IMG/VR virus record: IMGVR_UViG_3300042302_000394
Location: 62,001 to 126,000 of that record
DNA length: 64,000 bases
Direction: 5' to 3' (one strand)
Part shown: one piece after another, positions 1 to 64,000 of the stretch
How positions within the stretch are numbered: the stretch's first letter is position 1
How the letters are laid out: the number at the start of each line of letters is the position of its first letter
Translations under genes and position numbers: made by a program
Notes under the pieces: model-generated
The model's database searches: none
The model's input: the letters and a program-made list of their open reading frames with translations, nothing else
What the model was told of the DNA's origin: nothing

Positions 1-462
1 ACCCACATCCATGCAACGATATTTTTCCATGCCTGTAGTGCCACCGTGCAAGTGACCGTGAAAGTGCAGAGAACCACGATGCATCTGATCCCATTCATAG
101 ATAGGATAGTGAAACATCACGCACTTGTGGCCATCATAGGTGATATCCAAATACTTATGTACTTCAACAAATGCATCGCGGAATGTTACATCCATTAGGG
201 TCTTGCGGTCATGGTTGCCTTCTACAAGGATCTTATCTCCGTTCAACCGATTCATCATTCGTCCAGCATCACTTCCTGACATAAACGCTACATCGCCTAA
301 GATGTAGACTAAATCACCCGGCTCTACTTTGTCGTTCCATTCTTCCGCCATTGCGTTATTCATATAAGCAACATCGTCACGAAATCGTGCCCGTGTTTGC
401 GGACAGAACTTCATAATGTTCTTGTGCCCGAAATGGAGATCCGAAGTAATCCAAGTTTTCAT
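1..462 (-). CDS. Calcineurin-like metallophosphoesterase (runs off left edge)
   Basis: Manual translation MKTWITSDLHFGHKNI with DxH, YILGD, GNHD and HFHGHLH motifs; not in ORF track because truncated. Confidence 0.8.
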   Translation of the reverse strand, partial: MKTWITSDLHFGHKNIMKFCPQTRARFRDDVAYMNNAMAEEWNDKVEPGDLVYILGDVAFMSGSDAGRMMNRLNGDKILVEGNHDRKTLMDVTFRDAFVEVHKYLDITYDGHKCVMFHYPIYEWDQMHRGSLHFHGHLHGGTTGMEKYRCMDVG

Positions 463-497
463 ATTATTTCCTATTATACAGCCAGTGACCTATACCG

Positions 498-962
498 TCA
501 ACTGGCATACCAAATTTCTTTAAACCCTTCTTCCTCAGTGGGCTCTTCCCAACTGGCAATCATGCTGGCAATAACATGATCCGGAATCTCTTTGCCAGGG
601 CGGCTCATCAATCGGCGCATAAGTTCTTTGTGTTCAGGTGTCTTAAACACTATTGCAATATGCTCATAGTCAGGTAACATGTTAAACTTGCGAGTACGAC
701 TTGCAAGAGTAGTACTAGTTTGATCCCAGATAATATCTCGATTCATTTCACGAGCCGCAACAACTTCCTTGGCCATAAGGTCTACAGCAGTGGGCATAAA
801 GTCTACAAACACTTCGCTGTAGGTGCGTCCTACTTCCTTTGCGTAGATTTCAACCCACTTGTCTGTGCTAATACAAGAGCAGGTCAACGCCCAGTCTTGT
901 TCAGCCACCCAAGTACTTTTACCTGAACCAGGCACTCCAATCAATTGATAACATTTTGCCAT
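498..962 (-). CDS. P-loop kinase, AAA_33/polynucleotide kinase-like
   Basis: GVPGSGKST Walker A, ISTD and IIWDQT motifs. Confidence 0.8.
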   Translation of the reverse strand: MAKCYQLIGVPGSGKSTWVAEQDWALTCSCISTDKWVEIYAKEVGRTYSEVFVDFMPTAVDLMAKEVVAAREMNRDIIWDQTSTTLASRTRKFNMLPDYEHIAIVFKTPEHKELMRRLMSRPGKEIPDHVIASMIASWEEPTEEEGFKEIWYAS

Positions 963-1430
963 TTAATCTACACTCCTAAAAGTTCGCCAATCGTCTATGT
1001 TTGGCTTTTCATCTTCATCATATGTCCAACCCAAAGCCTTCATCATGCGATGCTTGACCAATAGGTTGGGGCTACGGAATCTACCTGTGTCTTCAAAGCC
1101 CATCATAACACCAACTTCGCAAACTGCACCACTGCGGCAAATACCCGCATAGCAGTGAACAACTACATTCATACGGTTGTCCTTTGCGTGTTGCAACAGT
1201 CGAACAAGCTCGTTAGCCTGCTCTTGACTACATTTCATTGCTTCTTCCAACACTTCGTCCTTGGCCTCTACGTCCAAAAACTCAAAGTTGTGTTGCTCTT
1301 TAAACTTGTGAGCAGGCACAGGGCGCCAGCTGGCCGGATCAACAATGCTGATCAGCATACTGTTCTCACCTGCCTCATGATGAAACCTTGTGGGTATATC
1401 AGCGGCCGCTACGTTTTCAATCCATGGCAT
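963..1430 (-). CDS. Cys-dependent (tyrosine/dual-specificity-like) phosphatase
   Basis: VHCYAGICRS = HCxxGxxRS signature. Confidence 0.8.
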   Translation of the reverse strand: MPWIENVAAADIPTRFHHEAGENSMLISIVDPASWRPVPAHKFKEQHNFEFLDVEAKDEVLEEAMKCSQEQANELVRLLQHAKDNRMNVVVHCYAGICRSGAVCEVGVMMGFEDTGRFRSPNLLVKHRMMKALGWTYDEDEKPNIDDWRTFRSVD

Positions 1431-1453
1431 TTTATTCTCCTGCGCATTATATA

Positions 1454-1482
1454 ATTATAGCATCACTTTACCATTTTGTCAA
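1454..1482 (-). promoter_or_regulatory. sigma70-type promoter
   Basis: TTGACA-N17-TATAAT on minus strand upstream of phosphatase gene. Confidence 0.65.
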
Positions 1483-1498
1483 GCCAGTAAATAATGTT

Positions 1499-1711
1499 AT
1501 GTCCACCCAAAAAACTCGCCTAGAAAAAAAAGCTGACGATATATTTGAGTTGCTGGATCATTATGTTTATCCCACAACGGGCGAAACACTGGCAGCTCAA
1601 AAGGGTTTGATGGTAGGCTGGTTAGCTAGACTGGCAACTACTGACTGGACAGTTGCAGAAGAATTAGAAAGACGATTACATCTTGCTCGGAAACAAAAAG
1701 GTAAAATTTGA
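1499..1711 (+). CDS. Hypothetical protein
   Basis: ORF from MSTQKT, preceded by TAAATA. Confidence 0.55.
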   Translation: MSTQKTRLEKKADDIFELLDHYVYPTTGETLAAQKGLMVGWLARLATTDWTVAEELERRLHLARKQKGKI

Positions 1712-1747
1712 ATTTTATACCCTCTAATTTTAGAAATAAATATAATT

Positions 1748-2299
1748 ATGAGATGTTTCTATAAATTAAAAATTAATAATCTAGAATCTATACAGGCACA
1801 CGCATTATCTAAAATATCTGAAGAAGATCTTAATTTGATGCCAACTAGATTATTTTATCCAGAATATAATTTTTTAGATGATCAAGATCTCTTATGTGCG
1901 TTAAATCAATACGGGTTGACAAATTATATACATAATGTTGCTCTTTTTGTTCTCAATTCAGGAGGCATAAGCCCTATTCATGTCGACGGGGATAATGACT
2001 ATAATTGGAGTTTAAATATACCTTTAAAAAATTGCAGATATACTCGAACTAATTTTTATCAATCTAATGAGGTTCCTGTTAAGAAAAAAAGTCCAAACAG
2101 TGATATAGAATACAGTATCTTTGATCCAAACTCTTGCACACTACTAGATTCTCTTCGATTATCTGATCCATTTTTAATGAATGTGTCAGTTCCTCACAGC
2201 ATATCTAATCTTACTTTTACAACAAGAGTTTCTATATGTATAAGAATAAAATCTACATTTGACATAGAAGCCGCTCTGTCAGAATGGGATTTAAAATAA
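1748..2299 (+). CDS. Short 2OG-Fe(II) oxygenase/cupin-like protein
   Basis: IHVD...SLNIPLKNC...VPH...R motif (HxD...H facial triad). Confidence 0.65.
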   Translation: MRCFYKLKINNLESIQAHALSKISEEDLNLMPTRLFYPEYNFLDDQDLLCALNQYGLTNYIHNVALFVLNSGGISPIHVDGDNDYNWSLNIPLKNCRYTRTNFYQSNEVPVKKKSPNSDIEYSIFDPNSCTLLDSLRLSDPFLMNVSVPHSISNLTFTTRVSICIRIKSTFDIEAALSEWDLK

Positions 2300-2306
2300 C
2301 GAATTT

Positions 2307-2846
2307 CTACATAATAAATTTTTCAAATCTACTTAATGCATCCTGCCATTTGAAATATTTCGAATTGTGTAATGATACTTTTATACTAACACACCATCGA
2401 GGTGACGTTATATTTGATACGTTATGAGGAACACCGCTTTGAAATAAACACGCCCCTTGTAAGTTTACGGATTCGATTAACTGCATTTTATCAATTTCGT
2501 AGTCTCTTTTCCAAGCTACACCATTGTGTTTCGGTAGTCCTGGATACTTATTAATTGATCTGTACCAGTTAACTAGACTATCATTTGCATTTATATAAAA
2601 ATTTAAATTTGTTTGATCGTAAACGTTATAGTTGTCTATATGAATCGGGGAAGACGTGCTTTCCCCACTATAATAAATTATTAGGCCGTTTAGTCGAAAA
2701 TCATCAATTTTCTTTAACAGTTCTAGCATATCTGGACTTAATATTTCTGTTATATGAGCAGTACCTAATTTCCATTGTTTTTCGCATACAAAAGATTCGC
2801 TAAGAAACGGTACAGGAAATGACAGTTTTTTAAAATAATCGCTCAT
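2307..2846 (-). CDS. Short 2OG-Fe(II) oxygenase/cupin-like protein
   Basis: IHID...NLNF...VPHNV...RW motif. Confidence 0.65.
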   Translation of the reverse strand: MSDYFKKLSFPVPFLSESFVCEKQWKLGTAHITEILSPDMLELLKKIDDFRLNGLIIYYSGESTSSPIHIDNYNVYDQTNLNFYINANDSLVNWYRSINKYPGLPKHNGVAWKRDYEIDKMQLIESVNLQGACLFQSGVPHNVSNITSPRWCVSIKVSLHNSKYFKWQDALSRFEKFIM

Positions 2847-2909
2847 TCAAATATTTACCACCTAATTATTAATCGAGCTTTCTAGGAGTAATAAGAGCAG
2901 ATAAATATT

Positions 2910-3476
2910 TTGATGAAATATTATAAAAAAATAGAAATTGAAAACTTAGAGGTAATACAGAAAAAAGTTTTACAATTTATTAAATTTAAACACCCCACTA
3001 TATATTTTAGAAAAGTTGAGTCATCTTGGAACCATCTCGATGTTCCGAGTTTGTTGGCGGCATGCCCAGAACTTTCTGAGTCTTTCGGCAAATTGAATTT
3101 ATCCTGCATTTTTGCGTCAATTCATATAATGTATGATAATACACATTCTGCTATACATACTGATATTACGCCCTGGAAAGCTAGAATTAACATTCCTATT
3201 TTAAATTGCAACGGAACATTTACTAAATTTTATACAGGTGAAAAGGTAGTAGAAGAAATTAGGACCATGGCAAATAATAAAACGTTTAAGGTAGATGCAA
3301 TTATAAATCCACTTGAATGTATTGAAGTAGACGCATACGAATTAACACAGCCGTTAATTCTTAAAACTTATATACCACATAGGGTTTTTATGAATGAAAC
3401 TTCGAGACCTAGAATAGCATTGTCAATTGGCTGCGATCCTGATCCATTCTATCAATATTTTTCGTCAGACGAATAA
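2910..3476 (+). CDS. Short 2OG-Fe(II) oxygenase/cupin-like protein
   Basis: IHTD...INIPILNC...IPH...R motif. Confidence 0.65.
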   Translation: MMKYYKKIEIENLEVIQKKVLQFIKFKHPTIYFRKVESSWNHLDVPSLLAACPELSESFGKLNLSCIFASIHIMYDNTHSAIHTDITPWKARINIPILNCNGTFTKFYTGEKVVEEIRTMANNKTFKVDAIINPLECIEVDAYELTQPLILKTYIPHRVFMNETSRPRIALSIGCDPDPFYQYFSSDE

Positions 3477-4043
3477 ATCTGTAGTATCCACTACATCTTC
3501 AATATTTCTAAATTTAATAGGATGTAGTCCCCATCGCACGGTAAACATTATCCTTATATCATCATTAAAATTTTTAACACCATGCATGACATCACCTTTA
3601 ACAAAACAAGGCTTTGTTATCTCAAGGTCTTCGATAATTTCTAATTTAGAATTGTCTATAGGAGTTAGACCATGCAGGTAACTGCTTTGTACGGCACCCA
3701 TGACTAGATTTTCTTTTGGACAATGATACCATAACATTTTTGTATTATGACAATTTAATACAGGAATATTTAATCCAAACGGTACTGTAATGAATGAACT
3801 ATCAACATGAGGAGCTAGCTCAGCATGCCCCGGTGTAAAATAAAACCTAAGTAATCGAATTTGACTTTTACTCCTCGACTTTAGCCACCTCATTAATTTT
3901 GGACAATGTTCAGTCATATGCTCTTCACTGAACGTACATGCATGTAGGCCTTTAGATGCATAATCATAATTAATAGATTTAATTAATTCGTGTTGAATCT
4001 CTTCAAAGTTGGGGATATGGATGTATCTATAAAGTTCTTGCAT
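3465..4043 (-). CDS. Short 2OG-Fe(II) oxygenase/cupin-like protein
   Basis: PHVD...LNIPVLNC...MHGV...R motif. Confidence 0.65.
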   Translation of the reverse strand: MQELYRYIHIPNFEEIQHELIKSINYDYASKGLHACTFSEEHMTEHCPKLMRWLKSRSKSQIRLLRFYFTPGHAELAPHVDSSFITVPFGLNIPVLNCHNTKMLWYHCPKENLVMGAVQSSYLHGLTPIDNSKLEIIEDLEITKPCFVKGDVMHGVKNFNDDIRIMFTVRWGLHPIKFRNIEDVVDTTDLFV

Positions 4044-4088
4044 ACTTCCAAATATTTAGTAATAAATACTTTACAAACTTTAAAAATT

Positions 4089-4709
4089 ATGCTACCTTCT
4101 ATAACATTAAACCCTGATGATTATTATTATGCACTTAATCAGCCCTGTACAATCTTACCTCAACTATTAGAATATGTTCAAAGTGTAGAAGACTGGGAGG
4201 GATTAGATTGGCATACATTTTATTTAGATGTACCAAATAGGACTGCTTGTAATTTCGAATCAGATCCTGTAATTAAATTTTTTCTAGATCAGGGATGGAG
4301 GTTAAACTTCACATGTATGCCCCCTAAGGGGCATTATCGATGGCATATCGATAATCAAGGAAATAGACAAACCGCAATAAATTTAGCACTAAATGGTTTT
4401 GAAACAACTAAAGTTATGTGGCGACCAAATAGACCGTACGTGCGAAAAATGAATACAGAAATTATGGATATTCCCTACACACCTGGTACGTATTTTGTAT
4501 TTAATACACAAGAGGAACATTGTGTAACTAATTTCAGTAATGAAAATAGATATCTATTAAGCATTACACCAGATAAAAGATTTGCTGTTCCTGAGTATTT
4601 TGACGGAATTTATAAAAATGTAAGTCCTAGTCGATACGCTGAAATTCTAAAAGGTTACAAGCTAGCATTTAAAGAGGTCGTTAGCGAAGTTAAAGCACAA
4701 GGTTGGTAG
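4089..4709 (+). CDS. Short 2OG-Fe(II) oxygenase/cupin-like protein
   Basis: WHID...AINL...EHCV...RY; start moved to MLPSIT after TAAATA. Confidence 0.6.
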   Translation: MLPSITLNPDDYYYALNQPCTILPQLLEYVQSVEDWEGLDWHTFYLDVPNRTACNFESDPVIKFFLDQGWRLNFTCMPPKGHYRWHIDNQGNRQTAINLALNGFETTKVMWRPNRPYVRKMNTEIMDIPYTPGTYFVFNTQEEHCVTNFSNENRYLLSITPDKRFAVPEYFDGIYKNVSPSRYAEILKGYKLAFKEVVSEVKAQGW

Positions 4710-4721
4710 TAGATTTTAAAT

Positions 4722-5330
4722 TCAGTCTTTCCATCTAATAGTATTCCAATCAAACATAAAATTTAAGTTAAGTTGTTCGTACGCTATCCATTGTTTAGTG
4801 TACTGAATATTAAGAGGAAAATCAATTACATTAAAATTATTATAAAATAGATGATGTAATTGTCTAGGTGATCGAGTTTCACCTAATCTTTTTCTTTTAA
4901 ATGTTTCTATCAAATTTTTATTATAGTCATTAAATGTGATAGCAATAGCTTTACAATTATTGTCTATTGCCCATTGTTTGTGCATTGGTAAAAAAAGTTC
5001 TCTAGGTAATCCTAAATGTCGGTAATCTTTTGTAACCCATGTTCTACATCCGCCTATGGCAACTTCATTGGAGAATTCACTTCTATAAACTCCCGAACAG
5101 GCTACAATAGTTTCATTTTTTATCGCTAAGTGAAACGCTCCACTGGTTTCAAAATATCGATGCCTGTTGTATATTTGATGTATTAGTGTGTTAGATTTAG
5201 TATGCCAATCTTCTACCCACATATTGCTGTGTGCTAGCTGAGTAATTTCTTCTGATGCCTCTTGACAAAATTTAAAAAATAAACTTTTATCCTCTAACTC
5301 GTCATACCGAATAAGTGTTAGATCAGACAT
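4722..5330 (-). CDS. GNAT-like acyltransferase
   Basis: RTWVTKDYRHLGL resembles the acetyl-CoA binding motif. Confidence 0.5.
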   Translation of the reverse strand: MSDLTLIRYDELEDKSLFFKFCQEASEEITQLAHSNMWVEDWHTKSNTLIHQIYNRHRYFETSGAFHLAIKNETIVACSGVYRSEFSNEVAIGGCRTWVTKDYRHLGLPRELFLPMHKQWAIDNNCKAIAITFNDYNKNLIETFKRKRLGETRSPRQLHHLFYNNFNVIDFPLNIQYTKQWIAYEQLNLNFMFDWNTIRWKD

Positions 5331-5871
5331 TGCTAACTAAATCTTCAAAATTTGGATTACCGTGAAATCTCATAGTAAATACCCACCGATCTTCGAGTTG
5401 ATTTGATTGTGCTGAATGCGGACAATCTACTCTTAATAGATGAGGGCTGTCAATTTCTAATTTAAAATCTTCTGTATATGGTTCTTGCCACATAATTTCA
5501 TGATAAACGTTGTTGGATAACATTACAAGAGATGTGCTGTATTTTCCTTTATACCAAATTTGGTAACTGTTTTTACAACCTTTCAACGGAATGTTTATTG
5601 CAGATTTTATAATACCTTCTTCATTACCGTCTATATGAATACCTTGAAAACTATTCTTTGGTCTAATATAACTTAGACAATAGCGAACAGGAGGTATATT
5701 ATACCTAGCTAGGTCTGCATCAATTATATGCTTTAATTGATTGTTGAGCTCGTGTCTTATTTGTATTTGTCTATCTACAGGAATTGAAGTATCTATCTTT
5801 TTCTCTATATCTAAAATTGCAAATTCTTTTATAAGATGTTCGCATGTTAAATGAATTTTTTTACAGTACAC
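5323..5871 (-). CDS. Short 2OG-Fe(II) oxygenase/cupin-like protein
   Basis: IHID...AINIPLKGC...CPH...RW. Confidence 0.65.
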   Translation of the reverse strand: MYCKKIHLTCEHLIKEFAILDIEKKIDTSIPVDRQIQIRHELNNQLKHIIDADLARYNIPPVRYCLSYIRPKNSFQGIHIDGNEEGIIKSAINIPLKGCKNSYQIWYKGKYSTSLVMLSNNVYHEIMWQEPYTEDFKLEIDSPHLLRVDCPHSAQSNQLEDRWVFTMRFHGNPNFEDLVSNV

Positions 5872-5936
5872 GATGTTTATCGTAAAATTTTGGAATATCT
5901 TTTATTTAACTCTCTGCAATTTTGTAATATAAATAT

Positions 5937-6563
5937 ATGAAACATATTATGATAGTAGCCACACCACTTAACCTTCCTACTGTAGTCCCTGACGATTGGT
6001 CTGTATTTTGGAATATTTGGAACAATTATGGAAAACCTATAGTTAAAACGCAACAAAACCATAAGGGATCTTATTCAAAAATTGGAGATACAGATGTCTG
6101 GAAAGGTTTAGATATCTATAAAAATAATTTATTTCGATCTGCATGGACTGCACCTTACTATGATATTCGAGAAGAACTTCCCTTAATGTATCAAATGATT
6201 ACAAAAATTCCTCTATTCTCTCTTGTCACTGGTGTTAGGGTTGTAGAAAGCCTAGGAAATATTCCGCCACACACTGATGATAATATAGATCGATGGAACG
6301 TTAGAGCAATGTTGCATTATACTGATTCGAACCCTCAATGGTTTTTTACTAAACCGAATGATACAAAAACTGCTGTGTTGTTAACATTGCCAGAGTCCAC
6401 TAATTGGTTTGCATATAACGATAAGTACACATGGCATGGGTCGAAGTATAACCCGGATCACCCTAAATTATTAATTCAAATGTTTGGAGTAGGATTTAAG
6501 AACAGTCAGTTCCTACAAAAAAGTGCAGAAATGTACAAAGAATATACAATATCATATGACTAA
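5937..6563 (+). CDS. 2OG-Fe(II) oxygenase-like protein
   Basis: PHTD...WHGS...K motif. Confidence 0.5.
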   Translation: MKHIMIVATPLNLPTVVPDDWSVFWNIWNNYGKPIVKTQQNHKGSYSKIGDTDVWKGLDIYKNNLFRSAWTAPYYDIREELPLMYQMITKIPLFSLVTGVRVVESLGNIPPHTDDNIDRWNVRAMLHYTDSNPQWFFTKPNDTKTAVLLTLPESTNWFAYNDKYTWHGSKYNPDHPKLLIQMFGVGFKNSQFLQKSAEMYKEYTISYD

Positions 6564-7344
6564 TTTATTTCAAGCTAGTTCAACTACTGTTAGGTATTCT
6601 CATATTGTAGCAAGGTTAGCAATTATTATAGGTGCATTCTTTGTAACATTTAATTTACCCTTATTACTTGTGTCTGCTATTGCATATCATGTTTTACTAT
6701 CTATCGGTATAAGCATAATGATGCATAGATACTTCAGCCATAAAAGTTTTGAATTTAAAAATAATATTGTCAGAAAAGTTTTTATTATAATTTCATTGCT
6801 TTCGTTGCGAGGAAGTCCAATAGCTTGGGCATACATCCATCGAGCACATCACGAACACGTAGATACCGAAGATGATCCGCATACTCCTGTTGGTAGAAAA
6901 TTTAACTTTTTTGGATTACTTGACAACAAAAATAAAGCTGATGATATTCAGATATTTAAAATTAGATCTATGATGACCAAGGAGCACCTATTTATTAATC
7001 AATACTATTGGTTGATCTTAGCATGTTTGTTAGTACCTTTTGCATTTATTAATTTTACATTATTTTATTATACATGGCTAGTTCCTGTAGTTCTTGTACA
7101 ATTTTCTATTAATTTACAAAACTATTTAGGACATATGTCAGGTATAGGTGCGTATAGGACTTACACTAATCCATCTAGCGGCAATAGTCAAAATAGTTTG
7201 TTATTGTGGCCTTTATATTTAGGTGAAGCGTGGCATAACAACCACCATGCACATGCTCGACATTATCACTACGGAACTGAAATAAGTGGAAAGTGGTGGG
7301 AGATCGATCCCGGTGCAATGCTCATTAAGTTACTGAAAAAATGA
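6556..7344 (+). CDS. Membrane fatty acid desaturase (delta-9-like)
   Basis: His boxes HRYFSH, HRAHH, HNNHH; WWEID C-terminus. Confidence 0.9.
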   Translation: MTNLFQASSTTVRYSHIVARLAIIIGAFFVTFNLPLLLVSAIAYHVLLSIGISIMMHRYFSHKSFEFKNNIVRKVFIIISLLSLRGSPIAWAYIHRAHHEHVDTEDDPHTPVGRKFNFFGLLDNKNKADDIQIFKIRSMMTKEHLFINQYYWLILACLLVPFAFINFTLFYYTWLVPVVLVQFSINLQNYLGHMSGIGAYRTYTNPSSGNSQNSLLLWPLYLGEAWHNNHHAHARHYHYGTEISGKWWEIDPGAMLIKLLKK

Positions 7345-7901
7345 TACGATTTTTAACAATGGATGACTTGCCGGATTGCATGAAAATTGCACCATTAAAA
7401 AATAGAACCGGTGGCACTGTTCCATTAACACTCGAAGGATTTTTAGGTGCCTTTGAAAAATATTTCCAGGATGATGAATTTTGCCGTGTGATTGGATACT
7501 TTGAAAATAATGAACTTGTTAGTTTTGTATGTATCAGAATGTTCGAAACTACGATGAGAGGAAAATTTTGGGTTATTTCGGGATTATATACTAAGAATTT
7601 TAAAAGTTATTTTAGCTTTAACCATTCAGGAATAGGCGAATTAATTAAATTTGCATTCGATTATGCTGAATCACGAGGTTGGTATGAATATTATTATTGC
7701 ACTGCCGAACGTGTAATAAATGTATATGAAAGACAATGGAAACGATCACACTCTCATAGATACGAACATATATTGTTAGACGTTGTTCCACCTAATACAA
7801 AACCATTTTATGAATTGCACTGGAGACTAATGGGGCAAGAAGTTAAACCTGTCCCAATGATTGTTAAAAAGCGAGCGTTAAAACAAGAATTTAGAAAATA
7901 A
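7341..7901 (+). CDS. Hypothetical, possibly GNAT-fold
   Basis: MIRFLTMDD start and GIGELIKFAFDYAESRG segment. Confidence 0.4.
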   Translation: MIRFLTMDDLPDCMKIAPLKNRTGGTVPLTLEGFLGAFEKYFQDDEFCRVIGYFENNELVSFVCIRMFETTMRGKFWVISGLYTKNFKSYFSFNHSGIGELIKFAFDYAESRGWYEYYYCTAERVINVYERQWKRSHSHRYEHILLDVVPPNTKPFYELHWRLMGQEVKPVPMIVKKRALKQEFRK

Positions 7902-7947
7902 AAATCAGTTATTTTATCCTATAAATATAATGCTCATAGGAAACTAA

Positions 7948-8724
7948 ATGAACACAGCATTTTTATCTAGCAGCACTAGGGGTGCTCAACTATTCTTGAT
8001 ATTAAATTTAATAGGTACTTTCGGTGCTGTCTGGTTGTACGGATTAAATTTTAATTCTTTTATGATGGTACTAGTGGGATACTTTTTATATGGTTGTTTA
8101 GGTATCGTCGTAACTTATCACAGAAATCTTTCTCACAATAGTTATAGAACACATCCGATCATTGTAAAGATATTTTCATTATTAGGATGCTTTGCAGGGA
8201 CCGGCAGTCCACTTGCATGGGTGGCCATTCATATCAATCATCACTTAAAGAGTGACAAGCCTACTGATCCGCATAGTCCGTTATACAAAGGGGTAAAGAT
8301 CTTTATGATGGATTATATAAATGAAGTTGATAAAGATACAAAATGGAGAATGAGGGCATTAGTCACTGACAGATTCCAGCAATTCCTACATAGATATTAT
8401 TTTGCAATCATTGCAACCTATAGCCTTGTACTATTTTTAATAGGAGGATTTTGGTTGATGGTATTTTTTCATTGGGCGCCTGCTGCAATGACCGCCCTTA
8501 TGAGTAATGTTGTTAATTATGTGGGACACAAACCAAGTTGGTGGGGTGGATATAGAACACACAATCTAAATGATCAAAGTACAAATAATTGGCTATGGGC
8601 TATTCCTAGTTGGGGGGAAGCGTGGCACAACAATCATCATAGATATCCTAGGAATTTTAGTTTTGGAAACAAGTGGTGGGAGATTGATATTTCGGCACTT
8701 GTAATTAGATTGATTAAAATTTAA
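7948..8724 (+). CDS. Membrane fatty acid desaturase (delta-9-like)
   Basis: HRNLSH, HINHH, HNNHH, DPHSP motifs. Confidence 0.9.
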   Translation: MNTAFLSSSTRGAQLFLILNLIGTFGAVWLYGLNFNSFMMVLVGYFLYGCLGIVVTYHRNLSHNSYRTHPIIVKIFSLLGCFAGTGSPLAWVAIHINHHLKSDKPTDPHSPLYKGVKIFMMDYINEVDKDTKWRMRALVTDRFQQFLHRYYFAIIATYSLVLFLIGGFWLMVFFHWAPAAMTALMSNVVNYVGHKPSWWGGYRTHNLNDQSTNNWLWAIPSWGEAWHNNHHRYPRNFSFGNKWWEIDISALVIRLIKI

Positions 8725-9596
8725 TGAAATTTAATAGCAAACATCCAATTGTGGCTATGCCCATGAATGGAGTATCCAATGTTGACTTAGCTATTGCTGT
8801 AACTCAAGCGGGTGCTGTACCTAGTTTGTCAATCTTTAATTATTATGAAGGTGGAAAAGTAAATCTAAAGCATGTAGATGCCAGTTTAAAAAGGTTTACA
8901 GATGCAACCAGTTCTACAGAAATAATTTTAAGTATGCACTGGGAACATTTTATATGGACTCCTGTTATAGATGTTCTATTAGAAAATAATATAAAATTAG
9001 TTGAACTTTTTATTAGACCATCAGATCATCATTTGTGGCCTGAATTATCTAAACAGATCGACAATATGAAGGTACACGGTATAGCTGTAATGTTTAAAAC
9101 TTCTAATCGGCTACCTATGTCCTATTTTGATTCGATAGTATTGAAAGGTCCTCAGGCTGCTGGGAGATCATTCGGTAGTCTAGTATCATTAGAAGATCGA
9201 TATGATGCTATGAAAGAACAAGTAGGATCAAGAATCATTCCAAGCGGTGGTATTGGCAGTCCTGAACAGGTAAAATATTTTATGGACAGAGAAGCATTAG
9301 CTGTGGGTATTGGCACACTACTTGCAGCATCTGAAGAAAGTTGTGTGTCAAGCGATACTAAACAAAAAATTATAGAGTCCACATCAAAAGATATCAAATT
9401 AATAGGTCCGTTAAATTGCAGAGGGCTGTTATTTTCTAGACTAGAAAATGACGACGATAACAATTCCAAATCTCTATATGAGGGTATCAAGGGAACTAAT
9501 TCCGGATGCATCTATGTAGGCAACGGAATAGACTATATAAACAAAATAATGCCAGTAAAAGATATAATAGAGTGGTTAGTTAAAGATGTTAATTAA
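8724..9596 (+). CDS. Nitronate monooxygenase/FabK-like FMN oxidoreductase
   Basis: PIVAMPMNGVS, AAGR, IPSGGIG, VGIGT, ASEES motifs. Confidence 0.75.
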   Translation: MKFNSKHPIVAMPMNGVSNVDLAIAVTQAGAVPSLSIFNYYEGGKVNLKHVDASLKRFTDATSSTEIILSMHWEHFIWTPVIDVLLENNIKLVELFIRPSDHHLWPELSKQIDNMKVHGIAVMFKTSNRLPMSYFDSIVLKGPQAAGRSFGSLVSLEDRYDAMKEQVGSRIIPSGGIGSPEQVKYFMDREALAVGIGTLLAASEESCVSSDTKQKIIESTSKDIKLIGPLNCRGLLFSRLENDDDNNSKSLYEGIKGTNSGCIYVGNGIDYINKIMPVKDIIEWLVKDVN

Positions 9597-10752
9597 TAAG
9601 TTACTGGGCTATTATACATGTGACGGTTTAGAATTTGAATCAAAAATTCAAGCATGTTTTCATTCTCTTAAAGTCAACAAGCCAGTTGACTGGGTCTTTA
9701 ATGATTTAGAATTTAGCATACACGACTGGACTAAAGAACCAGAAGAAACATTAGACCAATTATATGATAAACGAGTGAGAGATCTGCGAGCAAAATACGA
9801 TTATCTTATTTTAAGTTACAGCGGCGGCGCTGATAGCCATCAAATTTTAATGAGTTTTATTAGACAAGGTATACACTTAGATGAGCTGCTAATCAACACA
9901 ATGGAAAAAGGTTGGAAACCTTATACTAGTTTAGATCCTAGAAATGTTTCTAGTTTGAATTCAGGGGCCGAGCATTACCTACAAACTATTCCAAGACTAA
10001 AAGAAGTAGAGCAGTTTATTCCAAAAACAAAGATTACAATCTGTGATCTAACTGATCAAGTTAACGATTCATTATTGTCAGTAGGTGATGCAAGCTGGGT
10101 ATTGCAAAAAAGAGAAGCATTGAATCCTATAGGAATTACTCGATTTAACTATGTATACTTTGATGAAGTTCGTAGACTGTTTGATAAAGAGAAGAAGATA
10201 GGTATTATACTTGGAGTAGAAAAACCTAAAAGCATTATCCATGAAGGTCAATTTTGGATGAGATTCAATGATCGATCAGCTAACATGGTTACAATTGTCG
10301 ATCACATAAAAGATTACGACAACAGTGTTATTGAATATTTTTACTGGAGCCCTGAGTGTGTGCCATTATTAATCAAACAAGGACATGTGATAAAAAGATG
10401 GCTAGAATTAAATCCTAATTATCAGCAATACTGGAACACTAAAACTTCTAGTTATGCTTCTGTAAGATTTTGGCATGAGAGATTATTAAGAAAAGTTATG
10501 TATCCGACAACTTGGAATAATTCTTGGTTTCAAGTGCATAAAGCAACAAAAGATTGGTATAGCGAATTTGACAATTGGTTCATCGAAGGAAGCGTTAAAA
10601 CAAAAGCCAATGTCATATGGCATGAGGGCATTGATTATGTTAGGAATTCTTTAACTCCATTTTTGAGATACGATTTAGAAACAAATCAACCAGACGGATT
10701 ACAATCCTTTGTTAAACAATATTTAATTGGTAGAGTTGAAACACGGTCTTAA
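9586..10752 (+). CDS. PP-loop adenine nucleotide alpha-hydrolase-like protein
   Basis: LSYSGGADS motif. Confidence 0.6.
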   Translation: MLINKLLGYYTCDGLEFESKIQACFHSLKVNKPVDWVFNDLEFSIHDWTKEPEETLDQLYDKRVRDLRAKYDYLILSYSGGADSHQILMSFIRQGIHLDELLINTMEKGWKPYTSLDPRNVSSLNSGAEHYLQTIPRLKEVEQFIPKTKITICDLTDQVNDSLLSVGDASWVLQKREALNPIGITRFNYVYFDEVRRLFDKEKKIGIILGVEKPKSIIHEGQFWMRFNDRSANMVTIVDHIKDYDNSVIEYFYWSPECVPLLIKQGHVIKRWLELNPNYQQYWNTKTSSYASVRFWHERLLRKVMYPTTWNNSWFQVHKATKDWYSEFDNWFIEGSVKTKANVIWHEGIDYVRNSLTPFLRYDLETNQPDGLQSFVKQYLIGRVETRS

Positions 10753-11657
10753 TCTTTTGTTTTGATCTTATTTTCTAAAATAAATTTTCTAATATTGTCA
10801 TTATAATTCAACGATTCTTTAATCTTAGATTTATCAGTATCTGATTTGAAAAATAATCCTATATCAGTAAGCCCTTGCTTATATTCTGCTGATTGAAATA
10901 TTGTTTTTAGATCAGCTGTAATTTTACCTTTAGTATATTCATCCATAGTCTTAGGAACAATTACTGAAAGATAGCTTTGGAATGGGAACACTTCTTTATA
11001 AAAACTTTCCCATGTTGATGTTTTTAATCCAACAGCATGACTAGTTAATAATAATTTTAAATTTTCGTGATTGGTGTAGGCTTTAACTGTCGGGTAGTTG
11101 CCAAACATACAATCAACATGCCCGCCAACTAAATCTAATACAGACTTATTTCCCCCTTGAGCATAGGGAACGACGATATGATTGTTTTTAGTTTTTGATA
11201 GTAATACTTCAGTGGCGATATGTTCGGAAGACCCATAACCTCCAACAGCAAAGGACAATGATTTTTTAGTATTGATAAAGTCTTGATAGGATGTTATTCC
11301 TGTTTTAGCATTACAGAGTAATGCAGAGGGCATAATTCCTATAGTGGCCAGCACTTCTAAATCAATTTTGTGATCGTAATTTAAGTCGTTAAAATTGATA
11401 GGGTTGGTAACAAAAACTTGAACTACAGTAGCCAGTAGCATAGTTTTTTCATTCATTAAATGACCCATAGCAATTTTGCCAGATGCTCCTGGCCGATTGA
11501 CTACTACATATTTTTTATCTAAGTTTTTAGCGATATACCGTGTTGTGATATCGCTCACACCACCGGGAGCGTGCATAACTGTAAACTCTAATGATTGAGC
11601 TACTGCAACTTTTGAAAAAAATAAAATTAATAAAAGAAAAAATTTGTTGATTAGCAT
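10749..11657 (-). CDS. Bug/TctC-family periplasmic binding protein
   Basis: Signal peptide, PGGVSD, VVNRPGASG, VPY..G, DLVGGHVD. Confidence 0.85.
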   Translation of the reverse strand: MLINKFFLLLILFFSKVAVAQSLEFTVMHAPGGVSDITTRYIAKNLDKKYVVVNRPGASGKIAMGHLMNEKTMLLATVVQVFVTNPINFNDLNYDHKIDLEVLATIGIMPSALLCNAKTGITSYQDFINTKKSLSFAVGGYGSSEHIATEVLLSKTKNNHIVVPYAQGGNKSVLDLVGGHVDCMFGNYPTVKAYTNHENLKLLLTSHAVGLKTSTWESFYKEVFPFQSYLSVIVPKTMDEYTKGKITADLKTIFQSAEYKQGLTDIGLFFKSDTDKSKIKESLNYNDNIRKFILENKIKTKD

Positions 11658-11675
11658 GATATATAAATATTCTTT

Positions 11676-12242
11676 ATGTACTTCTCATACTTATCTCTTC
11701 CAAGATTACCTAAAGAATTTTTTGCTCAATGTTTGGAAAATGTAAAATACATTGGTGTAGATCCTAGACTAGAAAATGTTAATAGTTATCGAGGGCCAAT
11801 GAATCGAGCTACGTATCTGCCCGAAGAATGTAATACATGGATTATTAGAAATATTGTATTTCCGTTATATGGAAGTATTCCTTCAACTCTAAAATTAAAT
11901 TTATTAAATGTAACTACATACCAAAAGTTAAAACCTCAAGAAGAGACATGGGGTACACACCCTAAACATATCGACAAAGGCAGAAACTGGGCATTAAATT
12001 ATTATTTTACCACTGGTGGAAGTAATACTACCGTTAGGTGGTACGAAGATAATGTTGTGGCAGCAGAAACACCACCTATAGAAATTAATAGATGGTGTTT
12101 ATTAAAAGTTAATCAACTACACGATGTTAGAGGAATTGAAGAAGGTCAAATTCGATATTTTTTAACATTGAATATTTCTTCTGAAAATATAGATAATTTT
12201 AAATCAGTAATTGATCAAAATACAGTGATTGAAAAAAAATGA
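11676..12242 (+). CDS. Short 2OG-Fe(II) oxygenase/cupin-like protein
   Basis: KHID...WALNY...LHDV...RY. Confidence 0.6.
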   Translation: MYFSYLSLPRLPKEFFAQCLENVKYIGVDPRLENVNSYRGPMNRATYLPEECNTWIIRNIVFPLYGSIPSTLKLNLLNVTTYQKLKPQEETWGTHPKHIDKGRNWALNYYFTTGGSNTTVRWYEDNVVAAETPPIEINRWCLLKVNQLHDVRGIEEGQIRYFLTLNISSENIDNFKSVIDQNTVIEKK

Positions 12243-13771
12243 CAGTAGATTGTTTGTTACTATATGGTAATCATTTATTACCTATGTCTAAATATGCGGG
12301 AACATTTCGAATTGCTAGCGAGTTAAGAAATGCAGGCTATACTGTTCAGTGTATTGATATGACAGCGTATGAAGACAACCGTGAAGAACTCATCGATACA
12401 ATAAAGATGTTTATAGGTAATAATACATTATGGGTGGGAATTAGTACAACCTTTTTGCGTCATGTATTTGGATATCCCTATTTTCGTACGATAGATTCAT
12501 TTAATGTAAAATCTACAACTATCCCAAATATTGATAAAGAAATTTTAAATTTTATTAAAACCGTTAAGGATATTAATCCAAACGTAAAATTTATTGCCGG
12601 TGGCTCGAAAAGATTTATGATCGAGAAATACGGTTTTAAAGTTTTTACAAAAAATAATGATACTGAAATTATTGAGTTTACAGATTATTGTGCAAAAAAA
12701 TCTAAAAAAATACCAGTAAGTTTTTTAGAATCACTGATTGAAGGTTCAGAATTTCAACAGTTTACAACAAGCCAAAATATCTTTACTAAGAACGATATTG
12801 TCGAATCGTCAGATACCCTTCCTATTGAAGTTAGTAGAGGTTGTATTTTTAAATGTAAATTTTGTTCATTTCCACTTAATGGTAAAAAGAAAGGCGAATG
12901 GGTTAAACGTTCTAATGTATTGTATGAAGAGTTTATAAAGAATTATGAGTTGCATGGAGTAACAGAATACAGTTTTTCCGATGACACATACAATGATAGT
13001 GAAGAAAAAGTTAAAAGATTGTATGACGAAGTGTATAGTAGGCTACCATTTAAATTAAACTTTACTACATATTTGAGACTTGATTTAATGATAAAATTTC
13101 CCGACACAGTGAAATACTTACAAGAGTCAGGTTTAAAATCAGCAGTCTTTGGTATAGAAACAATAAATCATAATTCAGGTAAGGCTATTGGCAAAGGTTT
13201 AAATCCCATTGAACAATTTCAGTTTATTGAAGAAATTAAAAAAAATGAATTTAAAGAGATACTAACTCGTTCTGGATTTATATTAGGGTTGCCAAAAGAC
13301 AGACACGACGAGATTAATATCCTAGAAGAATTCTTATTTTCAGAAAAGAATAAATTAGATGACTTTAGTGTAGAACCTTTGATTATATTTCCTCCAAAAT
13401 TTGATCAAACAAAATTTAAAGATTTTTCTGAATTTGATATAGAATATGAAAAATATGGATATAAGATTTATGAAAACATCGAAACATCTTCTATTACTGA
13501 AATTAGATGGACCAACGATTATATCGGAATGACTTTTGATCAAGTAGCTAAAGCTGCAAAAAAAATAAATGTAAGAAAATATTTCGATGGTAGATTCAAG
13601 TGCGGTGGATTTGGTTACAATTGGCATAGGTCTCTCGGAATTCCAGCAGATGATCTAGTGGCACTGAGTCGGAATGAAATATATACAAAGTATAACGTCA
13701 AACAACTGCTAAAAACAAAAAAAGATAATTATCGATCATTAATACTTAATGTAATGAAAAATAATGAATAA
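12239..13771 (+). CDS. Radical SAM protein with B12-binding-like N-terminus
   Basis: EVSRGCIFKCKFC, DDTYN, FGIET, GFILGLP. Confidence 0.85.
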   Translation: MTVDCLLLYGNHLLPMSKYAGTFRIASELRNAGYTVQCIDMTAYEDNREELIDTIKMFIGNNTLWVGISTTFLRHVFGYPYFRTIDSFNVKSTTIPNIDKEILNFIKTVKDINPNVKFIAGGSKRFMIEKYGFKVFTKNNDTEIIEFTDYCAKKSKKIPVSFLESLIEGSEFQQFTTSQNIFTKNDIVESSDTLPIEVSRGCIFKCKFCSFPLNGKKKGEWVKRSNVLYEEFIKNYELHGVTEYSFSDDTYNDSEEKVKRLYDEVYSRLPFKLNFTTYLRLDLMIKFPDTVKYLQESGLKSAVFGIETINHNSGKAIGKGLNPIEQFQFIEEIKKNEFKEILTRSGFILGLPKDRHDEINILEEFLFSEKNKLDDFSVEPLIIFPPKFDQTKFKDFSEFDIEYEKYGYKIYENIETSSITEIRWTNDYIGMTFDQVAKAAKKINVRKYFDGRFKCGGFGYNWHRSLGIPADDLVALSRNEIYTKYNVKQLLKTKKDNYRSLILNVMKNNE

Positions 13772-13820
13772 TTATCTAGGTAGAGTTAAATTAACATTTT
13801 TACAAAATTAGAACTAACAA

Positions 13821-14741
13821 ATGGAAAGACATAATCAATGGATGAGCTACAGTTTTGATGCTATAGAATATGGCAAAAAAACTGATTCAAATTCTATTTT
13901 TAAAATTCATTTTAATAAAAAAATAGATAAAAATCTCCCTTCTTATAGAGATGCATTATTTAATAATGCCCGTATTATGCGAGACTCGTATAATGAACCA
14001 TTTGATGTAATGTTGTCAGGCGGAGTTGATAGCGAAATGGTTGTGCGAACATTTCATGCTGTGGGAATTAAACACAATACATTTATTTTTAGATTAGAAA
14101 ATGATTATAACATTCGAGATGTTAATTATGCCATAGCTGTTTGTAAAGAACTAAACATTAATTATAAAATAATAGATTTTAATTTACAAAAATTCTTCGA
14201 AAATGATGCACTTGATTTATTTCAAAAGACACTAATTCCAAGATCAGGAAGAATAGTGAGACTTGCGTGGTTTAACTATCTTGATAATATTCCAGTTTTT
14301 TGTGACGGTGAACCCTACTGGCGCAGGGATGCAAATAAAGATTTTAGTAAAAAATCTACGTGGAGATTAATTTTAAACGAAGACGGATACTCGTGTTCTA
14401 CCTATGCTAAATCAATTGGTAGAGTAGCGATTGGGGATTGGTATGAATATACCCCCGAATTGTTATTGTCATACAACGAATTGCCGTTAGTTAAAAAATT
14501 ACTCAACGACGAAATCTCAGGGAAGATTAGTTCCTGGAGTAGCAGGTCTGCTATTCACAGAGATATCTGGCCTACTGTACAGGATAAAATAAAATTAGCA
14601 GGATACGAAGGTGCAGACGGCAATCCTGTATTGAGTCGTCCGGATTTTATGAATCACTTTCAGGTAACGTATATGAATCAAGTGTCCAATACTCATTACG
14701 AATATACTGAAGAAGAACTAAGAAATTTAATCCTTAATTAG
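13821..14741 (+). CDS. PP-loop (asparagine synthetase-like) protein
   Basis: LSGGVDSE; paralog of 18361-19290. Confidence 0.65.
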   Translation: MERHNQWMSYSFDAIEYGKKTDSNSIFKIHFNKKIDKNLPSYRDALFNNARIMRDSYNEPFDVMLSGGVDSEMVVRTFHAVGIKHNTFIFRLENDYNIRDVNYAIAVCKELNINYKIIDFNLQKFFENDALDLFQKTLIPRSGRIVRLAWFNYLDNIPVFCDGEPYWRRDANKDFSKKSTWRLILNEDGYSCSTYAKSIGRVAIGDWYEYTPELLLSYNELPLVKKLLNDEISGKISSWSSRSAIHRDIWPTVQDKIKLAGYEGADGNPVLSRPDFMNHFQVTYMNQVSNTHYEYTEEELRNLILN

Positions 14742-15566
14742 ATTTTCTCGGACCCAACGTCCCCAATGTATACAATGATACTCGTATTTTGATAGTGATT
14801 CGGTAACAGGAAAGAATTTTGTTTTTATCTTTTCGATCGCAGCAACATCTTCCCTAAACACAGTTTCTAATGTTTCAAATTCGATACGATCATTATGTGG
14901 AACATCAGGGGCATAATAGAATTGTGTAATCCATTCGAATTTCCATTCTATATTTTTATCTGCAGGAACAATAGTGTTTACTGACAGGCATCCTTTCTTA
15001 TGCTCGACAAAGGTGTAGGGGTATATATAGAGTGACCACCAACCTGGAGAATGTTCTTGGAATATCCATCCATCTCCTTGATCCATAACAACATTATCTA
15101 AATCAATTTGTTCAGAGAGTCTCGGATGAATTCCATCCTTTTGTACATGTAAATAATCTGCTTCAGCATCCATGAGCCATAACCAGCTTCCCTCGCTTTT
15201 ACCTTGAAGAGAATGACTATATTCTAGCGTTGTTTCTTTTTCCAGATCATCGACCCATTGATGGTCTGGTTCGATAAAATCTTTAAATACTAACCCTGAT
15301 CGACCAACAGTTGCAGTCCCACAATTTAATTTTTTAGAATTATTAATTGGTGTGCCATTTGCATCCCATTGAAATCCGTGGAACTTACATGTAATGCTGT
15401 TGATATGTGTTCCTGGATCAGCTAGTGGATACATTCTGTGGGGACAAAATCTGTGAAATAAATTTACTATATTACCTTGTTTATTTAGAATATATTCAGA
15501 AACTGCAAAGTTCTTGTCCTGCAATGCACTGAGATGAGCAAAAATTTTAGGAGATTTAATAAACAT
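14727..15566 (-). CDS. Rieske [2Fe-2S] oxygenase-like protein
   Basis: CPHR...CKFHG Rieske ligands; DYLHV...IH mononuclear iron site. Confidence 0.8.
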   Translation of the reverse strand: MFIKSPKIFAHLSALQDKNFAVSEYILNKQGNIVNLFHRFCPHRMYPLADPGTHINSITCKFHGFQWDANGTPINNSKKLNCGTATVGRSGLVFKDFIEPDHQWVDDLEKETTLEYSHSLQGKSEGSWLWLMDAEADYLHVQKDGIHPRLSEQIDLDNVVMDQGDGWIFQEHSPGWWSLYIYPYTFVEHKKGCLSVNTIVPADKNIEWKFEWITQFYYAPDVPHNDRIEFETLETVFREDVAAIEKIKTKFFPVTESLSKYEYHCIHWGRWVRENLIKD

Positions 15567-15598
15567 TGTAAGAGTAATGTGCGTATATAAATAGTTGT

Positions 15599-16186
15599 AT
15601 GTATGCTATTTACTTAAACGACATAGAAAGATTTATTGCGATTGAAAAAGATCTTTGGATTGCACATGCATCGGCAAAATTGCTATCTTCAAAATTATCT
15701 ATCTCTATATGTGATATCGGAAATGCATTGTCTGTAACTAACTATAACTGTTTTCAATGGACATTGTCAAGTGTAGACTTGCCCGCCTCTACACAATATC
15801 CAAAATTAGTTGTACCAAAAGATTCTAAATTAGAATTTGTCGGTGATCCTATTAATACAGATATGGAAATGTTAAAATTGCATCAGCAATTTTGTTTGTT
15901 AGTATTAAAGGTTGTTTTTGCGGCAAAAATGACCGACATTGAATTAAATTCAGGAGATCGAAAATATTTTCAATCTTTACTTAAAAACGACACTTTACTA
16001 TCTGCGTCGGACGAGTCCGGAATTCCTGGAGGGTTTTTACATACAATAGAAAGAATTCTTTATTTGAGTTCAAATGTAACGCACGTTATGTCTCATATTG
16101 AATTAATGTTTAATAATTCAGAGAGTATATTTCCTAGAAATCTTGCACAATATAAATTACTATTTTACAAATACTTAAATGCATAA
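15599..16186 (+). CDS. Hypothetical protein
   Basis: 195 aa ORF after TATAAATA, overlapping the next gene. Confidence 0.6.
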   Translation: MYAIYLNDIERFIAIEKDLWIAHASAKLLSSKLSISICDIGNALSVTNYNCFQWTLSSVDLPASTQYPKLVVPKDSKLEFVGDPINTDMEMLKLHQQFCLLVLKVVFAAKMTDIELNSGDRKYFQSLLKNDTLLSASDESGIPGGFLHTIERILYLSSNVTHVMSHIELMFNNSESIFPRNLAQYKLLFYKYLNA

Positions 16187-17471
16187 ATTTTATTACAAAA
16201 CCTTTGATCCAAACCTTAGAAGTTTTTCTAAATTGCTCAGTAACAATGTAACTGATTTACCACCAGGCGGCAGATTCTATTTTAATCTTGCAAGATCAAT
16301 GCGTATGAGCGGTGAGAATTACCTATTTAGAGATGGGGAGTGGAGTGATCCTTTTAAAACTGTGGTCCACCCTACCTTTGCTATGCCATCATATACGTCA
16401 AATTTTAATTTAAATTTTTCAGAAGTATCGGACTTAAGGTCTCTCGATATTAAAAAAATCATCAACGATACTGATCGGTCGATAGTAATTCAATGGTCTG
16501 GAGGAATTGACAGTACTGTAGCACTTGTATCTTTATTAAAAAATCTGTCACATTCTGAATTGTCAAATGTAATTATTGCAATGAGTAGCGACAGCCTTTT
16601 AGAAAATCCTAATTTTTATAATAAGTTTATTAAAGATAAATTCAAAATTATTGATTCTGAAAATATGTTGTTTAACGATTATAAAGAAAAATACAATGCA
16701 TATTGCATCATGGGAGACACAGGCGATTGTCTATTTGGTTCAGAATTAGGAAATAAATTATACCCTAAGATGAAATTTATACAAGATAACACTGGTCATC
16801 TTTATAACAAAATTAGTTCACCTGATGTACATTATTCAATCTATAGGGATATCATTGTACAGTATTTTAATGATAATCTTCAAACTTCAATACTTTCTTT
16901 AAAACAACAAGGTGTAGTTAACAGTAGTATTAGCGAATTTATTTCAGGGGACGAAACGTTTGGAGAACTATTCTACGAAAAAATTGTTAAGAATATAGAA
17001 ACATGCAGTGTTCCTATATACAGTCTACATGACTTTTTCTGGTGGACAATCTTTAGTGGAAGATATATATTCTGTGCCCTAAGAGGACCTAGTGTGTTTA
17101 GCATCGGCGCCAATAAAGAGGCATTAATTAATGATTGTCTTATTCAATGGTTTAATACCGACGAATATCAACTATGGTCTATGAATAATAATAACAATGG
17201 GGAAAAGTTATCTGGGCCTATACAAGGCCTTGGAAAAACTGCTGCAAAAAAATACATTTACGATTTTGATAAAAACGAATGGTATTTTACGCATAAGATG
17301 AAAGTCGTGTCGTCACCAAATATTCTTAGAAGAAACTGGCGTAAACATTTTGCAGATTTTGATCCTATGCTAGGTGTTGATACAAATTACAATTTGATTA
17401 AAATAGGACCAGCGACAGTTAACAATTATGTCATTAATAGACTAATGAACTACAAAATAGATTGGTGTTAA
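16179..17471 (+). CDS. PP-loop (asparagine synthetase-like) protein
   Basis: WSGGIDST and GDTGDCLFGS motifs. Confidence 0.65.
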   Translation: MHKFYYKTFDPNLRSFSKLLSNNVTDLPPGGRFYFNLARSMRMSGENYLFRDGEWSDPFKTVVHPTFAMPSYTSNFNLNFSEVSDLRSLDIKKIINDTDRSIVIQWSGGIDSTVALVSLLKNLSHSELSNVIIAMSSDSLLENPNFYNKFIKDKFKIIDSENMLFNDYKEKYNAYCIMGDTGDCLFGSELGNKLYPKMKFIQDNTGHLYNKISSPDVHYSIYRDIIVQYFNDNLQTSILSLKQQGVVNSSISEFISGDETFGELFYEKIVKNIETCSVPIYSLHDFFWWTIFSGRYIFCALRGPSVFSIGANKEALINDCLIQWFNTDEYQLWSMNNNNNGEKLSGPIQGLGKTAAKKYIYDFDKNEWYFTHKMKVVSSPNILRRNWRKHFADFDPMLGVDTNYNLIKIGPATVNNYVINRLMNYKIDWC

Positions 17472-18364
17472 TTTTGAGTTATTTCTTTCTTATATCGTTC
17501 TCTGAAAGACTTTAATAAAGAAATACTTGAATGGTAATGCAATTTTGAATCTTGATTATAAAAGACAGGACTTATAAAGTCTCCTAATCCAAACAACTTA
17601 TTCTTGCCTAAATTCATTGTAGCTTGATGAAATATAGCGGATATATTTTCTTTAGTTTCTTTGGGCATTTCTTTTGATGCCATAGTGAAATGAAAGATAT
17701 ATGGAGCTGTAATTTTTTGCTCAGTTAACGTTTTAATATTTGGGAGATCTGGGTGTCGTTCTGTGCAACTCATTCCGATTATTTGTAAGTTAGGATTCTT
17801 TGCCTTGTACTGATTAAATGCAGATACACGCTCAACAATAAAGTTAATACTATTATTGTCAGAAGCCATGTGGAGCAGTGCATCTGCATTGCTTCGATAC
17901 ACAATATAGCGAACAGGTATATTATATTTTTTTCCTAGTTCTAGACCTAGTAGATGAGTAGCACCACCTATAGCAGGGCCGCCTATGGTAAGTTCTTTAG
18001 GAAGCTCATTTTCTTTAAAGTTAGTAATAATTGCCCAGCAGGCACTTCCGTGACTAAACACTGGTTCTAATTTATTTAGGTCAATTAGTCCTCTACTTTC
18101 AGCTTCGACTACACTATTGGTAATAGTCACAACACGATTTTTTGGTTGTTCTAATGCCTCTCGAACACCTATACTTTCAAAGCCACCAGCTTTAAATTCT
18201 GTAACAAATTTATATTTGTTTTGTATTTTATTTGCTTCATCTAACACAGCGAATATTTGAGGAGTCATACTTTGCGTAGGTCCTTGAGCATTTATTACTA
18301 CAATAGTTTCTTGTGCCTGTGCTAGATTTAAAAATAACAATAAACTTACAATTATAAACTTCAT
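17468..18364 (-). CDS. Divergent Bug/TctC-family periplasmic binding protein
   Basis: Signal peptide, GGATHL, IVY, RHPDLPNIKTLTEQ. Confidence 0.65.
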   Translation of the reverse strand: MKFIIVSLLLFLNLAQAQETIVVINAQGPTQSMTPQIFAVLDEANKIQNKYKFVTEFKAGGFESIGVREALEQPKNRVVTITNSVVEAESRGLIDLNKLEPVFSHGSACWAIITNFKENELPKELTIGGPAIGGATHLLGLELGKKYNIPVRYIVYRSNADALLHMASDNNSINFIVERVSAFNQYKAKNPNLQIIGMSCTERHPDLPNIKTLTEQKITAPYIFHFTMASKEMPKETKENISAIFHQATMNLGKNKLFGLGDFISPVFYNQDSKLHYHSSISLLKSFRERYKKEITQN

Positions 18365-19290
18365 GGGATTCCTTTAAATTTTTTGTTTACTTCTTCAAGT
18401 GAATACGTAAAACTAAGATTGGTTAAGTCTGACATTTGATTTTCCATATAAAAATCTTTAAAAAATTTAGGAAGACTTTCTAAAGGTGTTCCAGTCGGAC
18501 CTTCGTAACCAATTAATTTTGATTTATTTTTTATGTCTGGCCATATCTGTTGATGTAAAGATATTCTACTAGAGAGGGTGCTTTTTTTGCCTACATTTTT
18601 ATCATCTAGCAAATCTTTTATAAGATCATTTTGATGGTAACTCATTGTAATGTAGGGAGTGTATAGGTACCATTCTCCTATAATCTCTCTATTATGATGG
18701 TGTGATGTTAACGACATAAAAAGCTGGCGCTCAGTAAGATACAGAGACCAATTAGATTTTTTTGTATAATCACTGAGCAAGTCTCGTTTCCAATAAGGAG
18801 ATCCTTCACCAAAAACAGGTATGTTATCTAAATAATCTAACCATTTAATTTTTGATAAGGACGGACTATGCGGCACTAACGTTTTTTCAAATATGTCTTT
18901 AGCATCGTGTTCATAAAATTTAGATAAGTTAAAATCAATAATTTTATAAGGTATATTTAATGTTTCACATATCTGTATTGAAGAATTAATATCTCGAATA
19001 TTTAAATTATCTTCGTACCTAAAAATAAATGTATTATGTGTTATACCTAAATCTTTAAAAGTGCGAACTATCACTTCGCTATCTATGCCACCGGATAATA
19101 AAACATCAAACGGCTCTGAAAAAGAATCTCGCATAATACTTGCATTTTGTATCAATGCATCATGATACGACATTGGCATAATGTCGTTAGAGATATTAAA
19201 ATGAATGTCCAGGAAAGATCTTCTAGAAGATTTAGGAGAATTTAAAATTCCGTCAAAAGAATACGTCATCCAATCTCTAAATCTTCTCAT
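18361..19290 (-). CDS. PP-loop (asparagine synthetase-like) protein
   Basis: LSGGIDSE; paralog of 13821-14741. Confidence 0.65.
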   Translation of the reverse strand: MRRFRDWMTYSFDGILNSPKSSRRSFLDIHFNISNDIMPMSYHDALIQNASIMRDSFSEPFDVLLSGGIDSEVIVRTFKDLGITHNTFIFRYEDNLNIRDINSSIQICETLNIPYKIIDFNLSKFYEHDAKDIFEKTLVPHSPSLSKIKWLDYLDNIPVFGEGSPYWKRDLLSDYTKKSNWSLYLTERQLFMSLTSHHHNREIIGEWYLYTPYITMSYHQNDLIKDLLDDKNVGKKSTLSSRISLHQQIWPDIKNKSKLIGYEGPTGTPLESLPKFFKDFYMENQMSDLTNLSFTYSLEEVNKKFKGIP

Positions 19291-19296
19291 AGAAAA

Positions 19297-19608
19297 TTAA
19301 AGTTCTTCTTTTTCTACCGGGTCAGAATAAATGCCTACAGAAGTGTTATATGCATCGAGAGCGGCAGTTCTTTCAATCGTTACACTACGACTTGCATAGT
19401 CCTCGTAGAGTTCTTTACTTTCCCATATGAATTCTACTTCTAATGTCAGCTCGTCCGGTTCGGATAACGTTCTGATTTTTCTCCCATGAAACTCTCCGAA
19501 CATCATTTCTAACATTCGGGTATTTAAATCTTCATCTAAGTTTAGATTAAAATACCATTCTATCGTTTCATTCGGTCTATGAAATCTGCTTAAAACTCTA
19601 TATGCCAT
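19297..19608 (-). CDS. Hypothetical acidic protein
   Basis: ORF from MAYRVL with GGAG RBS. Confidence 0.55.
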   Translation of the reverse strand: MAYRVLSRFHRPNETIEWYFNLNLDEDLNTRMLEMMFGEFHGRKIRTLSEPDELTLEVEFIWESKELYEDYASRSVTIERTAALDAYNTSVGIYSDPVEKEEL

Positions 19609-19691
19609 GCTAATTCTCCAGTGATACAATTATTTATTGTTTTAGATAAGAGATCTTATATTTTGATGTGCTAGCAATATACTTTTAGAAT

Positions 19692-20381
19692 TTACCATAT
19701 TATAGCATAGTCTTTAAATTTGGTAGCCGACATAACTATCATATCTCTAGTTCTCTGTCGAACTATAGTTTGATAATTTTTTTTAACTGTTATAAATGCT
19801 GCAATTCTAATACCTGAAACATTTATTGATGGTGCATGTACTGCTCTAAAATTGTTTAGATAATATGCCATGTGCGGATCGGTCATCTTACAATTAAAAA
19901 TTTCTTCTTGCAATCTTCTATCCCCGCCGGTTAACGGTACAGTAATACCTTCCTGTCTGTAGTAGGGCAGTTTTGTTTTTCGTAATAATAATGGATTATC
20001 ATTGTAGTGTTCACACTCGAGGTAGAATCTAAAACCGGTTGGATCAACATCATTGTGCCAAAATGAAACACCTTTGACGGATTTTCTTACTGGCAAGAAT
20101 ATTGCACCACTAAGTTCATGTCGGCGTATTTTAAAAGCTTCATAGCAATATACTGCTAGTTCGGGAAATTCTTTATCAAAATTATTTTGCCAGACGCCGT
20201 CCCAAGCACCCCAAACTAAATCCCAAGGGTATTCTTCTCCAATAATATCTTCAGCATTATCTGATTTAGACTTACAGGATTGCGGGTAGGCACTTTGCGC
20301 CCAAGATAAAAATTTTGTAATGTCTACATCCGGTCTCTTTGGGATGTCTAAGGGAGTATAACAAATATCAATAGGTTCCAT
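19692..20381 (-). CDS. 2OG-Fe(II) oxygenase-like protein
   Basis: WHND...VHAP...RI; start moved to MEPIDI. Confidence 0.5.
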   Translation of the reverse strand: MEPIDICYTPLDIPKRPDVDITKFLSWAQSAYPQSCKSKSDNAEDIIGEEYPWDLVWGAWDGVWQNNFDKEFPELAVYCYEAFKIRRHELSGAIFLPVRKSVKGVSFWHNDVDPTGFRFYLECEHYNDNPLLLRKTKLPYYRQEGITVPLTGGDRRLQEEIFNCKMTDPHMAYYLNNFRAVHAPSINVSGIRIAAFITVKKNYQTIVRQRTRDMIVMSATKFKDYAIIW

Positions 20382-20510
20382 ACTTATTTTTTTTAATCTT
20401 GTTTGCTTATAACGGATATGCACAATATTTAAAAGAGCATTCATTGCTAAGTTATTTATTTTTAAAAATAACAATATGTCCGCATTGAATGGCTATACAA
20501 TTAGATTGCC

Positions 20511-20768
20511 CTAAGCAGAGGAGCTCATCCTCAAAAGATACATCGTAACTTCGGCACCCTCAACTTTAACTAGATCGCTAGGATATTTGTTAGAACCAGT
20601 ATACCATCTACTGGCACTCCTTCCTGCTTCCATAACTTTAACCATCTTGGGATTTAGTTTTTTAACAGTTCCTAGATCTAGGCTGTTTTGGCAAGGGTAG
20701 CAAACAGCATCACCTACTGCTAGCACTCGTCCTAGTTTATCTCTATGTTCAGGAATTGCTTTTGCCAT
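20511..20768 (-). CDS. Small hypothetical (SH3-like) phage protein
   Basis: DKLGRVLAVGDAV motif. Confidence 0.55.
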   Translation of the reverse strand: MAKAIPEHRDKLGRVLAVGDAVCYPCQNSLDLGTVKKLNPKMVKVMEAGRSASRWYTGSNKYPSDLVKVEGAEVTMYLLRMSSSA

Positions 20769-20769
20769 G

Positions 20770-20997
20770 TTAGACTCTTTCTCTTTTCATACCGCCAATT
20801 CGACTGGCCTTGTTCCAGTCATAGGCAACACCATCCGGACACATTCCGTCCTTGATGCTATCCACTCCGAAGATACCTACAATTTCAAAATCTGGTCCTG
20901 TGATAGTTACAAACTCATTCATTGACTTGGCAACGTTCATAGCCTCAGCTAGTGTAAGCACCTTGAATATTTCTTCTTTACCTTTTACTTTAAACAT
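20770..20997 (-). CDS. Hypothetical protein
   Basis: ORF from MFKVKG downstream of TTGACT-N17-TACAAT. Confidence 0.55.
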   Translation of the reverse strand: MFKVKGKEEIFKVLTLAEAMNVAKSMNEFVTITGPDFEIVGIFGVDSIKDGMCPDGVAYDWNKASRIGGMKRERV

Positions 20998-21068
20998 ACA
21001 TCTATTGTACTTTCTTTTCGACATTTAGTCAAGAGAACGCCCCACACAAAGTGTGAGGCGTTTATTAT

Positions 21069-21143
<75 letters not shown>

Positions 21144-21284
21144 TTATCTTGTGAATTTTCTTACTAGTTTTAGCCAGTAGTATTTAACTCCGCGGAATGA
21201 TGGAGGCCAATCCATTCCGAAACTAGGAGTTATTTCTTTTGGGACATTACCGTATGCTTTGTCAAGCGTTTCTTTTACTTTCAT
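21144..21284 (-). CDS. Small hypothetical protein (46 aa, MKVKETLDKAYG)
   Basis: AAGGAG RBS, open frame between RNA genes. Confidence 0.55.
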   Translation of the reverse strand: MKVKETLDKAYGNVPKEITPSFGMDWPPSFRGVKYYWLKLVRKFTR

Positions 21285-21300
21285 GTCTACTCCTTTAGTT

Positions 21301-21422
21301 AACAGGTTCTCATTTTATGTGCTACCACTACACCAACACCGCTGACCAAGCAGTGCCCAGGATTCGAACCTGGCCCGTCTTTTTTACAGAAAGTTTAATA
21401 AGATTGCTGAAAAGAACCTAAA
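21301..21422 (-). ncRNA. CAGCAA-motif RNA E1 with permuted tRNA module (anticodon GUA, T, acceptor hairpin, D)
   Basis: TTAGGTTCTTTTCAGCAA...AGAACCTGTT terminal stem; internal CCAGGTTCGAATCCTGG then TGGTGTAGTGGTAGCACA. Confidence 0.75.
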
Positions 21423-21433
21423 TGGTCAAACCA

Positions 21434-21548
21434 TTTGTTATATTGTAGATTTTATCAGTTTATTGTTCTACAACCTCACGACGCCATGGCAGCTATACTG
21501 CCGCACTGCTCGATACCACCTCCCCTTTCAGGGCGTCCGGAATAACAA
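21434..21548 (-). ncRNA. Putative structured RNA
   Basis: TTTGTTAT...ATAACAAA terminal complementarity with internal hairpins. Confidence 0.35.
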
Positions 21549-21553
21549 AATAA

Positions 21554-21673
21554 AACAGGATACCTTTTTCGATGGCTTGGAAGCCATTGCTCTACCATTG
21601 AGCGATCTACGCAAAAGCGTGGAGTTGGAATCGAACCAACATGTCATTTAAGACGTTGCTGCATGTATCCTAA
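21554..21673 (-). ncRNA. CAGCAA-motif RNA E2 with permuted tRNA module (T, acceptor hairpin, D, anticodon-like)
   Basis: TTAGGATACATGCAGCAA...GTATCCTGTT; GTTGGTTCGATTCCAAC then GCTCAATGGTAGAGC. Confidence 0.75.
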
Positions 21674-21676
21674 AAT

Positions 21677-21750
21677 TGGATGCGGGCCCAGGATTTGAAC
21701 CTGGGATGCTCCGAGCTTATGAGACTGGAGTGGTGGCCGCCCTGCCCGCT
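21677..21750 (-). tRNA. tRNA-Met(CAT)-like, degenerate D arm
   Basis: CTCATAA loop, T arm, CCA. Confidence 0.6.
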
Positions 21751-21817
21751 ATATTCTTTGCCACACTACTTATCCTATTATACACCGTGTGCCATGGTGA
21801 ATTCTTTCTTGTATTTA

Positions 21818-21895
21818 TGGTCGGAATAGTAGGATTCGAACCTACGACCCTCGCGTCCCAAACGCGATGCGCTAACCAGACTGCGCTACATTCCG
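21818..21895 (-). tRNA. tRNA-Pro(TGG)
   Basis: Canonical cloverleaf with CCA. Confidence 0.92.
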
Positions 21896-21902
21896 ATTTA
21901 AA

Positions 21903-21978
21903 TGGTACCTGGTGTCAGACTCGAACTGACATCGTTCTCCGTGTAAAGGAGATGCATAACCTCTCTGCGCAACCAGGC
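21903..21978 (-). tRNA. tRNA-Val(TAC)
   Basis: TCTCC-TTTACAC-GGAGA arm, CCA. Confidence 0.88.
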
Positions 21979-21985
21979 AAAAATA

Positions 21986-22059
21986 TGGAGCGGGGTAAGA
22001 GAATCGAACTCTCAGCATGAGCTTGGAAGGCTCAGGTATTACCACTATACGAACCCCGC
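21986..22059 (-). tRNA. tRNA-Gly(TCC)
   Basis: Canonical cloverleaf with CCA. Confidence 0.92.
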
Positions 22060-22062
22060 ATA

Positions 22063-22183
22063 CTTTATTAAAACATACTCCCAACAAGTGTCTTATGCTT
22101 GTTGTACCGTGTGCTAGGCACATTTCCTTTGCAAGGCTCCCCCGGGTTTGGGCTACGTAGACAAAGAATATATTTTAATAAAG
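22063..22183 (-). ncRNA. Structured RNA with long AT-rich terminal helix
   Basis: CTTTATTAAAATATA...TATGTTTTAATAAAG pairing. Confidence 0.5.
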
Positions 22184-22187
22184 TTAC

Positions 22188-22293
22188 CTTATTGAAACAC
22201 ACTGTTGCGGCCGCAGGATACCGAGTGATGTAGTGAGTCGGAATCAAACCTTCCCAATCTACACAGTGCTCTCCACAATGCGTTTCAATAAAG
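22188..22293 (-). ncRNA. Structured RNA with long AT-rich terminal helix
   Basis: TTATTGAAACGCATTGT...ACAGTGTGTTTCAATAA pairing. Confidence 0.5.
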
Positions 22294-22495
22294 TGTCTAG
22301 CTACTCACACCACATGAGCCCTAAACTGGTCTGTTGCTACGTCCATAACATTTTCTTCTTCTGGAAAGGCTGTTAATCCTCACCCTAGGCAGTTTCCAGT
22401 ATCCCTTAAATAGGGACTGTGAGGTCAGGTCCTAGTGTACCCTCTGGTCTATCGTTACAGAGACGCTATTTCGTTACGTAGAAATAGTAAGACGG
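22294..22495 (-). ncRNA. Putative ~200 nt structured RNA
   Basis: Non-coding, GC-richer than flanks, several hairpins, imperfect end pairing. Confidence 0.35.
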
Positions 22496-22501
22496 GTTTT
22501 C

Positions 22502-22566
22502 AACAGGTTAATACTAGTTTAATGACCTAGCAGTCGCCATATTTTTGATAGCTGTAATTAACCTAA
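22502..22566 (-). ncRNA. CAGCAA-motif RNA E3 (short form)
   Basis: TTAGGTTAATTACAGCTA...ATTAACCTGTT. Confidence 0.65.
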
Positions 22567-22571
22567 AAACT

Positions 22572-22646
22572 TGGTGCCCCGTGTCTGAATCGAACAGACG
22601 ATCTCCGCTTTACAAGAGCGGCGCATTGCCACTGTGCTAACAGGGC
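22572..22646 (-). tRNA. tRNA-Thr(TGT)
   Basis: Cloverleaf with CCA. Confidence 0.9.
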
Positions 22647-22655
22647 GCAATATAT

Positions 22656-22922
22656 TTAACCGCCCTGAGTGGAATCACTTACATTCTTTGACTGTTCATC
22701 TGCTAGATATGATGCTAGCTTTGATTGAAAGTCAGCTTCTGTTAGACCATGCCAACCGACACACTTACCAGTCGGACTACGACCACAACCGCATTTTCCA
22801 ATCTCATCTGCATTTTCTTGTACTCTTACTTGCATATCTTTCTTTCCAAAAATAGCGTCATAGTTGTTAGCAAATGTATTCTGGCTAACGCTAAACGGAC
22901 GAGCTCTTGAACCTTTTGACAT
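22656..22922 (-). CDS. CDGSH-like iron-sulfur protein
   Basis: CGCGRSPTGKCVGWH 3Cys-1His motif. Confidence 0.65.
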   Translation of the reverse strand: MSKGSRARPFSVSQNTFANNYDAIFGKKDMQVRVQENADEIGKCGCGRSPTGKCVGWHGLTEADFQSKLASYLADEQSKNVSDSTQGG

Positions 22923-23152
22923 TACCGAACCTTTTTAAGATACTCTCTACCAATTTTACCTGCTTCAATTTCTTGCAAGGCAGTAATAGTGGCACTGTTG
23001 GTTCCGCTAACTTGTTTAGCATGTCCACGTCGCAGTTCGCGAACTCGAGCACTGGCAATCAGAACTAGATCAAATCTATTGCCCACGGCTTCGACACATT
23101 TGTCTGTGTCGATGTTCTGTGGAGAAAAGGGAACTTTAATAACTTTAATCAT
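22922..23152 (-). CDS. rpoZ: RNA polymerase omega subunit homolog
   Basis: NRFDLVLIASARVREL...TALQEIEAGKIG. Confidence 0.85.
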   Translation of the reverse strand: MIKVIKVPFSPQNIDTDKCVEAVGNRFDLVLIASARVRELRRGHAKQVSGTNSATITALQEIEAGKIGREYLKKVR

Positions 23153-23179
23153 CTATTACTTTCGTTGGTTTAAAAAATT

Positions 23180-23255
23180 TGGCTCCCCGGGCAAGGATCG
23201 AACTTGCGACCAACAGATTAACAGTCTGCTGCTACTACCGCTGAGCTACCAGGGA
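23180..23255 (-). tRNA. tRNA-Asn(GTT)
   Basis: Cloverleaf with CCA. Confidence 0.92.
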
Positions 23256-23262
23256 ATATACT

Positions 23263-23436
23263 TTACTTTGCGTCTCGCTCTTTAGAGGATCGCGGAACAA
23301 TGTTCGCAGCCACTTGAGCATCTATCATTGCATTTTTGAATCCATGACGGTCTTGATCGTTCTTAAAACTCATCAATGCTATCATAGTCTTTGCTCTTTT
23401 ACTCAACCTAAAAGTTGAACCTGTTCTTGCTCTCAT
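23263..23436 (-). CDS. Small hypothetical protein (57 aa, MRARTGSTFRLSK)
   Basis: AAGGA RBS, open frame. Confidence 0.5.
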   Translation of the reverse strand: MRARTGSTFRLSKRAKTMIALMSFKNDQDRHGFKNAMIDAQVAANIVPRSSKERDAK

Positions 23437-23457
23437 TTTATTCCTTAAAAAATTTTA

Positions 23458-23532
23458 TGGTGGACCGAGGGAGGATCGAACTCCCACCCGAGGCTTGCAA
23501 AGCCACTGTGCTCCCATTATCACTATCAGCCC
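23458..23532 (-). tRNA. tRNA-Ala(TGC)
   Basis: G3:U70, TGC loop, CCA. Confidence 0.88.
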
Positions 23533-23613
23533 ATATTAAAACACATTTAAACAGTCCTTCAACGCTAGTCGCTATCTCCCCTACTAGAGGGCGGATCTGT
23601 ATGTGTTTTAATA
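23533..23613 (-). ncRNA. Structured RNA with AT-rich terminal helix
   Basis: ATATTAAAACACAT...ATGTGTTTTAATAT perfect inverted ends. Confidence 0.5.
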
Positions 23614-23697
23614 TGGTGCCCCAGGTCGGACTCGAACCGACACGCCTCTCGGCACTGGCTTCTAAGACCAGCGTGGCTACCATTACACCACCGGGGC
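23614..23697 (-). tRNA. tRNA-Leu(TAG)
   Basis: Long variable arm, CCA. Confidence 0.92.
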
Positions 23698-23705
23698 AAA
23701 TTTTT

Positions 23706-23734
23706 ATTATACAGGATATTTATAATCCTGTCAA
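23706..23734 (-). promoter_or_regulatory. sigma70-type promoter with nested TATAAATA
   Basis: TTGACA-N17-TATAAT. Confidence 0.7.
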
Positions 23735-23751
23735 CCTCTATTTTAATAACT

Positions 23752-23828
23752 TGGTGCGCCCACTAGGACTTGAACCTAGGACCAAAGGATTATGAGTCCT
23801 CTGCTCTGACCAACTGAGCTATAGGCGC
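23752..23828 (-). tRNA. tRNA-Met/Ile2(CAT)
   Basis: Canonical cloverleaf, CTCATAA loop. Confidence 0.88.
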
Positions 23829-23837
23829 ATCAATCAT

Positions 23838-23929
23838 TGGTACCAGCGGAGGGGATCGAACCCTCTCAAGAACGCTAATCTGGCGCTAAAAGGTCTATAA
23901 GGCCTCTCTGACTACCAAGTCTCGCTGGC
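23838..23929 (-). tRNA. Atypical tRNA, TAT anticodon, long variable arm
   Basis: 7-bp acceptor, T arm, CCA; CTTATAG loop; 4-nt D loop. Confidence 0.6.
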
Positions 23930-23938
23930 ATGTATGTT

Positions 23939-24028
23939 TGGCGGTGCGACTGAGACTCGAACTCAGAACCCGGATTACGCCGAGCGACGGATTAGCAATC
24001 CGCTCTAATACCATTATAGGACCGCACC
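23939..24028 (-). tRNA. tRNA-Ser(GCT)
   Basis: Long variable arm, G73, CCA. Confidence 0.9.
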
Positions 24029-24037
24029 AAATTTCCA

Positions 24038-24155
24038 TTAGTTGAATCCTCTACACTATATGCCTATCCTCAACACGCTTTACTCGAGTTGACGGTTTAT
24101 TGAATAGGTTACATAACGTATGATCAAACCTCTGTGCTTGCAAAGGATTCAATTA
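24038..24155 (-). ncRNA. Putative structured RNA
   Basis: TTGAATCCT...AGGATTCAA terminal stem between tRNAs. Confidence 0.4.
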
Positions 24156-24156
24156 A

Positions 24157-24240
24157 TGGTGCGAGAGACGGGACTCGAACCCGTATGCCTTTCGGCGGCA
24201 GATTTTAAGTCTGCTGAGTATACCATTTCTCCACTCTCGC
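24157..24240 (-). tRNA. tRNA-Leu(TAA)
   Basis: Long variable arm, CCA. Confidence 0.92.
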
Positions 24241-24257
24241 AAAATACTAACTTTACA

Positions 24258-24326
24258 TTTTTAAAGAACAGTGCTGTTATTAGCAGCGTATGTATAAATT
24301 ATACTGTCTTTCTCAGTGTGTGTCAA
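24258..24326 (-). promoter_or_regulatory. sigma70 promoter followed by hairpin and boxA-like element
   Basis: TTGACA(24326)-N17-TATAAT then TGTTCTTTAAAAA. Confidence 0.65.
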
Positions 24327-24346
24327 CAGGTATTTAAAAATATTTT

Positions 24347-24420
24347 TGGTGCTCAAGCAAAGAATCGAACTTTGATTGCTGTCGTACCAAGACAGTGTAC
24401 TACCATTGTACTACAAGAGC
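24347..24420 (-). tRNA. tRNA-Thr(GGT)
   Basis: Cloverleaf with CCA. Confidence 0.88.
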
Positions 24421-24456
24421 ATTTTTGTGTTATCACTAGGAATCAAATCTAAATGT

Positions 24457-25947
24457 TTATTTTAGAGACATGAGATCATTATAATACGTTTGTACAAACA
24501 AGTGAACTCTATTTTGCCATTCATTGTCTAAGTTGTATTCGCCCCATCGCAGTCTATCTATTTCTTCAACAGTGTATCCAAATTGTAGGACTTCAACTGC
24601 GTTCCAGCCGCCTCTTTTAACATGCGGGGCCGCGCTTTCAGTTAGCAAATTTGTCCATTTTACTACATCTAAAAATGTAAGACCTGATGAATGCTTCCAC
24701 CAAGTTTGTCTCCAGAGACGCTTACCAATAGCGTAAGACTCGGGCAATACCTGTATTATTTCAAATCCATATTTTTCTGCATTACGTTCAAACTCACTAG
24801 TGAATACCGAAGTATCAGGTTTATTAAGTAATAAGGGAATTATTTTCCAGGATGTTATTTTATTATCGACACACCAGTTATGAGTTTCTTTTAAATCATC
24901 TAATGTTTCTGGAGGAATGCCTGCGATAAAACTAAGATGTTCTTTTACTTTTCCCTGCCATCTGTCCTGTAACAAATGAGGCAAATAGTCTTTGGCTTTT
25001 TTTCCGCTAAATGCCTTTCCTACCAAAGCAGATGCATCTTTATTAAAACTTTCTATTCCAAAAAAAGCTCCATAAAGACCGCTTTCCAATAACATATCTT
25101 CAGTATGACGATGAGCCTCAATTAAATCTAATCTTAAATAAGTTGCATATTTAATTTTAAAAGGTAAGGATGATACCATTTTGGCAAATTCTTCCAATCT
25201 TTCGGTGTCTGCATTAAATGTATCGTCTAAAATATAATAATTCGTTGTTCCAAATCTTTCGTAATTGTCAAGTAACTCATCTCTTATATTTTCCATCGGT
25301 TTAAGGAAATCTTTTTTATTTTTTCCAATTAACGGATATTGACAGAATTTACACTTAAAAATGCATCCCCTGGTTGTTTCTAACGGCAATGCTTCATTTG
25401 GCTGTATAGCATCACTGTCATGCCACCTAAAATTACACTGCTCAATTGAAAATCCTTCATTACTTTGATACGAAGATTCTTTTACAATTTTGTAACCGTC
25501 TGCACCTATTTCGACAAATGGCTGTGGACCTTTTTTAAAAATCCAATTGCAAAATTGTAACATTGTATTTTCAGCATGACCTGTAAAATAATAATCAAGT
25601 GTTTTTTTTAATTTTCCTTTAATTATACCAACAGATGGGCCACCGGCTATTATTTTTAAATTTGGATGTTTTGTTTTAAGTTGTTTAATTGCTGAACTGA
25701 ATATAGAAAAGAATACATCGTTAGCTTCTAATAAAATTCCTCCAAGGCCTATAACTTTGGTTTCATCTGTTACAAATTTTTCAAACAGTGCATTTACTTT
25801 ATCCAATGTAAAAATTGGTTCAGAATAATTTATAACCTGTACTGTATAACCAAAGAGTCTTAAATACCAAGCTAATTGGTGACCCCCAATTGATCTAGGA
25901 GCGGCGCCCCGATAATCGCTAATTGTTTGTATAATAATAACATTCAT
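24457..25947 (-). CDS. Radical SAM protein with B12-binding-like N-terminus
   Basis: ETTRGCIFKCKFC, DDTFN, FGIES; paralog of 12239-13771. Confidence 0.85.
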   Translation of the reverse strand: MNVIIIQTISDYRGAAPRSIGGHQLAWYLRLFGYTVQVINYSEPIFTLDKVNALFEKFVTDETKVIGLGGILLEANDVFFSIFSSAIKQLKTKHPNLKIIAGGPSVGIIKGKLKKTLDYYFTGHAENTMLQFCNWIFKKGPQPFVEIGADGYKIVKESSYQSNEGFSIEQCNFRWHDSDAIQPNEALPLETTRGCIFKCKFCQYPLIGKNKKDFLKPMENIRDELLDNYERFGTTNYYILDDTFNADTERLEEFAKMVSSLPFKIKYATYLRLDLIEAHRHTEDMLLESGLYGAFFGIESFNKDASALVGKAFSGKKAKDYLPHLLQDRWQGKVKEHLSFIAGIPPETLDDLKETHNWCVDNKITSWKIIPLLLNKPDTSVFTSEFERNAEKYGFEIIQVLPESYAIGKRLWRQTWWKHSSGLTFLDVVKWTNLLTESAAPHVKRGGWNAVEVLQFGYTVEEIDRLRWGEYNLDNEWQNRVHLFVQTYYNDLMSLK

Positions 25948-25987
25948 AATAGTAAACAAATATTTATCATTAACTGTATATAAAACT

Positions 25988-26062
25988 TGGTCCCGCCAGT
26001 AGGAATCGAACCTACATTTAAGTCTTAGGAGGACCCCGTACTATCCATTGTACTATAGCGAG
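25988..26062 (-). tRNA. tRNA-Arg(CCT)
   Basis: Cloverleaf with CCA. Confidence 0.88.
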
Positions 26063-26065
26063 ATA

Positions 26066-26140
26066 TGGCCGGTCTTGAGAGGATCGAACTCCCACCCTCG
26101 GTTTCGAAGACCGAGATGATATCCATTTCACCAAAGACCG
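26066..26140 (-). tRNA. tRNA-Arg(TCG)
   Basis: Cloverleaf with CCA. Confidence 0.88.
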
Positions 26141-26145
26141 ATATG

Positions 26146-26220
26146 TGGTACCGCCTACAGGAATCGAACCCATATTCGCAGGGTAGAAGCCTGCCGTATT
26201 ATCCATTATACGAAAGCGGT
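26146..26220 (-). tRNA. tRNA-Arg(TCT)
   Basis: GCAGG-CTTCTAC-CCTGC arm, CCA. Confidence 0.88.
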
Positions 26221-26221
26221 G

Positions 26222-26311
26222 TGGCAGTGAGTGAGAGATTCGAACTCTCGTGCCCCTTACGGAACCATCACCTTTCCAAGATGCGCCAATAGGCCTCTCT
26301 GGCAACTCACT
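26222..26311 (-). tRNA. tRNA-Ser(GGA)
   Basis: Long variable arm, CCA. Confidence 0.85.
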
Positions 26312-26317
26312 ATTGTT

Positions 26318-26395
26318 TGGTACCCCTGACCGGATTCGAACCGGTACTTGACAATGTTTAAGACTGTTGCCTGCTACCAATTGGGCTACAGGGGC
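26318..26395 (-). tRNA. tRNA with TAA anticodon and short variable loop (Leu?)
   Basis: ACAGT-CTTAAAC-ATTGT arm, CCA. Confidence 0.75.
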
Positions 26396-26403
26396 AAATA
26401 GGT

Positions 26404-26550
26404 TTTTGAGAGACCAGCTATCTTTCTCAAGGACTCACTGGCTTGTCTCGTATGAAGGAGTTTAAACTACCTTGTGTTGCTACTGGTGTGTCAGTCTCAA
26501 GAATAGGGACCTAGCGCACAAGGGACTCTACTTCAACGTCTATCTCAAAA
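26404..26550 (-). ncRNA. Putative structured RNA
   Basis: TTTTGAGA...TCTCAAAA terminal stem; shares AAGTAGAGTC...CTAGGT with 27118-27327. Confidence 0.45.
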
Positions 26551-26552
26551 CT

Positions 26553-26628
26553 TGGCGTCCCATAGCGGATTCGAACCGCTGTAAATACCGTGAAAGGGTA
26601 CTATCCTAGGCCTCTAGATGAATGGGAC
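26553..26628 (-). tRNA. tRNA-Glu(TTC)
   Basis: Cloverleaf with CCA. Confidence 0.9.
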
Positions 26629-26633
26629 ATGTT

Positions 26634-26708
26634 TGGTAGTAACGGTGAGATTCGAACTCACACCGGGCACCGTATGAAGGTGTTGCACAACCATTATGCT
26701 ACGTTACC
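26634..26708 (-). tRNA. tRNA-Met(CAT)
   Basis: Cloverleaf with CCA. Confidence 0.85.
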
Positions 26709-26799
26709 ATATCAAAACACACTAGCGGAATCGAACCGTTACGCCTCCTGCACTACGTGAGGAAGCGGATGCCCACACTAGTTCTAGTGAGCTTTGATA
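26709..26799 (-). ncRNA. Structured RNA with AT-rich terminal helix and T-loop
   Basis: ATATCAAAGCTCACTAG...CTAGTGTGTTTTGATAT; internal CGGTTCGATTCCG. Confidence 0.5.
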
Positions 26800-26877
26800 T
26801 GGTAGGACTGTCCGGATTCGAACCGGAACCTGGCGGATTAAAAGTCCGCTGTGCTAAACCGTTGACACTACAATCCC
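26800..26877 (-). tRNA. tRNA-Lys(TTT)
   Basis: Cloverleaf with CCA. Confidence 0.9.
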
Positions 26878-26882
26878 ATATA

Positions 26883-26959
26883 TGGTCCCTAGCGTCAGAT
26901 TCGAACTGACACCTCATCGGTTAAGAGCCGAGTACGCTACCGTTAAACGCCAGCTAGGG
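26883..26959 (-). tRNA. tRNA-Lys(CTT)
   Basis: Cloverleaf with CCA. Confidence 0.85.
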
Positions 26960-27078
26960 TTGTTGCATATTAAATTTGTCTTTAATGTGCCAACCCTAGA
27001 CCATATACGGGATCTAAGATTGACACTATCGTTTACCTGAACGTTTCATGTCATTACCTCTTTTGTGTTTAAGTTTCT

Positions 27079-27107
27079 ATTATACAACCTTTTAGGGTAG
27101 TTGTCAA
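27079..27107 (-). promoter_or_regulatory. sigma70-type promoter
   Basis: TTGACA-N17-TATAAT. Confidence 0.7.
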
Positions 27108-27117
27108 CCGCATTGAA

Positions 27118-27327
27118 TTTGTAAGCTGTTGCGTCCCTCATATCGCAACCATTTTCCCTTGTAATAAAGCCGGCAGGGTCAAGATACGTCACTTGGGCTT
27201 TGTCCAGACGATACTCCAACTGTATTCCGATCTTCCGATCGGACGGGGATCGAACCCGCTACCTTCTACTGTTTTGGTAGTTCGAACATACCTAGACAGC
27301 GTGACTCTACTTGCTGACACTTACAAA
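27118..27327 (-). ncRNA. Variant CAGCAA-motif RNA with permuted tRNA module
   Basis: TTTGTAAGTGTCAGCAA...CTTACAAA; CGGGTTCGATCCCCG, TCCGATC-GGAA-GATCGGA, ATAC-AGTTGGA-GTAT. Confidence 0.65.
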
Positions 27328-27330
27328 ACT

Positions 27331-27408
27331 TGGTGGACGATAGTGGAATCGAACCACTGTCACGGCAGGGTTGCTACCGCCTGTTATCCTTTACAACAGT
27401 CATCGCCC
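27331..27408 (-). tRNA. Atypical Ala-like tRNA
   Basis: G3:U70, A73, CCA, T arm; 8-nt anticodon loop. Confidence 0.55.
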
Positions 27409-27415
27409 ATTAACT

Positions 27416-27490
27416 TGGTGCCCACATATGGAATCGAACCACAATCCCCGGTTTCGTAGACCAGTGTATTATCCATTATACTATGCGGGC
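27416..27490 (-). tRNA. tRNA-Arg(ACG)
   Basis: Cloverleaf with CCA. Confidence 0.9.
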
Positions 27491-27496
27491 AAATAA

Positions 27497-27559
27497 AACA
27501 GGATAGCATTTTTGGTTTCATTAACAGTGAAATTTTTGATTTTGCTGTTGCTATCCTAA
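27497..27559 (-). ncRNA. CAGCAA-motif RNA E4 carrying an Asn(GUU) anticodon arm
   Basis: TTAGGATAGCAACAGCAA...TTTCA-CTGTTAA-TGAAA...TGCTATCCTGTT. Confidence 0.75.
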
Positions 27560-27621
27560 AAATTTGTGCTGGGTAGGTGCTCCAGCGCCGATCGTCTTGA
27601 TATTATCTCACGGCCCTTGTT

Positions 27622-27697
27622 TGGTGCCACAAACTGGACTCGAACCAGTAACACACGAATTTTCAATCCGCTGCTCTACCATTGGAGCTATTGTGGC
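27622..27697 (-). tRNA. tRNA-Phe(GAA)
   Basis: Cloverleaf with CCA. Confidence 0.9.
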
Positions 27698-27705
27698 AAA
27701 ATGTT

Positions 27706-27780
27706 TGGTGGAGGCCGGGGGTATCGAACCCCTCTAGTCACGATGCTTGCAAGGCAACGCCGCAGCCCTCTGCTGCCCCC
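27706..27780 (-). tRNA. tRNA-Ala(TGC), reduced D arm
   Basis: G3:U70, CTTGCAA loop, CCA. Confidence 0.65.
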
Positions 27781-27789
27781 AAATTGTAT

Positions 27790-27868
27790 TGGCTCCGTGT
27801 GTGAGGATCGAACTCACCTAATCATTGATTAACAGTCAAGTCCTTGCACCATGCTTGGATTTCACGGA
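27790..27868 (-). tRNA. tRNA-Asn(GTT)
   Basis: CTGTTAA loop, CCA. Confidence 0.8.
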
Positions 27869-27876
27869 ATAAATTT

Positions 27877-27951
27877 TGGCGATCCTGCGGGGAATCGAAC
27901 CCCGATATCCGACTAGACAGGCCGGTATAATAACCACTATATGACAGGACC
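27877..27951 (-). tRNA. tRNA-Asp(GTC)
   Basis: Cloverleaf with CCA. Confidence 0.88.
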
Positions 27952-27958
27952 ATTAACT

Positions 27959-28045
27959 TGGTGGAGACGACTGGAGTCGAACCAGTAGTGCCTTTCGGGC
28001 GGCGGATTTACAGTCCACTGGGGTTACCAATTTTCCTACATCTCC
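27959..28045 (-). tRNA. tRNA-Tyr(GTA)
   Basis: Long variable arm, CCA. Confidence 0.9.
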
Positions 28046-28051
28046 ATAACT

Positions 28052-28127
28052 TGGCGCCACAGACGGGAATCGAACCCGCCTAAATCGGATAGACAATCCG
28101 GTGCCCTACCCAGAGGACTACTGTGGC
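28052..28127 (-). tRNA. tRNA-Asp(GTC)
   Basis: Cloverleaf with CCA. Confidence 0.85.
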
Positions 28128-28132
28128 AAAAC

Positions 28133-28231
28133 TAATAACACAAGCATAACATTAACCAGTTATGCCTGCCACTCTCATCCCTCGCTGGCAGGGAGACTGA
28201 ATGCCATCCTACAGTGCGTTGAGTGTTGTTA
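28133..28231 (-). ncRNA. Putative structured RNA
   Basis: TAACAACAC...GTGTTATTA terminal pairing between tRNAs. Confidence 0.35.
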
Positions 28232-28234
28232 ACT

Positions 28235-28311
28235 TGGTACTCCGTACGGGACTCGAACCCGTTTTTCCAACTTGAAAGGCTAGCGTCCTAAACCACGTAG
28301 ACGAACGAAGT
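28235..28311 (-). tRNA. tRNA-Glu(TTC)
   Basis: Cloverleaf with CCA. Confidence 0.85.
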
Positions 28312-28315
28312 AAAA

Positions 28316-28428
28316 TTCTTATACAACTACACACTCACAGGACTCGAACCTGCCAACTGGACTTCTCGTCCAGCTAGATACCACCTCTATCTGCTTGGCC
28401 TAAGCATTTGTGTGTATGTGTATAAGAA
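28316..28428 (-). ncRNA. tRNA-like multi-hairpin RNA with extended terminal helix
   Basis: TTCTTATACA...TGTATAAGAA ends; GCAGGTTCGAGTCCTGT T arm; no CCA. Confidence 0.5.
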
Positions 28429-28445
28429 CTTCTTATACTGTAAAT

Positions 28446-28516
28446 TTTTAAAGAACATTTACATCTAATTGCTTAGTGTATGTGTTAATTATAGCAAGGT
28501 TTTACCTCCTTGTCAA
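28446..28516 (-). promoter_or_regulatory. sigma70 promoter followed by boxA-like element
   Basis: TTGACA(28516)-N17-TATAAT then TGTTCTTTAAAAA. Confidence 0.65.
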
Positions 28517-28559
28517 TAGTCTTTGCAACTATTTTTGTTGTATTTTAACAACACTATTA

Positions 28560-28625
28560 AACAGGATACTGTTTGCTTTTCACAGCCAAAAAGTGAAATA
28601 TTTTGGTTTGCTGTAAGTATCCTAA
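28560..28625 (-). ncRNA. CAGCAA-motif RNA E5
   Basis: TTAGGATACTTACAGCAA...TTTCAC-TTTTTGGCT-GTGAAA...AGTATCCTGTT. Confidence 0.7.
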
Positions 28626-28627
28626 AC

Positions 28628-28701
28628 TGGTGCGGGGTAAGGGAATCGAACCCTTAACTACTGGGTGGAAGCCAGTGATCTTACCATTAAACGAACCACG
28701 C
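28628..28701 (-). tRNA. tRNA-Gly(TCC)
   Basis: ACTGG-CTTCCAC-CCAGT arm, CCA. Confidence 0.82.
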
Positions 28702-28791
28702 ATAAACTTGGCCCTCGAGGTGTATGTCGCAGTACACATTACTAACTATTGGCAAGGGTGTATACGGCCCCGCTTAACTCAAGGATAAAAT

Positions 28792-28867
28792 TGGTGCAAC
28801 CTGTAGGGATCGAACCTACTTCAATGGCTCTTCAGACCACCGCTATGACCACATCAGCTAAAGTTGC
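28792..28867 (-). tRNA. tRNA-Phe(GAA)
   Basis: Cloverleaf with CCA. Confidence 0.85.
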
Positions 28868-28874
28868 ATTGTAT

Positions 28875-28950
28875 TGGTGCCCCAGTCCGGAATCGAACCG
28901 ACTTCCCCTGCTTACAAGACAGGACCTCATCCATTAAAGGCTTCAAGGGC
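28875..28950 (-). tRNA. tRNA-Thr(TGT)
   Basis: Cloverleaf with CCA. Confidence 0.82.
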
Positions 28951-28957
28951 AATAAAC

Positions 28958-29034
28958 TGGAACATCGGGTGGGACTCGAACCCACGACTGGACGGATTTG
29001 CAATCCGCTACATTGGCCGCTCTGTCACCGATGC
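28958..29034 (-). tRNA. tRNA-Cys(GCA)
   Basis: U73, CCA. Confidence 0.88.
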
Positions 29035-29040
29035 ATAAAC

Positions 29041-29119
29041 TGGTCTGTGTGGCAGGATTCGAACCTGCGACCTCCGACTTCCAAGGCCGGCCGTCTGACC
29101 TGACTGACATTACACACAG
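29041..29119 (-). tRNA. tRNA-Pro(TGG)
   Basis: Cloverleaf with CCA. Confidence 0.85.
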
Positions 29120-29126
29120 ATAAAAT

Positions 29127-29201
29127 TGGTAGCCACGGACAATTTCGAAATGTCGACTCCCGCCTTATCAAGACGGTACTCTGCCTCTGAGTTACGTGGC
29201 C
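29127..29201 (-). tRNA. tRNA-Ile(GAT)
   Basis: TTGATAA loop, CCA. Confidence 0.85.
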
Positions 29202-29206
29202 ATAAA

Positions 29207-29608
29207 TTACCACTCTGCGTATTCTGTTATTATACGAGAGTTTTTATCTTTTCTTTTTGTTGATTCTACACATCGCAGTTTAACTTCTTTTACATCGCAT
29301 ATTTCTGCAATAGGAACGAGATATACTTTATCTAATTCATTTACATAGACTGCAATATAATCGATGTTACTTTCATTGTAAGAAACTCTATTTGTAAATG
29401 TGTTTTGAGATAGTTTAATTGTAACTATTCCGTTACTTTCTAACGATCTAAACTTAACTTGAATTCGTAAAAGTTTACCGTCGTGTCTATCTAACACATA
29501 ATCATAAGGACAACCTTGTGGCATTTTGCCAGTCCAATATCCTCTTTTGGCAGAAACGAGCACAAATGCTGCTTCTCCTATTTCACCTTTTTCGTTTGAT
29601 ATACTCAT
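29207..29608 (-). CDS. PD-(D/E)XK homing-type endonuclease
   Basis: KGEIGE...PYDYVLD...RIQVK...IDYIAVY. Confidence 0.8.
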   Translation of the reverse strand: MSISNEKGEIGEAAFVLVSAKRGYWTGKMPQGCPYDYVLDRHDGKLLRIQVKFRSLESNGIVTIKLSQNTFTNRVSYNESNIDYIAVYVNELDKVYLVPIAEICDVKEVKLRCVESTKRKDKNSRIITEYAEW

Positions 29609-29646
29609 AGTGTTCTCCTACAAGTATTTATAACGCTCGCCAGGAA

Positions 29647-29678
29647 AGCGATTGTTATACCATTTAACTACAAGAGGA
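29647..29678 (-). pseudogene. 5' half of a tRNA gene
   Basis: CCTCTTGTAGTTAAATGGTATAACAATCGCTT = acceptor 5' strand plus D arm; no 3' half found. Confidence 0.5.
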
Positions 29679-29690
29679 ATAAACTGCTTA

Positions 29691-29763
29691 GGGGTGACTA
29701 ACGGGATTTGAACCCGTACTGACAAGGTCACAACATGTAGTGCTACCATTACACTATAGCCAC
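29691..29763 (-). tRNA. tRNA-His(GTG), no encoded CCA
   Basis: TTGTGAC loop, C73; acceptor extended by CTTAGG/CCTAAG. Confidence 0.8.
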
Positions 29764-29786
29764 ACCTAAGAAGTCTAACAAAATAT

Positions 29787-29860
29787 TGGCACCCGGACTA
29801 GGGATCGAACCTAGGCTAACAGAGTCAAAGTCTGTTGTGCTACCATTACACAATCCGGGA
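29787..29860 (-). tRNA. tRNA-Gln(TTG)
   Basis: Cloverleaf with CCA. Confidence 0.88.
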
Positions 29861-29866
29861 ACAAAA

Positions 29867-29926
29867 AACAGGATGCTTATTTTTCAATTAAAAGTTGAAT
29901 TTTTTGATTTGCTGGACGCATCCTAA
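29867..29926 (-). ncRNA. CAGCAA-motif RNA E6 carrying a Lys(UUU) anticodon arm
   Basis: TTAGGATGCGTCCAGCAA...TTCAA-CTTTTAA-TTGAA...GCATCCTGTT. Confidence 0.75.
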
Positions 29927-29929
29927 AAC

Positions 29930-30004
29930 TGGCATACCCCCTTGGATTTGAACCAAGCCTAACGGTTTTGGAGACCGGCGTGCTGCCGCTGACACTAGGG
30001 ATAC
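29930..30004 (-). tRNA. tRNA-Trp(CCA)
   Basis: CTCCAAA loop, CCA. Confidence 0.88.
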
Positions 30005-30011
30005 ATAATAA

Positions 30012-30076
30012 AACAGGATCAACTTTGGTTTTTTTGAATAATAAAAAAGTTTTTAAGTTTGCTGAACTGATCCTAA
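30012..30076 (-). ncRNA. CAGCAA-motif RNA E7
   Basis: TTAGGATCAGTTCAGCAA...TTGATCCTGTT. Confidence 0.7.
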
Positions 30077-30079
30077 AAC

Positions 30080-30195
30080 TGGTACGACCGGTAGGTCTCG
30101 AACCTACAAGAGCACGGTAACTATGTTATGTGCCCCTTCCCCTGACCTATGCTATGAGCATAACGGGAGGTCTGCCATATTCCACTTACGGTCGC
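30080..30195 (-). tRNA. Oversized (116 nt) tRNA-like RNA with expanded anticodon arm
   Basis: GCGACCG/CGGTCGT acceptor, T arm, CCA; extra TATGC-TCATA-GCATA hairpin; long variable arm. Confidence 0.55.
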
Positions 30196-30203
30196 ATAAT
30201 GTA

Positions 30204-30232
30204 ATTATACAATCTTATGTAGAATTTGTCAA
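30204..30232 (-). promoter_or_regulatory. sigma70-type promoter
   Basis: TTGACA-N17-TATAAT. Confidence 0.7.
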
Positions 30233-30238
30233 TTGTCT

Positions 30239-30330
30239 TGGCGGAAAGCAGAGGAGTCGAACCCCATCCCATTTCTGAGAACCCAGTTTTCAAGGCTGGT
30301 CGCAGGACCAACCCCGCTGCATTACTTTCC
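30239..30330 (-). tRNA. tRNA-Ser(TGA)
   Basis: Long variable arm, CCA. Confidence 0.88.
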
Positions 30331-30339
30331 ATTTAAACT

Positions 30340-30415
30340 TGGTCTCGCATGAAGGACTCGAACCTTCGAAATCCTGGCCCCAAACCAGGTGGCATAGCCG
30401 CTAACCGAATGCGAG
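30340..30415 (-). tRNA. tRNA-Pro(TGG)
   Basis: Cloverleaf with CCA. Confidence 0.85.
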
Positions 30416-30422
30416 ATAAAAT

Positions 30423-30511
30423 TGGTGGAGCCTGAAGGAATTGAACCTCTTGCCAGCCACCCCACTTAATAATGGCTACCAGGTTACAGCTGGCAATGGG
30501 GGACAAGCTCC
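30423..30511 (-). tRNA. D-armless tRNA-Tyr(GTA)-like RNA
   Basis: Acceptor, GCCAG-CTGTAAC-CTGGT arm, long variable arm, T arm, CCA; no D stem. Confidence 0.55.
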
Positions 30512-30540
30512 AAATTGTTAACACTCTCTTTCGAAAGTGC

Positions 30541-30613
30541 TTATTAAAACAAACTGTTACGCTATGCGTCCTGTTCTGATTCAGAGTCAGCAGGTACCAA
30601 TTTGCTTTAATAA
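30541..30613 (-). ncRNA. Structured RNA with AT-rich terminal helix
   Basis: TTATTAAAGCAAATTG...CAGTTTGTTTTAATAA. Confidence 0.4.
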
Positions 30614-30725
30614 CTAGTATTTTTTTATCCACATAAGGATAAGCCATCCACTAGTCCGCCCGTTTAGAACATGTTTTAAGTGCGTTCCCCGGGCCTCGTT
30701 CCCGTACTATATTACACTTTGCGAT

Positions 30726-30875
30726 CTACGACCGCCCTTGAGCAATCTCTCGCTTCCTACTTGCTTCGTAATACGCAGTTGCACGTTGTAACTTTTCCAA
30801 AATCATCTTGCGAAGATCTTGTTTAGTTAAAGTATGCGCTTTTGTAAACTCAGCTTGTCTCTTCAAATCTGTCAT
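30726..30875 (-). CDS. Small basic hypothetical protein (49 aa, MTDLKRQAEF)
   Basis: AAGGAAG RBS immediately after the attenuator terminator. Confidence 0.55.
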   Translation of the reverse strand: MTDLKRQAEFTKAHTLTKQDLRKMILEKLQRATAYYEASRKREIAQGRS

Positions 30876-30887
30876 TCTTCCTTGCGG

Positions 30888-30924
30888 AAAACAAAAAACC
30901 CCAGGGTTTTTAATCCTAGGGTCC
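30888..30924 (-). terminator. Intrinsic terminator of putative attenuator
   Basis: GACCCTAGG-loop-CCTGGGGTT followed by TTTTGTTTT. Confidence 0.75.
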
Positions 30925-30951
30925 TTGAAGTTTGTTGTGTTAACTTGTGTG

Positions 30952-31098
30952 TTACACGACAGTCCTCCGGACCCTAGAAATCTCTGGTGTACGATCATAT
31001 GATAGACTTCCCGCATTAATCGATAACCAACCGCAGGCTATTACACCTACCTGTTTGGGCATCGTATTAAATTGTTGATGTCTATTGGACGATTGCAT
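30952..31098 (-). CDS. Putative attenuator leader peptide (48 aa, all 20 amino acids)
   Basis: MQSSNRHQQFNTMPKQVGVIACGWLSINAGSLSYDRTPEISRVRRTVV; 3' end complementary to terminator 5' arm. Confidence 0.65.
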   Translation of the reverse strand: MQSSNRHQQFNTMPKQVGVIACGWLSINAGSLSYDRTPEISRVRRTVV

Positions 31099-31157
31099 TT
31101 TGTTTTCTCTTTAAAACCTTTTGTTACATACACTACCTTATTGCAGTGTATGTTCTA

Positions 31158-31186
31158 ATTATACAGTTATTTAGCATTGTTGTCAA
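31158..31186 (-). promoter_or_regulatory. sigma70-type promoter at head of tRNA array
   Basis: TTGACA-N17-TATAAT. Confidence 0.75.
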
Positions 31187-31320
31187 CCCTTATTTGTTCT
31201 TTTGAACAAAAAGTTTTTAACAACTTCTCTTCCTAACTAGTCTCTATTGTACTGCTTCTATTTATGTCTGTCAATAAGTATGTGGTTAAAATGCCACAAT
31301 TTTGGCGAATTTTTATTTTA

Positions 31321-31806
31321 TTACTTTTCTACTACACCGACAAGGTGTAGCCTAGGGTCATCAGAGCAATTCATAAAAGTGTGGGGCTTTCGAGTATCAA
31401 CCCACCAAACTAATTTTTTATTCAAGTGTATTATTCTACCAGATTGAAAAACAAAATAGCAACTAGGATTAGTTATTAAAGGTATGTGTATTCTTGGAGT
31501 TTCGTCTCGATGGATACTATAACATGCATAAGGGTCTACCCACATTAATCTAGTTCTAGTTAATTTATATTGAGCTATTATATTTTCAAATATAGTATTT
31601 TTAAAAAATGGATTTAAATTAGTATATGTTAATTCCTGTCCAGTACTTCTTCCTACTGCACTAGTCCAAGGATCTTCATTATCTTTAAACTGAACTCCGG
31701 CTTGTCGCCCTTTGTGTCCGTAGGATGTCCATTGGATGTTTTCTTCAATTAGATTAAAGGCATCTAATATTTCTTGTTCGTCAATTTTTCCTAAAACTTT
31801 TATCAT
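31321..31806 (-). CDS. Aspartyl/asparaginyl beta-hydroxylase-like 2OG-Fe(II) oxygenase
   Basis: HRD...RIHIPLITN...HTFMN...RLHLV. Confidence 0.75.
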   Translation of the reverse strand: MIKVLGKIDEQEILDAFNLIEENIQWTSYGHKGRQAGVQFKDNEDPWTSAVGRSTGQELTYTNLNPFFKNTIFENIIAQYKLTRTRLMWVDPYACYSIHRDETPRIHIPLITNPSCYFVFQSGRIIHLNKKLVWWVDTRKPHTFMNCSDDPRLHLVGVVEK

Positions 31807-31854
31807 GCTAAAATTATATCCGCGGCTTGGTCTTCAGTAATTCGTTGTCAACCA

Positions 31855-32358
31855 CTATTTTCCAAATGTTATGGTATGCACTTTGTAACTACTATTTAAT
31901 GCAAAATCTAACACATCTACTACTTCATTAACTGATAATCTATTACCTAGAATATGTTTAACTCTGTTAGTATCGATTAATCCCGGCTTTAAATTAATTA
32001 TATATGGTAAGGTAAACTCTTTAGACTTGCAAAATATATCCTGTAGTTCTTTATCTTTGCAATATTTTTCAGGACCAGTAGTGTATCGGGATGATATATT
32101 AACAATAACTTTGTTTGTTCCTTCCCATAGCGTGTAAACTTCTTTTAATAATTGTAACTGAGAATCATCAAAATTATTGTATGCATTGTTGATAAACATA
32201 TCAGCATCTTTAATTTCTTCTAAAATTTTAATTCTGGATACCGGACTGAATATGTTGTAACCGTTGCTTCTTGAAAATCCAAGAACATCGTGCGACTGAA
32301 AATGATCAAAGAACGCTTTCCCTAATCCTTGTGTATGACCTGTTATTGCAATTTTCAT
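31855..32358 (-). CDS. Short-chain dehydrogenase-like protein
   Basis: ITGHTQGLG, FINNA, NISS, YCKDK. Confidence 0.75.
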   Translation of the reverse strand: MKIAITGHTQGLGKAFFDHFQSHDVLGFSRSNGYNIFSPVSRIKILEEIKDADMFINNAYNNFDDSQLQLLKEVYTLWEGTNKVIVNISSRYTTGPEKYCKDKELQDIFCKSKEFTLPYIINLKPGLIDTNRVKHILGNRLSVNEVVDVLDFALNSSYKVHTITFGK

Positions 32359-33002
32359 AGTTTACACTTTAATCTCAGACTTAATCCAATTTTAGGAACA
32401 CGGTTAGTAGTAACTGAGAAGTGTAACTGGTTGCATGGGAAACTAACTAAACTTCCTATTTTCCAACTAATTATAGTGTCAATGCTCATTCCGTCTAATG
32501 TTGAATCTGTGAAAATTATACCTAACTCGTTTAATCGAGAATCCCACTTGTTATACTCAAGTCCTTGAATATCTTCATAACTTGTAACCATATTGTTCCA
32601 TCCCTTAGTCCAAGGCTGTTTGACAAAGGTAGTTGCTTCACCTAGCCATTTTTGATTTAACAATAGCAAATACGAAACACTATCTTCAGGAATATATAAA
32701 GGAAACAAAAAAACTGTATAATCTAAACTGTGAGTATTGTCTTTACCAGTATCAACGTGAATGGGATACTGACTTGCAGTTTCGAGATAGTTCCCACTAG
32801 GTTCGTCATCTAAAATAACATAACCTAAAGACTCAATAAATGTGTATAATTCAGGTATATCTGTTCGAGTAGGAGGTGTTCCTCTAAGATCTTTTCCTTT
32901 AAAGTTGGTATCATAGGATTGTTGTTTTTTATAAAAGTCTAGCATCTTTGCTACTAGATCTAAAGGAACTGTGTCTTTTGACCAAGAAATAATTTTGCTC
33001 AT
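32355..33002 (-). CDS. 2OG-Fe(II) oxygenase-like protein
   Basis: IHVD...LHFS...K. Confidence 0.5.
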   Translation of the reverse strand: MSKIISWSKDTVPLDLVAKMLDFYKKQQSYDTNFKGKDLRGTPPTRTDIPELYTFIESLGYVILDDEPSGNYLETASQYPIHVDTGKDNTHSLDYTVFLFPLYIPEDSVSYLLLLNQKWLGEATTFVKQPWTKGWNNMVTSYEDIQGLEYNKWDSRLNELGIIFTDSTLDGMSIDTIISWKIGSLVSFPCNQLHFSVTTNRVPKIGLSLRLKCKL

Positions 33003-33006
33003 AATA

Positions 33007-34014
33007 TCAAGTCATCCACCAAAATAGCCTGTTAGACCAGCCTTTTGTATTCCATTTCATATCCCAATCTTCTGCCCAACTTTTATAAAAATATAAATTA
33101 GATCCTCTTGCACCGTCTACATAGGGTATTGTTTGATAATCATCAAGTTTTTCTAACACGTTCATAGGAAAATATAAAAGACTGGCATGCTTAGGATGCA
33201 CGATAAGATGTGTATCTATACGTCCCCAATAGTTTTTAGCAGTATGATAATCTTGTATAGTATAAGGAGTCATTGCAAAATTTATACTAACATCGCTGAC
33301 TTCTTTTAGATCACGGACACCACTTATTAATTCTTCCCAGGAAGATCCTCTGCGAAACCATTCGTATGTTTCTCCATAACCATCTGCACTGACACTGCAT
33401 TTAACAGATTGCCAACCCTTCCATAGTTCATCTCTAAAGGGACTAATGCCGTTTGTTATATATTCTAATGTACAATGACTTCTATCAAACTGCTGTAAGT
33501 ATTCTAATATCTTCCAATGGTTAGGGTCGAGAAAAGGCTCGCCGCCGGTAAATTTTAGACAAGTTATCTGCGGTAGTAATTCTCCTAACTCTTTTAAAAA
33601 TTCGTCAGTTAATTCAAAACTATCGGAAGCTATCGGAGTTATCTTTAAAAACTTTTTCCATCCTGTAGATAACTCAGGACCACAATGAGCACAAGTTAGT
33701 TGGCACTTGTTACTCATTTTAAATTGAATTGTTTTTAATGTCCTATCTTGTGTGGCAAACGGTGTACTGGTACGCATACTAGGTTGATCTGCAGATTCTA
33801 AAATTTCGCATCTGTTACAAAATGGTCGAGTCTTTTTAGAATAACCGTTCTTTAACTCCTCTCTTAATTCTAGTAATTTAGAATTATTCCATGCTGCCTG
33901 TATTCCGTTATTAATATGTGCTATCCTTGCATCCTTAGACGGTTCTGCACAGCACGGTCGCGTCCATCCGTCTGTTTCGATGCTCATCATATTTTCTAAC
34001 CAGGCACATTTCAT
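33007..34014 (-). CDS. Radical SAM protein with N-terminal SPASM/twitch-like Cys region
   Basis: CQLTCAHC, FTGGEPF, ITNG; PCC...CNRC. Confidence 0.8.
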   Translation of the reverse strand: MKCAWLENMMSIETDGWTRPCCAEPSKDARIAHINNGIQAAWNNSKLLELREELKNGYSKKTRPFCNRCEILESADQPSMRTSTPFATQDRTLKTIQFKMSNKCQLTCAHCGPELSTGWKKFLKITPIASDSFELTDEFLKELGELLPQITCLKFTGGEPFLDPNHWKILEYLQQFDRSHCTLEYITNGISPFRDELWKGWQSVKCSVSADGYGETYEWFRRGSSWEELISGVRDLKEVSDVSINFAMTPYTIQDYHTAKNYWGRIDTHLIVHPKHASLLYFPMNVLEKLDDYQTIPYVDGARGSNLYFYKSWAEDWDMKWNTKGWSNRLFWWMT

Positions 34015-35441
34015 ACTACAGCATTTGCAAAGTTTTGTGCCAATTGTATTCTTAATTGATTGTTCAAGCCTGGCCAGTGTACTACCCAATCACCCTGCTG
34101 CCACTGTCCGTCGTTGCCTAACATGTCAATTCCGTCGACTCCATACATCTTGTAATCGTAGCTGTTCATAGTACGTTGTGGTACAAGTTTAATAATATCC
34201 TTGTAGGTAACATAAGTGTCGATAACACACTGCTGATCAAACCATTTCTTATCGTTGAGGTAGTCCTTGCGCTTACCGATCATATCCTCTAACCACACCC
34301 GACTGTTCTCACTGTTCTTGACAAAGAAGCTGCCTGTGTTAAGACTGGCAATGTCAGTGGCCATGATGATGTCATAGCTGTCATCAATTACATCTTCTAT
34401 CTTGCAATTGAAGTTGGTAATCATAGCATCGTTGTCTAACCACCACACCCAAGATAGATTAGGATTATCGTTCATTACTTGCAAAATATGCACAAACTTA
34501 TCAAAGTGAACTGCTTCTGAACTAAAGTCGTCCATTTTAGAAAAGGCTTTGTATCCGCGATGTGTTGCATACTTGTCTTTGTTATTGAACCAAGTGTGTT
34601 TGGCAAGTTCAAAATGTGGCTCATTGAACATACTAACAATAGCGTACTTGCTAGGATCACCACGCTTCCAAAGTTGCGGAATACTGTACCACAATCCCTC
34701 AAAATCAATGTAAGGATCTTTTAAGGACTCTAGTGTGATATGCAGGCTTAGGCTAGGAATAGGACTGAACAACATAACATCGTCTTTGTTCCATACCTGA
34801 TTGATAGTTTCATTTTCATCTTTACGCAATATCCATTCTGCTGCATCATCAAAGTGTTTGCGATACTTGTCAAATACAGCACGACTGGCTAAGCAGGTAT
34901 AGGTACTGTGCTTAACTGTACGATAATGCCTGTGGGGACCAAACAACAAAATGCTAGGGTAAACTTGTGCTGTGTAACGGTACACATCGTCATGCGGATT
35001 GACTGCAATCATCTTGCCTGTTTGCTGCTCAAACTGTGTTACAGTATCTAGCATGTCTTGTATTGCTGTTTGAAAATGCGGATAGTCATCTTCTGCATGA
35101 TACCACAAGTCTGTACACTGTTGATCTACAATTTCATAGACTTTCTTGCAAGTGTAGCTAGCACCAGTTCCGCCTGTTACTGCTACAAACTCTGTAGACG
35201 ATTTGCATTGTGCAAGGATGATTTTAAAATCAGCAACTGCTTCGGGTGTGCTGTTGTCATCTAAGACTACTAGCTTAACATCGTGCCCTTCACAGTGATT
35301 AATACTATCTACAATACTGCTAAGGCAAACATTTACAAGCTCATGCTTAGGTACTTTGTGATAGCGGCCGCCCATGTTTTCACCGTTGAGCATGTTAACA
35401 CGGGTACAAGTTCTTAATACAATTAGTAAGTTTCTTTTCAT
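34011..35441 (-). CDS. Two-domain glycosyltransferase (GT-A + GT34-like)
   Basis: VLDDNS, AEDDY; WWLDNDA, LNTGSFF, FDQ, VVHWPG. Confidence 0.75.
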   Translation of the reverse strand: MKRNLLIVLRTCTRVNMLNGENMGGRYHKVPKHELVNVCLSSIVDSINHCEGHDVKLVVLDDNSTPEAVADFKIILAQCKSSTEFVAVTGGTGASYTCKKVYEIVDQQCTDLWYHAEDDYPHFQTAIQDMLDTVTQFEQQTGKMIAVNPHDDVYRYTAQVYPSILLFGPHRHYRTVKHSTYTCLASRAVFDKYRKHFDDAAEWILRKDENETINQVWNKDDVMLFSPIPSLSLHITLESLKDPYIDFEGLWYSIPQLWKRGDPSKYAIVSMFNEPHFELAKHTWFNNKDKYATHRGYKAFSKMDDFSSEAVHFDKFVHILQVMNDNPNLSWVWWLDNDAMITNFNCKIEDVIDDSYDIIMATDIASLNTGSFFVKNSENSRVWLEDMIGKRKDYLNDKKWFDQQCVIDTYVTYKDIIKLVPQRTMNSYDYKMYGVDGIDMLGNDGQWQQGDWVVHWPGLNNQLRIQLAQNFANAVV

Positions 35442-36049
35442 CTGTTCATCATCTGTGTAATGTATGCTGGGTCTGCAATCTTTTCAATCACACACTCAAT
35501 TTCGTAGCAGCCTTCGCTGTGTGTTGTATCTGGCAAACTGTAGTCAAAGCCTGCATCATTATCGCACATATGACGTAAGCGCCATTCACCTAGTGGGAGT
35601 GCCTCTTGGACTTCTGCAAGCAGAGTGCTAGGTAAGTAATAACGAAAATGCCCCGCACCTGCAAAGCGACTGGGCAGATCTTTCTTCTTTTCGTATAACA
35701 ACCAATGTGGTACAACAATTACCATGTAACCTCCCACTTTAAGTACTCGGAACCACTCCTGTAACACTTGTTCCCAATACGGAATGTGCTCAAGTACATG
35801 ACTGCTATATACTGCATCTTGGCTAGCATCCTCAAACGGCAGGTGCAACCCGTCGTAGCCCGGATAACCCTGATCAATACCAATTGCATTTTCTACAATA
35901 GGAACAACTTCTCGTCCTGCATTGTATCCTTGGTATCCAATTTCTAAAATGTTCTTACCGCTTAGGTACTTTTCTAAAAATCCACTTTCAATTTTCTGAG
36001 CATAACTTTTAATACTTTCTATGCCTACTGGTCTATTCTTGTCAAACAT
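35438..36049 (-). CDS. SAM-dependent methyltransferase
   Basis: LEIG, LPFED...SSHVLEH...RVLKVGG. Confidence 0.85.
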   Translation of the reverse strand: MFDKNRPVGIESIKSYAQKIESGFLEKYLSGKNILEIGYQGYNAGREVVPIVENAIGIDQGYPGYDGLHLPFEDASQDAVYSSHVLEHIPYWEQVLQEWFRVLKVGGYMVIVVPHWLLYEKKKDLPSRFAGAGHFRYYLPSTLLAEVQEALPLGEWRLRHMCDNDAGFDYSLPDTTHSEGCYEIECVIEKIADPAYITQMMNR

Positions 36050-36157
36050 GATCTGTTCCTTTGAGATATTTAGTACATTATATACGCACAGAATAAAATT
36101 ATCTACTACTATATTGATTTTACCATTAACTGTAAATATAATAAACTGGAGTAGGAT

Positions 36158-36436
36158 ATGGGCGATTTCTTTAAATTAGTAGCAGAGTTAGGGTTTCCAA
36201 TAGCTGGTGCAATAGCGGCTGGCTACTTTGTTTTCCTAACATTGAAGTTTATTTTAGCTGGTGTAACATCTAGCGTCAACGGAATGGGTGGTATTATTAA
36301 AGGTCTAGACAGTCGAGTAGATACTATGACCAACCAATTACAACGTATTGATGTTAAAGTAAGTCATGCATTGGGACTACAGCCCGATTATGATCGGATT
36401 GCTCGTGCTGATCAAGTTGATCAAAGGAAAGACTAA
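36158..36436 (+). CDS. Small membrane protein with coiled-coil tail
   Basis: GFPI...GYF TM segment; paralog of 36763-37125. Confidence 0.6.
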   Translation: MGDFFKLVAELGFPIAGAIAAGYFVFLTLKFILAGVTSSVNGMGGIIKGLDSRVDTMTNQLQRIDVKVSHALGLQPDYDRIARADQVDQRKD

Positions 36437-36585
36437 TGAATAAGATTAAGCAACTGCAAACTGAACTAGCAAAAGATTTAGTAAATTTTGAACAGAGCGA
36501 GTTAACTGAAGAACAGTTAGAAATGATTGAAGAAACTTATCAGCAAGTATATCTTATTCTCGGCACAGTAGAAAGCACCTTATGA
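36436..36585 (+). CDS. Small hypothetical protein (MNKIKQLQ)
   Basis: TAATG-coupled ORF. Confidence 0.45.
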   Translation: MNKIKQLQTELAKDLVNFEQSELTEEQLEMIEETYQQVYLILGTVESTL

Positions 36586-36761
36586 AATACTTAGACTACG
36601 ACTGGGATCTTCGAAAAGATCGAATTATTCTAGACAGAGAAATTAACATAGACAAGTTAGAGTGGCGTGCTGGAGATCACTTTGAGCTTAAAAATATAGA
36701 CGGGCAAAGTCAATTAGTCAAAGTAGACCCCGTACTAAAATTTACCAAAGGGTATAAGTAA
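36582..36761 (+). CDS. Small hypothetical protein (MKYLDYDWDL)
   Basis: ATGA-coupled ORF. Confidence 0.5.
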   Translation: MKYLDYDWDLRKDRIILDREINIDKLEWRAGDHFELKNIDGQSQLVKVDPVLKFTKGYK

Positions 36762-36762
36762 T

Positions 36763-37125
36763 ATGGATATAGCAGAAATGATCAACAAATATGGTTTTCC
36801 TATTGTTGCTGCGGGCGGCATGGGATACTTTATCTATTACGTGTGGACCTGGGTAACCACAGAAATCAAACCAGTTATAGGACAAGCCAATGGAACTCTT
36901 ATTGCTCTTATTGATCGTATTCGTATGCTGGACAATGACCTTATAAGATTAAATCAAAAAGTTGAAACAGTTATGGAATTGCGTGGCAAGACAATTGAGA
37001 AAGAACGTATTGCTGCTGATGCATCTATTAACAAAGAACCTGAACCTGTTAAAGAAAAACTATCTCCAATACCTCAGAGAAAATTTACACCTCAAGAAAT
37101 TAACGACGCAGCAGCAGACGATTAA
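36763..37125 (+). CDS. Small membrane protein with coiled-coil tail
   Basis: GFPI...GYF TM segment. Confidence 0.6.
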   Translation: MDIAEMINKYGFPIVAAGGMGYFIYYVWTWVTTEIKPVIGQANGTLIALIDRIRMLDNDLIRLNQKVETVMELRGKTIEKERIAADASINKEPEPVKEKLSPIPQRKFTPQEINDAAADD

Positions 37126-37218
37126 TTTCTTTAATGTTGTCAGAGTTTCCTAAAACAAAATAAGGCCAATAATATGCCAGGATCCAAAGCCTGGCATATT
37201 CATCTAGAACATCTTCTA

Positions 37219-39282
37219 TCACTTTGATGTAGCTCTGTAGGTACCGTCCCAATCTGCGGCTAGATCTCTTGTACGCATCTCAGCAATACGCTCAATCCAT
37301 AATTCGTAATAGTGATCCATCTTGCCGTCAAACTCACCTGTAAGTTCTTGGCACAGTGTAATGGCCTTGTCCCACTGTTGTTGACGATAATATTCTAACA
37401 TTAGTTCATGATGCTCTCGAGCCATGATCCAATCTGCTGCCACAGTGGCATCTGGATTGTAAAACACTGTGAATATGTTAACGCCAATAGTCTTACCTTT
37501 AACAGCAATACAGTCTAATGGAATTGTAAAGTAATTGTCGCCTACTCGAGCCTGTGTAAACTCGCTAATGATGATCAACACACCATAGTTCTTGGTCTGT
37601 CCTTCTAGTCGAGCAGTTAAACTTACTGAGTCGCCTAGTACGTCATAACCAAATCGATCCTTACTACCAATGTTACCAATTAGTGTAGGGCCAGTGTTGA
37701 TACCCAATCCGCAACCTACTAAGGGCTTACCTTCTTTGGTAAGTTCAATATTAAACAGCTCAACAGCGTGCAACATTTCAAGACCTGTACGCACTCCTGC
37801 TAACACATGATCCGGATCTTGTTCTTCTTGAATAGGAGCACCGTGTACGTGTAATGACGCATCACCTATGAACTTGATCAAACACCCATTGTTACGCAGT
37901 ATAGGCTCCGCAATGGCAGTCATGTAACGGTTCATAGTCTGTGTAAATGCCACAACGTCATCACCGTATGTCTCACCTAGTCCCGTAAAGTTACGCATGT
38001 CGCTCATGATAACAGTTAAATCTTTCTTCTCACCACCCAGTTTGATAAAGCTAGGATCTTTTTGTAAGCGTTCAACAATAACAGGATTTACGTAACTGCC
38101 AAACTGTTTCTTAATCTGACTCTTCTGTAGGAACTCGCTTACAAACTTGATGCCATAGGCATGCAGAGCGACCAAAGTTGTGCCAACTGCAAAGGCAGTA
38201 GCATCGAATAAGAATAAAAGACTGCTGTAAGCATAGATGCTGCCAGCAATGCCACCGCCAATAATAACAACTGTCGCTGCCAATCCCGCATAGGTCCACC
38301 TCGTTAAAAATAATAGCAATATACCTGCAATTAGAATAGCTACTGTTTCTAAGTCATCTGCGTAGCCTGGACGCTGAATAGTTTTGCCGTTAAGCATTGT
38401 ACCTAATAAACTTGCCTGCATATCCTGTGGCCAAATTTCGCCGCGAGCAGTAGCTACTGGTTGAACTAATCCTGCCGCACTTAATCCCACTATAACGATT
38501 TCACCGTTGAAGTCTTTGGGCAATTTGGCAAGACTGTGTTGCTTGGGTTGCTGGCTCCAATCAATCCATACACGACTCAATGGATCTACGTTGATGCGAT
38601 TCAGTTTAGGAATACGCACTGCTTCAACCCCCATGTCTGTAATCTTAACTTGTATTTTTGTATCTCCTGCCGCAGTCCTAAGTGTTTCTAAACCGATTGC
38701 AGGATGCACAGTTTCTCCGCTTAGTATTAGCAACGGCATACGACGAACAACACCGTCTATTTCAGGAAAAGTATTTACAACACCTACACCAGCCGCACGT
38801 TCTTCTAGCATAGGAACGTTGGCGATAATACCTGGATATTCTACTAGACTACCTTCTGGGTCAACGCCTACAATTTGTACAGCACTTCCGAACGTCTTAT
38901 TCTTGCCTGTGGTGCTGGCAACCTGCGGCAGCACCACTGAATATTTTTCTAAGGCTTTGGCCAGTTGAGTATCTTGATTGAATCGATCTGATTCAGGCAT
39001 GAGGATATTGAGCACAACAAGTCCAGCGTTTCTATCATATAGGTCTTTAATAATGTCAGCATATAGTCCTCGAGGAAAAGGGAATTGTCCATACTTGTCT
39101 AATGCAGCTTCATCTATATTAACAGTATGTACAGGAATGTCTTGTTTAGGTTGGCTAATGATAAGTTGATCGAAGTATCGCAGTCTAACTGATTCAACAA
39201 ATGCAGGATCTGCAAATCTGACACCTGCTATCAATACCAATGTAATTAATGCCAACCACGGGCTTAGTAATATTTTTTTCAT
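37219..39282 (-). CDS. CHASE2-domain class III adenylate/guanylate cyclase
   Basis: VNIDE..L..YGQFPFPR, DGVVRR; SDMRNFT, KFIGDA, GDSV, VKGK. Confidence 0.9.
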   Translation of the reverse strand: MKKILLSPWLALITLVLIAGVRFADPAFVESVRLRYFDQLIISQPKQDIPVHTVNIDEAALDKYGQFPFPRGLYADIIKDLYDRNAGLVVLNILMPESDRFNQDTQLAKALEKYSVVLPQVASTTGKNKTFGSAVQIVGVDPEGSLVEYPGIIANVPMLEERAAGVGVVNTFPEIDGVVRRMPLLILSGETVHPAIGLETLRTAAGDTKIQVKITDMGVEAVRIPKLNRINVDPLSRVWIDWSQQPKQHSLAKLPKDFNGEIVIVGLSAAGLVQPVATARGEIWPQDMQASLLGTMLNGKTIQRPGYADDLETVAILIAGILLLFLTRWTYAGLAATVVIIGGGIAGSIYAYSSLLFLFDATAFAVGTTLVALHAYGIKFVSEFLQKSQIKKQFGSYVNPVIVERLQKDPSFIKLGGEKKDLTVIMSDMRNFTGLGETYGDDVVAFTQTMNRYMTAIAEPILRNNGCLIKFIGDASLHVHGAPIQEEQDPDHVLAGVRTGLEMLHAVELFNIELTKEGKPLVGCGLGINTGPTLIGNIGSKDRFGYDVLGDSVSLTARLEGQTKNYGVLIIISEFTQARVGDNYFTIPLDCIAVKGKTIGVNIFTVFYNPDATVAADWIMAREHHELMLEYYRQQQWDKAITLCQELTGEFDGKMDHYYELWIERIAEMRTRDLAADWDGTYRATSK

Positions 39283-39285
39283 ATT

Positions 39286-39573
39286 TTATTCCTCGCAGTT
39301 CCAGCGAGACAGTGCTTTGGCTTTAGGAGTTGGACGACCTTTCTCGTCCTTCATAGGGCCTTTGTTACCCGACATGCGAGCACAAAAACTCTTGCGGCGT
39401 TTAGCATCCTTGCTGCCTGCTTTTAATTTACTAGGCTTAGTAGTTACAGCAGTCTTAAGTTTGCTGCCTGGATTCTCTCTACGATAAGCATTAACAGCCT
39501 TTTGACTAAGGCCATCTGTCTTGTCTTGTTTGTTGACTTTGTTCCAGTCTTCTAAAAGTTCTTGAATCTTCAT
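39286..39573 (-). CDS. Conserved basic phage protein
   Basis: RRKSFCARMSG...SRWNC; MKIQELLE N-terminus. Confidence 0.6.
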   Translation of the reverse strand: MKIQELLEDWNKVNKQDKTDGLSQKAVNAYRRENPGSKLKTAVTTKPSKLKAGSKDAKRRKSFCARMSGNKGPMKDEKGRPTPKAKALSRWNCEE

Positions 39574-39902
39574 TTCTTAGCCTTCCCTGCTTTCATATTG
39601 GCCATCCAATGTGCTAACTGACCTTTTCGACCACCTTGCTTGGCAACCTTACGCAGTGTACTTACTGACGATTTAGTAGGAACACCGTGACGCTTGCTGT
39701 CGCCTTTGTCTTGCGGGTTCTTACCATCTGCAAAGTTTTCTTCTAAACTGTGACCACCTTCCATCATAGCATATTCTAATGCTGTAAATTTTGGAGCAGG
39801 TTTATCCGCCATTTCTGCATCAAGTTTAGCCTGTAAACTTTCTGTATAGGTCAATGGCTTCTGCGGTTTGGCAGGTTTTTTAATAAGGTCGTCGAATCGC
39901 AT
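39570..39902 (-). CDS. Hypothetical phage protein
   Basis: ORF with LEENFADGK...LAHWMANMK. Confidence 0.55.
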   Translation of the reverse strand: MRFDDLIKKPAKPQKPLTYTESLQAKLDAEMADKPAPKFTALEYAMMEGGHSLEENFADGKNPQDKGDSKRHGVPTKSSVSTLRKVAKQGGRKGQLAHWMANMKAGKAKK

Positions 39903-39921
39903 CAGTTATTTATAGCAAAAT

Positions 39922-41907
39922 TTACTTGTTTCTAATAACTGATACCGAGCAGCCTGCTGGATTTGTACAGGTCTGTTGTAGTGTGTAGGCATCTCCTACA
40001 CCTGTTTGTGTGACGCTAACAGTGTTTTTATTACCAATTAAGTTTAATAAAGTACTGTGTCCTGTGCCAGTTTGATTAACTGTTGCTGAGTTGTTGTCTC
40101 CGCTGACATTTACAATGCTTAGATTGTTGCTGCCGGCTTGTGTGTTGTTAACAGTGTTCCAATTGCCTGTTAATGTAGCATAACTTGCATTACCTGTTCC
40201 AGTCTTTTGTGTAATGTTTACAGTATTAATATCCCATGTAGTTTTTACACTAGCGGTATTGTTATTGCTCTGTTGTTGAGCAGTGACTGCATTACCATTA
40301 CCAGCACTTTCAAAATTGAATATATTGTTGTTGACATCACCACCGTTAGCAGTCTGTTGCTTAATGTCAATATTGTTGCCCCAGGCATTCATTTTAACAC
40401 CTGCAATATTACCTTGTCCGAACTGTTTTATACTCAGTATGTTGCCGTTGCCATTTAACGTTGCCCACCCGCTGTCGGTTCCTGTAATGGCATTGTTATT
40501 TCCATCTTGCTCTAATGTAACGGAATTGTTTGTGCCAGCCACAACCTGTTTGATATAAATGCTGTTGCCACTAATGTTAGGAGCGGTTCGAGAATATGTA
40601 GGAGCAGTTCCGTAAGTGGGTGTGATGGTATAGGTAGTGTTAGTAGTGCTACTTGGTGTACCGTTGCTAGTTGTAGTTGATCCGTCACTCCATGTAGTAG
40701 TAGTCACCGGTGTTGTAGTTGTTGTAGTCACTGTAGTTGTTCCTACGAACCCGTCAGTAAAGTTTCCTGTGGTAGTTGGGCGAGTAATTGTTATAGATCC
40801 AGTGCTTGAACTAGATGAACTTGTGCTAATACTGTTGCTAGTTGATGTACCAACTACCGTTGGTCCTTCGTTGGATACTGCTGCACCTGCTGTACCTGGA
40901 TTGCTAGGTGTGCCACCTGAACCTGTATCACTGCTGGTTACTCCATCATTTAAATCGTAGTAGTAGGTAACTTCAGCAATCTGCACACTATTACCGCTGT
41001 TATTTTTAATACTTGGAAACTTTATAAAGTAATAGACATAGGCGGTAGTGTTGTCCACTGTTATTTCACCACTGACACTAAATCTAGAATCAGATAAAGT
41101 CAACGGACCTTCTTTAATCAGAGTCCAGTTAACACCATCATTAGATCCGTATAGTTTATAACTTGCTGGATCTCGTTCAACTGAATCATTAGCAGTAGTA
41201 ATGGTAAACTTTTGAACTACACGACCTTGACTTAGTTTAACAGTGACACCTGCGTTCTGTTTATCAAAGTTCAAGTACTTAGTGCCAACGTTGCCGTCAA
41301 AGGCATTAGCAGCACCTTCGTTGCTGGGACTATTATAGCTGGTAGGATAGATGTTGCTGATTACAACTGGCGTGCTGTTGGTTCTAATCATTTGCCAGTT
41401 CGGTGTTGCAGGTGCCGGCTGTGCTGTTTGTCCTGCTGATAACGGTGTTGTGCTAGCAAATGTATAGTTATTTAGGTCACTGCTGGTAACACTAGTATCC
41501 ATATTAGTAAATGTAGCACTAGCACCGTAGTTATAACCTTGTGCCGTTGTAATCACATTACCAAAGAACCCAGATCCAATATAGAAGATAGCACCATTAC
41601 CTAGAGCAGTAATATCGCCGTGATCATGGACAATACTGTGTTGTGTGCCGTTGCTGTTCATCAATTTCAATCCGTGCTTCCCTGGATTAGTTGTGCTATT
41701 AAAGAACTGAAAGTATTGTCCTGCGCTAACCGTCACTGTTTGAAAGTTCTTGTTGTAAGGTGCAATAAAGTTGCTGGCATATAATGTGGTACCACTCCAG
41801 CTGTATTGTACGTCAAATATTTGATTGATGCCAAACTTGCCGTCGGTGATAGCACCAAAGGCATTTGTGCAGACTAGCAACATCATTAAAAATATTTGTC
41901 TTATCAT
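39922..41907 (-). CDS. Secreted protein: discoidin-like domain, Thr/Ser linker, curlin-like repeats
   Basis: Signal peptide; AFDGN.GTKY...TAND...RDP; repeated QxGxxN. Confidence 0.75.
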   Translation of the reverse strand: MIRQIFLMMLLVCTNAFGAITDGKFGINQIFDVQYSWSGTTLYASNFIAPYNKNFQTVTVSAGQYFQFFNSTTNPGKHGLKLMNSNGTQHSIVHDHGDITALGNGAIFYIGSGFFGNVITTAQGYNYGASATFTNMDTSVTSSDLNNYTFASTTPLSAGQTAQPAPATPNWQMIRTNSTPVVISNIYPTSYNSPSNEGAANAFDGNVGTKYLNFDKQNAGVTVKLSQGRVVQKFTITTANDSVERDPASYKLYGSNDGVNWTLIKEGPLTLSDSRFSVSGEITVDNTTAYVYYFIKFPSIKNNSGNSVQIAEVTYYYDLNDGVTSSDTGSGGTPSNPGTAGAAVSNEGPTVVGTSTSNSISTSSSSSSTGSITITRPTTTGNFTDGFVGTTTVTTTTTTPVTTTTWSDGSTTTSNGTPSSTTNTTYTITPTYGTAPTYSRTAPNISGNSIYIKQVVAGTNNSVTLEQDGNNNAITGTDSGWATLNGNGNILSIKQFGQGNIAGVKMNAWGNNIDIKQQTANGGDVNNNIFNFESAGNGNAVTAQQQSNNNTASVKTTWDINTVNITQKTGTGNASYATLTGNWNTVNNTQAGSNNLSIVNVSGDNNSATVNQTGTGHSTLLNLIGNKNTVSVTQTGVGDAYTLQQTCTNPAGCSVSVIRNK

Positions 41908-43040
41908 CTGTAGCTCTGATTAATAATGATACTGCCCTGCGGCTTGTTGAGTGATCCAGCAAAATTGAACGCATCGGTAATTCTATCTTGTGTAACTACT
42001 ACCAACACCTTGTTGTCATTAGTTAGACTTATAGCAGTAAAGTTATTTCCGTTAGCACTCAAACTCATATAGCCTATACCTAACTGATTTAAGTTTGGAT
42101 TATCGTTCTTGTAGTATCGAACCACATGCTCGTTTTCAAATGCTTTGTCTGTTACTGCAACACCTTTATCTTTTAGTTCTGTTAATAAGGATAAGGCACG
42201 GTCTTCTGCATCTCGCTCCCTAGAAGTTCGTTCTTGATTATTTTTCTGCTGATCGTTAGTCGCTTTGGCTTCTGCCGAACTAGGATCTTTGTTGTCTTTC
42301 TTGTCATCGTCACGTTTGGCATCGCCAGTTTTTTCAGCAGCAGCACGAGCAGCTTGTTGTATACCAACACCTGACATAGTATTAGGCAAACGAATCAATA
42401 AATTATTTCCAATTGCAGTATTAGCTAGATTAACTACTACAGGAATAGTAGGAGGGGTTGCCGCTGTTTCAACAATAGTTGCTTGATAAGGTTTGTCTAA
42501 TGTAATTATTTTTGATCCGCTGTCAACATCTATTCGACCACTACCGCAAACCATTCCTTTTAAGTTAATGCTTTGATTTACTTCACAGGCAGGCATTAAC
42601 ATAACAAGACTTTTACCTGTTTCATCTACTGACATTACAAAATCAGTGCCGCGAACAGCAATAGACGCAGTGGGTGTATTAATTTTTACACTGTTGGGGT
42701 TGTTGTGTGCGATATTACCAGATACATAACGTACAGTACCAGCAGCAGCCTTAAGGCTAAGTTTGCCGCCCGCAGCATTTTTAGGATCGTATACAAAATC
42801 ATCTATTACTAATGCACTGTTTTCAGTTATTTTAACAGTGGTGTTGTCTTTAAACTTGATGTTGACAACACCGTTTTTAGTTTCAACTTTATCATTGGTT
42901 TCAACTACAGTGCCTTTAGCTACGGAGACGATTGTTTTGCCACGTTTAATAACTGCGGTGCCTGAAAGATCAACGACTGATCCTATATCAGCAATCGCAG
43001 TGGTGCAAACCAACCATAGTGCAATGGCCCATAACTTCAC
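41904..43040 (-). CDS. FecR-domain protein
   Basis: Signal peptide; TPTASIAVRGTDF. Confidence 0.85.
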   Translation of the reverse strand: MKLWAIALWLVCTTAIADIGSVVDLSGTAVIKRGKTIVSVAKGTVVETNDKVETKNGVVNIKFKDNTTVKITENSALVIDDFVYDPKNAAGGKLSLKAAAGTVRYVSGNIAHNNPNSVKINTPTASIAVRGTDFVMSVDETGKSLVMLMPACEVNQSINLKGMVCGSGRIDVDSGSKIITLDKPYQATIVETAATPPTIPVVVNLANTAIGNNLLIRLPNTMSGVGIQQAARAAAEKTGDAKRDDDKKDNKDPSSAEAKATNDQQKNNQERTSRERDAEDRALSLLTELKDKGVAVTDKAFENEHVVRYYKNDNPNLNQLGIGYMSLSANGNNFTAISLTNDNKVLVVVTQDRITDAFNFAGSLNKPQGSIIINQSYR

Positions 43041-43052
43041 AGCATCCTCCGA

Positions 43053-43859
43053 TTAACGGCTCTTCTGAATGATGTTAAAAGTGCCACCTGCTGCTGTGGC
43101 TGAAATATTAGCAACGTTAGCATGGGTCCCAGTTTGACTGATGTTAAAAGTTGTTCCACCTGCACCGTTTTGTGCCAATACTAAACTGCTCATGCTTGCA
43201 CTAGATTGCAGAACGTTAACAGTGTTGTTGTCACTACTTGACAAGTTAATCAACATTTGTTGACCAGCACCGGTAGAGCTAGATTGTTCTAAGTTAAGTG
43301 TATTACCGTTGCCTGTAACATACGCTGCTGCTTGAAGTGCTGTACCATTGCCGGTATAATTTGCAGTGTTGCTGTTACCAGTGAATCTTAAATCAAGCAA
43401 TGCATTTTCATCAAGGCCAGCTTGTCCTGCACAGGTTGTTGTCAATCCACAACTTACATTGGCTGTGTTGCTGTTACCTGACTGTAGCAAGTAAACATTA
43501 GCATCACTTCCGGTGATTTTCATGGTGTTGATAATGTTATTGTTACCTGTTTGGTCAATAGTAACAACTTGATTATTACCATCTAATATCATACTGTTAA
43601 TAGCACCTGCGGCAGTAGCACCAGCACGGTTACTGTTACCGTCTTGATTGATACTGACTGTAGGTGCAGATCCAGTCTGCTCTAGATAGATAATGTTAGT
43701 TGTACTTGCACCTAATGCAGCCGTAACGCCTGCTGCAAAGCGTGTGGTACTGGCTGTAGTAATCGTGGGCGCACTGGCCTGCGTTGGTGCAGTAGGTGCT
43801 GTTTGTGCAAAAGCCGGCAGTGTTGCGGCTAATATAATTGCTAATAGTGTTTTTTTCAT
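43053..43859 (-). CDS. Curlin-like repeat protein
   Basis: Signal peptide MKKTLLAII; repeated QxGxxN. Confidence 0.75.
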   Translation of the reverse strand: MKKTLLAIILAATLPAFAQTAPTAPTQASAPTITTASTTRFAAGVTAALGASTTNIIYLEQTGSAPTVSINQDGNSNRAGATAAGAINSMILDGNNQVVTIDQTGNNNIINTMKITGSDANVYLLQSGNSNTANVSCGLTTTCAGQAGLDENALLDLRFTGNSNTANYTGNGTALQAAAYVTGNGNTLNLEQSSSTGAGQQMLINLSSSDNNTVNVLQSSASMSSLVLAQNGAGGTTFNISQTGTHANVANISATAAGGTFNIIQKSR

Positions 43860-43894
43860 TTTATTTGCTCCTGGTTTTGTTGACCGGTCTCGCT

Positions 43895-44860
43895 TTATTT
43901 TGTTGTTTGGATCCTGTTGCCTGATCCGTCGGTAGCATTCCAACTACCTTCTTCTTTACTTCCTCTAGCATTTTTTCCGTTGCTGGGCTGTACTGACGAT
44001 GCGGAAGGTGTTTGGGCGGCTCCTTCACGTGGGGCTTCCTTTTGAACCAACTCATTAGGTTTCTCCTTGAATTTCCATAGACCTAGATTTTTTCCACTTT
44101 TAACTAGCTCAATAATCCCTTGCTCAATTGCCGACCTTAGAGCATAGTTGCCTGGTTCATTAAAAGTTTGACTACTGTCAAACTCAAATGATCGCGTTCC
44201 TTGATTGTAAAATTTAACAGCAGTTGTACCGTCTTTGGTACTCAAAAGATTTTTCTCAATAGTAACACTGGTTAATATTTCTCCGGTTTGTACACTGACT
44301 AATCTCATACTGATTACCACTTGATCTTGCATATACTGTGTGTATGGGCCAATTCCTAAAACTGCAAATCCAGTTCCGCCTGTTAGTACATTACTGTTGT
44401 AGTCAATGATACCACCTTCTAGAATAACTCCAGCTAATGCCAAAGGTGGTAGCATTTTAGCATTAGCTCCGTCGTATATCTCACGAGTCTGTTTAATCAT
44501 CTGACGTTCTTTTAATAGGTTGTCAAGATTAACACGTTCTACTACAGTAAACCATTGACGATTACCTGCTTCTTGTAAACTCTTGATTAGATAACTTTCG
44601 GCACCTTGTGTTACTGCGGTTGAGAATAAACTCAGCGTGGTGCTGTTTTTTCTCTGTCCAGTCATGTCTTTAAATCCGTAAACTGCCACTGCAATCTTAG
44701 GACCGTCTGGCGCAGGTAGTGTATCAATTTCTTTTTGTATAGTCTCTGTTACTTTTGGTATGTCTCCAATACCTACTTTGCCAAAAGGTCTAACTACGGA
44801 TGCACACCCCATCAATACTGCTGTTGCAAGAACAATAGTTGATAATTTAAATATTCTCAT
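43895..44860 (-). CDS. csgG: Curli secretion channel CsgG family lipoprotein
   Basis: Lipobox LMGC; VAVYGFKDMTGQRK, STAVTQG, VERVNLDNLLKERQ. Confidence 0.9.
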   Translation of the reverse strand: MRIFKLSTIVLATAVLMGCASVVRPFGKVGIGDIPKVTETIQKEIDTLPAPDGPKIAVAVYGFKDMTGQRKNSTTLSLFSTAVTQGAESYLIKSLQEAGNRQWFTVVERVNLDNLLKERQMIKQTREIYDGANAKMLPPLALAGVILEGGIIDYNSNVLTGGTGFAVLGIGPYTQYMQDQVVISMRLVSVQTGEILTSVTIEKNLLSTKDGTTAVKFYNQGTRSFEFDSSQTFNEPGNYALRSAIEQGIIELVKSGKNLGLWKFKEKPNELVQKEAPREGAAQTPSASSVQPSNGKNARGSKEEGSWNATDGSGNRIQTTK

Positions 44861-44870
44861 CCATCGCTCC

Positions 44871-45359
44871 TTAAAAATTAAAACTAGATACTGGCACAGT
44901 GATAGTCTGTGTCGGACTTGCATTTGGAACAAATTTCTTGTCAACGATTTTTCCATCAAAAACATTCAGCGTAACATTATTCTCTAATTTAGTCCAGACA
45001 ATTTTTTGTGTTTCAGTTACCATAAACTCACCTTTAGAACAATTTGATCCAGTACATTCTTTAAACAGATTGTTAGTTAACTGTGTAGCCAATTGACTGT
45101 ATACTTGTCCTGTAAACAGATTCATAAATCTAGCCAACGGTGTATTTGCTGCGGCCGCTTCTGCTGCGGCTCTTTCTCCAGCCTCTCTTGACGCTTTACT
45201 GGCCTGTGCGCTCTGTCGCATTTGCTCCATAGTCAGCACTTGGCTGGCCCACCCTTGACCGCTAAAGGTAGGATTGTTGAATTGGTGTACCAATTCTGCA
45301 TTTGCAGTAGCAAGTCCTAGTGTAAGACATACTCCTAACGCTATTTTAATTTTCTTCAT
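44871..45359 (-). CDS. csgF: Curli assembly component CsgF family
   Basis: Signal then ELVHQFNNPTFSG. Confidence 0.75.
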   Translation of the reverse strand: MKKIKIALGVCLTLGLATANAELVHQFNNPTFSGQGWASQVLTMEQMRQSAQASKASREAGERAAAEAAAANTPLARFMNLFTGQVYSQLATQLTNNLFKECTGSNCSKGEFMVTETQKIVWTKLENNVTLNVFDGKIVDKKFVPNASPTQTITVPVSSFNF

Positions 45360-45438
45360 TGCTCGCTCCGATGTCCTTACATATATTTAAGGGCATTTGG
45401 AGAGCGATTATATACGCAGTTTTGTTGGGTTTAACAAT

Positions 45439-45807
45439 TCAAACTAACAAAAACCATATCATCCATATGTATGTGACTTGATGTGCTAGCTGGTCTAGAC
45501 CGAACTGTGTCCAGAAGATAGGTTTAGTGTTGTCTTTGCTACCATACTTTACCTTGCTGTAATCCACAAGATAGTGAACAATACCTTCAATTAGAGTAAC
45601 AAATATTATAGCAAACGCACCAACAGGAACAAAGAAACTGAAAATAAGCATTGCTATTAAAGTACAATACATATGATCTGTTGTATGACTAATTCCCGTG
45701 GGGTCCATCCACACACCTTTTTTAACGGTCTGTTGATAAGTCTGCAGGACAAAATCAGCATAACAATGCTTGATCTGCAAAAGAAGGAGTATTGAGAGCA
45801 GTTCCAT
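45439..45807 (-). CDS. DUF3307-like membrane protein
   Basis: KH..ADFVLQ...HYLVD...GLDQLAH. Confidence 0.7.
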   Translation of the reverse strand: MELLSILLLLQIKHCYADFVLQTYQQTVKKGVWMDPTGISHTTDHMYCTLIAMLIFSFFVPVGAFAIIFVTLIEGIVHYLVDYSKVKYGSKDNTKPIFWTQFGLDQLAHQVTYIWMIWFLLV

Positions 45808-45844
45808 CGTTAAGTATTTAGTATATACTTAACGACAGGAATAA

Positions 45845-47227
45845 TTAATTAAGTTTCCAGGTCATTGCACTATCCCATTTTGGAGCAGGATCTTTGTGCT
45901 CAAATGTAATAGTACCACCTACTTTTGAAGGCCATTTTACATCTGTTATAAATTGCTTGCCTTTAATAGTGGTTTTTAATAGAACAAAATTCTGTCCTAA
46001 CAATTCAATCATACGTTTAGAAAAATTAGGAATGACGCCTTTCTTAACAGCACTATGAATTACATCCTTGACATAGTATCTCAAGTAGTACCATAAAGGG
46101 TGTTTAGCAGTTATAGAAGTTTCCACTAACTTATATAGTTCTTGAAATTCTGCTGGAATTTGATCTAGTGTTTCTGGCACACCTTCGTTACGAGATTTTA
46201 GAATAGTGGACAAATATATAAACAATTCGTCAGTAAAGGGTAAAAATTTACTTAATTCTCCCATTGAACCTGGATAGTTTTCTTCTAACCAATTTGCGGC
46301 ATAGAACGGTTGTATCCATGCAGGTTTGGCATTTTGTTGCAACATGTCAATAAATGTAATTGCAGGATCTTTGCCAATCATTTTTCTCATGTTATTGGGA
46401 ATCTTTAATGCGGTTACACTGCTTGGCATGCCACCTCCAGCGCCCTTACTGCTGATAAAAATAGTATTTTCAGTTTTTCTGTTAACAAGAGCGTAACTAT
46501 CTGCTACAGGATTACTAGAACTAGCCGGAAAATATAATACTAATTCCTCTAGATTGCCGCCCACGTGTTCGTAAAATGCTTCAGAATTTGGAAAATTTGC
46601 AACACCTTTGATTAGGGCTTGTACTCCTAGATATTCAAATCCATAGTTTTGTATGTTGCCAATTTCTGATTTGCTGAGATCTGGAACCGTCGGAATTTGT
46701 TCTGCATCAATTGCACGGGAAATTTCTTTAACAGCCGCACCAGCTGCACCCTGACTATCAAGATGTTTATTTGATTGTATCTTTTGCCCCAATTGTCCCG
46801 CAAGAAATGCCCCCAACTCCAAGGCAAGTTCGGGTGTTAGATTTTGATCTTTATTTGGGTCACCGTGTTGGAAGACCTGTCCTGGTCTAAGGCCAGCAAC
46901 AGGAACTGCATCTGTGTCTTGTTGATTAGGAGGAACACTTTGACCACCGTATTCTTTTGTTTTTAAGAATGATCCCAGTGGATAGGGTTTTTGATCTGCA
47001 CCTAGTAGAGTTATAGTACCAGCAAATTTTCCTTGATCAAAAAGATCTTGTAATCGCTTTGCTTCTGTGTTTTTAATAACAACAGGAGTACCGTCTTTTA
47101 AGTATAAAGGGTTGCCGGCAGTAATATTAGCAATGAGCCTATCAAACCGTACCATATCTTTTGTCAGTTTGTTAGGATTAAGAGTTTGCTCGGATTCTAA
47201 TAGGGTTAAAAATTCACGTGATCGCAT
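45845..47227 (-). CDS. Hypothetical protein (possibly virion-packaged or nuclease-fold)
   Basis: 460 aa ORF after TAAATA; ADSY...ISSKG. Confidence 0.55.
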   Translation of the reverse strand: MRSREFLTLLESEQTLNPNKLTKDMVRFDRLIANITAGNPLYLKDGTPVVIKNTEAKRLQDLFDQGKFAGTITLLGADQKPYPLGSFLKTKEYGGQSVPPNQQDTDAVPVAGLRPGQVFQHGDPNKDQNLTPELALELGAFLAGQLGQKIQSNKHLDSQGAAGAAVKEISRAIDAEQIPTVPDLSKSEIGNIQNYGFEYLGVQALIKGVANFPNSEAFYEHVGGNLEELVLYFPASSSNPVADSYALVNRKTENTIFISSKGAGGGMPSSVTALKIPNNMRKMIGKDPAITFIDMLQQNAKPAWIQPFYAANWLEENYPGSMGELSKFLPFTDELFIYLSTILKSRNEGVPETLDQIPAEFQELYKLVETSITAKHPLWYYLRYYVKDVIHSAVKKGVIPNFSKRMIELLGQNFVLLKTTIKGKQFITDVKWPSKVGGTITFEHKDPAPKWDSAMTWKLN

Positions 47228-47237
47228 AATAGAGTAT

Positions 47238-47909
47238 TTAGTGAAATTCCGGGAATAAGATTTCCTGTACGAATTTCTTCATAGTAGGTTCAGATATGCC
47301 CATACTAATCATACTTTTGATCACATGGGGATTCTGTTTCTGATAATGGCAATAACGATTTTGTGCCATGTGATAATCAGCACCACTTTGTTGTTCTATT
47401 CCTACATTCTTTAGATAGAAATCTAATGTGGTTAATGCTGTATTGCATAGTTGGTCTATTTCAGCTTCGTCTTGTAGATTACCAGCAGCTACCATAGCAG
47501 GACTGAAGATCTGTTGTGCCCACTCGGGTAATTGTCTAGGCTTGTTCCATTCTAGTCCATGCACCTGAGCTTTAAACCACAAATACATAAAACTATTAGG
47601 ATCACCAGCGTGACTGAAGTCGTGAAACGCACCTGTTATTTTGTTTGGGCCGCATACAGCATCAAACCCATAGATAGGGCTAGGATCGTTGAAGTGCGGA
47701 AATACTGTGACATGTAATATGTAGATATTGTAGGTCTCACGGAAATCTACAATTTCAACATGTGCTCTGCGGAATTGGTTACTGGACCATAGAGTATTAT
47801 GCCAACCATATTGATGTGCAGACGGGGAATTAATCTGTTCCCCGACAACATTAAATCTTTCTGTAATATCAGCGGCTAGTTTACTAACCTTATCCCAAAC
47901 TACTGTCAT
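47238..47909 (-). CDS. Ferredoxin-dependent bilin reductase (PcyA/PcyX family)
   Basis: FRRAHVE, LHVTVFP, PIYGFD, LPEWAQQIFS, QNRYCHYQKQNPH. Confidence 0.85.
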   Translation of the reverse strand: MTVVWDKVSKLAADITERFNVVGEQINSPSAHQYGWHNTLWSSNQFRRAHVEIVDFRETYNIYILHVTVFPHFNDPSPIYGFDAVCGPNKITGAFHDFSHAGDPNSFMYLWFKAQVHGLEWNKPRQLPEWAQQIFSPAMVAAGNLQDEAEIDQLCNTALTTLDFYLKNVGIEQQSGADYHMAQNRYCHYQKQNPHVIKSMISMGISEPTMKKFVQEILFPEFH

Positions 47910-48426
47910 AGTCCCTCATCATTCGTATTGCCCAATCAAAGGCCACATTGGCTTCATCGCCCATGCTGTCGTCCAGCTTGGCACGAATATTGGTCATCAG
48001 TGTTCGGGGATCTTCGAACTCTAAGTTACGATGTGCGCCCGGAACAATCTTCTTAATCATTTGGCCACCGAACATGTCACCCATGTGCCATGTATACAAG
48101 TGTGCCATAATCTTGTTAGGATCTTTACTAATGCTTAGAATGTAATTGTAATAGTCAACAACGATATGACGGAACTCATGGCGGGGATTGTCCCCGTTCA
48201 TTTCTTGATAATCCATTGCTAGATAAAATGCACGGCGTAAGTCTGGCAAGTCTCCTAACAATCGATTGGCCCCTGCGGCACCTTCAATGGCTCCATAGAA
48301 TAGCCACTTTTGATATGTCCAATCTACCCACAAATCAAAAGGCAGGGTTTGTGCAAACACTGCCTTCATAAACGGAGTAGATTCAGCCTCTGCATGTTTA
48401 GCACTGGTTAAATCTTTTAAGCTCAT
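47890..48426 (-). CDS. Heme oxygenase
   Basis: LKDLTSAKHAEAE, AHLYTWHMGDMFGGQMIKK, EANVAF. Confidence 0.88.
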   Translation of the reverse strand: MSLKDLTSAKHAEAESTPFMKAVFAQTLPFDLWVDWTYQKWLFYGAIEGAAGANRLLGDLPDLRRAFYLAMDYQEMNGDNPRHEFRHIVVDYYNYILSISKDPNKIMAHLYTWHMGDMFGGQMIKKIVPGAHRNLEFEDPRTLMTNIRAKLDDSMGDEANVAFDWAIRMMRDYDSSLG

Positions 48427-48434
48427 TTAAATCC

Positions 48435-48752
48435 TCATTCTGGTTCTACTTTAATTATCAAAGGGAATCCATTAGTACGAGCAAGATTGGTAGCATCGAT
48501 TCCTTTTTGGTCTGCAACTTCATAACTATAGATTCCTACAACAGCGTGTCCGTTGTTATGTATCTTTAAAGTCAATTCAAGAGAACTTTTTTCACTATGT
48601 CTAAACACAGCAACTAGCATGGATATTACAAATTCAACAGGAGTAACATCGTCGTTGCAAACAATGACTTTGTACCTAGTAGGTTCTTGACTTTTTTCCT
48701 TATTTTTAGAAATAGTTTTTGTGTCTTTTTCGATAATTGTATCAGATGCCAT
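48435..48752 (-). CDS. clpS: Clp protease adaptor ClpS
   Basis: YKVIVCNDDVTPVEFV...IHNNG. Confidence 0.9.
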   Translation of the reverse strand: MASDTIIEKDTKTISKNKEKSQEPTRYKVIVCNDDVTPVEFVISMLVAVFRHSEKSSLELTLKIHNNGHAVVGIYSYEVADQKGIDATNLARTNGFPLIIKVEPE

Positions 48753-48794
48753 ATTATTCCTATTGGACGGGGAGTTGCCTCCCCCTGGGTTATA

Positions 48795-49226
48795 TTACTT
48801 GATTGCAATCACGCGAGGCTTGAGTGCTTCAGGTACTTCTCGTGTTAGTTTAACACTTAAAATACCGTTTGTCAATTCTGCATTGCCCACAATAATGTGC
48901 TCTGCAAGAGTAAACGTGCGTTCGAAGTCTCGAGCTGCTAGTCCACGATATACATACTTAGATGTGTCGTCTTCTTTCTGGCGTTGGCCTTTAATAATAA
49001 GTAGACTTTGATCTACCTCAATGCTGATATCCTCTCGATCAAATCCTGCAACAGCAACTTCAATTTCAAAAGAATTGTCGTCGTGCTTTAGAACGTTGTA
49101 TGGAGGATAGTTAGGAACGGAGTTTGAAAATCGTCTTTCAACATCGTTGAAAAGGCTATCAAATCCAATAAGTGCTCTGTTTAGTTGATTTAGAGCGGTG
49201 GTGTCGAAACGTGCGAGTTGATTCAT
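48795..49226 (-). CDS. Small heat shock protein (Hsp20)
   Basis: NYPPYN, AVAGF, RGLAARDFERTF, NGIL. Confidence 0.92.
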   Translation of the reverse strand: MNQLARFDTTALNQLNRALIGFDSLFNDVERRFSNSVPNYPPYNVLKHDDNSFEIEVAVAGFDREDISIEVDQSLLIIKGQRQKEDDTSKYVYRGLAARDFERTFTLAEHIIVGNAELTNGILSVKLTREVPEALKPRVIAIK

Positions 49227-49326
49227 AGTTTTTCTCCTTAATAAGCAAGAATCATTTTGAGGTACCATACCTCAATGTAAAACCCTTACGGCGTCTTACA
49301 ATATTATTTATACACGAAATATCAAA

Positions 49327-49578
49327 TTACTGCGAGAAATTTGAAAAAGTTTCCACAGTTTTTTGTTCATTTGGCACTATCTCGGCATTCCAGTGTAACG
49401 CCATCAATAATGCATCCTTATTACTTTTAAAAATAAAGTCCATGTAGTTTACATTGGCATGGGTTTCGAATCTGCCCCCAGGCAGGCCAAAATATTCAAT
49501 TGCCCATGTACATACTTCATTCCAATAGAATGAGTTATCATATTTACGAACCCACGATATACGTACAGTACTACTCAT
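49327..49578 (-). CDS. Hypothetical protein
   Basis: WNEVCTWAIEYFGLPG ORF. Confidence 0.55.
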   Translation of the reverse strand: MSSTVRISWVRKYDNSFYWNEVCTWAIEYFGLPGGRFETHANVNYMDFIFKSNKDALLMALHWNAEIVPNEQKTVETFSNFSQ

Positions 49579-50429
49579 ACTTCCACTATTTTTGTAATGT
49601 CCCAACCGCTGTCTTCACAGTATCCGTCGCTTTCATATCCGCGAGGGTTACAAACAATACGAGTCTCTCCAATGACATAGTCAAATGGGTGATGCGTATG
49701 TCCGTGTGTCCACAATTTGATCTGCGGATGGTCCATAATGAATTCACTTAGATCACTACTATAAGCACCGTTCATGAGATATTGAGATTTGTACTGCTCA
49801 TGTGTGCTCATCTTGCTAGGTGCATGATGTCCAATAACGACACACTTTTTGTCCTTGTGCTCACTGACAATGTGTTTGATGTATTGCAGTGTCTCACGAT
49901 GACGAATAGCAGTATCAGCAGGCTTCAAAGGTGTGTAACCTTTTTCATCGTTTTTAATAATACGGAAGTCGTTCATCATATCACGAACAGCGTGAAGAGT
50001 TATAGGGTCACCCTTGTTCATATCAGTCCACAAAGTACCTCCTACAAACACAACATCATCGATGATCTTCGTGTCCTTTTCCAAGAAATAGACGTTAGAG
50101 TGTTTGGCGCATTCGTCACGCAGGTACTGAATACCTTTGTAGAACCCACCGTTGTAGAACTCATGGTTGCCAGCTACGTAGAAGACATGCGGAAACTGGA
50201 AGGCACACCGCTTCAGGAAATCACGAAATCGAGCAACTCGTTGCAACTTGCGACCGAGATCAGCTAATGCTCCATTACTGTAGGGGCTAAAATCTGCGGC
50301 GTGATGGTCGTGCAAATCCTGAGAGATCATAATATCACCCGAAAGAATTAGCACATCTGCGCCTTCATCATTTGGAATTGTGATATCACTAAATTCCAAA
50401 TGTAGATCTGATACAATTTTGATTTTCAT
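49575..50429 (-). CDS. Calcineurin-like metallophosphoesterase
   Basis: SDLH, GDI, GNHE, HHAP, HGHTH. Confidence 0.88.
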   Translation of the reverse strand: MKIKIVSDLHLEFSDITIPNDEGADVLILSGDIMISQDLHDHHAADFSPYSNGALADLGRKLQRVARFRDFLKRCAFQFPHVFYVAGNHEFYNGGFYKGIQYLRDECAKHSNVYFLEKDTKIIDDVVFVGGTLWTDMNKGDPITLHAVRDMMNDFRIIKNDEKGYTPLKPADTAIRHRETLQYIKHIVSEHKDKKCVVIGHHAPSKMSTHEQYKSQYLMNGAYSSDLSEFIMDHPQIKLWTHGHTHHPFDYVIGETRIVCNPRGYESDGYCEDSGWDITKIVEV

Positions 50430-50479
50430 AATAGTAATTATACACTCAATTAAATTTTTTGTCAATAAATACATACATT

Positions 50480-51694
50480 ATGATTAAGCCAAAAACTCAA
50501 GATGTTATTGCCCAAAGTTTAGAAAAACTTAAAACAGAGGGTAATTATCGTACATTTACTGATATTCTACGTGAACGTGGAAGTTTTCCTAAAGCCATGT
50601 ATTACGGACGTTATAACATCAAACATATAACCAACTGGTGCAGTAACGATTATCTAGGAATGGGTCAGCATAAAGTGGTAATCGATGCCATGCATACAGC
50701 ATTAGACACTACCGGAGCAGGGTCCGGTGGAACAAGAAATATCAGCGGAACTAGTCACTATCATGTTGCACTAGAACACGAACTAGCCAAGTTGCATGAC
50801 AAGACTACAGCATTGACATTTACCAGTGGCTATGTTGCCAATCAAAGTACCCTAGGAGTACTAGGTAAGATGCTGCCAAACGTTCATTATATCAGCGACA
50901 GTGAAAATCACAACAGCATGATTGTAGGAATGAAATCTAGTCAAGCACCTATTACTGTTTGGCGTCATAATGATCTTACACATCTAAAAGAAATTTTATC
51001 CACATTGTCCGATGATATTCAACCTATCATTGCCATGGAAGGTGTGTATAGTATGGACGGAGATCGAGGACTTGTTAGCGATGTATGCGATATTGCTCGA
51101 CTATATGGAGCAATGGTATATGTTGACGAAGTACATGCTGTGGGACTCTATGGTCACAGAGGTGCTGGCATCGCTGAAGAACAGCGGTGCGTCGATGGAG
51201 TAGACGTTATTCAAGGCACTTTAGCCAAGGCATTTGGTGTACAAGGAGGATACGTTGCAGGTAGCAGAGATCTTATAGATATGGTTCGTAGCTATGCTAA
51301 CGGATTTATTTTTTCAACGTCTATGAGTCCTGTATTATGTGCAGGAGCACTCGCTTCAGTTAAATGGGTTCAGGACCATCCTGATTTGCGTTCTAAAATT
51401 TTTGAAGTTGCAGGGGCAACAAGAGAACATCTTAAAAATGCAGGACTAGAAGTACATCTCAGCTCAGAAGGTGGACATATAGTCCCTGTTATGATACGTG
51501 ATGTTAAGAAATGTAAGGCAATCAGTGACTGGTTGTTGAACGAAAAGGCCATTTATGTGCAGCCTATAAATTATCCCACAGTTCCGTGGAGCACAGAGCG
51601 TTTACGTTTTACGCCAACGCCAAATCATACAGAATCAGATATATATTATCTGGCTAAAAGCCTAAAGGAGGCATTTGATGTTTACAAAAATTAA
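50480..51694 (+). CDS. hemA: 5-aminolevulinate synthase
   Basis: WCSNDYLGMG, GAGSGGTRNISGT, DEVHAVGLYG, GTLAKAFG, QPINYPTV. Confidence 0.92.
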   Translation: MIKPKTQDVIAQSLEKLKTEGNYRTFTDILRERGSFPKAMYYGRYNIKHITNWCSNDYLGMGQHKVVIDAMHTALDTTGAGSGGTRNISGTSHYHVALEHELAKLHDKTTALTFTSGYVANQSTLGVLGKMLPNVHYISDSENHNSMIVGMKSSQAPITVWRHNDLTHLKEILSTLSDDIQPIIAMEGVYSMDGDRGLVSDVCDIARLYGAMVYVDEVHAVGLYGHRGAGIAEEQRCVDGVDVIQGTLAKAFGVQGGYVAGSRDLIDMVRSYANGFIFSTSMSPVLCAGALASVKWVQDHPDLRSKIFEVAGATREHLKNAGLEVHLSSEGGHIVPVMIRDVKKCKAISDWLLNEKAIYVQPINYPTVPWSTERLRFTPTPNHTESDIYYLAKSLKEAFDVYKN

Positions 51695-52100
51695 AAAGTA
51701 TTTATGGTTTACAGCCGGTATCCTATTTCTAGGAATCGCATACATTGGAGTCATAGTGCCGGGAATCCCGTGGAGCACACCTAGTTTAATTGCTGCCTAT
51801 TGTTTTGCTCGAAGTAGCGAAAGATTTCATAACTATATGCTCAATCACAAATTGTTTGGTCCGTTCATTACTAACTGGCGTGACGGGAAAGTTTACCCAA
51901 CTAAGGTAAAATGGATCATGTTTATCTGCATGGATGCTAGTTTAGTTATTATGTGGTTTGCTACACAGAACTGGAAAGCTGTAGCAGGTATGGGCGTATT
52001 CTTTGCATTGGTACTATTGTGGGCCAGTCGTTATCCAGGTAGCAAAGAAGAAAGCGACCGTAGAAAGGCTGCTGGCGAAAAGATCGGTTGGTTTAAGTAA
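51678..52100 (+). CDS. YbaN/DUF454 membrane protein
   Basis: GVIVPGIP.STP...AYCFARSSERFH...FGPFI. Confidence 0.8.
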   Translation: MFTKIKKYLWFTAGILFLGIAYIGVIVPGIPWSTPSLIAAYCFARSSERFHNYMLNHKLFGPFITNWRDGKVYPTKVKWIMFICMDASLVIMWFATQNWKAVAGMGVFFALVLLWASRYPGSKEESDRRKAAGEKIGWFK

Positions 52101-52102
52101 CC

Positions 52103-52131
52103 AAAAAAAAGGACTCCTAAGAGTCCTTTTA
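52103..52131. terminator. Bidirectional intrinsic terminator
   Basis: AAAAAAAAGGACTC-CTAA-GAGTCCTTTT between convergent genes. Confidence 0.65.
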
Positions 52132-52137
52132 AAACAC

Positions 52138-53535
52138 TTACGCTATTACAGCGTAACGTGGAGCGTTGATTGTAGCCAACATTACATTGACTGGATCCAA
52201 CGATTCGGCGCTTAGGATGCTCTTCATGATAGCAGGGCTGAATCCGCTAACAAGGGCAACACCCTTCTTGTCATGCTTAACTGGAACGTTGCCAGCACGA
52301 GCATTCAAGTTCCAGAATACAATGTTGGGAACAGTGTATCCTGCCGCTTCATACTTACGAGCGATCATTTCCATTGCCGAGTCGTCGTGACGAGCACAGT
52401 AATTGAATTCCATATCACTCATGATAAGGATATACTTTGGCATATCCTTTGCATCAACATTGCCCTTGACTGCGAAGTCAAGCACAGTGTTAAATGCGGC
52501 GTGTAGATTAGTACTCATGTCCCATTCTGCACGTTGTAGTTGAGCCAACTTGCTCAACAGGTTACCCTTCAAGATTTCGATCTTGCTCTTGGTAGAGAAG
52601 GTCAAAAACATGTCCTTGAATGGACCAGTGTTCTTGTCAGCAAGGTACAAGCCCAAACTAACGCAAACATCCATACAGGTCAAGTTAGCGTTTCCGCCAA
52701 CTGGAGAGCTCATAGAGCCAGACACGTCACACATTGGCAACACCAGTTCATCACCGATGTAGTTTGGCAATGCATCCCATTGTGCTTGCACAACAGTGGC
52801 GTCACCACCAAACTTGTGGCTCTTGATAACGTCATATGGGTAAACAGCCGAAGCGTTAACCTTTGCGTCACCAGTAACCAACTTTGCCTTGTAAGCATCA
52901 TAGCCTACAGGGTCGTGCTTCTTAAAAGCCTTTTGGTATCGAGCAGCCGCCAACGATGGTACGTGGCTATAGTTGATGTCATCCCAAGTGTTTGCACACA
53001 TGTTCTGTTCAACTGTCTTGCTCAAGTTAACCAAACTCTTACGGTAGAACTTTGGGCTCATTCCGAAGAAGGTGCGGATTTCAGCAGCCAACGCACCTTG
53101 ACGTGGCATCCACTTTGCGGCCAGCCCGTTGCTTGCACGTAGCGCATCACCGATTAGGGTAAATGCTTGTGCCTTCACTTCCTTAGAAGTAAAGATCAAC
53201 AGGTCGTCCCAACGACCGAATTCAGCCAGGTGTGGCAAAATACGGGCAAGCGCCTTAGGGTTGGTCTTTTCAAGATTCAAAAGAATCTTACGAACAACTT
53301 CACGTTCGCCTGCACCACCACGGACGTCACGAGCCCACATCAAAAGACGTAGAGCAAGAGTTTCGTCTTGTGCTAGTGCGCGAGCAAACTGAGTGCTCAA
53401 ATCCTTACCACGGCTTGCACCAATGGCAAAGAACAAATCTACAAGATCACTCTTGCTAGATTCAAAAGTCTTCATACCGTTTGCGGTACGAGATTCAACT
53501 GGAACGGACTTAACCGCTTCTACAAATGCGTTCAT
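52138..53535 (-). CDS. DUF2828-type TROVE-like/vWA protein (Ro60-related)
   Basis: RDVRGGAGER, GRWDD, AKWMPR, DVSGSM MIDAS, SDMEF, FWNL, VSGFSP. Confidence 0.8.
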   Translation of the reverse strand: MNAFVEAVKSVPVESRTANGMKTFESSKSDLVDLFFAIGASRGKDLSTQFARALAQDETLALRLLMWARDVRGGAGEREVVRKILLNLEKTNPKALARILPHLAEFGRWDDLLIFTSKEVKAQAFTLIGDALRASNGLAAKWMPRQGALAAEIRTFFGMSPKFYRKSLVNLSKTVEQNMCANTWDDINYSHVPSLAAARYQKAFKKHDPVGYDAYKAKLVTGDAKVNASAVYPYDVIKSHKFGGDATVVQAQWDALPNYIGDELVLPMCDVSGSMSSPVGGNANLTCMDVCVSLGLYLADKNTGPFKDMFLTFSTKSKIEILKGNLLSKLAQLQRAEWDMSTNLHAAFNTVLDFAVKGNVDAKDMPKYILIMSDMEFNYCARHDDSAMEMIARKYEAAGYTVPNIVFWNLNARAGNVPVKHDKKGVALVSGFSPAIMKSILSAESLDPVNVMLATINAPRYAVIA

Positions 53536-53547
53536 TTTATTTTCCTT

Positions 53548-53590
53548 CAGGTTACTTTTAAATTAAAAAATTTTGCTGTATATAACCTAT
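53548..53590 (-). promoter_or_regulatory. CAGCAA-motif copy A abutting RBS of DUF2828 gene
   Basis: ATAGGTTATATACAGCAA...TAACCTG-AAGGA-AAATAAA-ATG. Confidence 0.65.
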
Positions 53591-53593
53591 ACA

Positions 53594-53835
53594 AGCAGGA
53601 TGGGTGTGCCAATTTGTTTATTTTCTGGTCTGGCCAATTATAGCACCCAGACCCTATCGACAATTCATGTTGACTATCTAAACTTGTGTCTGCGTTAGAA
53701 ACATACAAAGTCTTTCCCTTGTGTCATCCATTCCTTGAGTGTCTAGTTTCCTAGAACAGTATCTCCACTGTGTCCTACAACCACTTTCTATGGCATTTAA
53801 CTTTAGTATTGTTTTAATTGCTGAATCCATCCTAG
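53594..53835 (-). ncRNA. CAGCAA-motif RNA B (long form)
   Basis: CTAGGATGGATTCAGCAA...CCATCCTGCT; TTGAAC-N17-TATAAT immediately upstream. Confidence 0.65.
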
Positions 53836-53893
53836 GATCAATTATAGCACACGTTCGTCTGAGGTTCAATTCAGTTGTAGTGCTATAAAATAA

Positions 53894-54061
53894 AACAGGT
53901 TAGTTGTCGGCTGCTTTTATTCAACTCAGGCCACCACTCTGAGCTCGCTAGTCTATTTCAATGTTGACTCTTCAACGCACTCGGTCAAGACTCTGTGCTC
54001 CAATTCAACACCATAGGGTCTAGCAGTCCATATTAAATGAAAATTGCTGCACCTAACCTAA
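53894..54061 (-). ncRNA. CAGCAA-motif RNA C (long form)
   Basis: TTAGGTTAGGTGCAGCAA...CTAACCTGTT; shares internal GACTGCTAG with E3. Confidence 0.65.
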
Positions 54062-54095
54062 AACTTCTTTTAACAAGTTTCCTTGCTATATATCT

Positions 54096-54124
54096 ATTAT
54101 AGTGTCATATAATTATCTTGTCAA
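54096..54124 (-). promoter_or_regulatory. sigma70-type promoter
   Basis: TTGACA-N17-TATAAT upstream of RNA C. Confidence 0.7.
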
Positions 54125-54162
54125 CAAAAATATGCACTATAATAGCCAAAATCTAGATGATT

Positions 54163-55269
54163 TTAAAATGCATCCATGTAGTTGTAGTACTTTTCTTTAA
54201 TGCGGTTCAGTGTCACACGGTCACCGTCCTCGTTAATGAAAACAAACTTACCAGCAGTTGCATCAATCTGCTTGAGATCTTCTTGACCAAATCGAGCATC
54301 TTCCCAATTCCAGTCTGTTTCAATAGAAGCCAGACCGTCGAGTGCTGGCTCAGCACTCTTTGCATCTTCAAAGACCTTGTAGTCAATGCTGACACGATTG
54401 GTCAGTGGATTGCCTGTCCAGACTTCTTGCTCAATCAACTCCGGATTAATGTCTAGGCCTTTGATCTGCAGGGCAACCTTGTACTTGCTGTCACCACCGA
54501 ACTCTGGCTTGGCGTTGAGCATACGCATAGCTTCGCTGGCAGTTTCTTTGTATCGATTCATTTCTTCAACCAATGCCTTCAGCATGTCAAAGTTGAACTG
54601 ATCAAACATTGCCGCAACTCGGCATACACTGGCGATATGATCAACATTGTCCAGATTGTCTGCACAGTACTCCATAATGAAGTCTTGTTCCAGACCTTTG
54701 AAGTCCAGTGAGTAGAAGATACGACCAGGACGGTTTCGCATGTGGCTGTCAATGCGCCACTTGTCGTTACAGGTTAGAATGAACAGCTTCTTGGAGGGAT
54801 ATACACCGTCCAATAGTGTCAGCATCTTTTCCTGGTCATCCTTGTCGTAGACCTTTTCAAACTCGTCAAATAGGATCACTGTGGGTTGCTCAATCATCTG
54901 CATGAAGCTGTTAAAGCCTTCACCGCACCATGGCTCGTTGATAACAATTGTTGGCACCGCCGCTTCTGCGGCAGTGACTGCCAACAGTTTGGCTAACAGT
55001 GTCTTGCCCGAACCTTTTTCACCAGTAAGCATTACACCAGTGGATGCAGTACGGTCATTGAAAGTATTGAGAATACGTTGGCTCTGCTTGCGAGTATCTC
55101 CGTATACCTTGCCGCGGATCTCGAAGCTTTCGATCGCTTCAAGATAGAAACAGCCAGCCATCTTGTCAAATTTAACAGTGTAGTTGCCAACAGGCAGTTG
55201 CTCATGTAGATCCATTGCTTCCTTAGTGGAAACATTAAATCGTGTACCAGATTTCAAAAAATATGTCAT
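54163..55269 (-). CDS. AAA+ ATPase
   Basis: GEKGSGKT, ILFDEFEK, NRPGR. Confidence 0.85.
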   Translation of the reverse strand: MTYFLKSGTRFNVSTKEAMDLHEQLPVGNYTVKFDKMAGCFYLEAIESFEIRGKVYGDTRKQSQRILNTFNDRTASTGVMLTGEKGSGKTLLAKLLAVTAAEAAVPTIVINEPWCGEGFNSFMQMIEQPTVILFDEFEKVYDKDDQEKMLTLLDGVYPSKKLFILTCNDKWRIDSHMRNRPGRIFYSLDFKGLEQDFIMEYCADNLDNVDHIASVCRVAAMFDQFNFDMLKALVEEMNRYKETASEAMRMLNAKPEFGGDSKYKVALQIKGLDINPELIEQEVWTGNPLTNRVSIDYKVFEDAKSAEPALDGLASIETDWNWEDARFGQEDLKQIDATAGKFVFINEDGDRVTLNRIKEKYYNYMDAF

Positions 55270-55346
55270 ACTGTCTTTCAGTGTGTTTTGTTGCTATGTG
55301 TAAATTATACAATAAAAACAAGGGGTTGTATAGCCCCTTGTTAGTT

Positions 55347-56741
55347 TTATTTGCGAGCGTTAGCTCGAACTTCTTCGAACGAAATCTCGTTGTAAAGTTT
55401 GCCGTTCTCGAATACCTTCTGTAGAGAAGACTTCCACTCGAGTCCTCGATCAGTCCAACCTTTTGGTTGTTCTACGGAGGATTGATATTCTCCGCCGGAC
55501 TCCCACAGTTCGACTCGGCCTTTCTTGCTTTTCTTACCTGGATCAGTGACAGGATCTTTCTGGACATCTACCCAGGTTCCGTTGATACAGGCTGCACTTG
55601 CTTTTAGGGCAAACTTCTGCGTGTCACGATCTACAATCTGCAACAGGGCACCGCCCATACCAAAAGCAATGTTATCGGCACTCCAACCCATGGCCATGAA
55701 CGCACCAAGGATACTGCGAACAGTGAGTTCGTTGATGCCGTCACCTTGGATCAGACGCACATTGTTCAGTACCTTGAATCCTTTAGCGTTAACTGTGTAG
55801 CCAAACTTCTCGCCCAGGATTTCAACTAGACGACGGTTGACTTCGACAGGATCGCCACTATCAGGCCTAATGACAACAGTAGCACCACTATCGATAACCT
55901 GTTGGCGAAGTTCTTCGCCCCAGAGCTTAGAGGCTGCGTTGTAGATATCATAACTATCACTGACAACAGCGAGGATAGTACCGGGACGAGCGAACTGGGT
56001 AAGCATATTTCTGTAAGCATCTACTTCCCCGTCACGACCCCAACTGGTGATTGTACTATGCTCTGCGGCTGGGATTGAGAAACCAGCAATACCAGCATTG
56101 TAATATTCACGAGCAAACAGAACACCAGTAATAGTGTCAGTTCCCATAAAGTTGACCAAGTGCGCGGCACTGCCAATGCCAGCACTTTCAAGGCTAGATA
56201 CGCCACGAGCACCAAAGTCGTGCAACTTAAAATCGATAGTAGTAGGATCACCAGTTCTCTCCAAGAAGTCAAGAATGACTTGTTTAATTGTGTATGATTG
56301 TGTTGCCACAGTAGTACCATACCACACTGCACGAAGCAGGGCAGTTTCCAACCAAGTGGTCAACCAGAAGCATTCTGGATCTGTGTTTTCAATTGTCGCA
56401 AGTACATTTTTGACGGGGACCACAGTTCCTTCTGGCACGGCCCGAATGACAACTGGGAGGTATCCACGGTGCTTGTCCAGTATGTATTGCCATCCTGCTC
56501 GGTTGAAAGGCTCACCGTGTAGGGTAAGGATTTCTTCAGCGATGTCAATGTCTGCTTGGGTGATGGGTTCGAGAAGGTACTCTTTGATAAAAGCCTGTAA
56601 TCCGAAGAATACTGTTCTATCGTACCGCCCGCCTCTAGACTCGATATATGAATATACACCTGTAGTACCTGCTGGGTATTGTTTGAACATGCTGACTTTG
56701 TAGCTGTCAGTGTTCAAAATAAGATTTTTTGCGAGTTTCAT
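55347..56741 (-). CDS. nadV: Nicotinamide phosphoribosyltransferase
   Basis: TDSYK, LHDFGARG, PAAEHS, VSDSYD, RPDSGDP, IQGDG. Confidence 0.92.
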   Translation of the reverse strand: MKLAKNLILNTDSYKVSMFKQYPAGTTGVYSYIESRGGRYDRTVFFGLQAFIKEYLLEPITQADIDIAEEILTLHGEPFNRAGWQYILDKHRGYLPVVIRAVPEGTVVPVKNVLATIENTDPECFWLTTWLETALLRAVWYGTTVATQSYTIKQVILDFLERTGDPTTIDFKLHDFGARGVSSLESAGIGSAAHLVNFMGTDTITGVLFAREYYNAGIAGFSIPAAEHSTITSWGRDGEVDAYRNMLTQFARPGTILAVVSDSYDIYNAASKLWGEELRQQVIDSGATVVIRPDSGDPVEVNRRLVEILGEKFGYTVNAKGFKVLNNVRLIQGDGINELTVRSILGAFMAMGWSADNIAFGMGGALLQIVDRDTQKFALKASAACINGTWVDVQKDPVTDPGKKSKKGRVELWESGGEYQSSVEQPKGWTDRGLEWKSSLQKVFENGKLYNEISFEEVRANARK

Positions 56742-56820
56742 AATAAAGTTCCTTTATCAAAATTGCCAGGCGTCTATCGCTTGGACTTGTTTATAGTATA
56801 ACACAGACCCTATGTCTGCG

Positions 56821-57294
56821 TCAACTAATTCTTTGGCCAAATTCTACTAGTGTGACTGTGCCGCCTTCAAGGGCAATTCGTCCGGCAAATACGTCGATCA
56901 TGTCAACAATAGTTTCCTGTTCGCCACCGGCAAGTCCACACCCAATATAGGGCAAGCCAATCCGTTTGCCAGGAAAGACAAAGGCCAGCTTTTCCAAAAT
57001 CAATTGAAAGGCAGTGTACTCAAATACATCAGTGCCGCGACTCATATTGTATTGAGTGTAAGCATTAACAATCAAAAACTTGCCGGTAAAGGCTGTGGTA
57101 AAATTGCCCAACTTGCGGTAGTCGCCTTTTACGGTCTCATTATCAACTAATGCAGCCATTGGATAACGCTCACGAATCTCACGAGCAATGCCGCCACCCA
57201 TGGTGTTGAAGCAGTTACAGCCTTGGACAACAATGTCAAAGTCTCCCGCTTCTGCCAGGTCGAGCAGATTGCCTTTAGTATGTTTTAATGTCAT
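56821..57294 (-). CDS. Macro domain protein
   Basis: GNLL, QGCNCFNTMGGGIA, PYIGCGLAGG. Confidence 0.88.
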   Translation of the reverse strand: MTLKHTKGNLLDLAEAGDFDIVVQGCNCFNTMGGGIAREIRERYPMAALVDNETVKGDYRKLGNFTTAFTGKFLIVNAYTQYNMSRGTDVFEYTAFQLILEKLAFVFPGKRIGLPYIGCGLAGGEQETIVDMIDVFAGRIALEGGTVTLVEFGQRIS

Positions 57295-57542
57295 AGTTCT
57301 ACTCCGAAATGTTCTTTGATTCTCATACCGTTTGTTTTGGTAATATATCCACAACCAACTGAATTGGGTCTCTCCGTATCAGCAATCTCAGCACATTGCC
57401 TCACAATCTTCTCAGCGAAACGCTCCAAATCAACCATTACACTACTGTAGTAATCACCGTTCTCTAGTTTGTCGTATGGATCACAAATACAATCATAAAT
57501 GCCGCCTGTGATGGCTAAATCTCTAATCAGTTGTTTGTTCAT
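57291..57542 (-). CDS. Small hypothetical protein
   Basis: Paralog of next ORF (FAE.IVR.C...EHFGVE). Confidence 0.6.
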   Translation of the reverse strand: MNKQLIRDLAITGGIYDCICDPYDKLENGDYYSSVMVDLERFAEKIVRQCAEIADTERPNSVGCGYITKTNGMRIKEHFGVEL

Positions 57543-57781
57543 TCTTCAACTCCGAAATGTTCTTCAATATCATTGATTGCTGTGGACATTGCTTCATCCA
57601 CATTCCATCCATCTTCAATAGCCAGGTCTCTGTTGGCAGATACAAGTTCCACACATTCTCTCACAATCAACTCGGCGAACTTTTCTTTATCGAACACGTC
57701 AAATGTCAAGCCGTCGTATGGAGGATGTCCGGGCATGTGGGAAGTAGCCTGTTCAGCAAGTTCTCGAATTCGTTCGTTCAT
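57539..57781 (-). CDS. Small hypothetical protein
   Basis: MNERIRELA...FAELIVREC...EHFGVE. Confidence 0.6.
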   Translation of the reverse strand: MNERIRELAEQATSHMPGHPPYDGLTFDVFDKEKFAELIVRECVELVSANRDLAIEDGWNVDEAMSTAINDIEEHFGVEE

Positions 57782-57782
57782 A

Positions 57783-58802
57783 TTATGCTCCTACAAAATG
57801 TGAGATGATTTCAAAATGGTCTTCAAAGCATTCTTCGCTTCGAACCTCTGCAATAGGTACCCAACGTGCTTTCTCAGCATCGTCACTGCCTTTTACTTTT
57901 GGCAACTCACCGTCTGGCAGTTGGATGTGAAACGCATGTGTAATTATACGTCCTCTAGGACTTCTGTCAACCGCATCAAATACCTTACTGCGAACAATCG
58001 ATCCACGCAACACCGGAGCAGGCACTTTAATCATAGTTTCTTCACGCAGTTCACGGATAGCCGCATCTTCAACTGACTTGTCGGTATTGGCGTTGACGTA
58101 GCCGCCTGGCAGTGCCCACAAGCCCTTGCCGGGCTCTGCACGGCGTTTGATCATCAGCACATGACCTGAACAGATCACAACACTATCAGCAGTGCTGAAG
58201 ATTGGAGGATATGGCAATGACGCATACTGTTTCTTATAGTTTGCAACAAACTCTCGCTCACGGATAATTTGTTCATATTCGGCATGGTGGCGGAATTCAT
58301 CCAAGAACTCAAACACAGTTTCTGGCACAACACCTTTAATGAACTTCATGTTGACATCACGCTTGAAGTAAAGATCACGAATGTCAACAGCACTAAGGAA
58401 CTCAATCAGTTCCACGTTTTCATATCCCCATTGTGGGAACATGTCCAGATAGAAGCTACTGTCGTCTTTCTTGTGTCCAATAATACCAGTCTTGGTACCA
58501 AGGACTGCATACTTGCTGACAATGCCTTGGATACGCACTGCCCAGGCTTGATCGTTATAGATAGTGTCTACATTGGGTTCAATGTAGATTTGCATATTCA
58601 ATCCACGGGTAGCCGATTTGATCATGCCCGCACGTTCTGCACTTGTGAACGGATTCTTGTAAGTACGGGGTTGTGCGGCAGAACCAGTGATAATTACTAA
58701 CTGTTCGCATAGGGCAGTGGCACGTTTTACAATCTCAAGGTGAGCACTGTGAAATGGTTGAAAGCGCCCAATGAGCACTAGGGTGTGATATTTTTTAGTC
58801 AT
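57783..58802 (-). CDS. nadM: Bifunctional NMN adenylyltransferase/Nudix hydrolase
   Basis: GRFQPFHSAH, NPFT; ALPGG...AIRELREET, GSDDA. Confidence 0.92.
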   Translation of the reverse strand: MTKKYHTLVLIGRFQPFHSAHLEIVKRATALCEQLVIITGSAAQPRTYKNPFTSAERAGMIKSATRGLNMQIYIEPNVDTIYNDQAWAVRIQGIVSKYAVLGTKTGIIGHKKDDSSFYLDMFPQWGYENVELIEFLSAVDIRDLYFKRDVNMKFIKGVVPETVFEFLDEFRHHAEYEQIIREREFVANYKKQYASLPYPPIFSTADSVVICSGHVLMIKRRAEPGKGLWALPGGYVNANTDKSVEDAAIRELREETMIKVPAPVLRGSIVRSKVFDAVDRSPRGRIITHAFHIQLPDGELPKVKGSDDAEKARWVPIAEVRSEECFEDHFEIISHFVGA

Positions 58803-59155
58803 TTTGTGCCTTCCAACATGGCAAGTTTGCGGGCCAATTCTTTGCGAATTTGGGTAATCTCTGCTTTGGCTTTTGCTCGGGCTTCTGACATGATTTCAGT
58901 AGTTAGAATCACTTTAGCTTGGATCTCGACTTCCAGAACTTCGATACTGACAACGTCTCGACGCATGTAGTCTGTGCTGGAGAATATTGGAATCTTGTCC
59001 AGCGATTCCCAAGTTTTGTCTTGGGAGAAGTAAGGGCTCCAATACGGATAACCGCCTGAGTGTGAATCAGTGTCGTAATAGACACGCTTGCCTGCCTTGT
59101 CAATTGCTGACAACGCATAGGTTTTTTTGATGGTGAATGTAGTTGCTTTTGACAT
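58799..59155 (-). CDS. Hypothetical protein
   Basis: ORF coupled to nadM. Confidence 0.55.
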   Translation of the reverse strand: MSKATTFTIKKTYALSAIDKAGKRVYYDTDSHSGGYPYWSPYFSQDKTWESLDKIPIFSSTDYMRRDVVSIEVLEVEIQAKVILTTEIMSEARAKAKAEITQIRKELARKLAMLEGTK

Positions 59156-59257
59156 ACAAAAATCCTTTGTATAATGTACGCTCGGAGTCTATCTCTTTGC
59201 TGTATGTATTTATTATACAGGGTTTTACGGACCCTGTAAACCGGTTATTTTGCCAAA

Positions 59258-59764
59258 TTAACTGTTTAATACTTTAGCAACACTATTCATGACACTGGCA
59301 ATACGTCCAATATCACGAAGTTGTTCCACTGTGTAGCCTTCTGTCTTCAATGTCTCGTAATGTGCTTTCACACAGAAGTGACACTTACCGACAATGCTTG
59401 CGGCTAAACTGAATGCTTCAAAGTTGCTCTTGGTAGTTCCGCCATGATTGGCAATGGCGTTCATTCGCAACTGTGCCGGCAATCCTTTTAGACCAGGATC
59501 ATCAGCCATTTCAACAAAGGGGTACCACGTGTTGTTTTGGCTCATAATTGAAGCGGCACACATAGCTGACTCTGCGTGGACAGGAGCATCCGCTAACAAG
59601 ATGCCCAATACCTTACCGTTACCAGTTGCAGCCAATGCAGCCACAGCACAACCTATGGCCACATCTGCATCCAATGTGCTACGAAGTAGCACAGCGTCAA
59701 GATTTAACTTAGTGTCTTTGGCATAGTCTGGCAACGCACCTTTTACTGATTCAATAAAGCTCAT
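59258..59764 (-). CDS. ahpD: Alkyl hydroperoxide reductase D
   Basis: LPDYAKDTKLNL, LRMN, KCHFCVKAH. Confidence 0.9.
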   Translation of the reverse strand: MSFIESVKGALPDYAKDTKLNLDAVLLRSTLDADVAIGCAVAALAATGNGKVLGILLADAPVHAESAMCAASIMSQNNTWYPFVEMADDPGLKGLPAQLRMNAIANHGGTTKSNFEAFSLAASIVGKCHFCVKAHYETLKTEGYTVEQLRDIGRIASVMNSVAKVLNS

Positions 59765-59765
59765 T

Positions 59766-60416
59766 TTAATATTTTCCTGATGCTAATACGATTTGGCAAA
59801 TGTGTTCCAATCGTTCAATGTGTTCAAATGCACGCCACGGACTTGTATCAATTGCTACCACGCCGTGGCCCTTGATGCCCACAATATCATACTTAATGTT
59901 ACCCGCACTGTCTAACTTAAGATTCTCATGGCAACGGTCAGCAAGCTCTTGACTAATTGGAGCAACATCACCCACATTAGGTGCTACCTTAGTGTAACGA
60001 TTTAATTCTGGAAATGCTGAACTGATAGTACTTAAATCAATGCCGGCATGCATGGCCGCAATACAATAGGTAGGGTGTAAGTGAACTACTACTCTAACAT
60101 CATTACTATGCTGACCCATATTCTTTTGTAAGCCAAAATGCAGAGGTAATTCTCCACTAGGTTTTAGCTTCTCACTGATGTCAGTATATGCCAATTCTTT
60201 CCAAGAATAGTATGGCCTAGGAGGTTGGTCATAGTAGCCTTGTTCAATACCAATCTTCTTAAACTGGTCTGGCTGCATGGTTTGCTTACGGACGCCACTG
60301 GGTGTGATATAAAAGTGATCACGGTCGTGATGGCGAATCGAAACATTGCCATCACGACTGGTAATCCAGTTGCGTCTATATGCTTCAACCAAAGTATCGC
60401 ATATAGTCTCTAACAT
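59766..60416 (-). CDS. Class II aldolase/adducin family protein
   Basis: DGNVS, TPSG, PSGELPLH, VHLHP, GHG. Confidence 0.85.
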   Translation of the reverse strand: MLETICDTLVEAYRRNWITSRDGNVSIRHHDRDHFYITPSGVRKQTMQPDQFKKIGIEQGYYDQPPRPYYSWKELAYTDISEKLKPSGELPLHFGLQKNMGQHSNDVRVVVHLHPTYCIAAMHAGIDLSTISSAFPELNRYTKVAPNVGDVAPISQELADRCHENLKLDSAGNIKYDIVGIKGHGVVAIDTSPWRAFEHIERLEHICQIVLASGKY

Positions 60417-60955
60417 TACAGAGTCTCGCCGCCAACTGTGCGGTTACATGCACACAGTTCGCCAGTCTGCAGGGCATCAAGCACACGCAGGGTTTCTTCT
60501 GGACTACGACCAACGTTCAAGTTGTTGACTGTGACGTGTTGGATTTCGTTGTTTGGATCAACAATGAATGTAGCACGAAGTGCAGCACCTGCTGGAGCGT
60601 AGAATACGCCTAATTGCTCAATCAAGCTCAACTCACCACGCTGTGTATCAGCAAATTGAGTGTGTGTGATCTTCTTTAAATCTGGGTGAGCCGTTTGCCA
60701 AGCTGTCTTACAGAATTCGTTATCGGTTGAACCGGTCAATAGAACGGCATCACGATCAAAAAAGTCATCTGTTAGTTTGTCGTATGCCACAATTTCTGTA
60801 GGGCATACAAATGTAAAGTCTTTTGGGTAGTATACGATTACTTTCCACTTGCCTGGCCAGCTCTCATCTGTAATTGTAAAGAAAGCGTCTTCTGGTTGTC
60901 CTGGCTTAACACCAGTGACTGCGAATGGGGCTAATTTGTCGCCAACTGTTTTCAT
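60416..60955 (-). CDS. ahpC: Peroxiredoxin AhpC
   Basis: YPKDFTFVCPTE, RATFIVDP, VGR. Confidence 0.92.
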   Translation of the reverse strand: MKTVGDKLAPFAVTGVKPGQPEDAFFTITDESWPGKWKVIVYYPKDFTFVCPTEIVAYDKLTDDFFDRDAVLLTGSTDNEFCKTAWQTAHPDLKKITHTQFADTQRGELSLIEQLGVFYAPAGAALRATFIVDPNNEIQHVTVNNLNVGRSPEETLRVLDALQTGELCACNRTVGGETL

Positions 60956-61090
60956 AATATCTCCTTTGTGTGTGAAATGAAAAATTTGCAGAATTATTCT
61001 GCGTGTGTTTATTGTACAGTTATTTACAATAGCAATCAACTAAAAACTCATGGTTTTCCATTGATTTTTCCTATGTCAATAATAGGTTAT

Positions 61091-61309
61091 TCAAAAATCA
61101 AATAATCTTCGTTTCGGTGCGACGAAGTCTTTGGCAATTCTAGCACCTTCTAATCTCACAGCAGGATCTCGACTGTTAAGCATCTCGTTAATCAGTGCTG
61201 TCTTTGCCATGTCGTTCATAGTTTTATCACGACTGACACTTTTCTCTACATCTGGATTTGTTGCACATCCCGTTAAGAGCAGTGCTGTAATAATTATAAT
61301 TGATTTCAT
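61091..61309 (-). CDS. Small lipoprotein
   Basis: Lipobox LTGC. Confidence 0.65.
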   Translation of the reverse strand: MKSIIIITALLLTGCATNPDVEKSVSRDKTMNDMAKTALINEMLNSRDPAVRLEGARIAKDFVAPKRRLFDF

Positions 61310-61310
61310 A

Positions 61311-61559
61311 TTATGTTTCTTTTAATTTAAATTTGATGTCTTTATGTTTGACTATGATAAACAAAGTTATTTTATCATTAACTCGTATAGGCAAATCTAA
61401 GTGTATAGTTACTTCCGGCCCGTCGATGTCGTTAATTTTGCGGTCATTACCTACTGTACCAACAAATGGGATTTTATTATAGTGACCAAATACACGATCA
61501 CCTATGTTATAGGTATGCTTGTATCCAATCTTGTTAAAATAATCAGTTTGATTGCCCAT
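61311..61559 (-). CDS. Hypothetical protein
   Basis: ORF from MGNQTDYF. Confidence 0.5.
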   Translation of the reverse strand: MGNQTDYFNKIGYKHTYNIGDRVFGHYNKIPFVGTVGNDRKINDIDGPEVTIHLDLPIRVNDKITLFIIVKHKDIKFKLKET

Positions 61560-61836
61560 ATACTTTCCAACAGTTATTTTCAACGTCCCAATGACGATTG
61601 TCATAAAGAGTTGCGTTAATGCTGTAGCCAAACAGACCCAGACCTAATGTTGCACCAGAATGGTCGCATCGTGTTCTTACTGTAAAATCAAATTCTACAA
61701 TGCAACCATTTTTAAGCAGCTCGAACTCCCAATGCTTATTTTTAAAAGGAGTAGCACCATGCCAATGTCGGATGTTCTTAAAACTCTTCCAACCTTTAAA
61801 TCGAGGATTCTGTATGGCAAAGGTAATCGCTATCAT
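61543..61836 (-). CDS. Hypothetical protein
   Basis: ATGA-coupled ORF. Confidence 0.5.
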   Translation of the reverse strand: MIAITFAIQNPRFKGWKSFKNIRHWHGATPFKNKHWEFELLKNGCIVEFDFTVRTRCDHSGATLGLGLFGYSINATLYDNRHWDVENNCWKVYGQSN

Positions 61837-62153
61837 TCGTCATCCTCATCGAGATCTCCGTCATGCATATGTCCGATAATATCTTCATCGTCTAGTGTTG
61901 CACCTAGCATCCGAATGAGCCTAAGAACATCAGGGGGTCCTAGACTTAAAGTCATACTGGTTACATCAGTATGTAGAGTTAAAGTAGTTGATCCTGTTTC
62001 ATTGTCGTAACCTACTCTATAGTGATCACGAAATTGATTTTTTGGAATATTAGGAATAGGAGGGATTGGATTAATTTTATTTTCCATATTTGTATACCCG
62101 TGATTTTGGTTCTCGTCTCTAGAGTTTTTAAAATTTTTAAACCAGTCAAACAT
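61833..62153 (-). CDS. Hypothetical protein
   Basis: ORF with acidic tail. Confidence 0.5.
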   Translation of the reverse strand: MFDWFKNFKNSRDENQNHGYTNMENKINPIPPIPNIPKNQFRDHYRVGYDNETGSTTLTLHTDVTSMTLSLGPPDVLRLIRMLGATLDDEDIIGHMHDGDLDEDDE

Positions 62154-62222
62154 ATTAACGTCCTAGATTATCTTGGTCAGCGGCAGGAATGTCAGACCCA
62201 GGCGTTGCCAAATTTATCCAAA

Positions 62223-62504
62223 TTAAGATTCTGGATTAACTACAGAAATACCCTGATTTTGGAAATACATGATTAGAAATCGTTTAGCGGCCTGTGCATC
62301 AGATTTGCTTAGATTTTGGATAACTGTTTCAACTCTTACCAATTCTCCTGCTCGAATCTTTTGGTAAGTCTTGCTCATAACATCTAGAGATGCTTGTGCC
62401 CAAGACTCGTGAATTTCTACTTTGTTTTCGCCCACGTTTTTGCGGGCGTGAATACCGATTGAGCCGTCTCGGTAGTGACGAATTAATACATTATGTTCTT
62501 TCAT
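62223..62504 (-). CDS. Hypothetical protein
   Basis: AAGGAG RBS. Confidence 0.55.
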   Translation of the reverse strand: MKEHNVLIRHYRDGSIGIHARKNVGENKVEIHESWAQASLDVMSKTYQKIRAGELVRVETVIQNLSKSDAQAAKRFLIMYFQNQGISVVNPES

Positions 62505-62549
62505 ACAATTTCTCCTTGTAAAATGCCGTTTCTCACAGCATAAAATTTA

Positions 62550-62651
62550 TTAACGCTTTTTTGCGGCTCGACGAGCCATTTCGTTTACAGTCTTTGGCTT
62601 TGGGGGCTTTTTGCCTTTTAAGATTTGACTGACTTTGCGTGGGCTTGGCAT
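62550..62651 (-). CDS. Tiny basic peptide (33 aa)
   Basis: MPSPRKVSQILKGKKPPKPKTVNEMARRAAKKR. Confidence 0.5.
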   Translation of the reverse strand: MPSPRKVSQILKGKKPPKPKTVNEMARRAAKKR

Positions 62652-62654
62652 AAG

Positions 62655-62729
62655 TTATTTCCTTTTTTTGACAATTCGACGTGCAGTAGCACGTACTGAT
62701 CGAGGATGATGTGCTCTAAATTTAGCCAT
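62655..62729 (-). CDS. Tiny basic peptide (24 aa)
   Basis: MAKFRAHHPRSVRATARRIVKKRK, TGATG-coupled. Confidence 0.5.
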   Translation of the reverse strand: MAKFRAHHPRSVRATARRIVKKRK

Positions 62730-62803
62730 CATTTTTTCTTTCTAAGTTGGCGGCGAACTGCAACTTTAATTGGACTTGTTGCCCTATCTGATCTACGTGC
62801 CAT
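62729..62803 (-). CDS. Tiny basic peptide (24 aa)
   Basis: MARRSDRATSPIKVAVRRQLRKKK, AAGGAG RBS. Confidence 0.5.
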   Translation of the reverse strand: MARRSDRATSPIKVAVRRQLRKKK

Positions 62804-62827
62804 GATTATCTCCTTGTGTTTAGTGTA

Positions 62828-63367
62828 TTATTTATTGTTCAAGTTGTCAATGTTTAATTTACCCAAACTTTCTAGGTAGATGATTAACTTTTGTTGCTCA
62901 TCTGACGACATATCTTGATAAAGATCAATGATAGTGGCTCTGCGTTCTTTATCCGAATTAGTATTTCCTCTATTTTCATTCAGACGCCTGCATCGGATAC
63001 GTAGATTTCCTGGAACATCCTTGCCGCCGAGACTTTTTGGAACAATATGGTCTAGATTAGGAACATGCAGATAATCTGAGGTAATCAAATTTTTGCCCTT
63101 GCCCCAATCGTAATAATATTCATTTACTCCGTCAGTCCATTTTATTGAATTCTCTTTATGATCTTCAATAAATTGATCTGCTTGCTCTCTAGTCCATTTA
63201 TATTCTTTTGCGTAATAACCGTAGACTGCTAGTTTAAAAAGAATAAACGGGTCGTCATGGTTATCACATACATAGTCATAAAGCTCGCCTGTAAAATAGG
63301 TACCTTCTTCACGCCCAGTAAAGAGGGACCTATTAGTTATAGCCTTGTTGATATCAATGTGGTTCAT
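62828..63367 (-). CDS. HNH-motif protein
   Basis: LDHIVPKSLGG...NL...C...NE.RGN. Confidence 0.7.
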   Translation of the reverse strand: MNHIDINKAITNRSLFTGREEGTYFTGELYDYVCDNHDDPFILFKLAVYGYYAKEYKWTREQADQFIEDHKENSIKWTDGVNEYYYDWGKGKNLITSDYLHVPNLDHIVPKSLGGKDVPGNLRIRCRRLNENRGNTNSDKERRATIIDLYQDMSSDEQQKLIIYLESLGKLNIDNLNNK

Positions 63368-64000
63368 GGCTTCTTAGGAATTGCTTTAAATCCTGCAAGT
63401 GCAACTTCAACATCTTGTCCATTGTAATTAATTGGTGCCCAATTAATTGTAGGATGTACAATTTTGCACAATTTACCAATACCGGCCGCAAGATATCTTG
63501 GCTCGGAGCAGTCTAGAAACTTACCGGCTTTAGCATTATTTTCCAAAAACTCACGAAATACTTTTTTAATATCTAAGTGCATGCCACTACGAACTGGATC
63601 TGTGTACTTGTAAGTAATTGCTTCCTGAATGTTCCAATCCAACTCCATTGAATCAGAGATGGGTCCGTTGTTTTCTTGTTCACGCAAGTATTCCATAATT
63701 CCCCACGCATTTGCAGTAGAGAACGGTGCTTTGGCAAATATAGAACATACTATTCCCACCGCACGTTCGTAGATGTCGGCTCCGTAAACATCGTAGTATT
63801 TTAGCATGTTACCCACGCCTGTACATTCTTTTGGTAACACATTATCCGTGCCTTTACCTTTTTCTACAAATCGACTTCCGTATCGAGCATGAATGTCAAA
63901 CACATGTTCACATTTGATATCTTCGGCAATTAAATCAGTTCGACCTTCTGCCTTACGTACTTGATTTCGTCGAACCTTAATTCGAAACTCGTCAAAAGGG
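63364..64000 (-). CDS. Hypothetical protein (5' end outside window)
   Basis: Frame appears open to right edge. Confidence 0.5.
   Translation of the reverse strand, partial: PFDEFRIKVRRNQVRKAEGRTDLIAEDIKCEHVFDIHARYGSRFVEKGKGTDNVLPKECTGVGNMLKYYDVYGADIYERAVGIVCSIFAKAPFSTANAWGIMEYLREQENNGPISDSMELDWNIQEAITYKYTDPVRSGMHLDIKKVFREFLENNAKAGKFLDCSEPRYLAAGIGKLCKIVHPTINWAPINYNGQDVEVALAGFKAIPKKP

What the first reader, a model, noticed from the sequence alone, without database searches (positions are those of the whole stretch)
27497..30076. Minimal motif RNAs display isolated anticodon stem-loops (Lys UUU, Asn GUU): possible anticodon-nuclease decoys
E6 contains TTCAA-CTTTTAA-TTGAA and E4 contains TTTCA-CTGTTAA-TGAAA. 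Both are perfect 5-bp stems with 7-nt loops identical to the Lys(UUU) and Asn(GUU) loops of tRNAs in this same array. E5 has a Gln(UUG)-like loop with a mismatch closure, and the E7 loop is non-canonical. Established: tRNA-Lys anticodon loops are targets of defence nucleases such as PrrC. Inference: these ~60 nt RNAs could titrate or trap anticodon nucleases or modification enzymes.
Basis: partly seen in the sequence, partly recalled or inferred. Interest (0 to 1): 0.72.

Follow-up and report, generated by a model that had tools for sequence, protein, structure and literature searches.

The report
Phage Y-like RNAs mimicking anticodon arms
Four ~60-nt RNAs tucked between the tRNA genes of a lake-water phage belong to a large, undescribed family of small RNAs that pair a conserved handle (probably gripped by the phage's Ro60-like protein) with a hairpin that copies a tRNA anticodon arm, most likely as bait for proteins such as host anticodon nucleases.

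Summary
E4-E7 (window 27499-30073, minus strand) share a handle: AG-G(G)(A/U)U stem, unpaired (U)(A/U)CAGCAA, a variable insert, then a closing strand ending CCUG-UU. Ten copies lie in this 208-kb phage, three just upstream of a DUF2828/DUF7788 gene whose model folds like Ro60/TROVE. I collected 761 copies (588 unique) from 285 phage sources. Of 329 unique minimal copies, 212 carry a 5-bp/7-nt hairpin (8.8% in shuffles) and 123 a YU-NNN-RA loop (0.3% in shuffles). The displayed triplets are mainly UUU, UGU, UCU and GUU. Stems covary while the frame A31-C32-U33...A37-A38-U39 stays fixed. Larger copies hold whole permuted tRNA bodies; one hits Rfam YrlA below threshold. The minimal copies sit in tRNA slots, always on the tRNA strand. 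The family also occurs in cultured Escherichia, Ralstonia and Listeria phages. In coliphage Bas63, a preprint reports a Ro60-like protein as a counter-defence gene. So E4-E7 are Y-RNA-like partners of a phage Ro60 paralogue that display tRNA mimics. The decoy function is plausible, since PARIS AriB targets Lys-UUU, Thr-UGU and Asn-GUU, but it is untested. The handle also matches Dictyostelium Class I RNAs below Rfam threshold.

The parts
27499..27556 (-). E4: minimal element. Handle GGAUAGC.../...GCUAUCC-UG with CAGCAA; displays UUUCA-CUGUUAA-UGAAA (Asn GUU-like arm).
   Evidence: 62.2 bits to model R1 (it is in the model's seed)
28562..28622 (-). E5: minimal element, 6 nt after tRNA-Gly-CCA. 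Hairpin UUUCAC-UUUUUGGCU-GUGAAA, a non-canonical loop class (UUUGG).
   Evidence: 50.6 bits, E 2.6e-12 to R1; Rfam RF01414 29.4 bits
29869..29923 (-). E6: minimal element between tRNA-Trp and tRNA-Gln. Displays UUCAA-CUUUUAA-UUGAA (Lys UUU-like arm).
   Evidence: RF01414 29.4 bits; 64.5 bits to R1 (in seed)
30014..30073 (-). E7: minimal element upstream of tRNA-Trp, with a weak U6/A6 hairpin and a non-canonical loop.
   Evidence: 40.5 bits, E 2.8e-9 to R1; RF01414 24.3 bits
22504..22563 (-). Minimal element, CAGCUA variant, after tRNA-Thr. Hairpin CUAG-GUCAUUAAA-CUAG (9-nt loop class).
   Evidence: 23.6 bits to R1
21556..21670 (-). 115-nt element. The same handle encloses a T arm, a capped acceptor hairpin, a D arm and an arm AUGGC-UUCCAAG-GCCAU (Trp CCA-like).
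   Evidence: full-length sub-threshold hit to Rfam YrlA RF02553, 29.3 bits, E 0.005
21303..21418 (-). 116-nt element. The handle encloses a circularly permuted tRNA: CUUU-CUGUAAA-AAAG (Tyr GUA-like), variable loop, T arm, capped 7-bp acceptor, D arm.
53896..54058 (-). E1: 163-nt element with the same handle and a large structured insert, upstream of the Ro60-like gene.
   Evidence: conserved in related loci
53596..53832 (-). E2: 237-nt element with the same handle.
53548..53587 (-). E3: 40-nt element ending 12 nt before the start codon of the Ro60-like gene, in its 5' leader.
   Evidence: 30.1 bits to R1
52138..53535 (-). Gene for a 465-aa DUF2828 + DUF7788 protein with an intact DxSGS MIDAS motif, predicted Ro60/TROVE-like ring plus vWA. 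It is the proposed protein partner.
   Evidence: Pfam; model pLDDT 76.6; Foldseek full-length top hits are Ro60/TROVE, E 1e-8, TM about 0.5-0.55

Best explanation
E4-E7 are members of a large family of small phage RNAs built like Y RNAs. Their 5' and 3' ends pair into a 6-9-bp stem (AG-GGAU.../...AUCC-UG-UU). This is followed on the 5' side by an unpaired, nearly invariant (U)(A/U)CAGCAA. This 'handle' is most likely the binding site of the phage's Ro60-like protein (Pfam DUF2828/DUF7788). The insert is a display module. In E4 and E6, and in roughly 40-60% of minimal members, it is a 5-bp/7-nt hairpin that copies a tRNA anticodon arm (A31-C32-U33-NNN-A37-A38-U39). The copied arms are mostly Lys-UUU, Thr-UGU, Arg-UCU and Asn-GUU. 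In larger members the insert is a whole permuted or acceptor-less tRNA body. The minimal RNAs are transcribed within the tRNA array and are probably released by tRNA end-processing: RNase P at the next tRNA, and trimming after the preceding encoded CCA. Shown here: the family, its structure, its tRNA mimicry, and its genomic coupling to tRNA arrays and to the Ro60-like gene. Inferred: protein binding to the handle. Inferred, and my favoured function (about 0.35-0.4 on its own): the RNP presents anticodon-arm baits to host proteins that recognise those arms, above all defence anticodon nucleases. It would act as a competitor or trap while the phage's own full-length tRNAs keep translation going.
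For: Family and structure: 10 copies in the phage, all on the minus strand within the window. There are 761 copies (588 unique) in 285 sources. Both stems covary: covariation score 0.53 against 0.13 in shuffles and 0.10 or less when slid. Model R1 finds E5, E7, E3 and nothing spurious in 64 kb. Mimicry: 212 of 329 unique minimal copies have a 5-bp/7-nt hairpin (8.8% in shuffles), and 123 have a YU-NNN-RA loop (0.32% in shuffles). In the first tally U33 was present in 99 of 105 loops, A37 in 91 and A38 in 93, and A34 in only 2, although A makes up 47% of the inserts in the later composition count. Of 140 mid-size copies, 86 have a T arm, and the anticodon-like arm lies 5' of it in 43 of 44. One copy matches YrlA over its full length below threshold. 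Array context: 162 of 274 minimal copies lie within 10 nt of a tRNA gene, all on the same strand, at fixed spacings of 6 nt and 8-9 nt. Protein link: 186 of 190 elements are co-oriented with the DUF2828 gene, in 76 of 80 loci. Of 204 loci found by RNA pattern alone, 89 contain the gene; all 170 minimal elements there share its strand, at a median distance of 938 nt. The protein model matches Ro60/TROVE over its full length. Function: the displayed set differs sharply from the phages' real tRNA gene spectrum. Its leaders Lys-UUU, Thr-UGU and Asn-GUU are exactly the AriB (PARIS) targets, which share U36-A-A-U39 (PMC12409363). The mimics keep U39 in 116 of 123 cases, whereas real phage tRNA-Lys genes often have C39. 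A preprint reports that deleting the Ro60-like gp130 of the Felixounavirus Bas63 sensitises it to the Ppl defence (PMC11482910). The same RNA family is present in a Felixounavirus tRNA array. NARP2-type anti-defence genes are neighbours.
Against: There is no binding, cleavage or genetic data for any of these RNAs. The one phenotype for a homologous protein is against Ppl, which is not known to target tRNA. The Felixounavirus copies do not show canonical anticodon loops. About 40% of minimal copies, including E5 and E7, carry other hairpins, so an anticodon arm is not obligatory. AriB needs D-loop contacts as well as the anticodon arm, so a bare arm may bind such enzymes poorly. The anticodon set could partly reflect A/U-rich composition and descent from a few founders, because the types are one-mutation neighbours on shared stems. 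Expression evidence is weak: metatranscriptome contigs cover the elements at low depth while the neighbouring ORF reads zero, but the contigs carry no strand direction and DNA carry-over is not excluded. No RNA ligase, RtcB or CCA-adding enzyme was found in the 58%-complete record, which bears on the repair rival rather than on this reading.
Confidence: 0.55

Rival explanations
1. Same RNP, different job. As proposed for bacterial Rsr-YrlA, the RNAs gate or tether the Ro60-like ring for RNA quality control or repair of damaged tRNAs. The tRNA-like or anticodon-arm module recruits tRNA-handling enzymes (ligases, modification enzymes, exonucleases) or simply protects the RNA from nucleases. No decoying is involved.
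For: Ro60-like fold. YrlA-like member. YrlA is a substrate of tRNA enzymes, and rsr-yrlA sits in an RNA-repair operon induced by damaged tRNAs (PMC4201824 read; PMC7790460 from its abstract as listed). In Listeria phage LP-064 the Ro-like gene and three elements lie about 1.3 kb from an RtcB-like ligase and an RNA ligase. The jumbo-phage survey places ROT/TROVE proteins among RNA-repair genes (PMC7824862).
Against: This phage record shows no RtcB, Rnl2-type ligase or CCA-adding enzyme, although it is only 58% complete. The rival does not explain why the displayed anticodons are so skewed to Lys, Thr, Arg and Asn, or why many copies with different triplets are kept.
Confidence: 0.25
2. The hairpins are sponges or ligands for other anticodon-arm readers: t6A37 or i6A37 enzymes, TGT, class IIb aminoacyl-tRNA synthetases, or the ribosomal decoding site. 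Through these they tune host translation or tRNA modification.
For: Almost all displayed loops are NNU-AA or NNA-AA. By established knowledge these are the substrates of t6A and MiaA enzymes respectively. Loops with U33-G34-U35 fit TGT minimal substrates. 17-nt anticodon arms are known to bind 30S subunits.
Against: Nothing in the genomic context points to these enzymes. The bias toward U/A at position 36 is also what A/U-rich composition would give.
Confidence: 0.1
3. They are decayed tRNA genes, or spacers and processing signals of the tRNA array, with no function of their own. The anticodon-arm likeness would be a relic.
For: They occupy tRNA slots at tRNA-like spacing. Some annotators call the corresponding regions of Felixounaviruses 'tRNA-pseudo' or 'tRNA-OTHER'.
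Against: The handle is conserved and both stems covary across phages whose Ro-like proteins are only 30-60% identical, from Proteobacteria to Firmicutes hosts. The handle also occurs outside arrays, directly upstream of the Ro-like gene. Relics would not keep a fixed loop frame on changing stems.
Confidence: 0.03
4. They are armless mini-tRNAs that are charged and used in translation.
For: A 6-9-bp terminal stem plus an anticodon arm recalls the armless mitochondrial tRNAs of nematodes (from knowledge). In some mid-size members the handle replaces the acceptor stem of an otherwise ordinary D-anticodon-T arrangement.
Against: There is no encoded CCA, while every real tRNA in the array encodes it. 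The 3' tail is a conserved UG-UU. The stem sequence is the same whatever the triplet, so it carries no identity elements. ARAGORN and the Rfam tRNA model do not call them. No CCA-adding enzyme was found.
Confidence: 0.02

Closest known systems
Bacterial and phage Y RNAs of the YrlA type (Rfam RF02553) with Ro60/Rsr
   Same: A small RNA encoded beside a Ro60-fold protein. Its 5' and 3' ends form the stem, with a conserved single-stranded-side motif. The insert mimics tRNA (T arm, capped acceptor, D arm). One window copy aligns to the whole YrlA model.
   Different: The protein is a DUF2828/DUF7788 paralogue, not a Pfam TROVE protein (only 12 bits to TROVE chains by sequence). The handle motif is CAGCAA, not GNCGAAN0-1G. 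Scores fall far below the YrlA gathering score (29.3 against 69). There are many copies per genome, placed inside tRNA arrays. The minimal members keep only the anticodon arm, the very arm that YrlA lacks.
Dictyostelium Class I RNAs (Rfam RF01414; PMC7919456)
   Same: Length 42-65 nt. A 6-bp terminal stem begins with G. An unpaired motif ending (U)UACAGCAA follows the 5' strand at nearly the same offset. The insert is variable and A/U-rich. The conserved ends are AAG... and ...CUGU in Dictyostelium against UAG... and ...CUGUU here. RF01414 is the only non-tRNA Rfam family hit repeatedly and at full length: 24-29 bits in the window and in three other phage contigs.
   Different: All hits fall below the gathering score (41.5). 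The offset differs by one base. D. discoideum inserts show no anticodon-like hairpins. Class I RNAs are eukaryotic genes with a DUSE promoter, and their known binder is the RRM protein Rnp1A. Whether dictyostelids carry a DUF2828 protein was not tested here.
Phage T5 tRNA-Lys(UUU), Thr(UGU) and Asn(GUU) variants that neutralise PARIS (PMC11464382, PMC12409363)
   Same: RNA-level counter-measures encoded in a phage tRNA cluster and centred on the same three anticodons.
   Different: The T5 molecules are full, functional tRNAs that escape cleavage and replace the host tRNAs. The RNAs here cannot be charged and would have to act by binding, not by replacement.
Bas63 gp130, a Ro60-like counter-defence protein (preprint PMC11482910)
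   Same: A Felixounavirus protein lying directly upstream of the tRNA genes. The Felixounavirus DUF2828 protein is about 43% identical to the window's. Four family RNAs lie in that array in phage bumzen, and the region is conserved in at least 251 records. The authors guessed that some 'tRNAs' might be Y RNAs.
   Different: The RNAs were not identified in that work. The phenotype is against Ppl, whose target is unknown. Orthology of gp130 with the bumzen protein is inferred from genus and gene position, not aligned here.

Membership tests
Y RNA / YrlA (RF02553) | Encoded next to a Ro60 (TROVE) gene | tested here: inconclusive
   The neighbour is a DUF2828/DUF7788 protein whose model matches Ro60/TROVE structures over its full length. 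It is not a TROVE family member by sequence. Adjacency and co-orientation are strong.
Y RNA / YrlA (RF02553) | Ro60-binding motif GNCGAAN0-1G (GGUCCGA in vertebrates) in the terminal stem | tested here: not met
   The conserved motif is (U)(A/U)CAGCAA after a GG(A/U)U stem.
Y RNA / YrlA (RF02553) | tRNA-like domain with T arm, capped acceptor stem and D arm; score at or above the Rfam gathering score | tested here: not met
   E4-E7 have no T or D arm. The 115-nt copy at 21556-21670 has them but scores 29.3 bits against a gathering score of 69.
Y RNA / YrlA (RF02553) | Physically bound by the Ro60 protein | not testable with these tools
   Complex prediction does not fold protein-RNA jobs.
Dictyostelium Class I RNA (RF01414) | [quoted passage not shown] | tested here: met
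   Lengths are 55-61 nt, stems 6-9 bp, and G1 is invariant.
Dictyostelium Class I RNA (RF01414) | 11-nt motif CCUUACAGCAA next to the 5' stem strand (U3, C6, C9, A10, A11 nearly invariant) | tested here: inconclusive
   CAGCAA is invariant here by construction of the search. The preceding two bases are mostly U and A/U. E5 has CUUACAGCAA. The offset is one base shorter.
Dictyostelium Class I RNA (RF01414) | Conserved ends AAG... and ...CUGU | tested here: met
   The ends are (U)AG-G... and ...C-CUG-UU; the two bases after CUG are U in 87-89% of copies.
Dictyostelium Class I RNA (RF01414) | Rfam gathering score of 41.5 bits | tested here: not met
   Scores are 24.3-29.4 bits in the window and 25.0-28.8 bits in other phage contigs.
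Dictyostelium Class I RNA (RF01414) | DUSE promoter about 60 nt upstream; dictyostelid genome | tested here: not met
   These are phage elements inside polycistronic tRNA arrays, 6 nt after a tRNA.
tRNA | Cloverleaf recognised by ARAGORN or Rfam RF00005, and an acceptor end with CCA | tested here: not met
   Not called by either tool. No CCA is present, while all real tRNAs of the array encode it.
Anticodon stem-loop mimic (functional class, not a curated family) | 5-bp stem and 7-nt loop with pyrimidine-32, U33, purine-37 and A38, kept under stem covariation | tested here: met
   Met for E4 and E6 and for 123 of 329 unique homologues. Not met for E5 and E7.

The most novel reading that the evidence does not exclude
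A phage ribonucleoprotein, made of a Ro60-like DUF2828 ring plus a set of interchangeable CAGCAA-handle RNAs, works as a programmable bait. Each RNA shows the anticodon arm, or the whole body, of a tRNA that host immune nucleases attack, and the particle captures or blocks those nucleases. The same handle in Dictyostelium Class I RNAs would then mean that eukaryotic DUF2828 proteins are the long-missing partners of that RNA class, giving one RNP type shared by phages and amoebae.
Probability: 0.3. Interest if true: 0.9.

Novelty: new variant of a known kind. Interest (0 to 1): 0.8.

Why it matters
Phage tRNA arrays are now read as counter-measures to tRNA-cutting immunity. This family shows that many arrays also carry non-tRNA passengers that have gone unannotated or been labelled pseudo-tRNAs. 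It supplies a concrete RNA ligand, with a defined motif, for the very large DUF2828/DUF7788 protein family. That family has 7,862 50%-identity clusters and occurs in 710 cultured phage records. One Ro60-like Felixounavirus protein, inferred to belong to it, has a reported counter-defence phenotype without a known mechanism. The family extends tRNA mimicry by Y RNAs down to a bare anticodon arm, which makes the question of what the tRNA-like part of a Y RNA is for directly testable in E. coli phages. It also offers the first lead outside Dictyostelia for the origin and partner of Class I RNAs, which were described as unique to social amoebae.

Tried and rejected
1. Rfam at gathering thresholds finds only tRNAs in the window, so the family is not a curated one.
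2. A broad Rfam E-value scan of 11 loci was swamped by tRNA rows and showed nothing useful.
3. Complex prediction with the Ro-like protein and the E6 RNA was not folded. It gives no evidence for or against binding.
4. The AAA ATPase ORF at 54163-55269 looked like a MoxR-type partner of the vWA domain. It is a neighbour in only 13 of 164 loci, so I dropped it.
5. RtcB, Rnl2-type RNA ligase and CCA-adding enzyme were not found in the phage record, which is 58% complete.
6. DNA similarity to cultured phages finds only tRNA pieces.
7. Metatranscriptome contigs give only weak, direction-less evidence of transcription.
8. Mycobacteriophage Lolly9 and Vibrio phage ValKK3 loci gave no clear elements with my pattern. 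The motif may differ there.
9. I could not obtain Avesson et al. 2011 to see the other three Class I RNA-binding proteins. I could not test whether dictyostelids encode DUF2828, because organism names are hidden in the AlphaFold cluster hits.
10. Literature searches for DUF2828 and for anticodon-nuclease decoys found no description of these RNAs.

Full report
THE OBSERVATION

The window is bases 62001-126000 of a 207,813-b IMG/VR virus record, estimated 58% complete. Near-identical DNA is found in many lake-water metagenomes. ARAGORN finds 39 tRNA genes, all on the minus strand, between 21070 and 30415. At gathering thresholds Rfam reports nothing but tRNAs.

The framing pattern occurs 4 times against 0.05 expected by chance.

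- E6 contains UUCAA-CUUUUAA-UUGAA and E4 contains UUUCA-CUGUUAA-UGAAA. Their loops are identical to those of the phage's own tRNA-Lys(UUU) and tRNA-Asn(GUU).
- E5 has a 6-bp stem and a 9-nt loop.
- E7 has a weak U/A hairpin.

ANATOMY AND COPIES

All copies share one plan, read 5' to 3':

- a U-rich lead-in, then A, then G1;
- a 6-9-bp stem strand, mostly GGAU or GGUU followed by variable bases;
- two or three unpaired bases, mostly U then A/U;
- the invariant CAGCAA;
- an A/U-rich insert;
- the complementary strand ending in C;
- UG, then UU.

A pattern scan of the whole phage record finds ten convincing copies, all on the minus strand and all inside the window. They are:

- E4-E7;
- a CAGCUA variant at 22504-22563;
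- two ~115-nt copies at 21303-21418 and 21556-21670;
- three copies (163, 237 and 40 nt) at 53896-54058, 53596-53832 and 53548-53587.

The last three lie directly upstream of, and co-oriented with, a 465-aa ORF at 52138-53535. That ORF carries Pfam DUF7788 (E 1.5e-51) and DUF2828 (E 7e-30).

THE PROTEIN

An AlphaFold model of this protein (pLDDT 76.6) has Ro60/TROVE proteins as its best full-length matches in the PDB and in Swiss-Prot models. These include a TROVE domain crystal structure, Thermus phage phiLo Ro60, Xenopus Ro60 with RNA, and Deinococcus Rsr. E-values are about 1e-8 and TM-scores about 0.5-0.55. By sequence alone it only grazes TROVE chains, at the MIDAS motif.

The family is very large. 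It has 7,862 50%-identity cluster representatives at E of 1e-3 or better, and it is mostly viral. It also has eukaryotic members. A tblastn search finds it in 710 cultured phage records. These include Felixounavirus, Listeria P100-like, Staphylococcus, Campylobacter, Enterococcus, Vibrio and Ralstonia phages and mycobacteriophages. In some of these records it is already annotated 'Ro-like RNA binding protein'.

RELATIVES OF THE RNA

In 80 IMG/VR loci taken around homologues of the protein, my scan finds 190 elements. Of these, 186 are on the gene's strand, and 76 of the 80 loci have at least one.

Two scans of IMG/VR used a pattern that fixes only the handle. They gave at least 120 and then 96 further stretches. 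In all, 285 sources (2.4 Mb) contain 761 elements, 588 of them unique. The size classes are about 50-69 nt (329 unique 'minimal'), 85-135 nt (140 unique), about 160 nt, and about 230-250 nt.

Of the 204 loci found by RNA pattern alone (mean length 9.2 kb), 89 also contain the Ro-like gene. All 170 minimal elements in those loci are on its strand, at a median distance of 938 nt.

A covariance model was built from 80 distinct minimal elements. Run with filters off, it gives these results:

| Source | Hits (bits) |
|---|---|
| Window E5 | 50.6 |
| Window E7 | 40.5 |
| Window E3 | 30.1 |
| Window CAGCUA variant | 23.6 |
| Ralstonia phage RSP15 | 44.5, 41.6, 40.0 |
| Listeria phage LP-064 | 35.7, 28.2 |
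| Escherichia phage bumzen | 33.6, 29.8, 20.9 |

Nothing else in the 64-kb window is recovered beyond parts of the larger copies.

ARE THE HAIRPINS ANTICODON-ARM MIMICS?

The sampling did not constrain the insert.

- Of 329 unique minimal elements, 212 contain a hairpin with a 5-bp stem and a 7-nt loop, against 8.8% of shuffled inserts.
- Of the same 329, 123 have a loop of the form pyrimidine-U-NNN-purine-A, against 0.32% of shuffled inserts.
- Given a 5/7 hairpin, 58% fit this form, against 3.3% expected from base composition.
- Another fifteen or so differ only by having A at position 32.

The displayed triplets are listed below.

| Triplet | Count |
|---|---|
| UUU | 37 |
| UGU | 36 |
| UCU | 12 |
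| GUU | 7 |
| UGA | 6 |
| GUA | 6 |
| GGA | 6 |
| GCA | 4 |
| GCU | 4 |
| singles | a few |

In a MAFFT alignment of 80 distinct elements, every pair of the hairpin stem and five of the six pairs of the terminal stem show changes on both sides. The covariation score is 0.53, against 0.13 in shuffles and 0.10 or less when partners are slid. One caveat applies: the rows were chosen for having both stems, so the percentage paired is circular, but the variety of pair types is not.

The frame stays fixed while the stems change. In the first tally (105 loops), C32 was present in 82 loops, U33 in 99, A37 in 91 and A38 in 93. The closing pair A31-U39 was A-U in 77 of the 80 aligned elements. A34 is almost absent (2 of 105), although A makes up 47% of the inserts in the later composition count. 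The same stem backgrounds carry different triplets.

The mid-size class clinches the reading. Of its 140 unique members, 86 have a T-arm hairpin. Where an anticodon-like hairpin is also present, it lies 5' of the T arm in 43 of 44 cases.

- The window copy at 21303-21418 reads, in order: handle, CUUU-CUGUAAA-AAAG, a 5-nt variable loop, T arm, a 7-bp acceptor capped by a loop, D arm, handle. This is a complete, circularly permuted tRNA with no free ends.
- The copy at 21556-21670 aligns end to end with Rfam YrlA, at 29.3 bits and E 0.005, below the gathering score.

So the hairpin that follows CAGCAA in E4 and E6 stands where the anticodon arm stands in the larger relatives.

About 40% of minimal copies carry other conserved hairpins:

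- a UUUGG loop class, to which E5 belongs;
- 9-nt loops of the type AAGCAUAUC in the copies that sit in the leader of the Ro-like gene;
- assorted others, E7 among them.

CONTEXT AND BIOGENESIS

Of 274 minimal elements in loci that also hold tRNA genes, 162 lie within 10 nt of one, and every one is on the same strand. The gap from the tRNA 3' end to G1 is mostly 6 nt. The gap from CUG to the next tRNA is mostly 8-9 nt. Every real tRNA checked in the window encodes CCA, and none of the elements does.

From this I infer that the elements are transcribed with the array. RNase P cleavage at the following tRNA, and processing behind the preceding one, would then set them free.

Contigs from four freshwater metatranscriptome libraries cover the E4, E5, E6 and E7 bins at low depth. 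The protein-coding ORF at 29240-29627 reads zero in all four. One 276-nt contig joins tRNA-Gly and E5. These contigs have no strand direction, many come from relatives, and DNA carry-over cannot be excluded.

WHAT IT MOST LIKELY DOES

Shown:

- a Y-RNA-like architecture: ends paired, and a conserved motif beside the 5' strand;
- a Ro60-fold protein as the faithful genomic companion;
- inserts that mimic tRNA in whole or in part.

Inferred: the handle is the protein's binding site, and the insert is what the particle shows to other proteins.

The displayed set is not a sample of the phages' tRNA genes. Among 2,206 real tRNA genes in these loci, Met, Pro and Ala lead, and Lys-UUU accounts for 54. 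Instead, the mimics concentrate on Lys-UUU, Thr-UGU, Arg-UCU and Asn-GUU.

[quoted passage not shown] These share U36-A-A-U39 next to the cut, and a U39 change abolishes cleavage. Phage T5 escapes by supplying variant copies of exactly these three tRNAs (PMC12409363).

The mimics keep U39 in 116 of 123 cases, and 16 of them read UAAUCA like the E. coli site. Real tRNA-Lys genes of these phages, by contrast, often have C39 and GC-rich stems. From established knowledge, PrrC also targets tRNA-Lys, colicin D-type enzymes target tRNA-Arg, and colicin E5-type enzymes target Tyr, His, Asn and Asp.

A preprint reports that the Ro60-like gp130 of coliphage Bas63 lies directly upstream of the tRNA genes. 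It is needed to overcome the Ppl defence system, and the authors guessed that some 'tRNAs' there might be Y RNAs (PMC11482910). I find four CAGCAA elements in the corresponding array of the Felixounavirus bumzen. That region is conserved in at least 251 records.

In the window, the Ro-like locus neighbours Nampt and Nmnat-Nudix genes. This is the NARP2 counter-defence pair.

Together this makes a role in the conflict over tRNAs the best reading, with the particle acting as bait or competitor for anticodon-arm-binding nucleases. I put about 0.85 on the identity (Y-like RNA with a tRNA or anticodon-arm mimic, partner of the Ro-like protein). I put about 0.35-0.4 on the decoy mechanism itself.

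WHAT SPEAKS AGAINST THE DECOY READING

- Nothing has been measured.
- Ppl is not known to cut tRNA, and the Felixounavirus copies lack canonical loops.
- Many family members show other hairpins.
- AriB also reads the D loop, so a bare arm may be a poor ligand.
- The anticodon types are one-mutation neighbours in an A/U-rich frame, so descent and composition explain part of the skew.

The main rival keeps the same RNP but assigns it to RNA surveillance or repair, as discussed for Rsr-YrlA. The RtcB and RNA-ligase genes next to the Listeria phage locus favour it. The absence of such genes in this incomplete record does not. The readings as mini-tRNA, as tRNA relic and as chance are each contradicted by tested features.

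COMPARISON WITH KNOWN FAMILIES

The RNAs work like YrlA-type Y RNAs but fail that family's defining motif and score. The protein is a Ro60-fold paralogue, not a TROVE member by sequence.

Unexpectedly, the only non-tRNA Rfam family hit repeatedly and at full length is the Class I RNA of Dictyostelium (RF01414). It scores 29.4, 29.4 and 24.3 bits for E6, E5 and E7 (E 7e-4 for E6 in a 221-nt search), and 25-29 bits in three other phage contigs. All are below the gathering score of 41.5.

The published features of Class I RNAs (PMC7919456) all have counterparts here:

- length 42-65 nt;
- a 6-bp terminal stem starting with G;
- the unpaired motif CCUUACAGCAA next to the 5' strand;
- conserved ends AAG and CUGU;
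- a variable insert.

The authors found no Class I RNA outside Dictyostelia, and its function and main partner are unsettled. Pfam describes DUF2828 as a family of eukaryotes and viruses (from my knowledge; the eukaryotic hits are consistent with this). I could not test whether dictyostelids have such a protein, so this remains a lead.

NOVELTY AND VERDICT

No paper in the searchable library describes these RNAs, and they are not in Rfam 15.

The finding is a new variant of a known kind: the Ro60/Y-RNA particle with tRNA mimicry. It differs from that kind in four ways:

- a new handle motif;
- a new protein subfamily;
- placement in many copies inside tRNA arrays;
- reduction of the mimic to a bare anticodon arm.

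The decoy idea is reasonable and now testable in E. coli phages, but it is unproven.

Noticed in passing
window 27499-30073 (E5, E6, E7); also L113, L128, L131: The handle of these phage RNAs matches the Dictyostelium Class I RNA model (RF01414) at full length, 24-29 bits, below the gathering score of 41.5. Shared features are the G-started 6-bp stem, (U)UACAGCAA, and the CUG(U) end. Class I RNAs were reported as unique to Dictyostelia. DUF2828 proteins also exist in eukaryotes, so they may be the common partner.
   Followed up: partly
window 53548-53587 (-): A 40-nt copy of the handle, with a short A/U insert, ends 12 nt before the start codon of the Ro60-like gene, just ahead of its AAGGAAA ribosome-binding site. 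Equivalent copies with a conserved 9-nt loop (AAGCAUAUC or ACCAUAAUC) hold this position in many relatives. This suggests autoregulation of the protein through its own leader.
   Followed up: partly
window 21303-21418 and 21556-21670 (-): Two ~115-nt RNAs are complete tRNA bodies without free ends: circularly permuted, with the acceptor capped by a loop, and enclosed in the CAGCAA handle. One displays a Tyr-GUA-like arm and the other a Trp-CCA-like arm. A homologue in L035 displays GCA in place of GUA on the same scaffold.
   Followed up: partly
window 55347-56741 (-) and 57783-58802 (-): Nampt (NAPRTase + NAMPT_N) and a cytidylyltransferase-like/Nudix protein lie next to the Ro-like locus. 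This is the gene pair of the NARP2 NAD+ reconstitution counter-defence pathway, so the region may be an anti-defence island.
   Followed up: partly
window 30078-30200, 30243-30330, 23842-23929, 27193-27415 (-): Several tRNA-like stretches in the array are missed by ARAGORN. One has acceptor and T arms but a ~45-nt insertion. Two give sub-threshold tRNA-Sec-type hits (33.9 and 26.7 bits). They may be intron-containing or long-arm tRNAs, or further mimics.
   Followed up: no
window 29207-29608 (-) and 24457-25959 (-): Two protein genes interrupt the tRNA array: a PD-(D/E)XK endonuclease (PF11645) and a B12-binding radical SAM protein. The endonuclease ORF had zero depth in four metatranscriptome libraries, while the flanking tRNA regions were covered.
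   Followed up: no
L289 (Listeria phage LP-064) 4666-4927 and 7855-11509: In this cultured Listeria phage, three handle RNAs lie directly upstream of the Ro-like gene. An RtcB-like ligase, a 'tRNA amidotransferase' and an RNA ligase follow within about 5 kb, giving an RNA-repair neighbourhood.
   Followed up: no
alignment A3 columns 25-26 with 50-51 (for example L226:5210-5270): A subset of minimal elements has an extra 2-3-bp helix (UAC/GUA or GC/GC, with A-U to G-C covariation) stacked outside the anticodon-like stem. One 5' base and ACC or AAC on the 3' side separate it from that stem, reminiscent of the position-26 and variable-loop junction of tRNA.
   Followed up: partly
window 54163-55269 (-): An AAA ATPase ORF sits just upstream of the three large handle RNAs. 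It looked like a MoxR-type partner for the vWA domain, but it neighbours the Ro-like gene in only 13 of 164 loci.
   Followed up: yes

Follow-up and report, generated by a model that had tools for sequence, protein, structure and literature searches.

A leader ORF with all 20 amino acids at the head of phage tRNA arrays, a candidate attenuator of viral tRNA expression

The DNA analysed here (the window) is a stretch of 64,000 nucleotides, covering positions 62,001 to 126,000 of the IMG/VR virus record IMGVR_UViG_3300042302_000394; all the features described below are on its minus strand. A perfect sigma-70 consensus promoter (TTGACA-N17-TATAAT, 12/12) was found at 31186-31158, with an inferred transcription start near 31151, and a promoter-like site in tandem (TTGACA-N17-TACAAT, 11/12) lies upstream at 31274-31246. 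The 5' end of the predicted transcript contains a 10-bp hairpin (31152-31127), followed by an A-rich translation initiation region (31112-31099) with a weak Shine-Dalgarno-like AGAGA, which is usual in this phage, since most of its genes also have weak Shine-Dalgarno sequences. The ATG of a 48-codon ORF (31098-30952) is located at 31098, 53 nt after the inferred start. The ORF uses 37 distinct codons, including five Ser codons, Arg AGA/CGT/AGG/CGG and Ile ATA/ATT, and all 20 amino acids are present by codon 39. A small hairpin (AGGY...GCCU) is located inside the ORF at 31050-31033, and the codons for D-R-T-P-E-I (30996-30979) are found immediately 5' of a long hairpin.

The long hairpin (30979-30914, -31 kcal/mol) has three tiers and an 11-bp base in which UUCUAGGGUCC is paired with GGACCCUAGGA. 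Its 5' arm is formed by the last nine leader codons, and the UAA stop codon (30954-30952) lies in its upper helix. The strand AAGGACCCUAGG (30926-30915) is both the 3' arm of the base of this hairpin and the 5' arm of an intrinsic terminator (30926-30888), composed of a 12-bp stem (AAGGACCCUAGG / CCUGGGGUUUUU), a 9-nt loop and a UUUUUUGUUUU tract; the long hairpin thus competes with the terminator, and is here called the antiterminator. A 49-codon ORF with an AAGGA Shine-Dalgarno sequence (30875-30726) starts 13 nt after the U-tract, followed by a region with a conserved structured RNA of unknown function (30725-30510) and a tRNA-Tyr(GUA)-like element (30505-30418) that was not called by ARAGORN or Infernal. 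The tRNA array extends from 30415 to 21070, starting with tRNA-Pro, and includes 39 tRNAs called by ARAGORN for all 20 amino acids, with five further perfect promoters at 30232, 28516, 27107, 24326 and 23734. The first-pass annotation of this locus, made from the sequence alone, had described the promoter, the ORF with its amino acid and codon content, the terminator, the 11-nt complementarity extending over the stop codon and the internal promoters, and its statements of fact were all confirmed.

On this single sequence, the presence of all 20 amino acids is only mildly unusual: it occurs in 2.2% of random 48-codon ORFs of this composition and in 3 of 150 program-listed ORFs of 40-56 aa in the window (P about 0.02). 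The number of distinct codons is not significant (null 33.4 +/- 1.9, P = 0.055). The leader codons are not enriched for codons read by the tRNAs of the phage (0.83, against 0.86 in phage genes), and they are somewhat rarer than average (P = 0.005), partly because of the hairpin arm.

Searches in known families and deposited genomes gave no homologues. Rfam scans of the tRNA region and of 30400-31300 found nothing significant. A weak match to the freshwater-2 motif (RF02980) on the 5' hairpin and initiation region reached 19.9 bits, below the gathering threshold of 49.9 bits, and was not reproduced in a relative (L021); a match to Phe_leader (RF01859) was at chance level (18.3 bits, E = 3.2); and no T-box (RF00230) was matched even at E up to 10. 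No DNA or protein match was found in 50,697 deposited phage genome records, and neither the leader nor the downstream 49-aa ORF had hits in Pfam or PHROG. A search with the downstream ORF returned only identical copies. The neighbouring upstream hydroxylase gene led to relatives at 70% identity (L003 and L012) with promoters leading straight into tRNA-Met and no leader, indicating that the element is not universal among relatives of this phage.

In contrast, a search of viral contigs with the 48-aa translation returned 74 loci at 44-100% identity, and a profile search returned 196 stretches in metagenomes, mostly from freshwater lakes, and one contig of a Polynucleobacter MAG. The invariant 18-mer GATCGYACACCRGAGATT, which encodes DRTPEI, was found in 116 viral contigs. 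Together these searches gave 144 distinct elements in uncultured freshwater phage contigs, ranging from a few kb to 383 kb, and 127 unique peptides of 40-60 residues, with ORFs of about 43-57 codons. The 57 aligned homologues keep the same order of parts: a TTGACA / TATAAT-like pair at the same distance, a 5' hairpin with different stem sequences (by inspection of the alignments), an A-rich initiation region, the ATG in its conserved ..GAGAAACAAA context (..GAGAAA(A)CAAA-ATG), the ORF, a hairpin with the stop codon at its apex, and a nearly invariant terminator, which is also the RNAalifold consensus of 56 sequences. The more divergent members keep the ORF and the switch, but some have a variant terminator.

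Several lines of evidence, all of them comparative, indicate that the ORF is selected as a reading frame. In the body of the ORF all length differences are multiples of three. In the hairpin arm the nucleotides needed for pairing (GGGTCC, GGAGGAC) are kept but read in different frames, giving tails such as SRVRRTVV, CQGSRRTVV and RVREDIV, and a +2/+1 or +1/-1 pair of indels restores the frame before the stop codon. Upstream of the hairpin, pN/pS is 0.55 in the ORF frame and 0.99 and 1.00 in the other two frames, and entropy is highest at third codon positions. The ATG and the ORF are intact in the 127 unique variants.

The switch is also selected as RNA. All 50 distinct hairpin segments in the first set fold into the same three-tier hairpin, with a base RGGGUCC/GGACCCY, a middle GGAG/CUYC and a variable apical helix. 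In 137 of 138 elements the stop codon is within 0-4 nt of the apical loop or overlaps it, with 35 different apical helices, all complementary, and 19-32 nt (median 26) separate the stop codon from the shared strand. In 135 of 137 elements at least 6 nt of the terminator 5' arm are also paired in the antiterminator, and the mean dG is -25.8 kcal/mol for the antiterminator and -14.7 for the terminator. The shared strand covaries with both partners: AGGGUCC pairs with GGACCCU, which pairs with GGGGUU; GGGGUCC pairs with GGACCCC; and in divergent members GGGUUC pairs with GAACCCU, which pairs with AGGGUU. Both alternative helices are therefore maintained.

Across relatives, the presence of all 20 amino acids is far beyond chance. 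In the first set, 54 of 55 unique peptides contain all 20 even when the start Met is ignored, whereas shuffling residues within alignment columns gives a mean of 24.6 (maximum 35) and none of 5000 shuffles reaches 54; combining the observed substitutions independently predicts 21 of 54, against 53 observed. Scarce residues are nearly always present in one copy but at changing places: the single Cys occupies 8 alignment columns, Tyr 4, His 4 and internal Met 7. For example, Tyr is found at SLSYD or, where that is SLSLD, at IASYW. The larger set was retrieved partly through the nucleotide core, and so is not biased towards the N-terminal sequence; in it 114 of 127 unique peptides have all 20, eleven lack only Cys, and one each lacks Lys, Ala or Val. 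The shuffle tests are limited by the relatedness of the sequences, but the many relocations and the sub-family representatives do not depend on that: among representatives less than 50% identical in the variable N-terminal part, 10 of 11 have all 20, while composition-matched nulls give 3.4% each, or 7.6% if DRTPEI is held fixed (P about 1e-14 to 1e-11). Coverage is complete before the hairpin arm begins in 99 of 127 peptides, although 14 have Val only in the tail.

The invariant parts of the peptide are a Trp (W24) and the DRTPEI motif (D35-I40), while the N-terminus and the tail vary. The motif codons allow only two synonymous variants (CGY, CCR) across all members, and the distance of the motif from the stop codon is 8-11 codons in 125 of 127 peptides. 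In about 90% of peptides Asp and Glu are absent from the first 30 or so codons and are supplied upstream of the hairpin only by this motif, which may explain part of the invariance, but not all of it. The invariant Trp and motif codons are not needed by a generic sampler of amino acids and point to an extra or different function; a nascent-chain effect or an RNA-level role remains possible.

Of 96 elements with at least 1300 nt of sequence from the ATG onward, 95 have a same-strand tRNA within that distance. Where 3.5 kb or more is available, the median is 18 tRNAs in the next 4 kb, with none on the other strand, and 74 of 86 elements have no tRNA in the 3 kb upstream. The gap from the terminator to the first called tRNA has a median of 411 nt. 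An ORF of about 50 codons, homologous to that at 30875-30726, is present in about 60% of related loci, and the conserved structured RNA of about 200 nt is present in essentially all loci (it was found in 70+). Of its predicted pairs 20 of 26 carry compensatory changes, and in the window the region 30725-30416, which also includes the tRNA-Tyr-like element, folds with z = -4.45; no Rfam family matched it. In 71 of 89 loci no promoter scoring 10/12 or better lies between the terminator and the first tRNA, but in the other 18 there is one, usually after the structured RNA.

Gene context and conservation are best explained by a ribosome-mediated (leader-peptide) transcription attenuator at the head of the phage tRNA array, with a leader that is a "pangram" of the amino acids. 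In this model, host RNA polymerase starts at the consensus promoter and a ribosome translates the leader close behind it. If decoding is fast, the ribosome enters the last 8-9 codons and the stop codon and keeps the 5' arm and apex of the antiterminator melted, without covering the shared strand, so that GGACCCUAGG pairs with CCUGGGG and transcription ends at the U-tract. If the ribosome is delayed at any of codons 2-40, because any one aminoacyl-tRNA is scarce, damaged or cleaved, or if translation does not occur, the more stable antiterminator would form first and polymerase would read through into the small ORF, the structured RNA and the tRNA genes, resulting in a supply-and-demand feedback loop on viral tRNA expression. 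The spacer of 3, 5 or 6 nt between the invariant GAGAUU and the RGGGUYC helix places that helix about 13 nt or more from the first P-site base when the Glu codon is in the A site, roughly where a ribosome stops unwinding mRNA in toeprinting and helicase studies (a figure that was not tested here), so the sensing region would run up to about codon 40. The only Glu codon in the leader of the window lies at the edge of the region where a stalled ribosome would leave the antiterminator free.

What the analysis demonstrates is the anatomy of the element, the conservation of the ORF as a translated frame, the conservation and covariation of both helices, the retention of all 20 amino acids and the constant position in front of tRNA arrays; the direction of regulation, the coupling between ribosome and polymerase and the sensing of a shortage of each amino acid are inferences. 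There are no experimental data, the response of read-through to aminoacyl-tRNA supply was not measured, and there is neither a cultured phage nor a known host. Confidence in a translation-dependent attenuator at the head of the array is high, while confidence in the full explanation, including amino acid sensing, is moderate. The small hairpin at 31050-31033 is the only ORF-internal structure conserved in relatives, and could be an RNA polymerase pause hairpin; it does not pair with the antiterminator arm, which leaves it undecided whether the element has a counterpart of the 1:2 pause or anti-antiterminator hairpin of trp. Since no conserved upstream partner of the antiterminator arm was found, an untranslated leader should read through, and the switch would rely wholly on tight ribosome-polymerase coupling and should be leaky. 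The five perfect promoters inside the array of the window also count against the model, and the strong promoters before the first tRNA in 18 of 89 loci suggest that the immediate cargo may be the small ORF and the structured RNA rather than the tRNAs.

The first-pass annotation had proposed attenuation with the geometry of trp and his leaders, in which stalling on any depleted or cleaved tRNA turns on phage tRNA supply, and this interpretation is supported. The comparisons it had set as trials in advance all came out as it predicted: the ORF and the complementarity are conserved in relatives, antiterminator and terminator covary, and 20-amino-acid coverage is retained even where the N-terminal half is barely alignable and is far rarer in composition-matched nulls. 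However, it had expected a poorly conserved peptide, which does not fit the invariant motif and Trp, and its link to anticodon-nuclease defences is speculation.

Other readings were considered less likely. The switch could sense general translation status, that is, whether ribosomes initiate and keep pace with polymerase at all, as in host shut-off, ribosome shortage or stress, with no sensing role for the amino acid composition. The fact that no conserved 1:2 hairpin was found, and the lack of runs of any codon and of enrichment for codons read by phage tRNAs, would agree with this, but it leaves unexplained the retention of all 20 amino acids through repeated relocation of single-copy residues and in sub-families less than 50% identical, and it is regarded as unlikely. 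A nascent-peptide arrest sensor of the TnaC, SecM or SpeFL type is about as doubtful: the invariant Trp and DRTPEI, which lie 9-14 residues from the C-terminus when the ribosome is at the stop codon, could interact with the exit tunnel and stall or time the ribosome on the hairpin in response to a specific cue. The near-fixed distance of the motif from the stop codon and the position of the stop at the hairpin apex are in favor of this reading, which can coexist with attenuation. However, there is no similarity to any known arrest peptide, the retention of all 20 amino acids is not explained, and the scarce synonymous change in the motif makes an RNA-level role equally possible.

An ordinary small-protein gene, whose 48-aa product acts in trans and whose hairpin over the stop codon only stabilises the 3' end, would agree with the conserved core, the coding signature and the strong promoter and terminator. 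This is very unlikely, since the terminator 5' arm is shared with a more stable competing hairpin with three-way covariation, the C-terminal residues change frame while the nucleotides are kept, the all-20 constraint makes no sense for a folded protein of this size, no Pfam or PHROG family was matched and the element precedes tRNA arrays. A structured non-coding RNA with an incidental ORF was suspected at first, because the 268-nt transcript folds far better than shuffles (-87 kcal/mol, z = -7.0) and has no database protein hits, and a resemblance to RNase P conserved regions was seen by eye. Both ideas were rejected, given the absence of Rfam support, the lack of conserved structure in the ORF body other than the small hairpin, the frame-compensating indels and the asymmetry of pN/pS between frames. 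The high z-score of the window's own sequence is not a conserved feature.

The closest known systems are the leader-peptide attenuators of enterobacterial amino acid operons (trp, his, pheA, leu, thr and ilv), which share the promoter-proximal short ORF, the terminator with a 5' arm that is also the 3' arm of a competing antiterminator, and the decision by ribosome position, where reaching the stop codon favors termination and stalling upstream favors read-through. The element departs from them in having no runs of one regulatory codon but every amino acid, mostly in 1-3 copies, and it is this feature that makes it distinct within a known mechanism. In addition, its leader is longer and has an invariant motif, it is encoded by a virus, and the regulated products would be tRNAs and an RNA instead of biosynthetic enzymes; absence of translation should give read-through rather than super-attenuation. 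T-box riboswitches also choose between antiterminator and terminator in response to tRNA charging, but they bind one specific uncharged tRNA directly, without translation, and control aminoacyl-tRNA synthetase or amino acid genes; the stem I specifier loop and T-box sequence were not found here. The mgtL and mgtP leaders of Salmonella mgtA and mgtCBR, and the pyrBI and pyrE coupling attenuators, use ribosome speed relative to RNA polymerase as the signal, but sense proline-codon decoding or UTP-dependent polymerase pausing for one pathway, while here all 20 amino acids are sampled and the cargo is a tRNA array. The arrest peptides TnaC, SecM and SpeFL share a conserved Trp and an acidic/Pro motif at a fixed distance from a stop codon placed at a regulatory RNA element, but there is no sequence similarity, stalling has not been shown here, and the known examples act through Rho or exposure of the ribosome binding site, not by melting an antiterminator.

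In its strongest form, judged slightly more probable than not, the leader is a universal sensor of decoding capacity, with at least one probe codon for each amino acid, gating transcription of the virus's own tRNA array. This would be the first attenuator whose regulated product is tRNA itself, and it could also raise viral tRNA supply when host defences or host shut-off deplete any tRNA. Full-text literature searches found no description of a pan-amino-acid leader or of attenuation of phage tRNA genes, although absence from the literature searched is not proof of absence. The reasons why phages carry tRNA arrays, and how these are controlled, have been debated for decades, with proposals including codon compensation, replacement of degraded host tRNAs and escape from tRNA-cleaving defences. 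A conserved leader sampling all 20 amino acids in front of the arrays would mean that the phage measures decoding capacity and adjusts tRNA supply to match, which makes the question directly testable. It would also extend classical attenuation from one amino acid and one pathway to a general sensor, and provide a compact natural part of about 270 nt reporting shortage of any aminoacyl-tRNA. The elements define a family of more than 140 members that is absent from Rfam and from sequenced phage isolates.

The window is identical, over the stretches compared, to part of a 207.8-kb IMG/VR contig. Freshwater Betaproteobacteria are inferred as the likely hosts, given the hit in a Polynucleobacter MAG and the betaproteobacterial-type tmRNA that relatives carry upstream of the element. 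A cyclase protein encoded in the window resembles those of Methylophilales phage Melnitz and Pelagibacter phage HTVC008M.

The region between the attenuator and the first tRNA contains a conserved structured RNA of about 200 nt (30510-30725, minus strand), for which no Rfam family was found. This RNA is present in 70+ related loci, and 20 of its 26 predicted base pairs carry compensatory changes. Its central domain is variable and looks tRNA-like in some copies, and the RNA may be the constant cargo of the attenuator. A 49-codon ORF with a good Shine-Dalgarno sequence is also found in this region (30726-30875, minus strand), starting 13 nt after the terminator. A homologous ORF of about 50 aa, basic and helical (..HTLTxEQFKKLI..RA..Y..KRE..), is present in about 60% of the related loci. 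It has no Pfam or PHROG family.

Next to the structured RNA is a tRNA-Tyr(GUA)-like element (30418-30505, minus strand), with a normal acceptor stem, T arm, CCA end and long variable arm, but an odd D region. This element was missed by both ARAGORN and the Infernal tRNA model, and it aligns with the tRNA-Tyr that heads the array in many relatives. A sub-threshold match to the tRNA-Sec model (33.9 bits, against a gathering score of 47) was located between tRNA-Pro and the next perfect promoter (30243-30330, minus strand), which is probably another uncalled long-arm tRNA. At the far end of the array, next to a tRNA-Met, there is a weak match to the Y-RNA-like YrlA model (21554-21671, minus strand; 29.3 bits, against a gathering score of 69). 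Three short hairpin-like stretches between tRNAs (28562-28622, 29869-29923 and 30014-30073, minus strand) gave repeated weak matches to the same unrelated Rfam model (Dicty Class I RNA, 24-29 bits), suggesting a recurring small stem-loop in the tRNA spacers.

Six perfect 12/12 TTGACA-N17-TATAAT promoters were found in about 7.5 kb of the tRNA region (23706-31186, minus strand), all of them on the strand of the tRNAs, and an 11/12 site lies 60 nt upstream of the leader promoter (31274-31246).

Several relatives (loci L038, L044, L046, L047, L051, L057, L078 and L079) encode a tmRNA of the permuted / betaproteobacterial type, with tag peptides ending in ..FAMVA, ..FALAA or similar. In these loci the tmRNA is located upstream of the element, at about 0.3-2.2 kb on the + strand, 1.5-2.7 kb upstream of the leader, whereas no tmRNA was found by ARAGORN in the window.

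A 500-aa radical-SAM protein with a weak, below-threshold B12-binding match is encoded inside the tRNA array (24457-25959, minus strand), and a second radical-SAM/SPASM protein is encoded upstream (33007-34089). Two other genes, at 37219-39282 and 39922-41907 (minus strand), encode a CHASE2-adenylate/guanylate cyclase, 41% identical to that of Methylophilales phage Melnitz, and a protein with curlin repeats and an F5/8 type C domain, both of which are unusual phage cargo.
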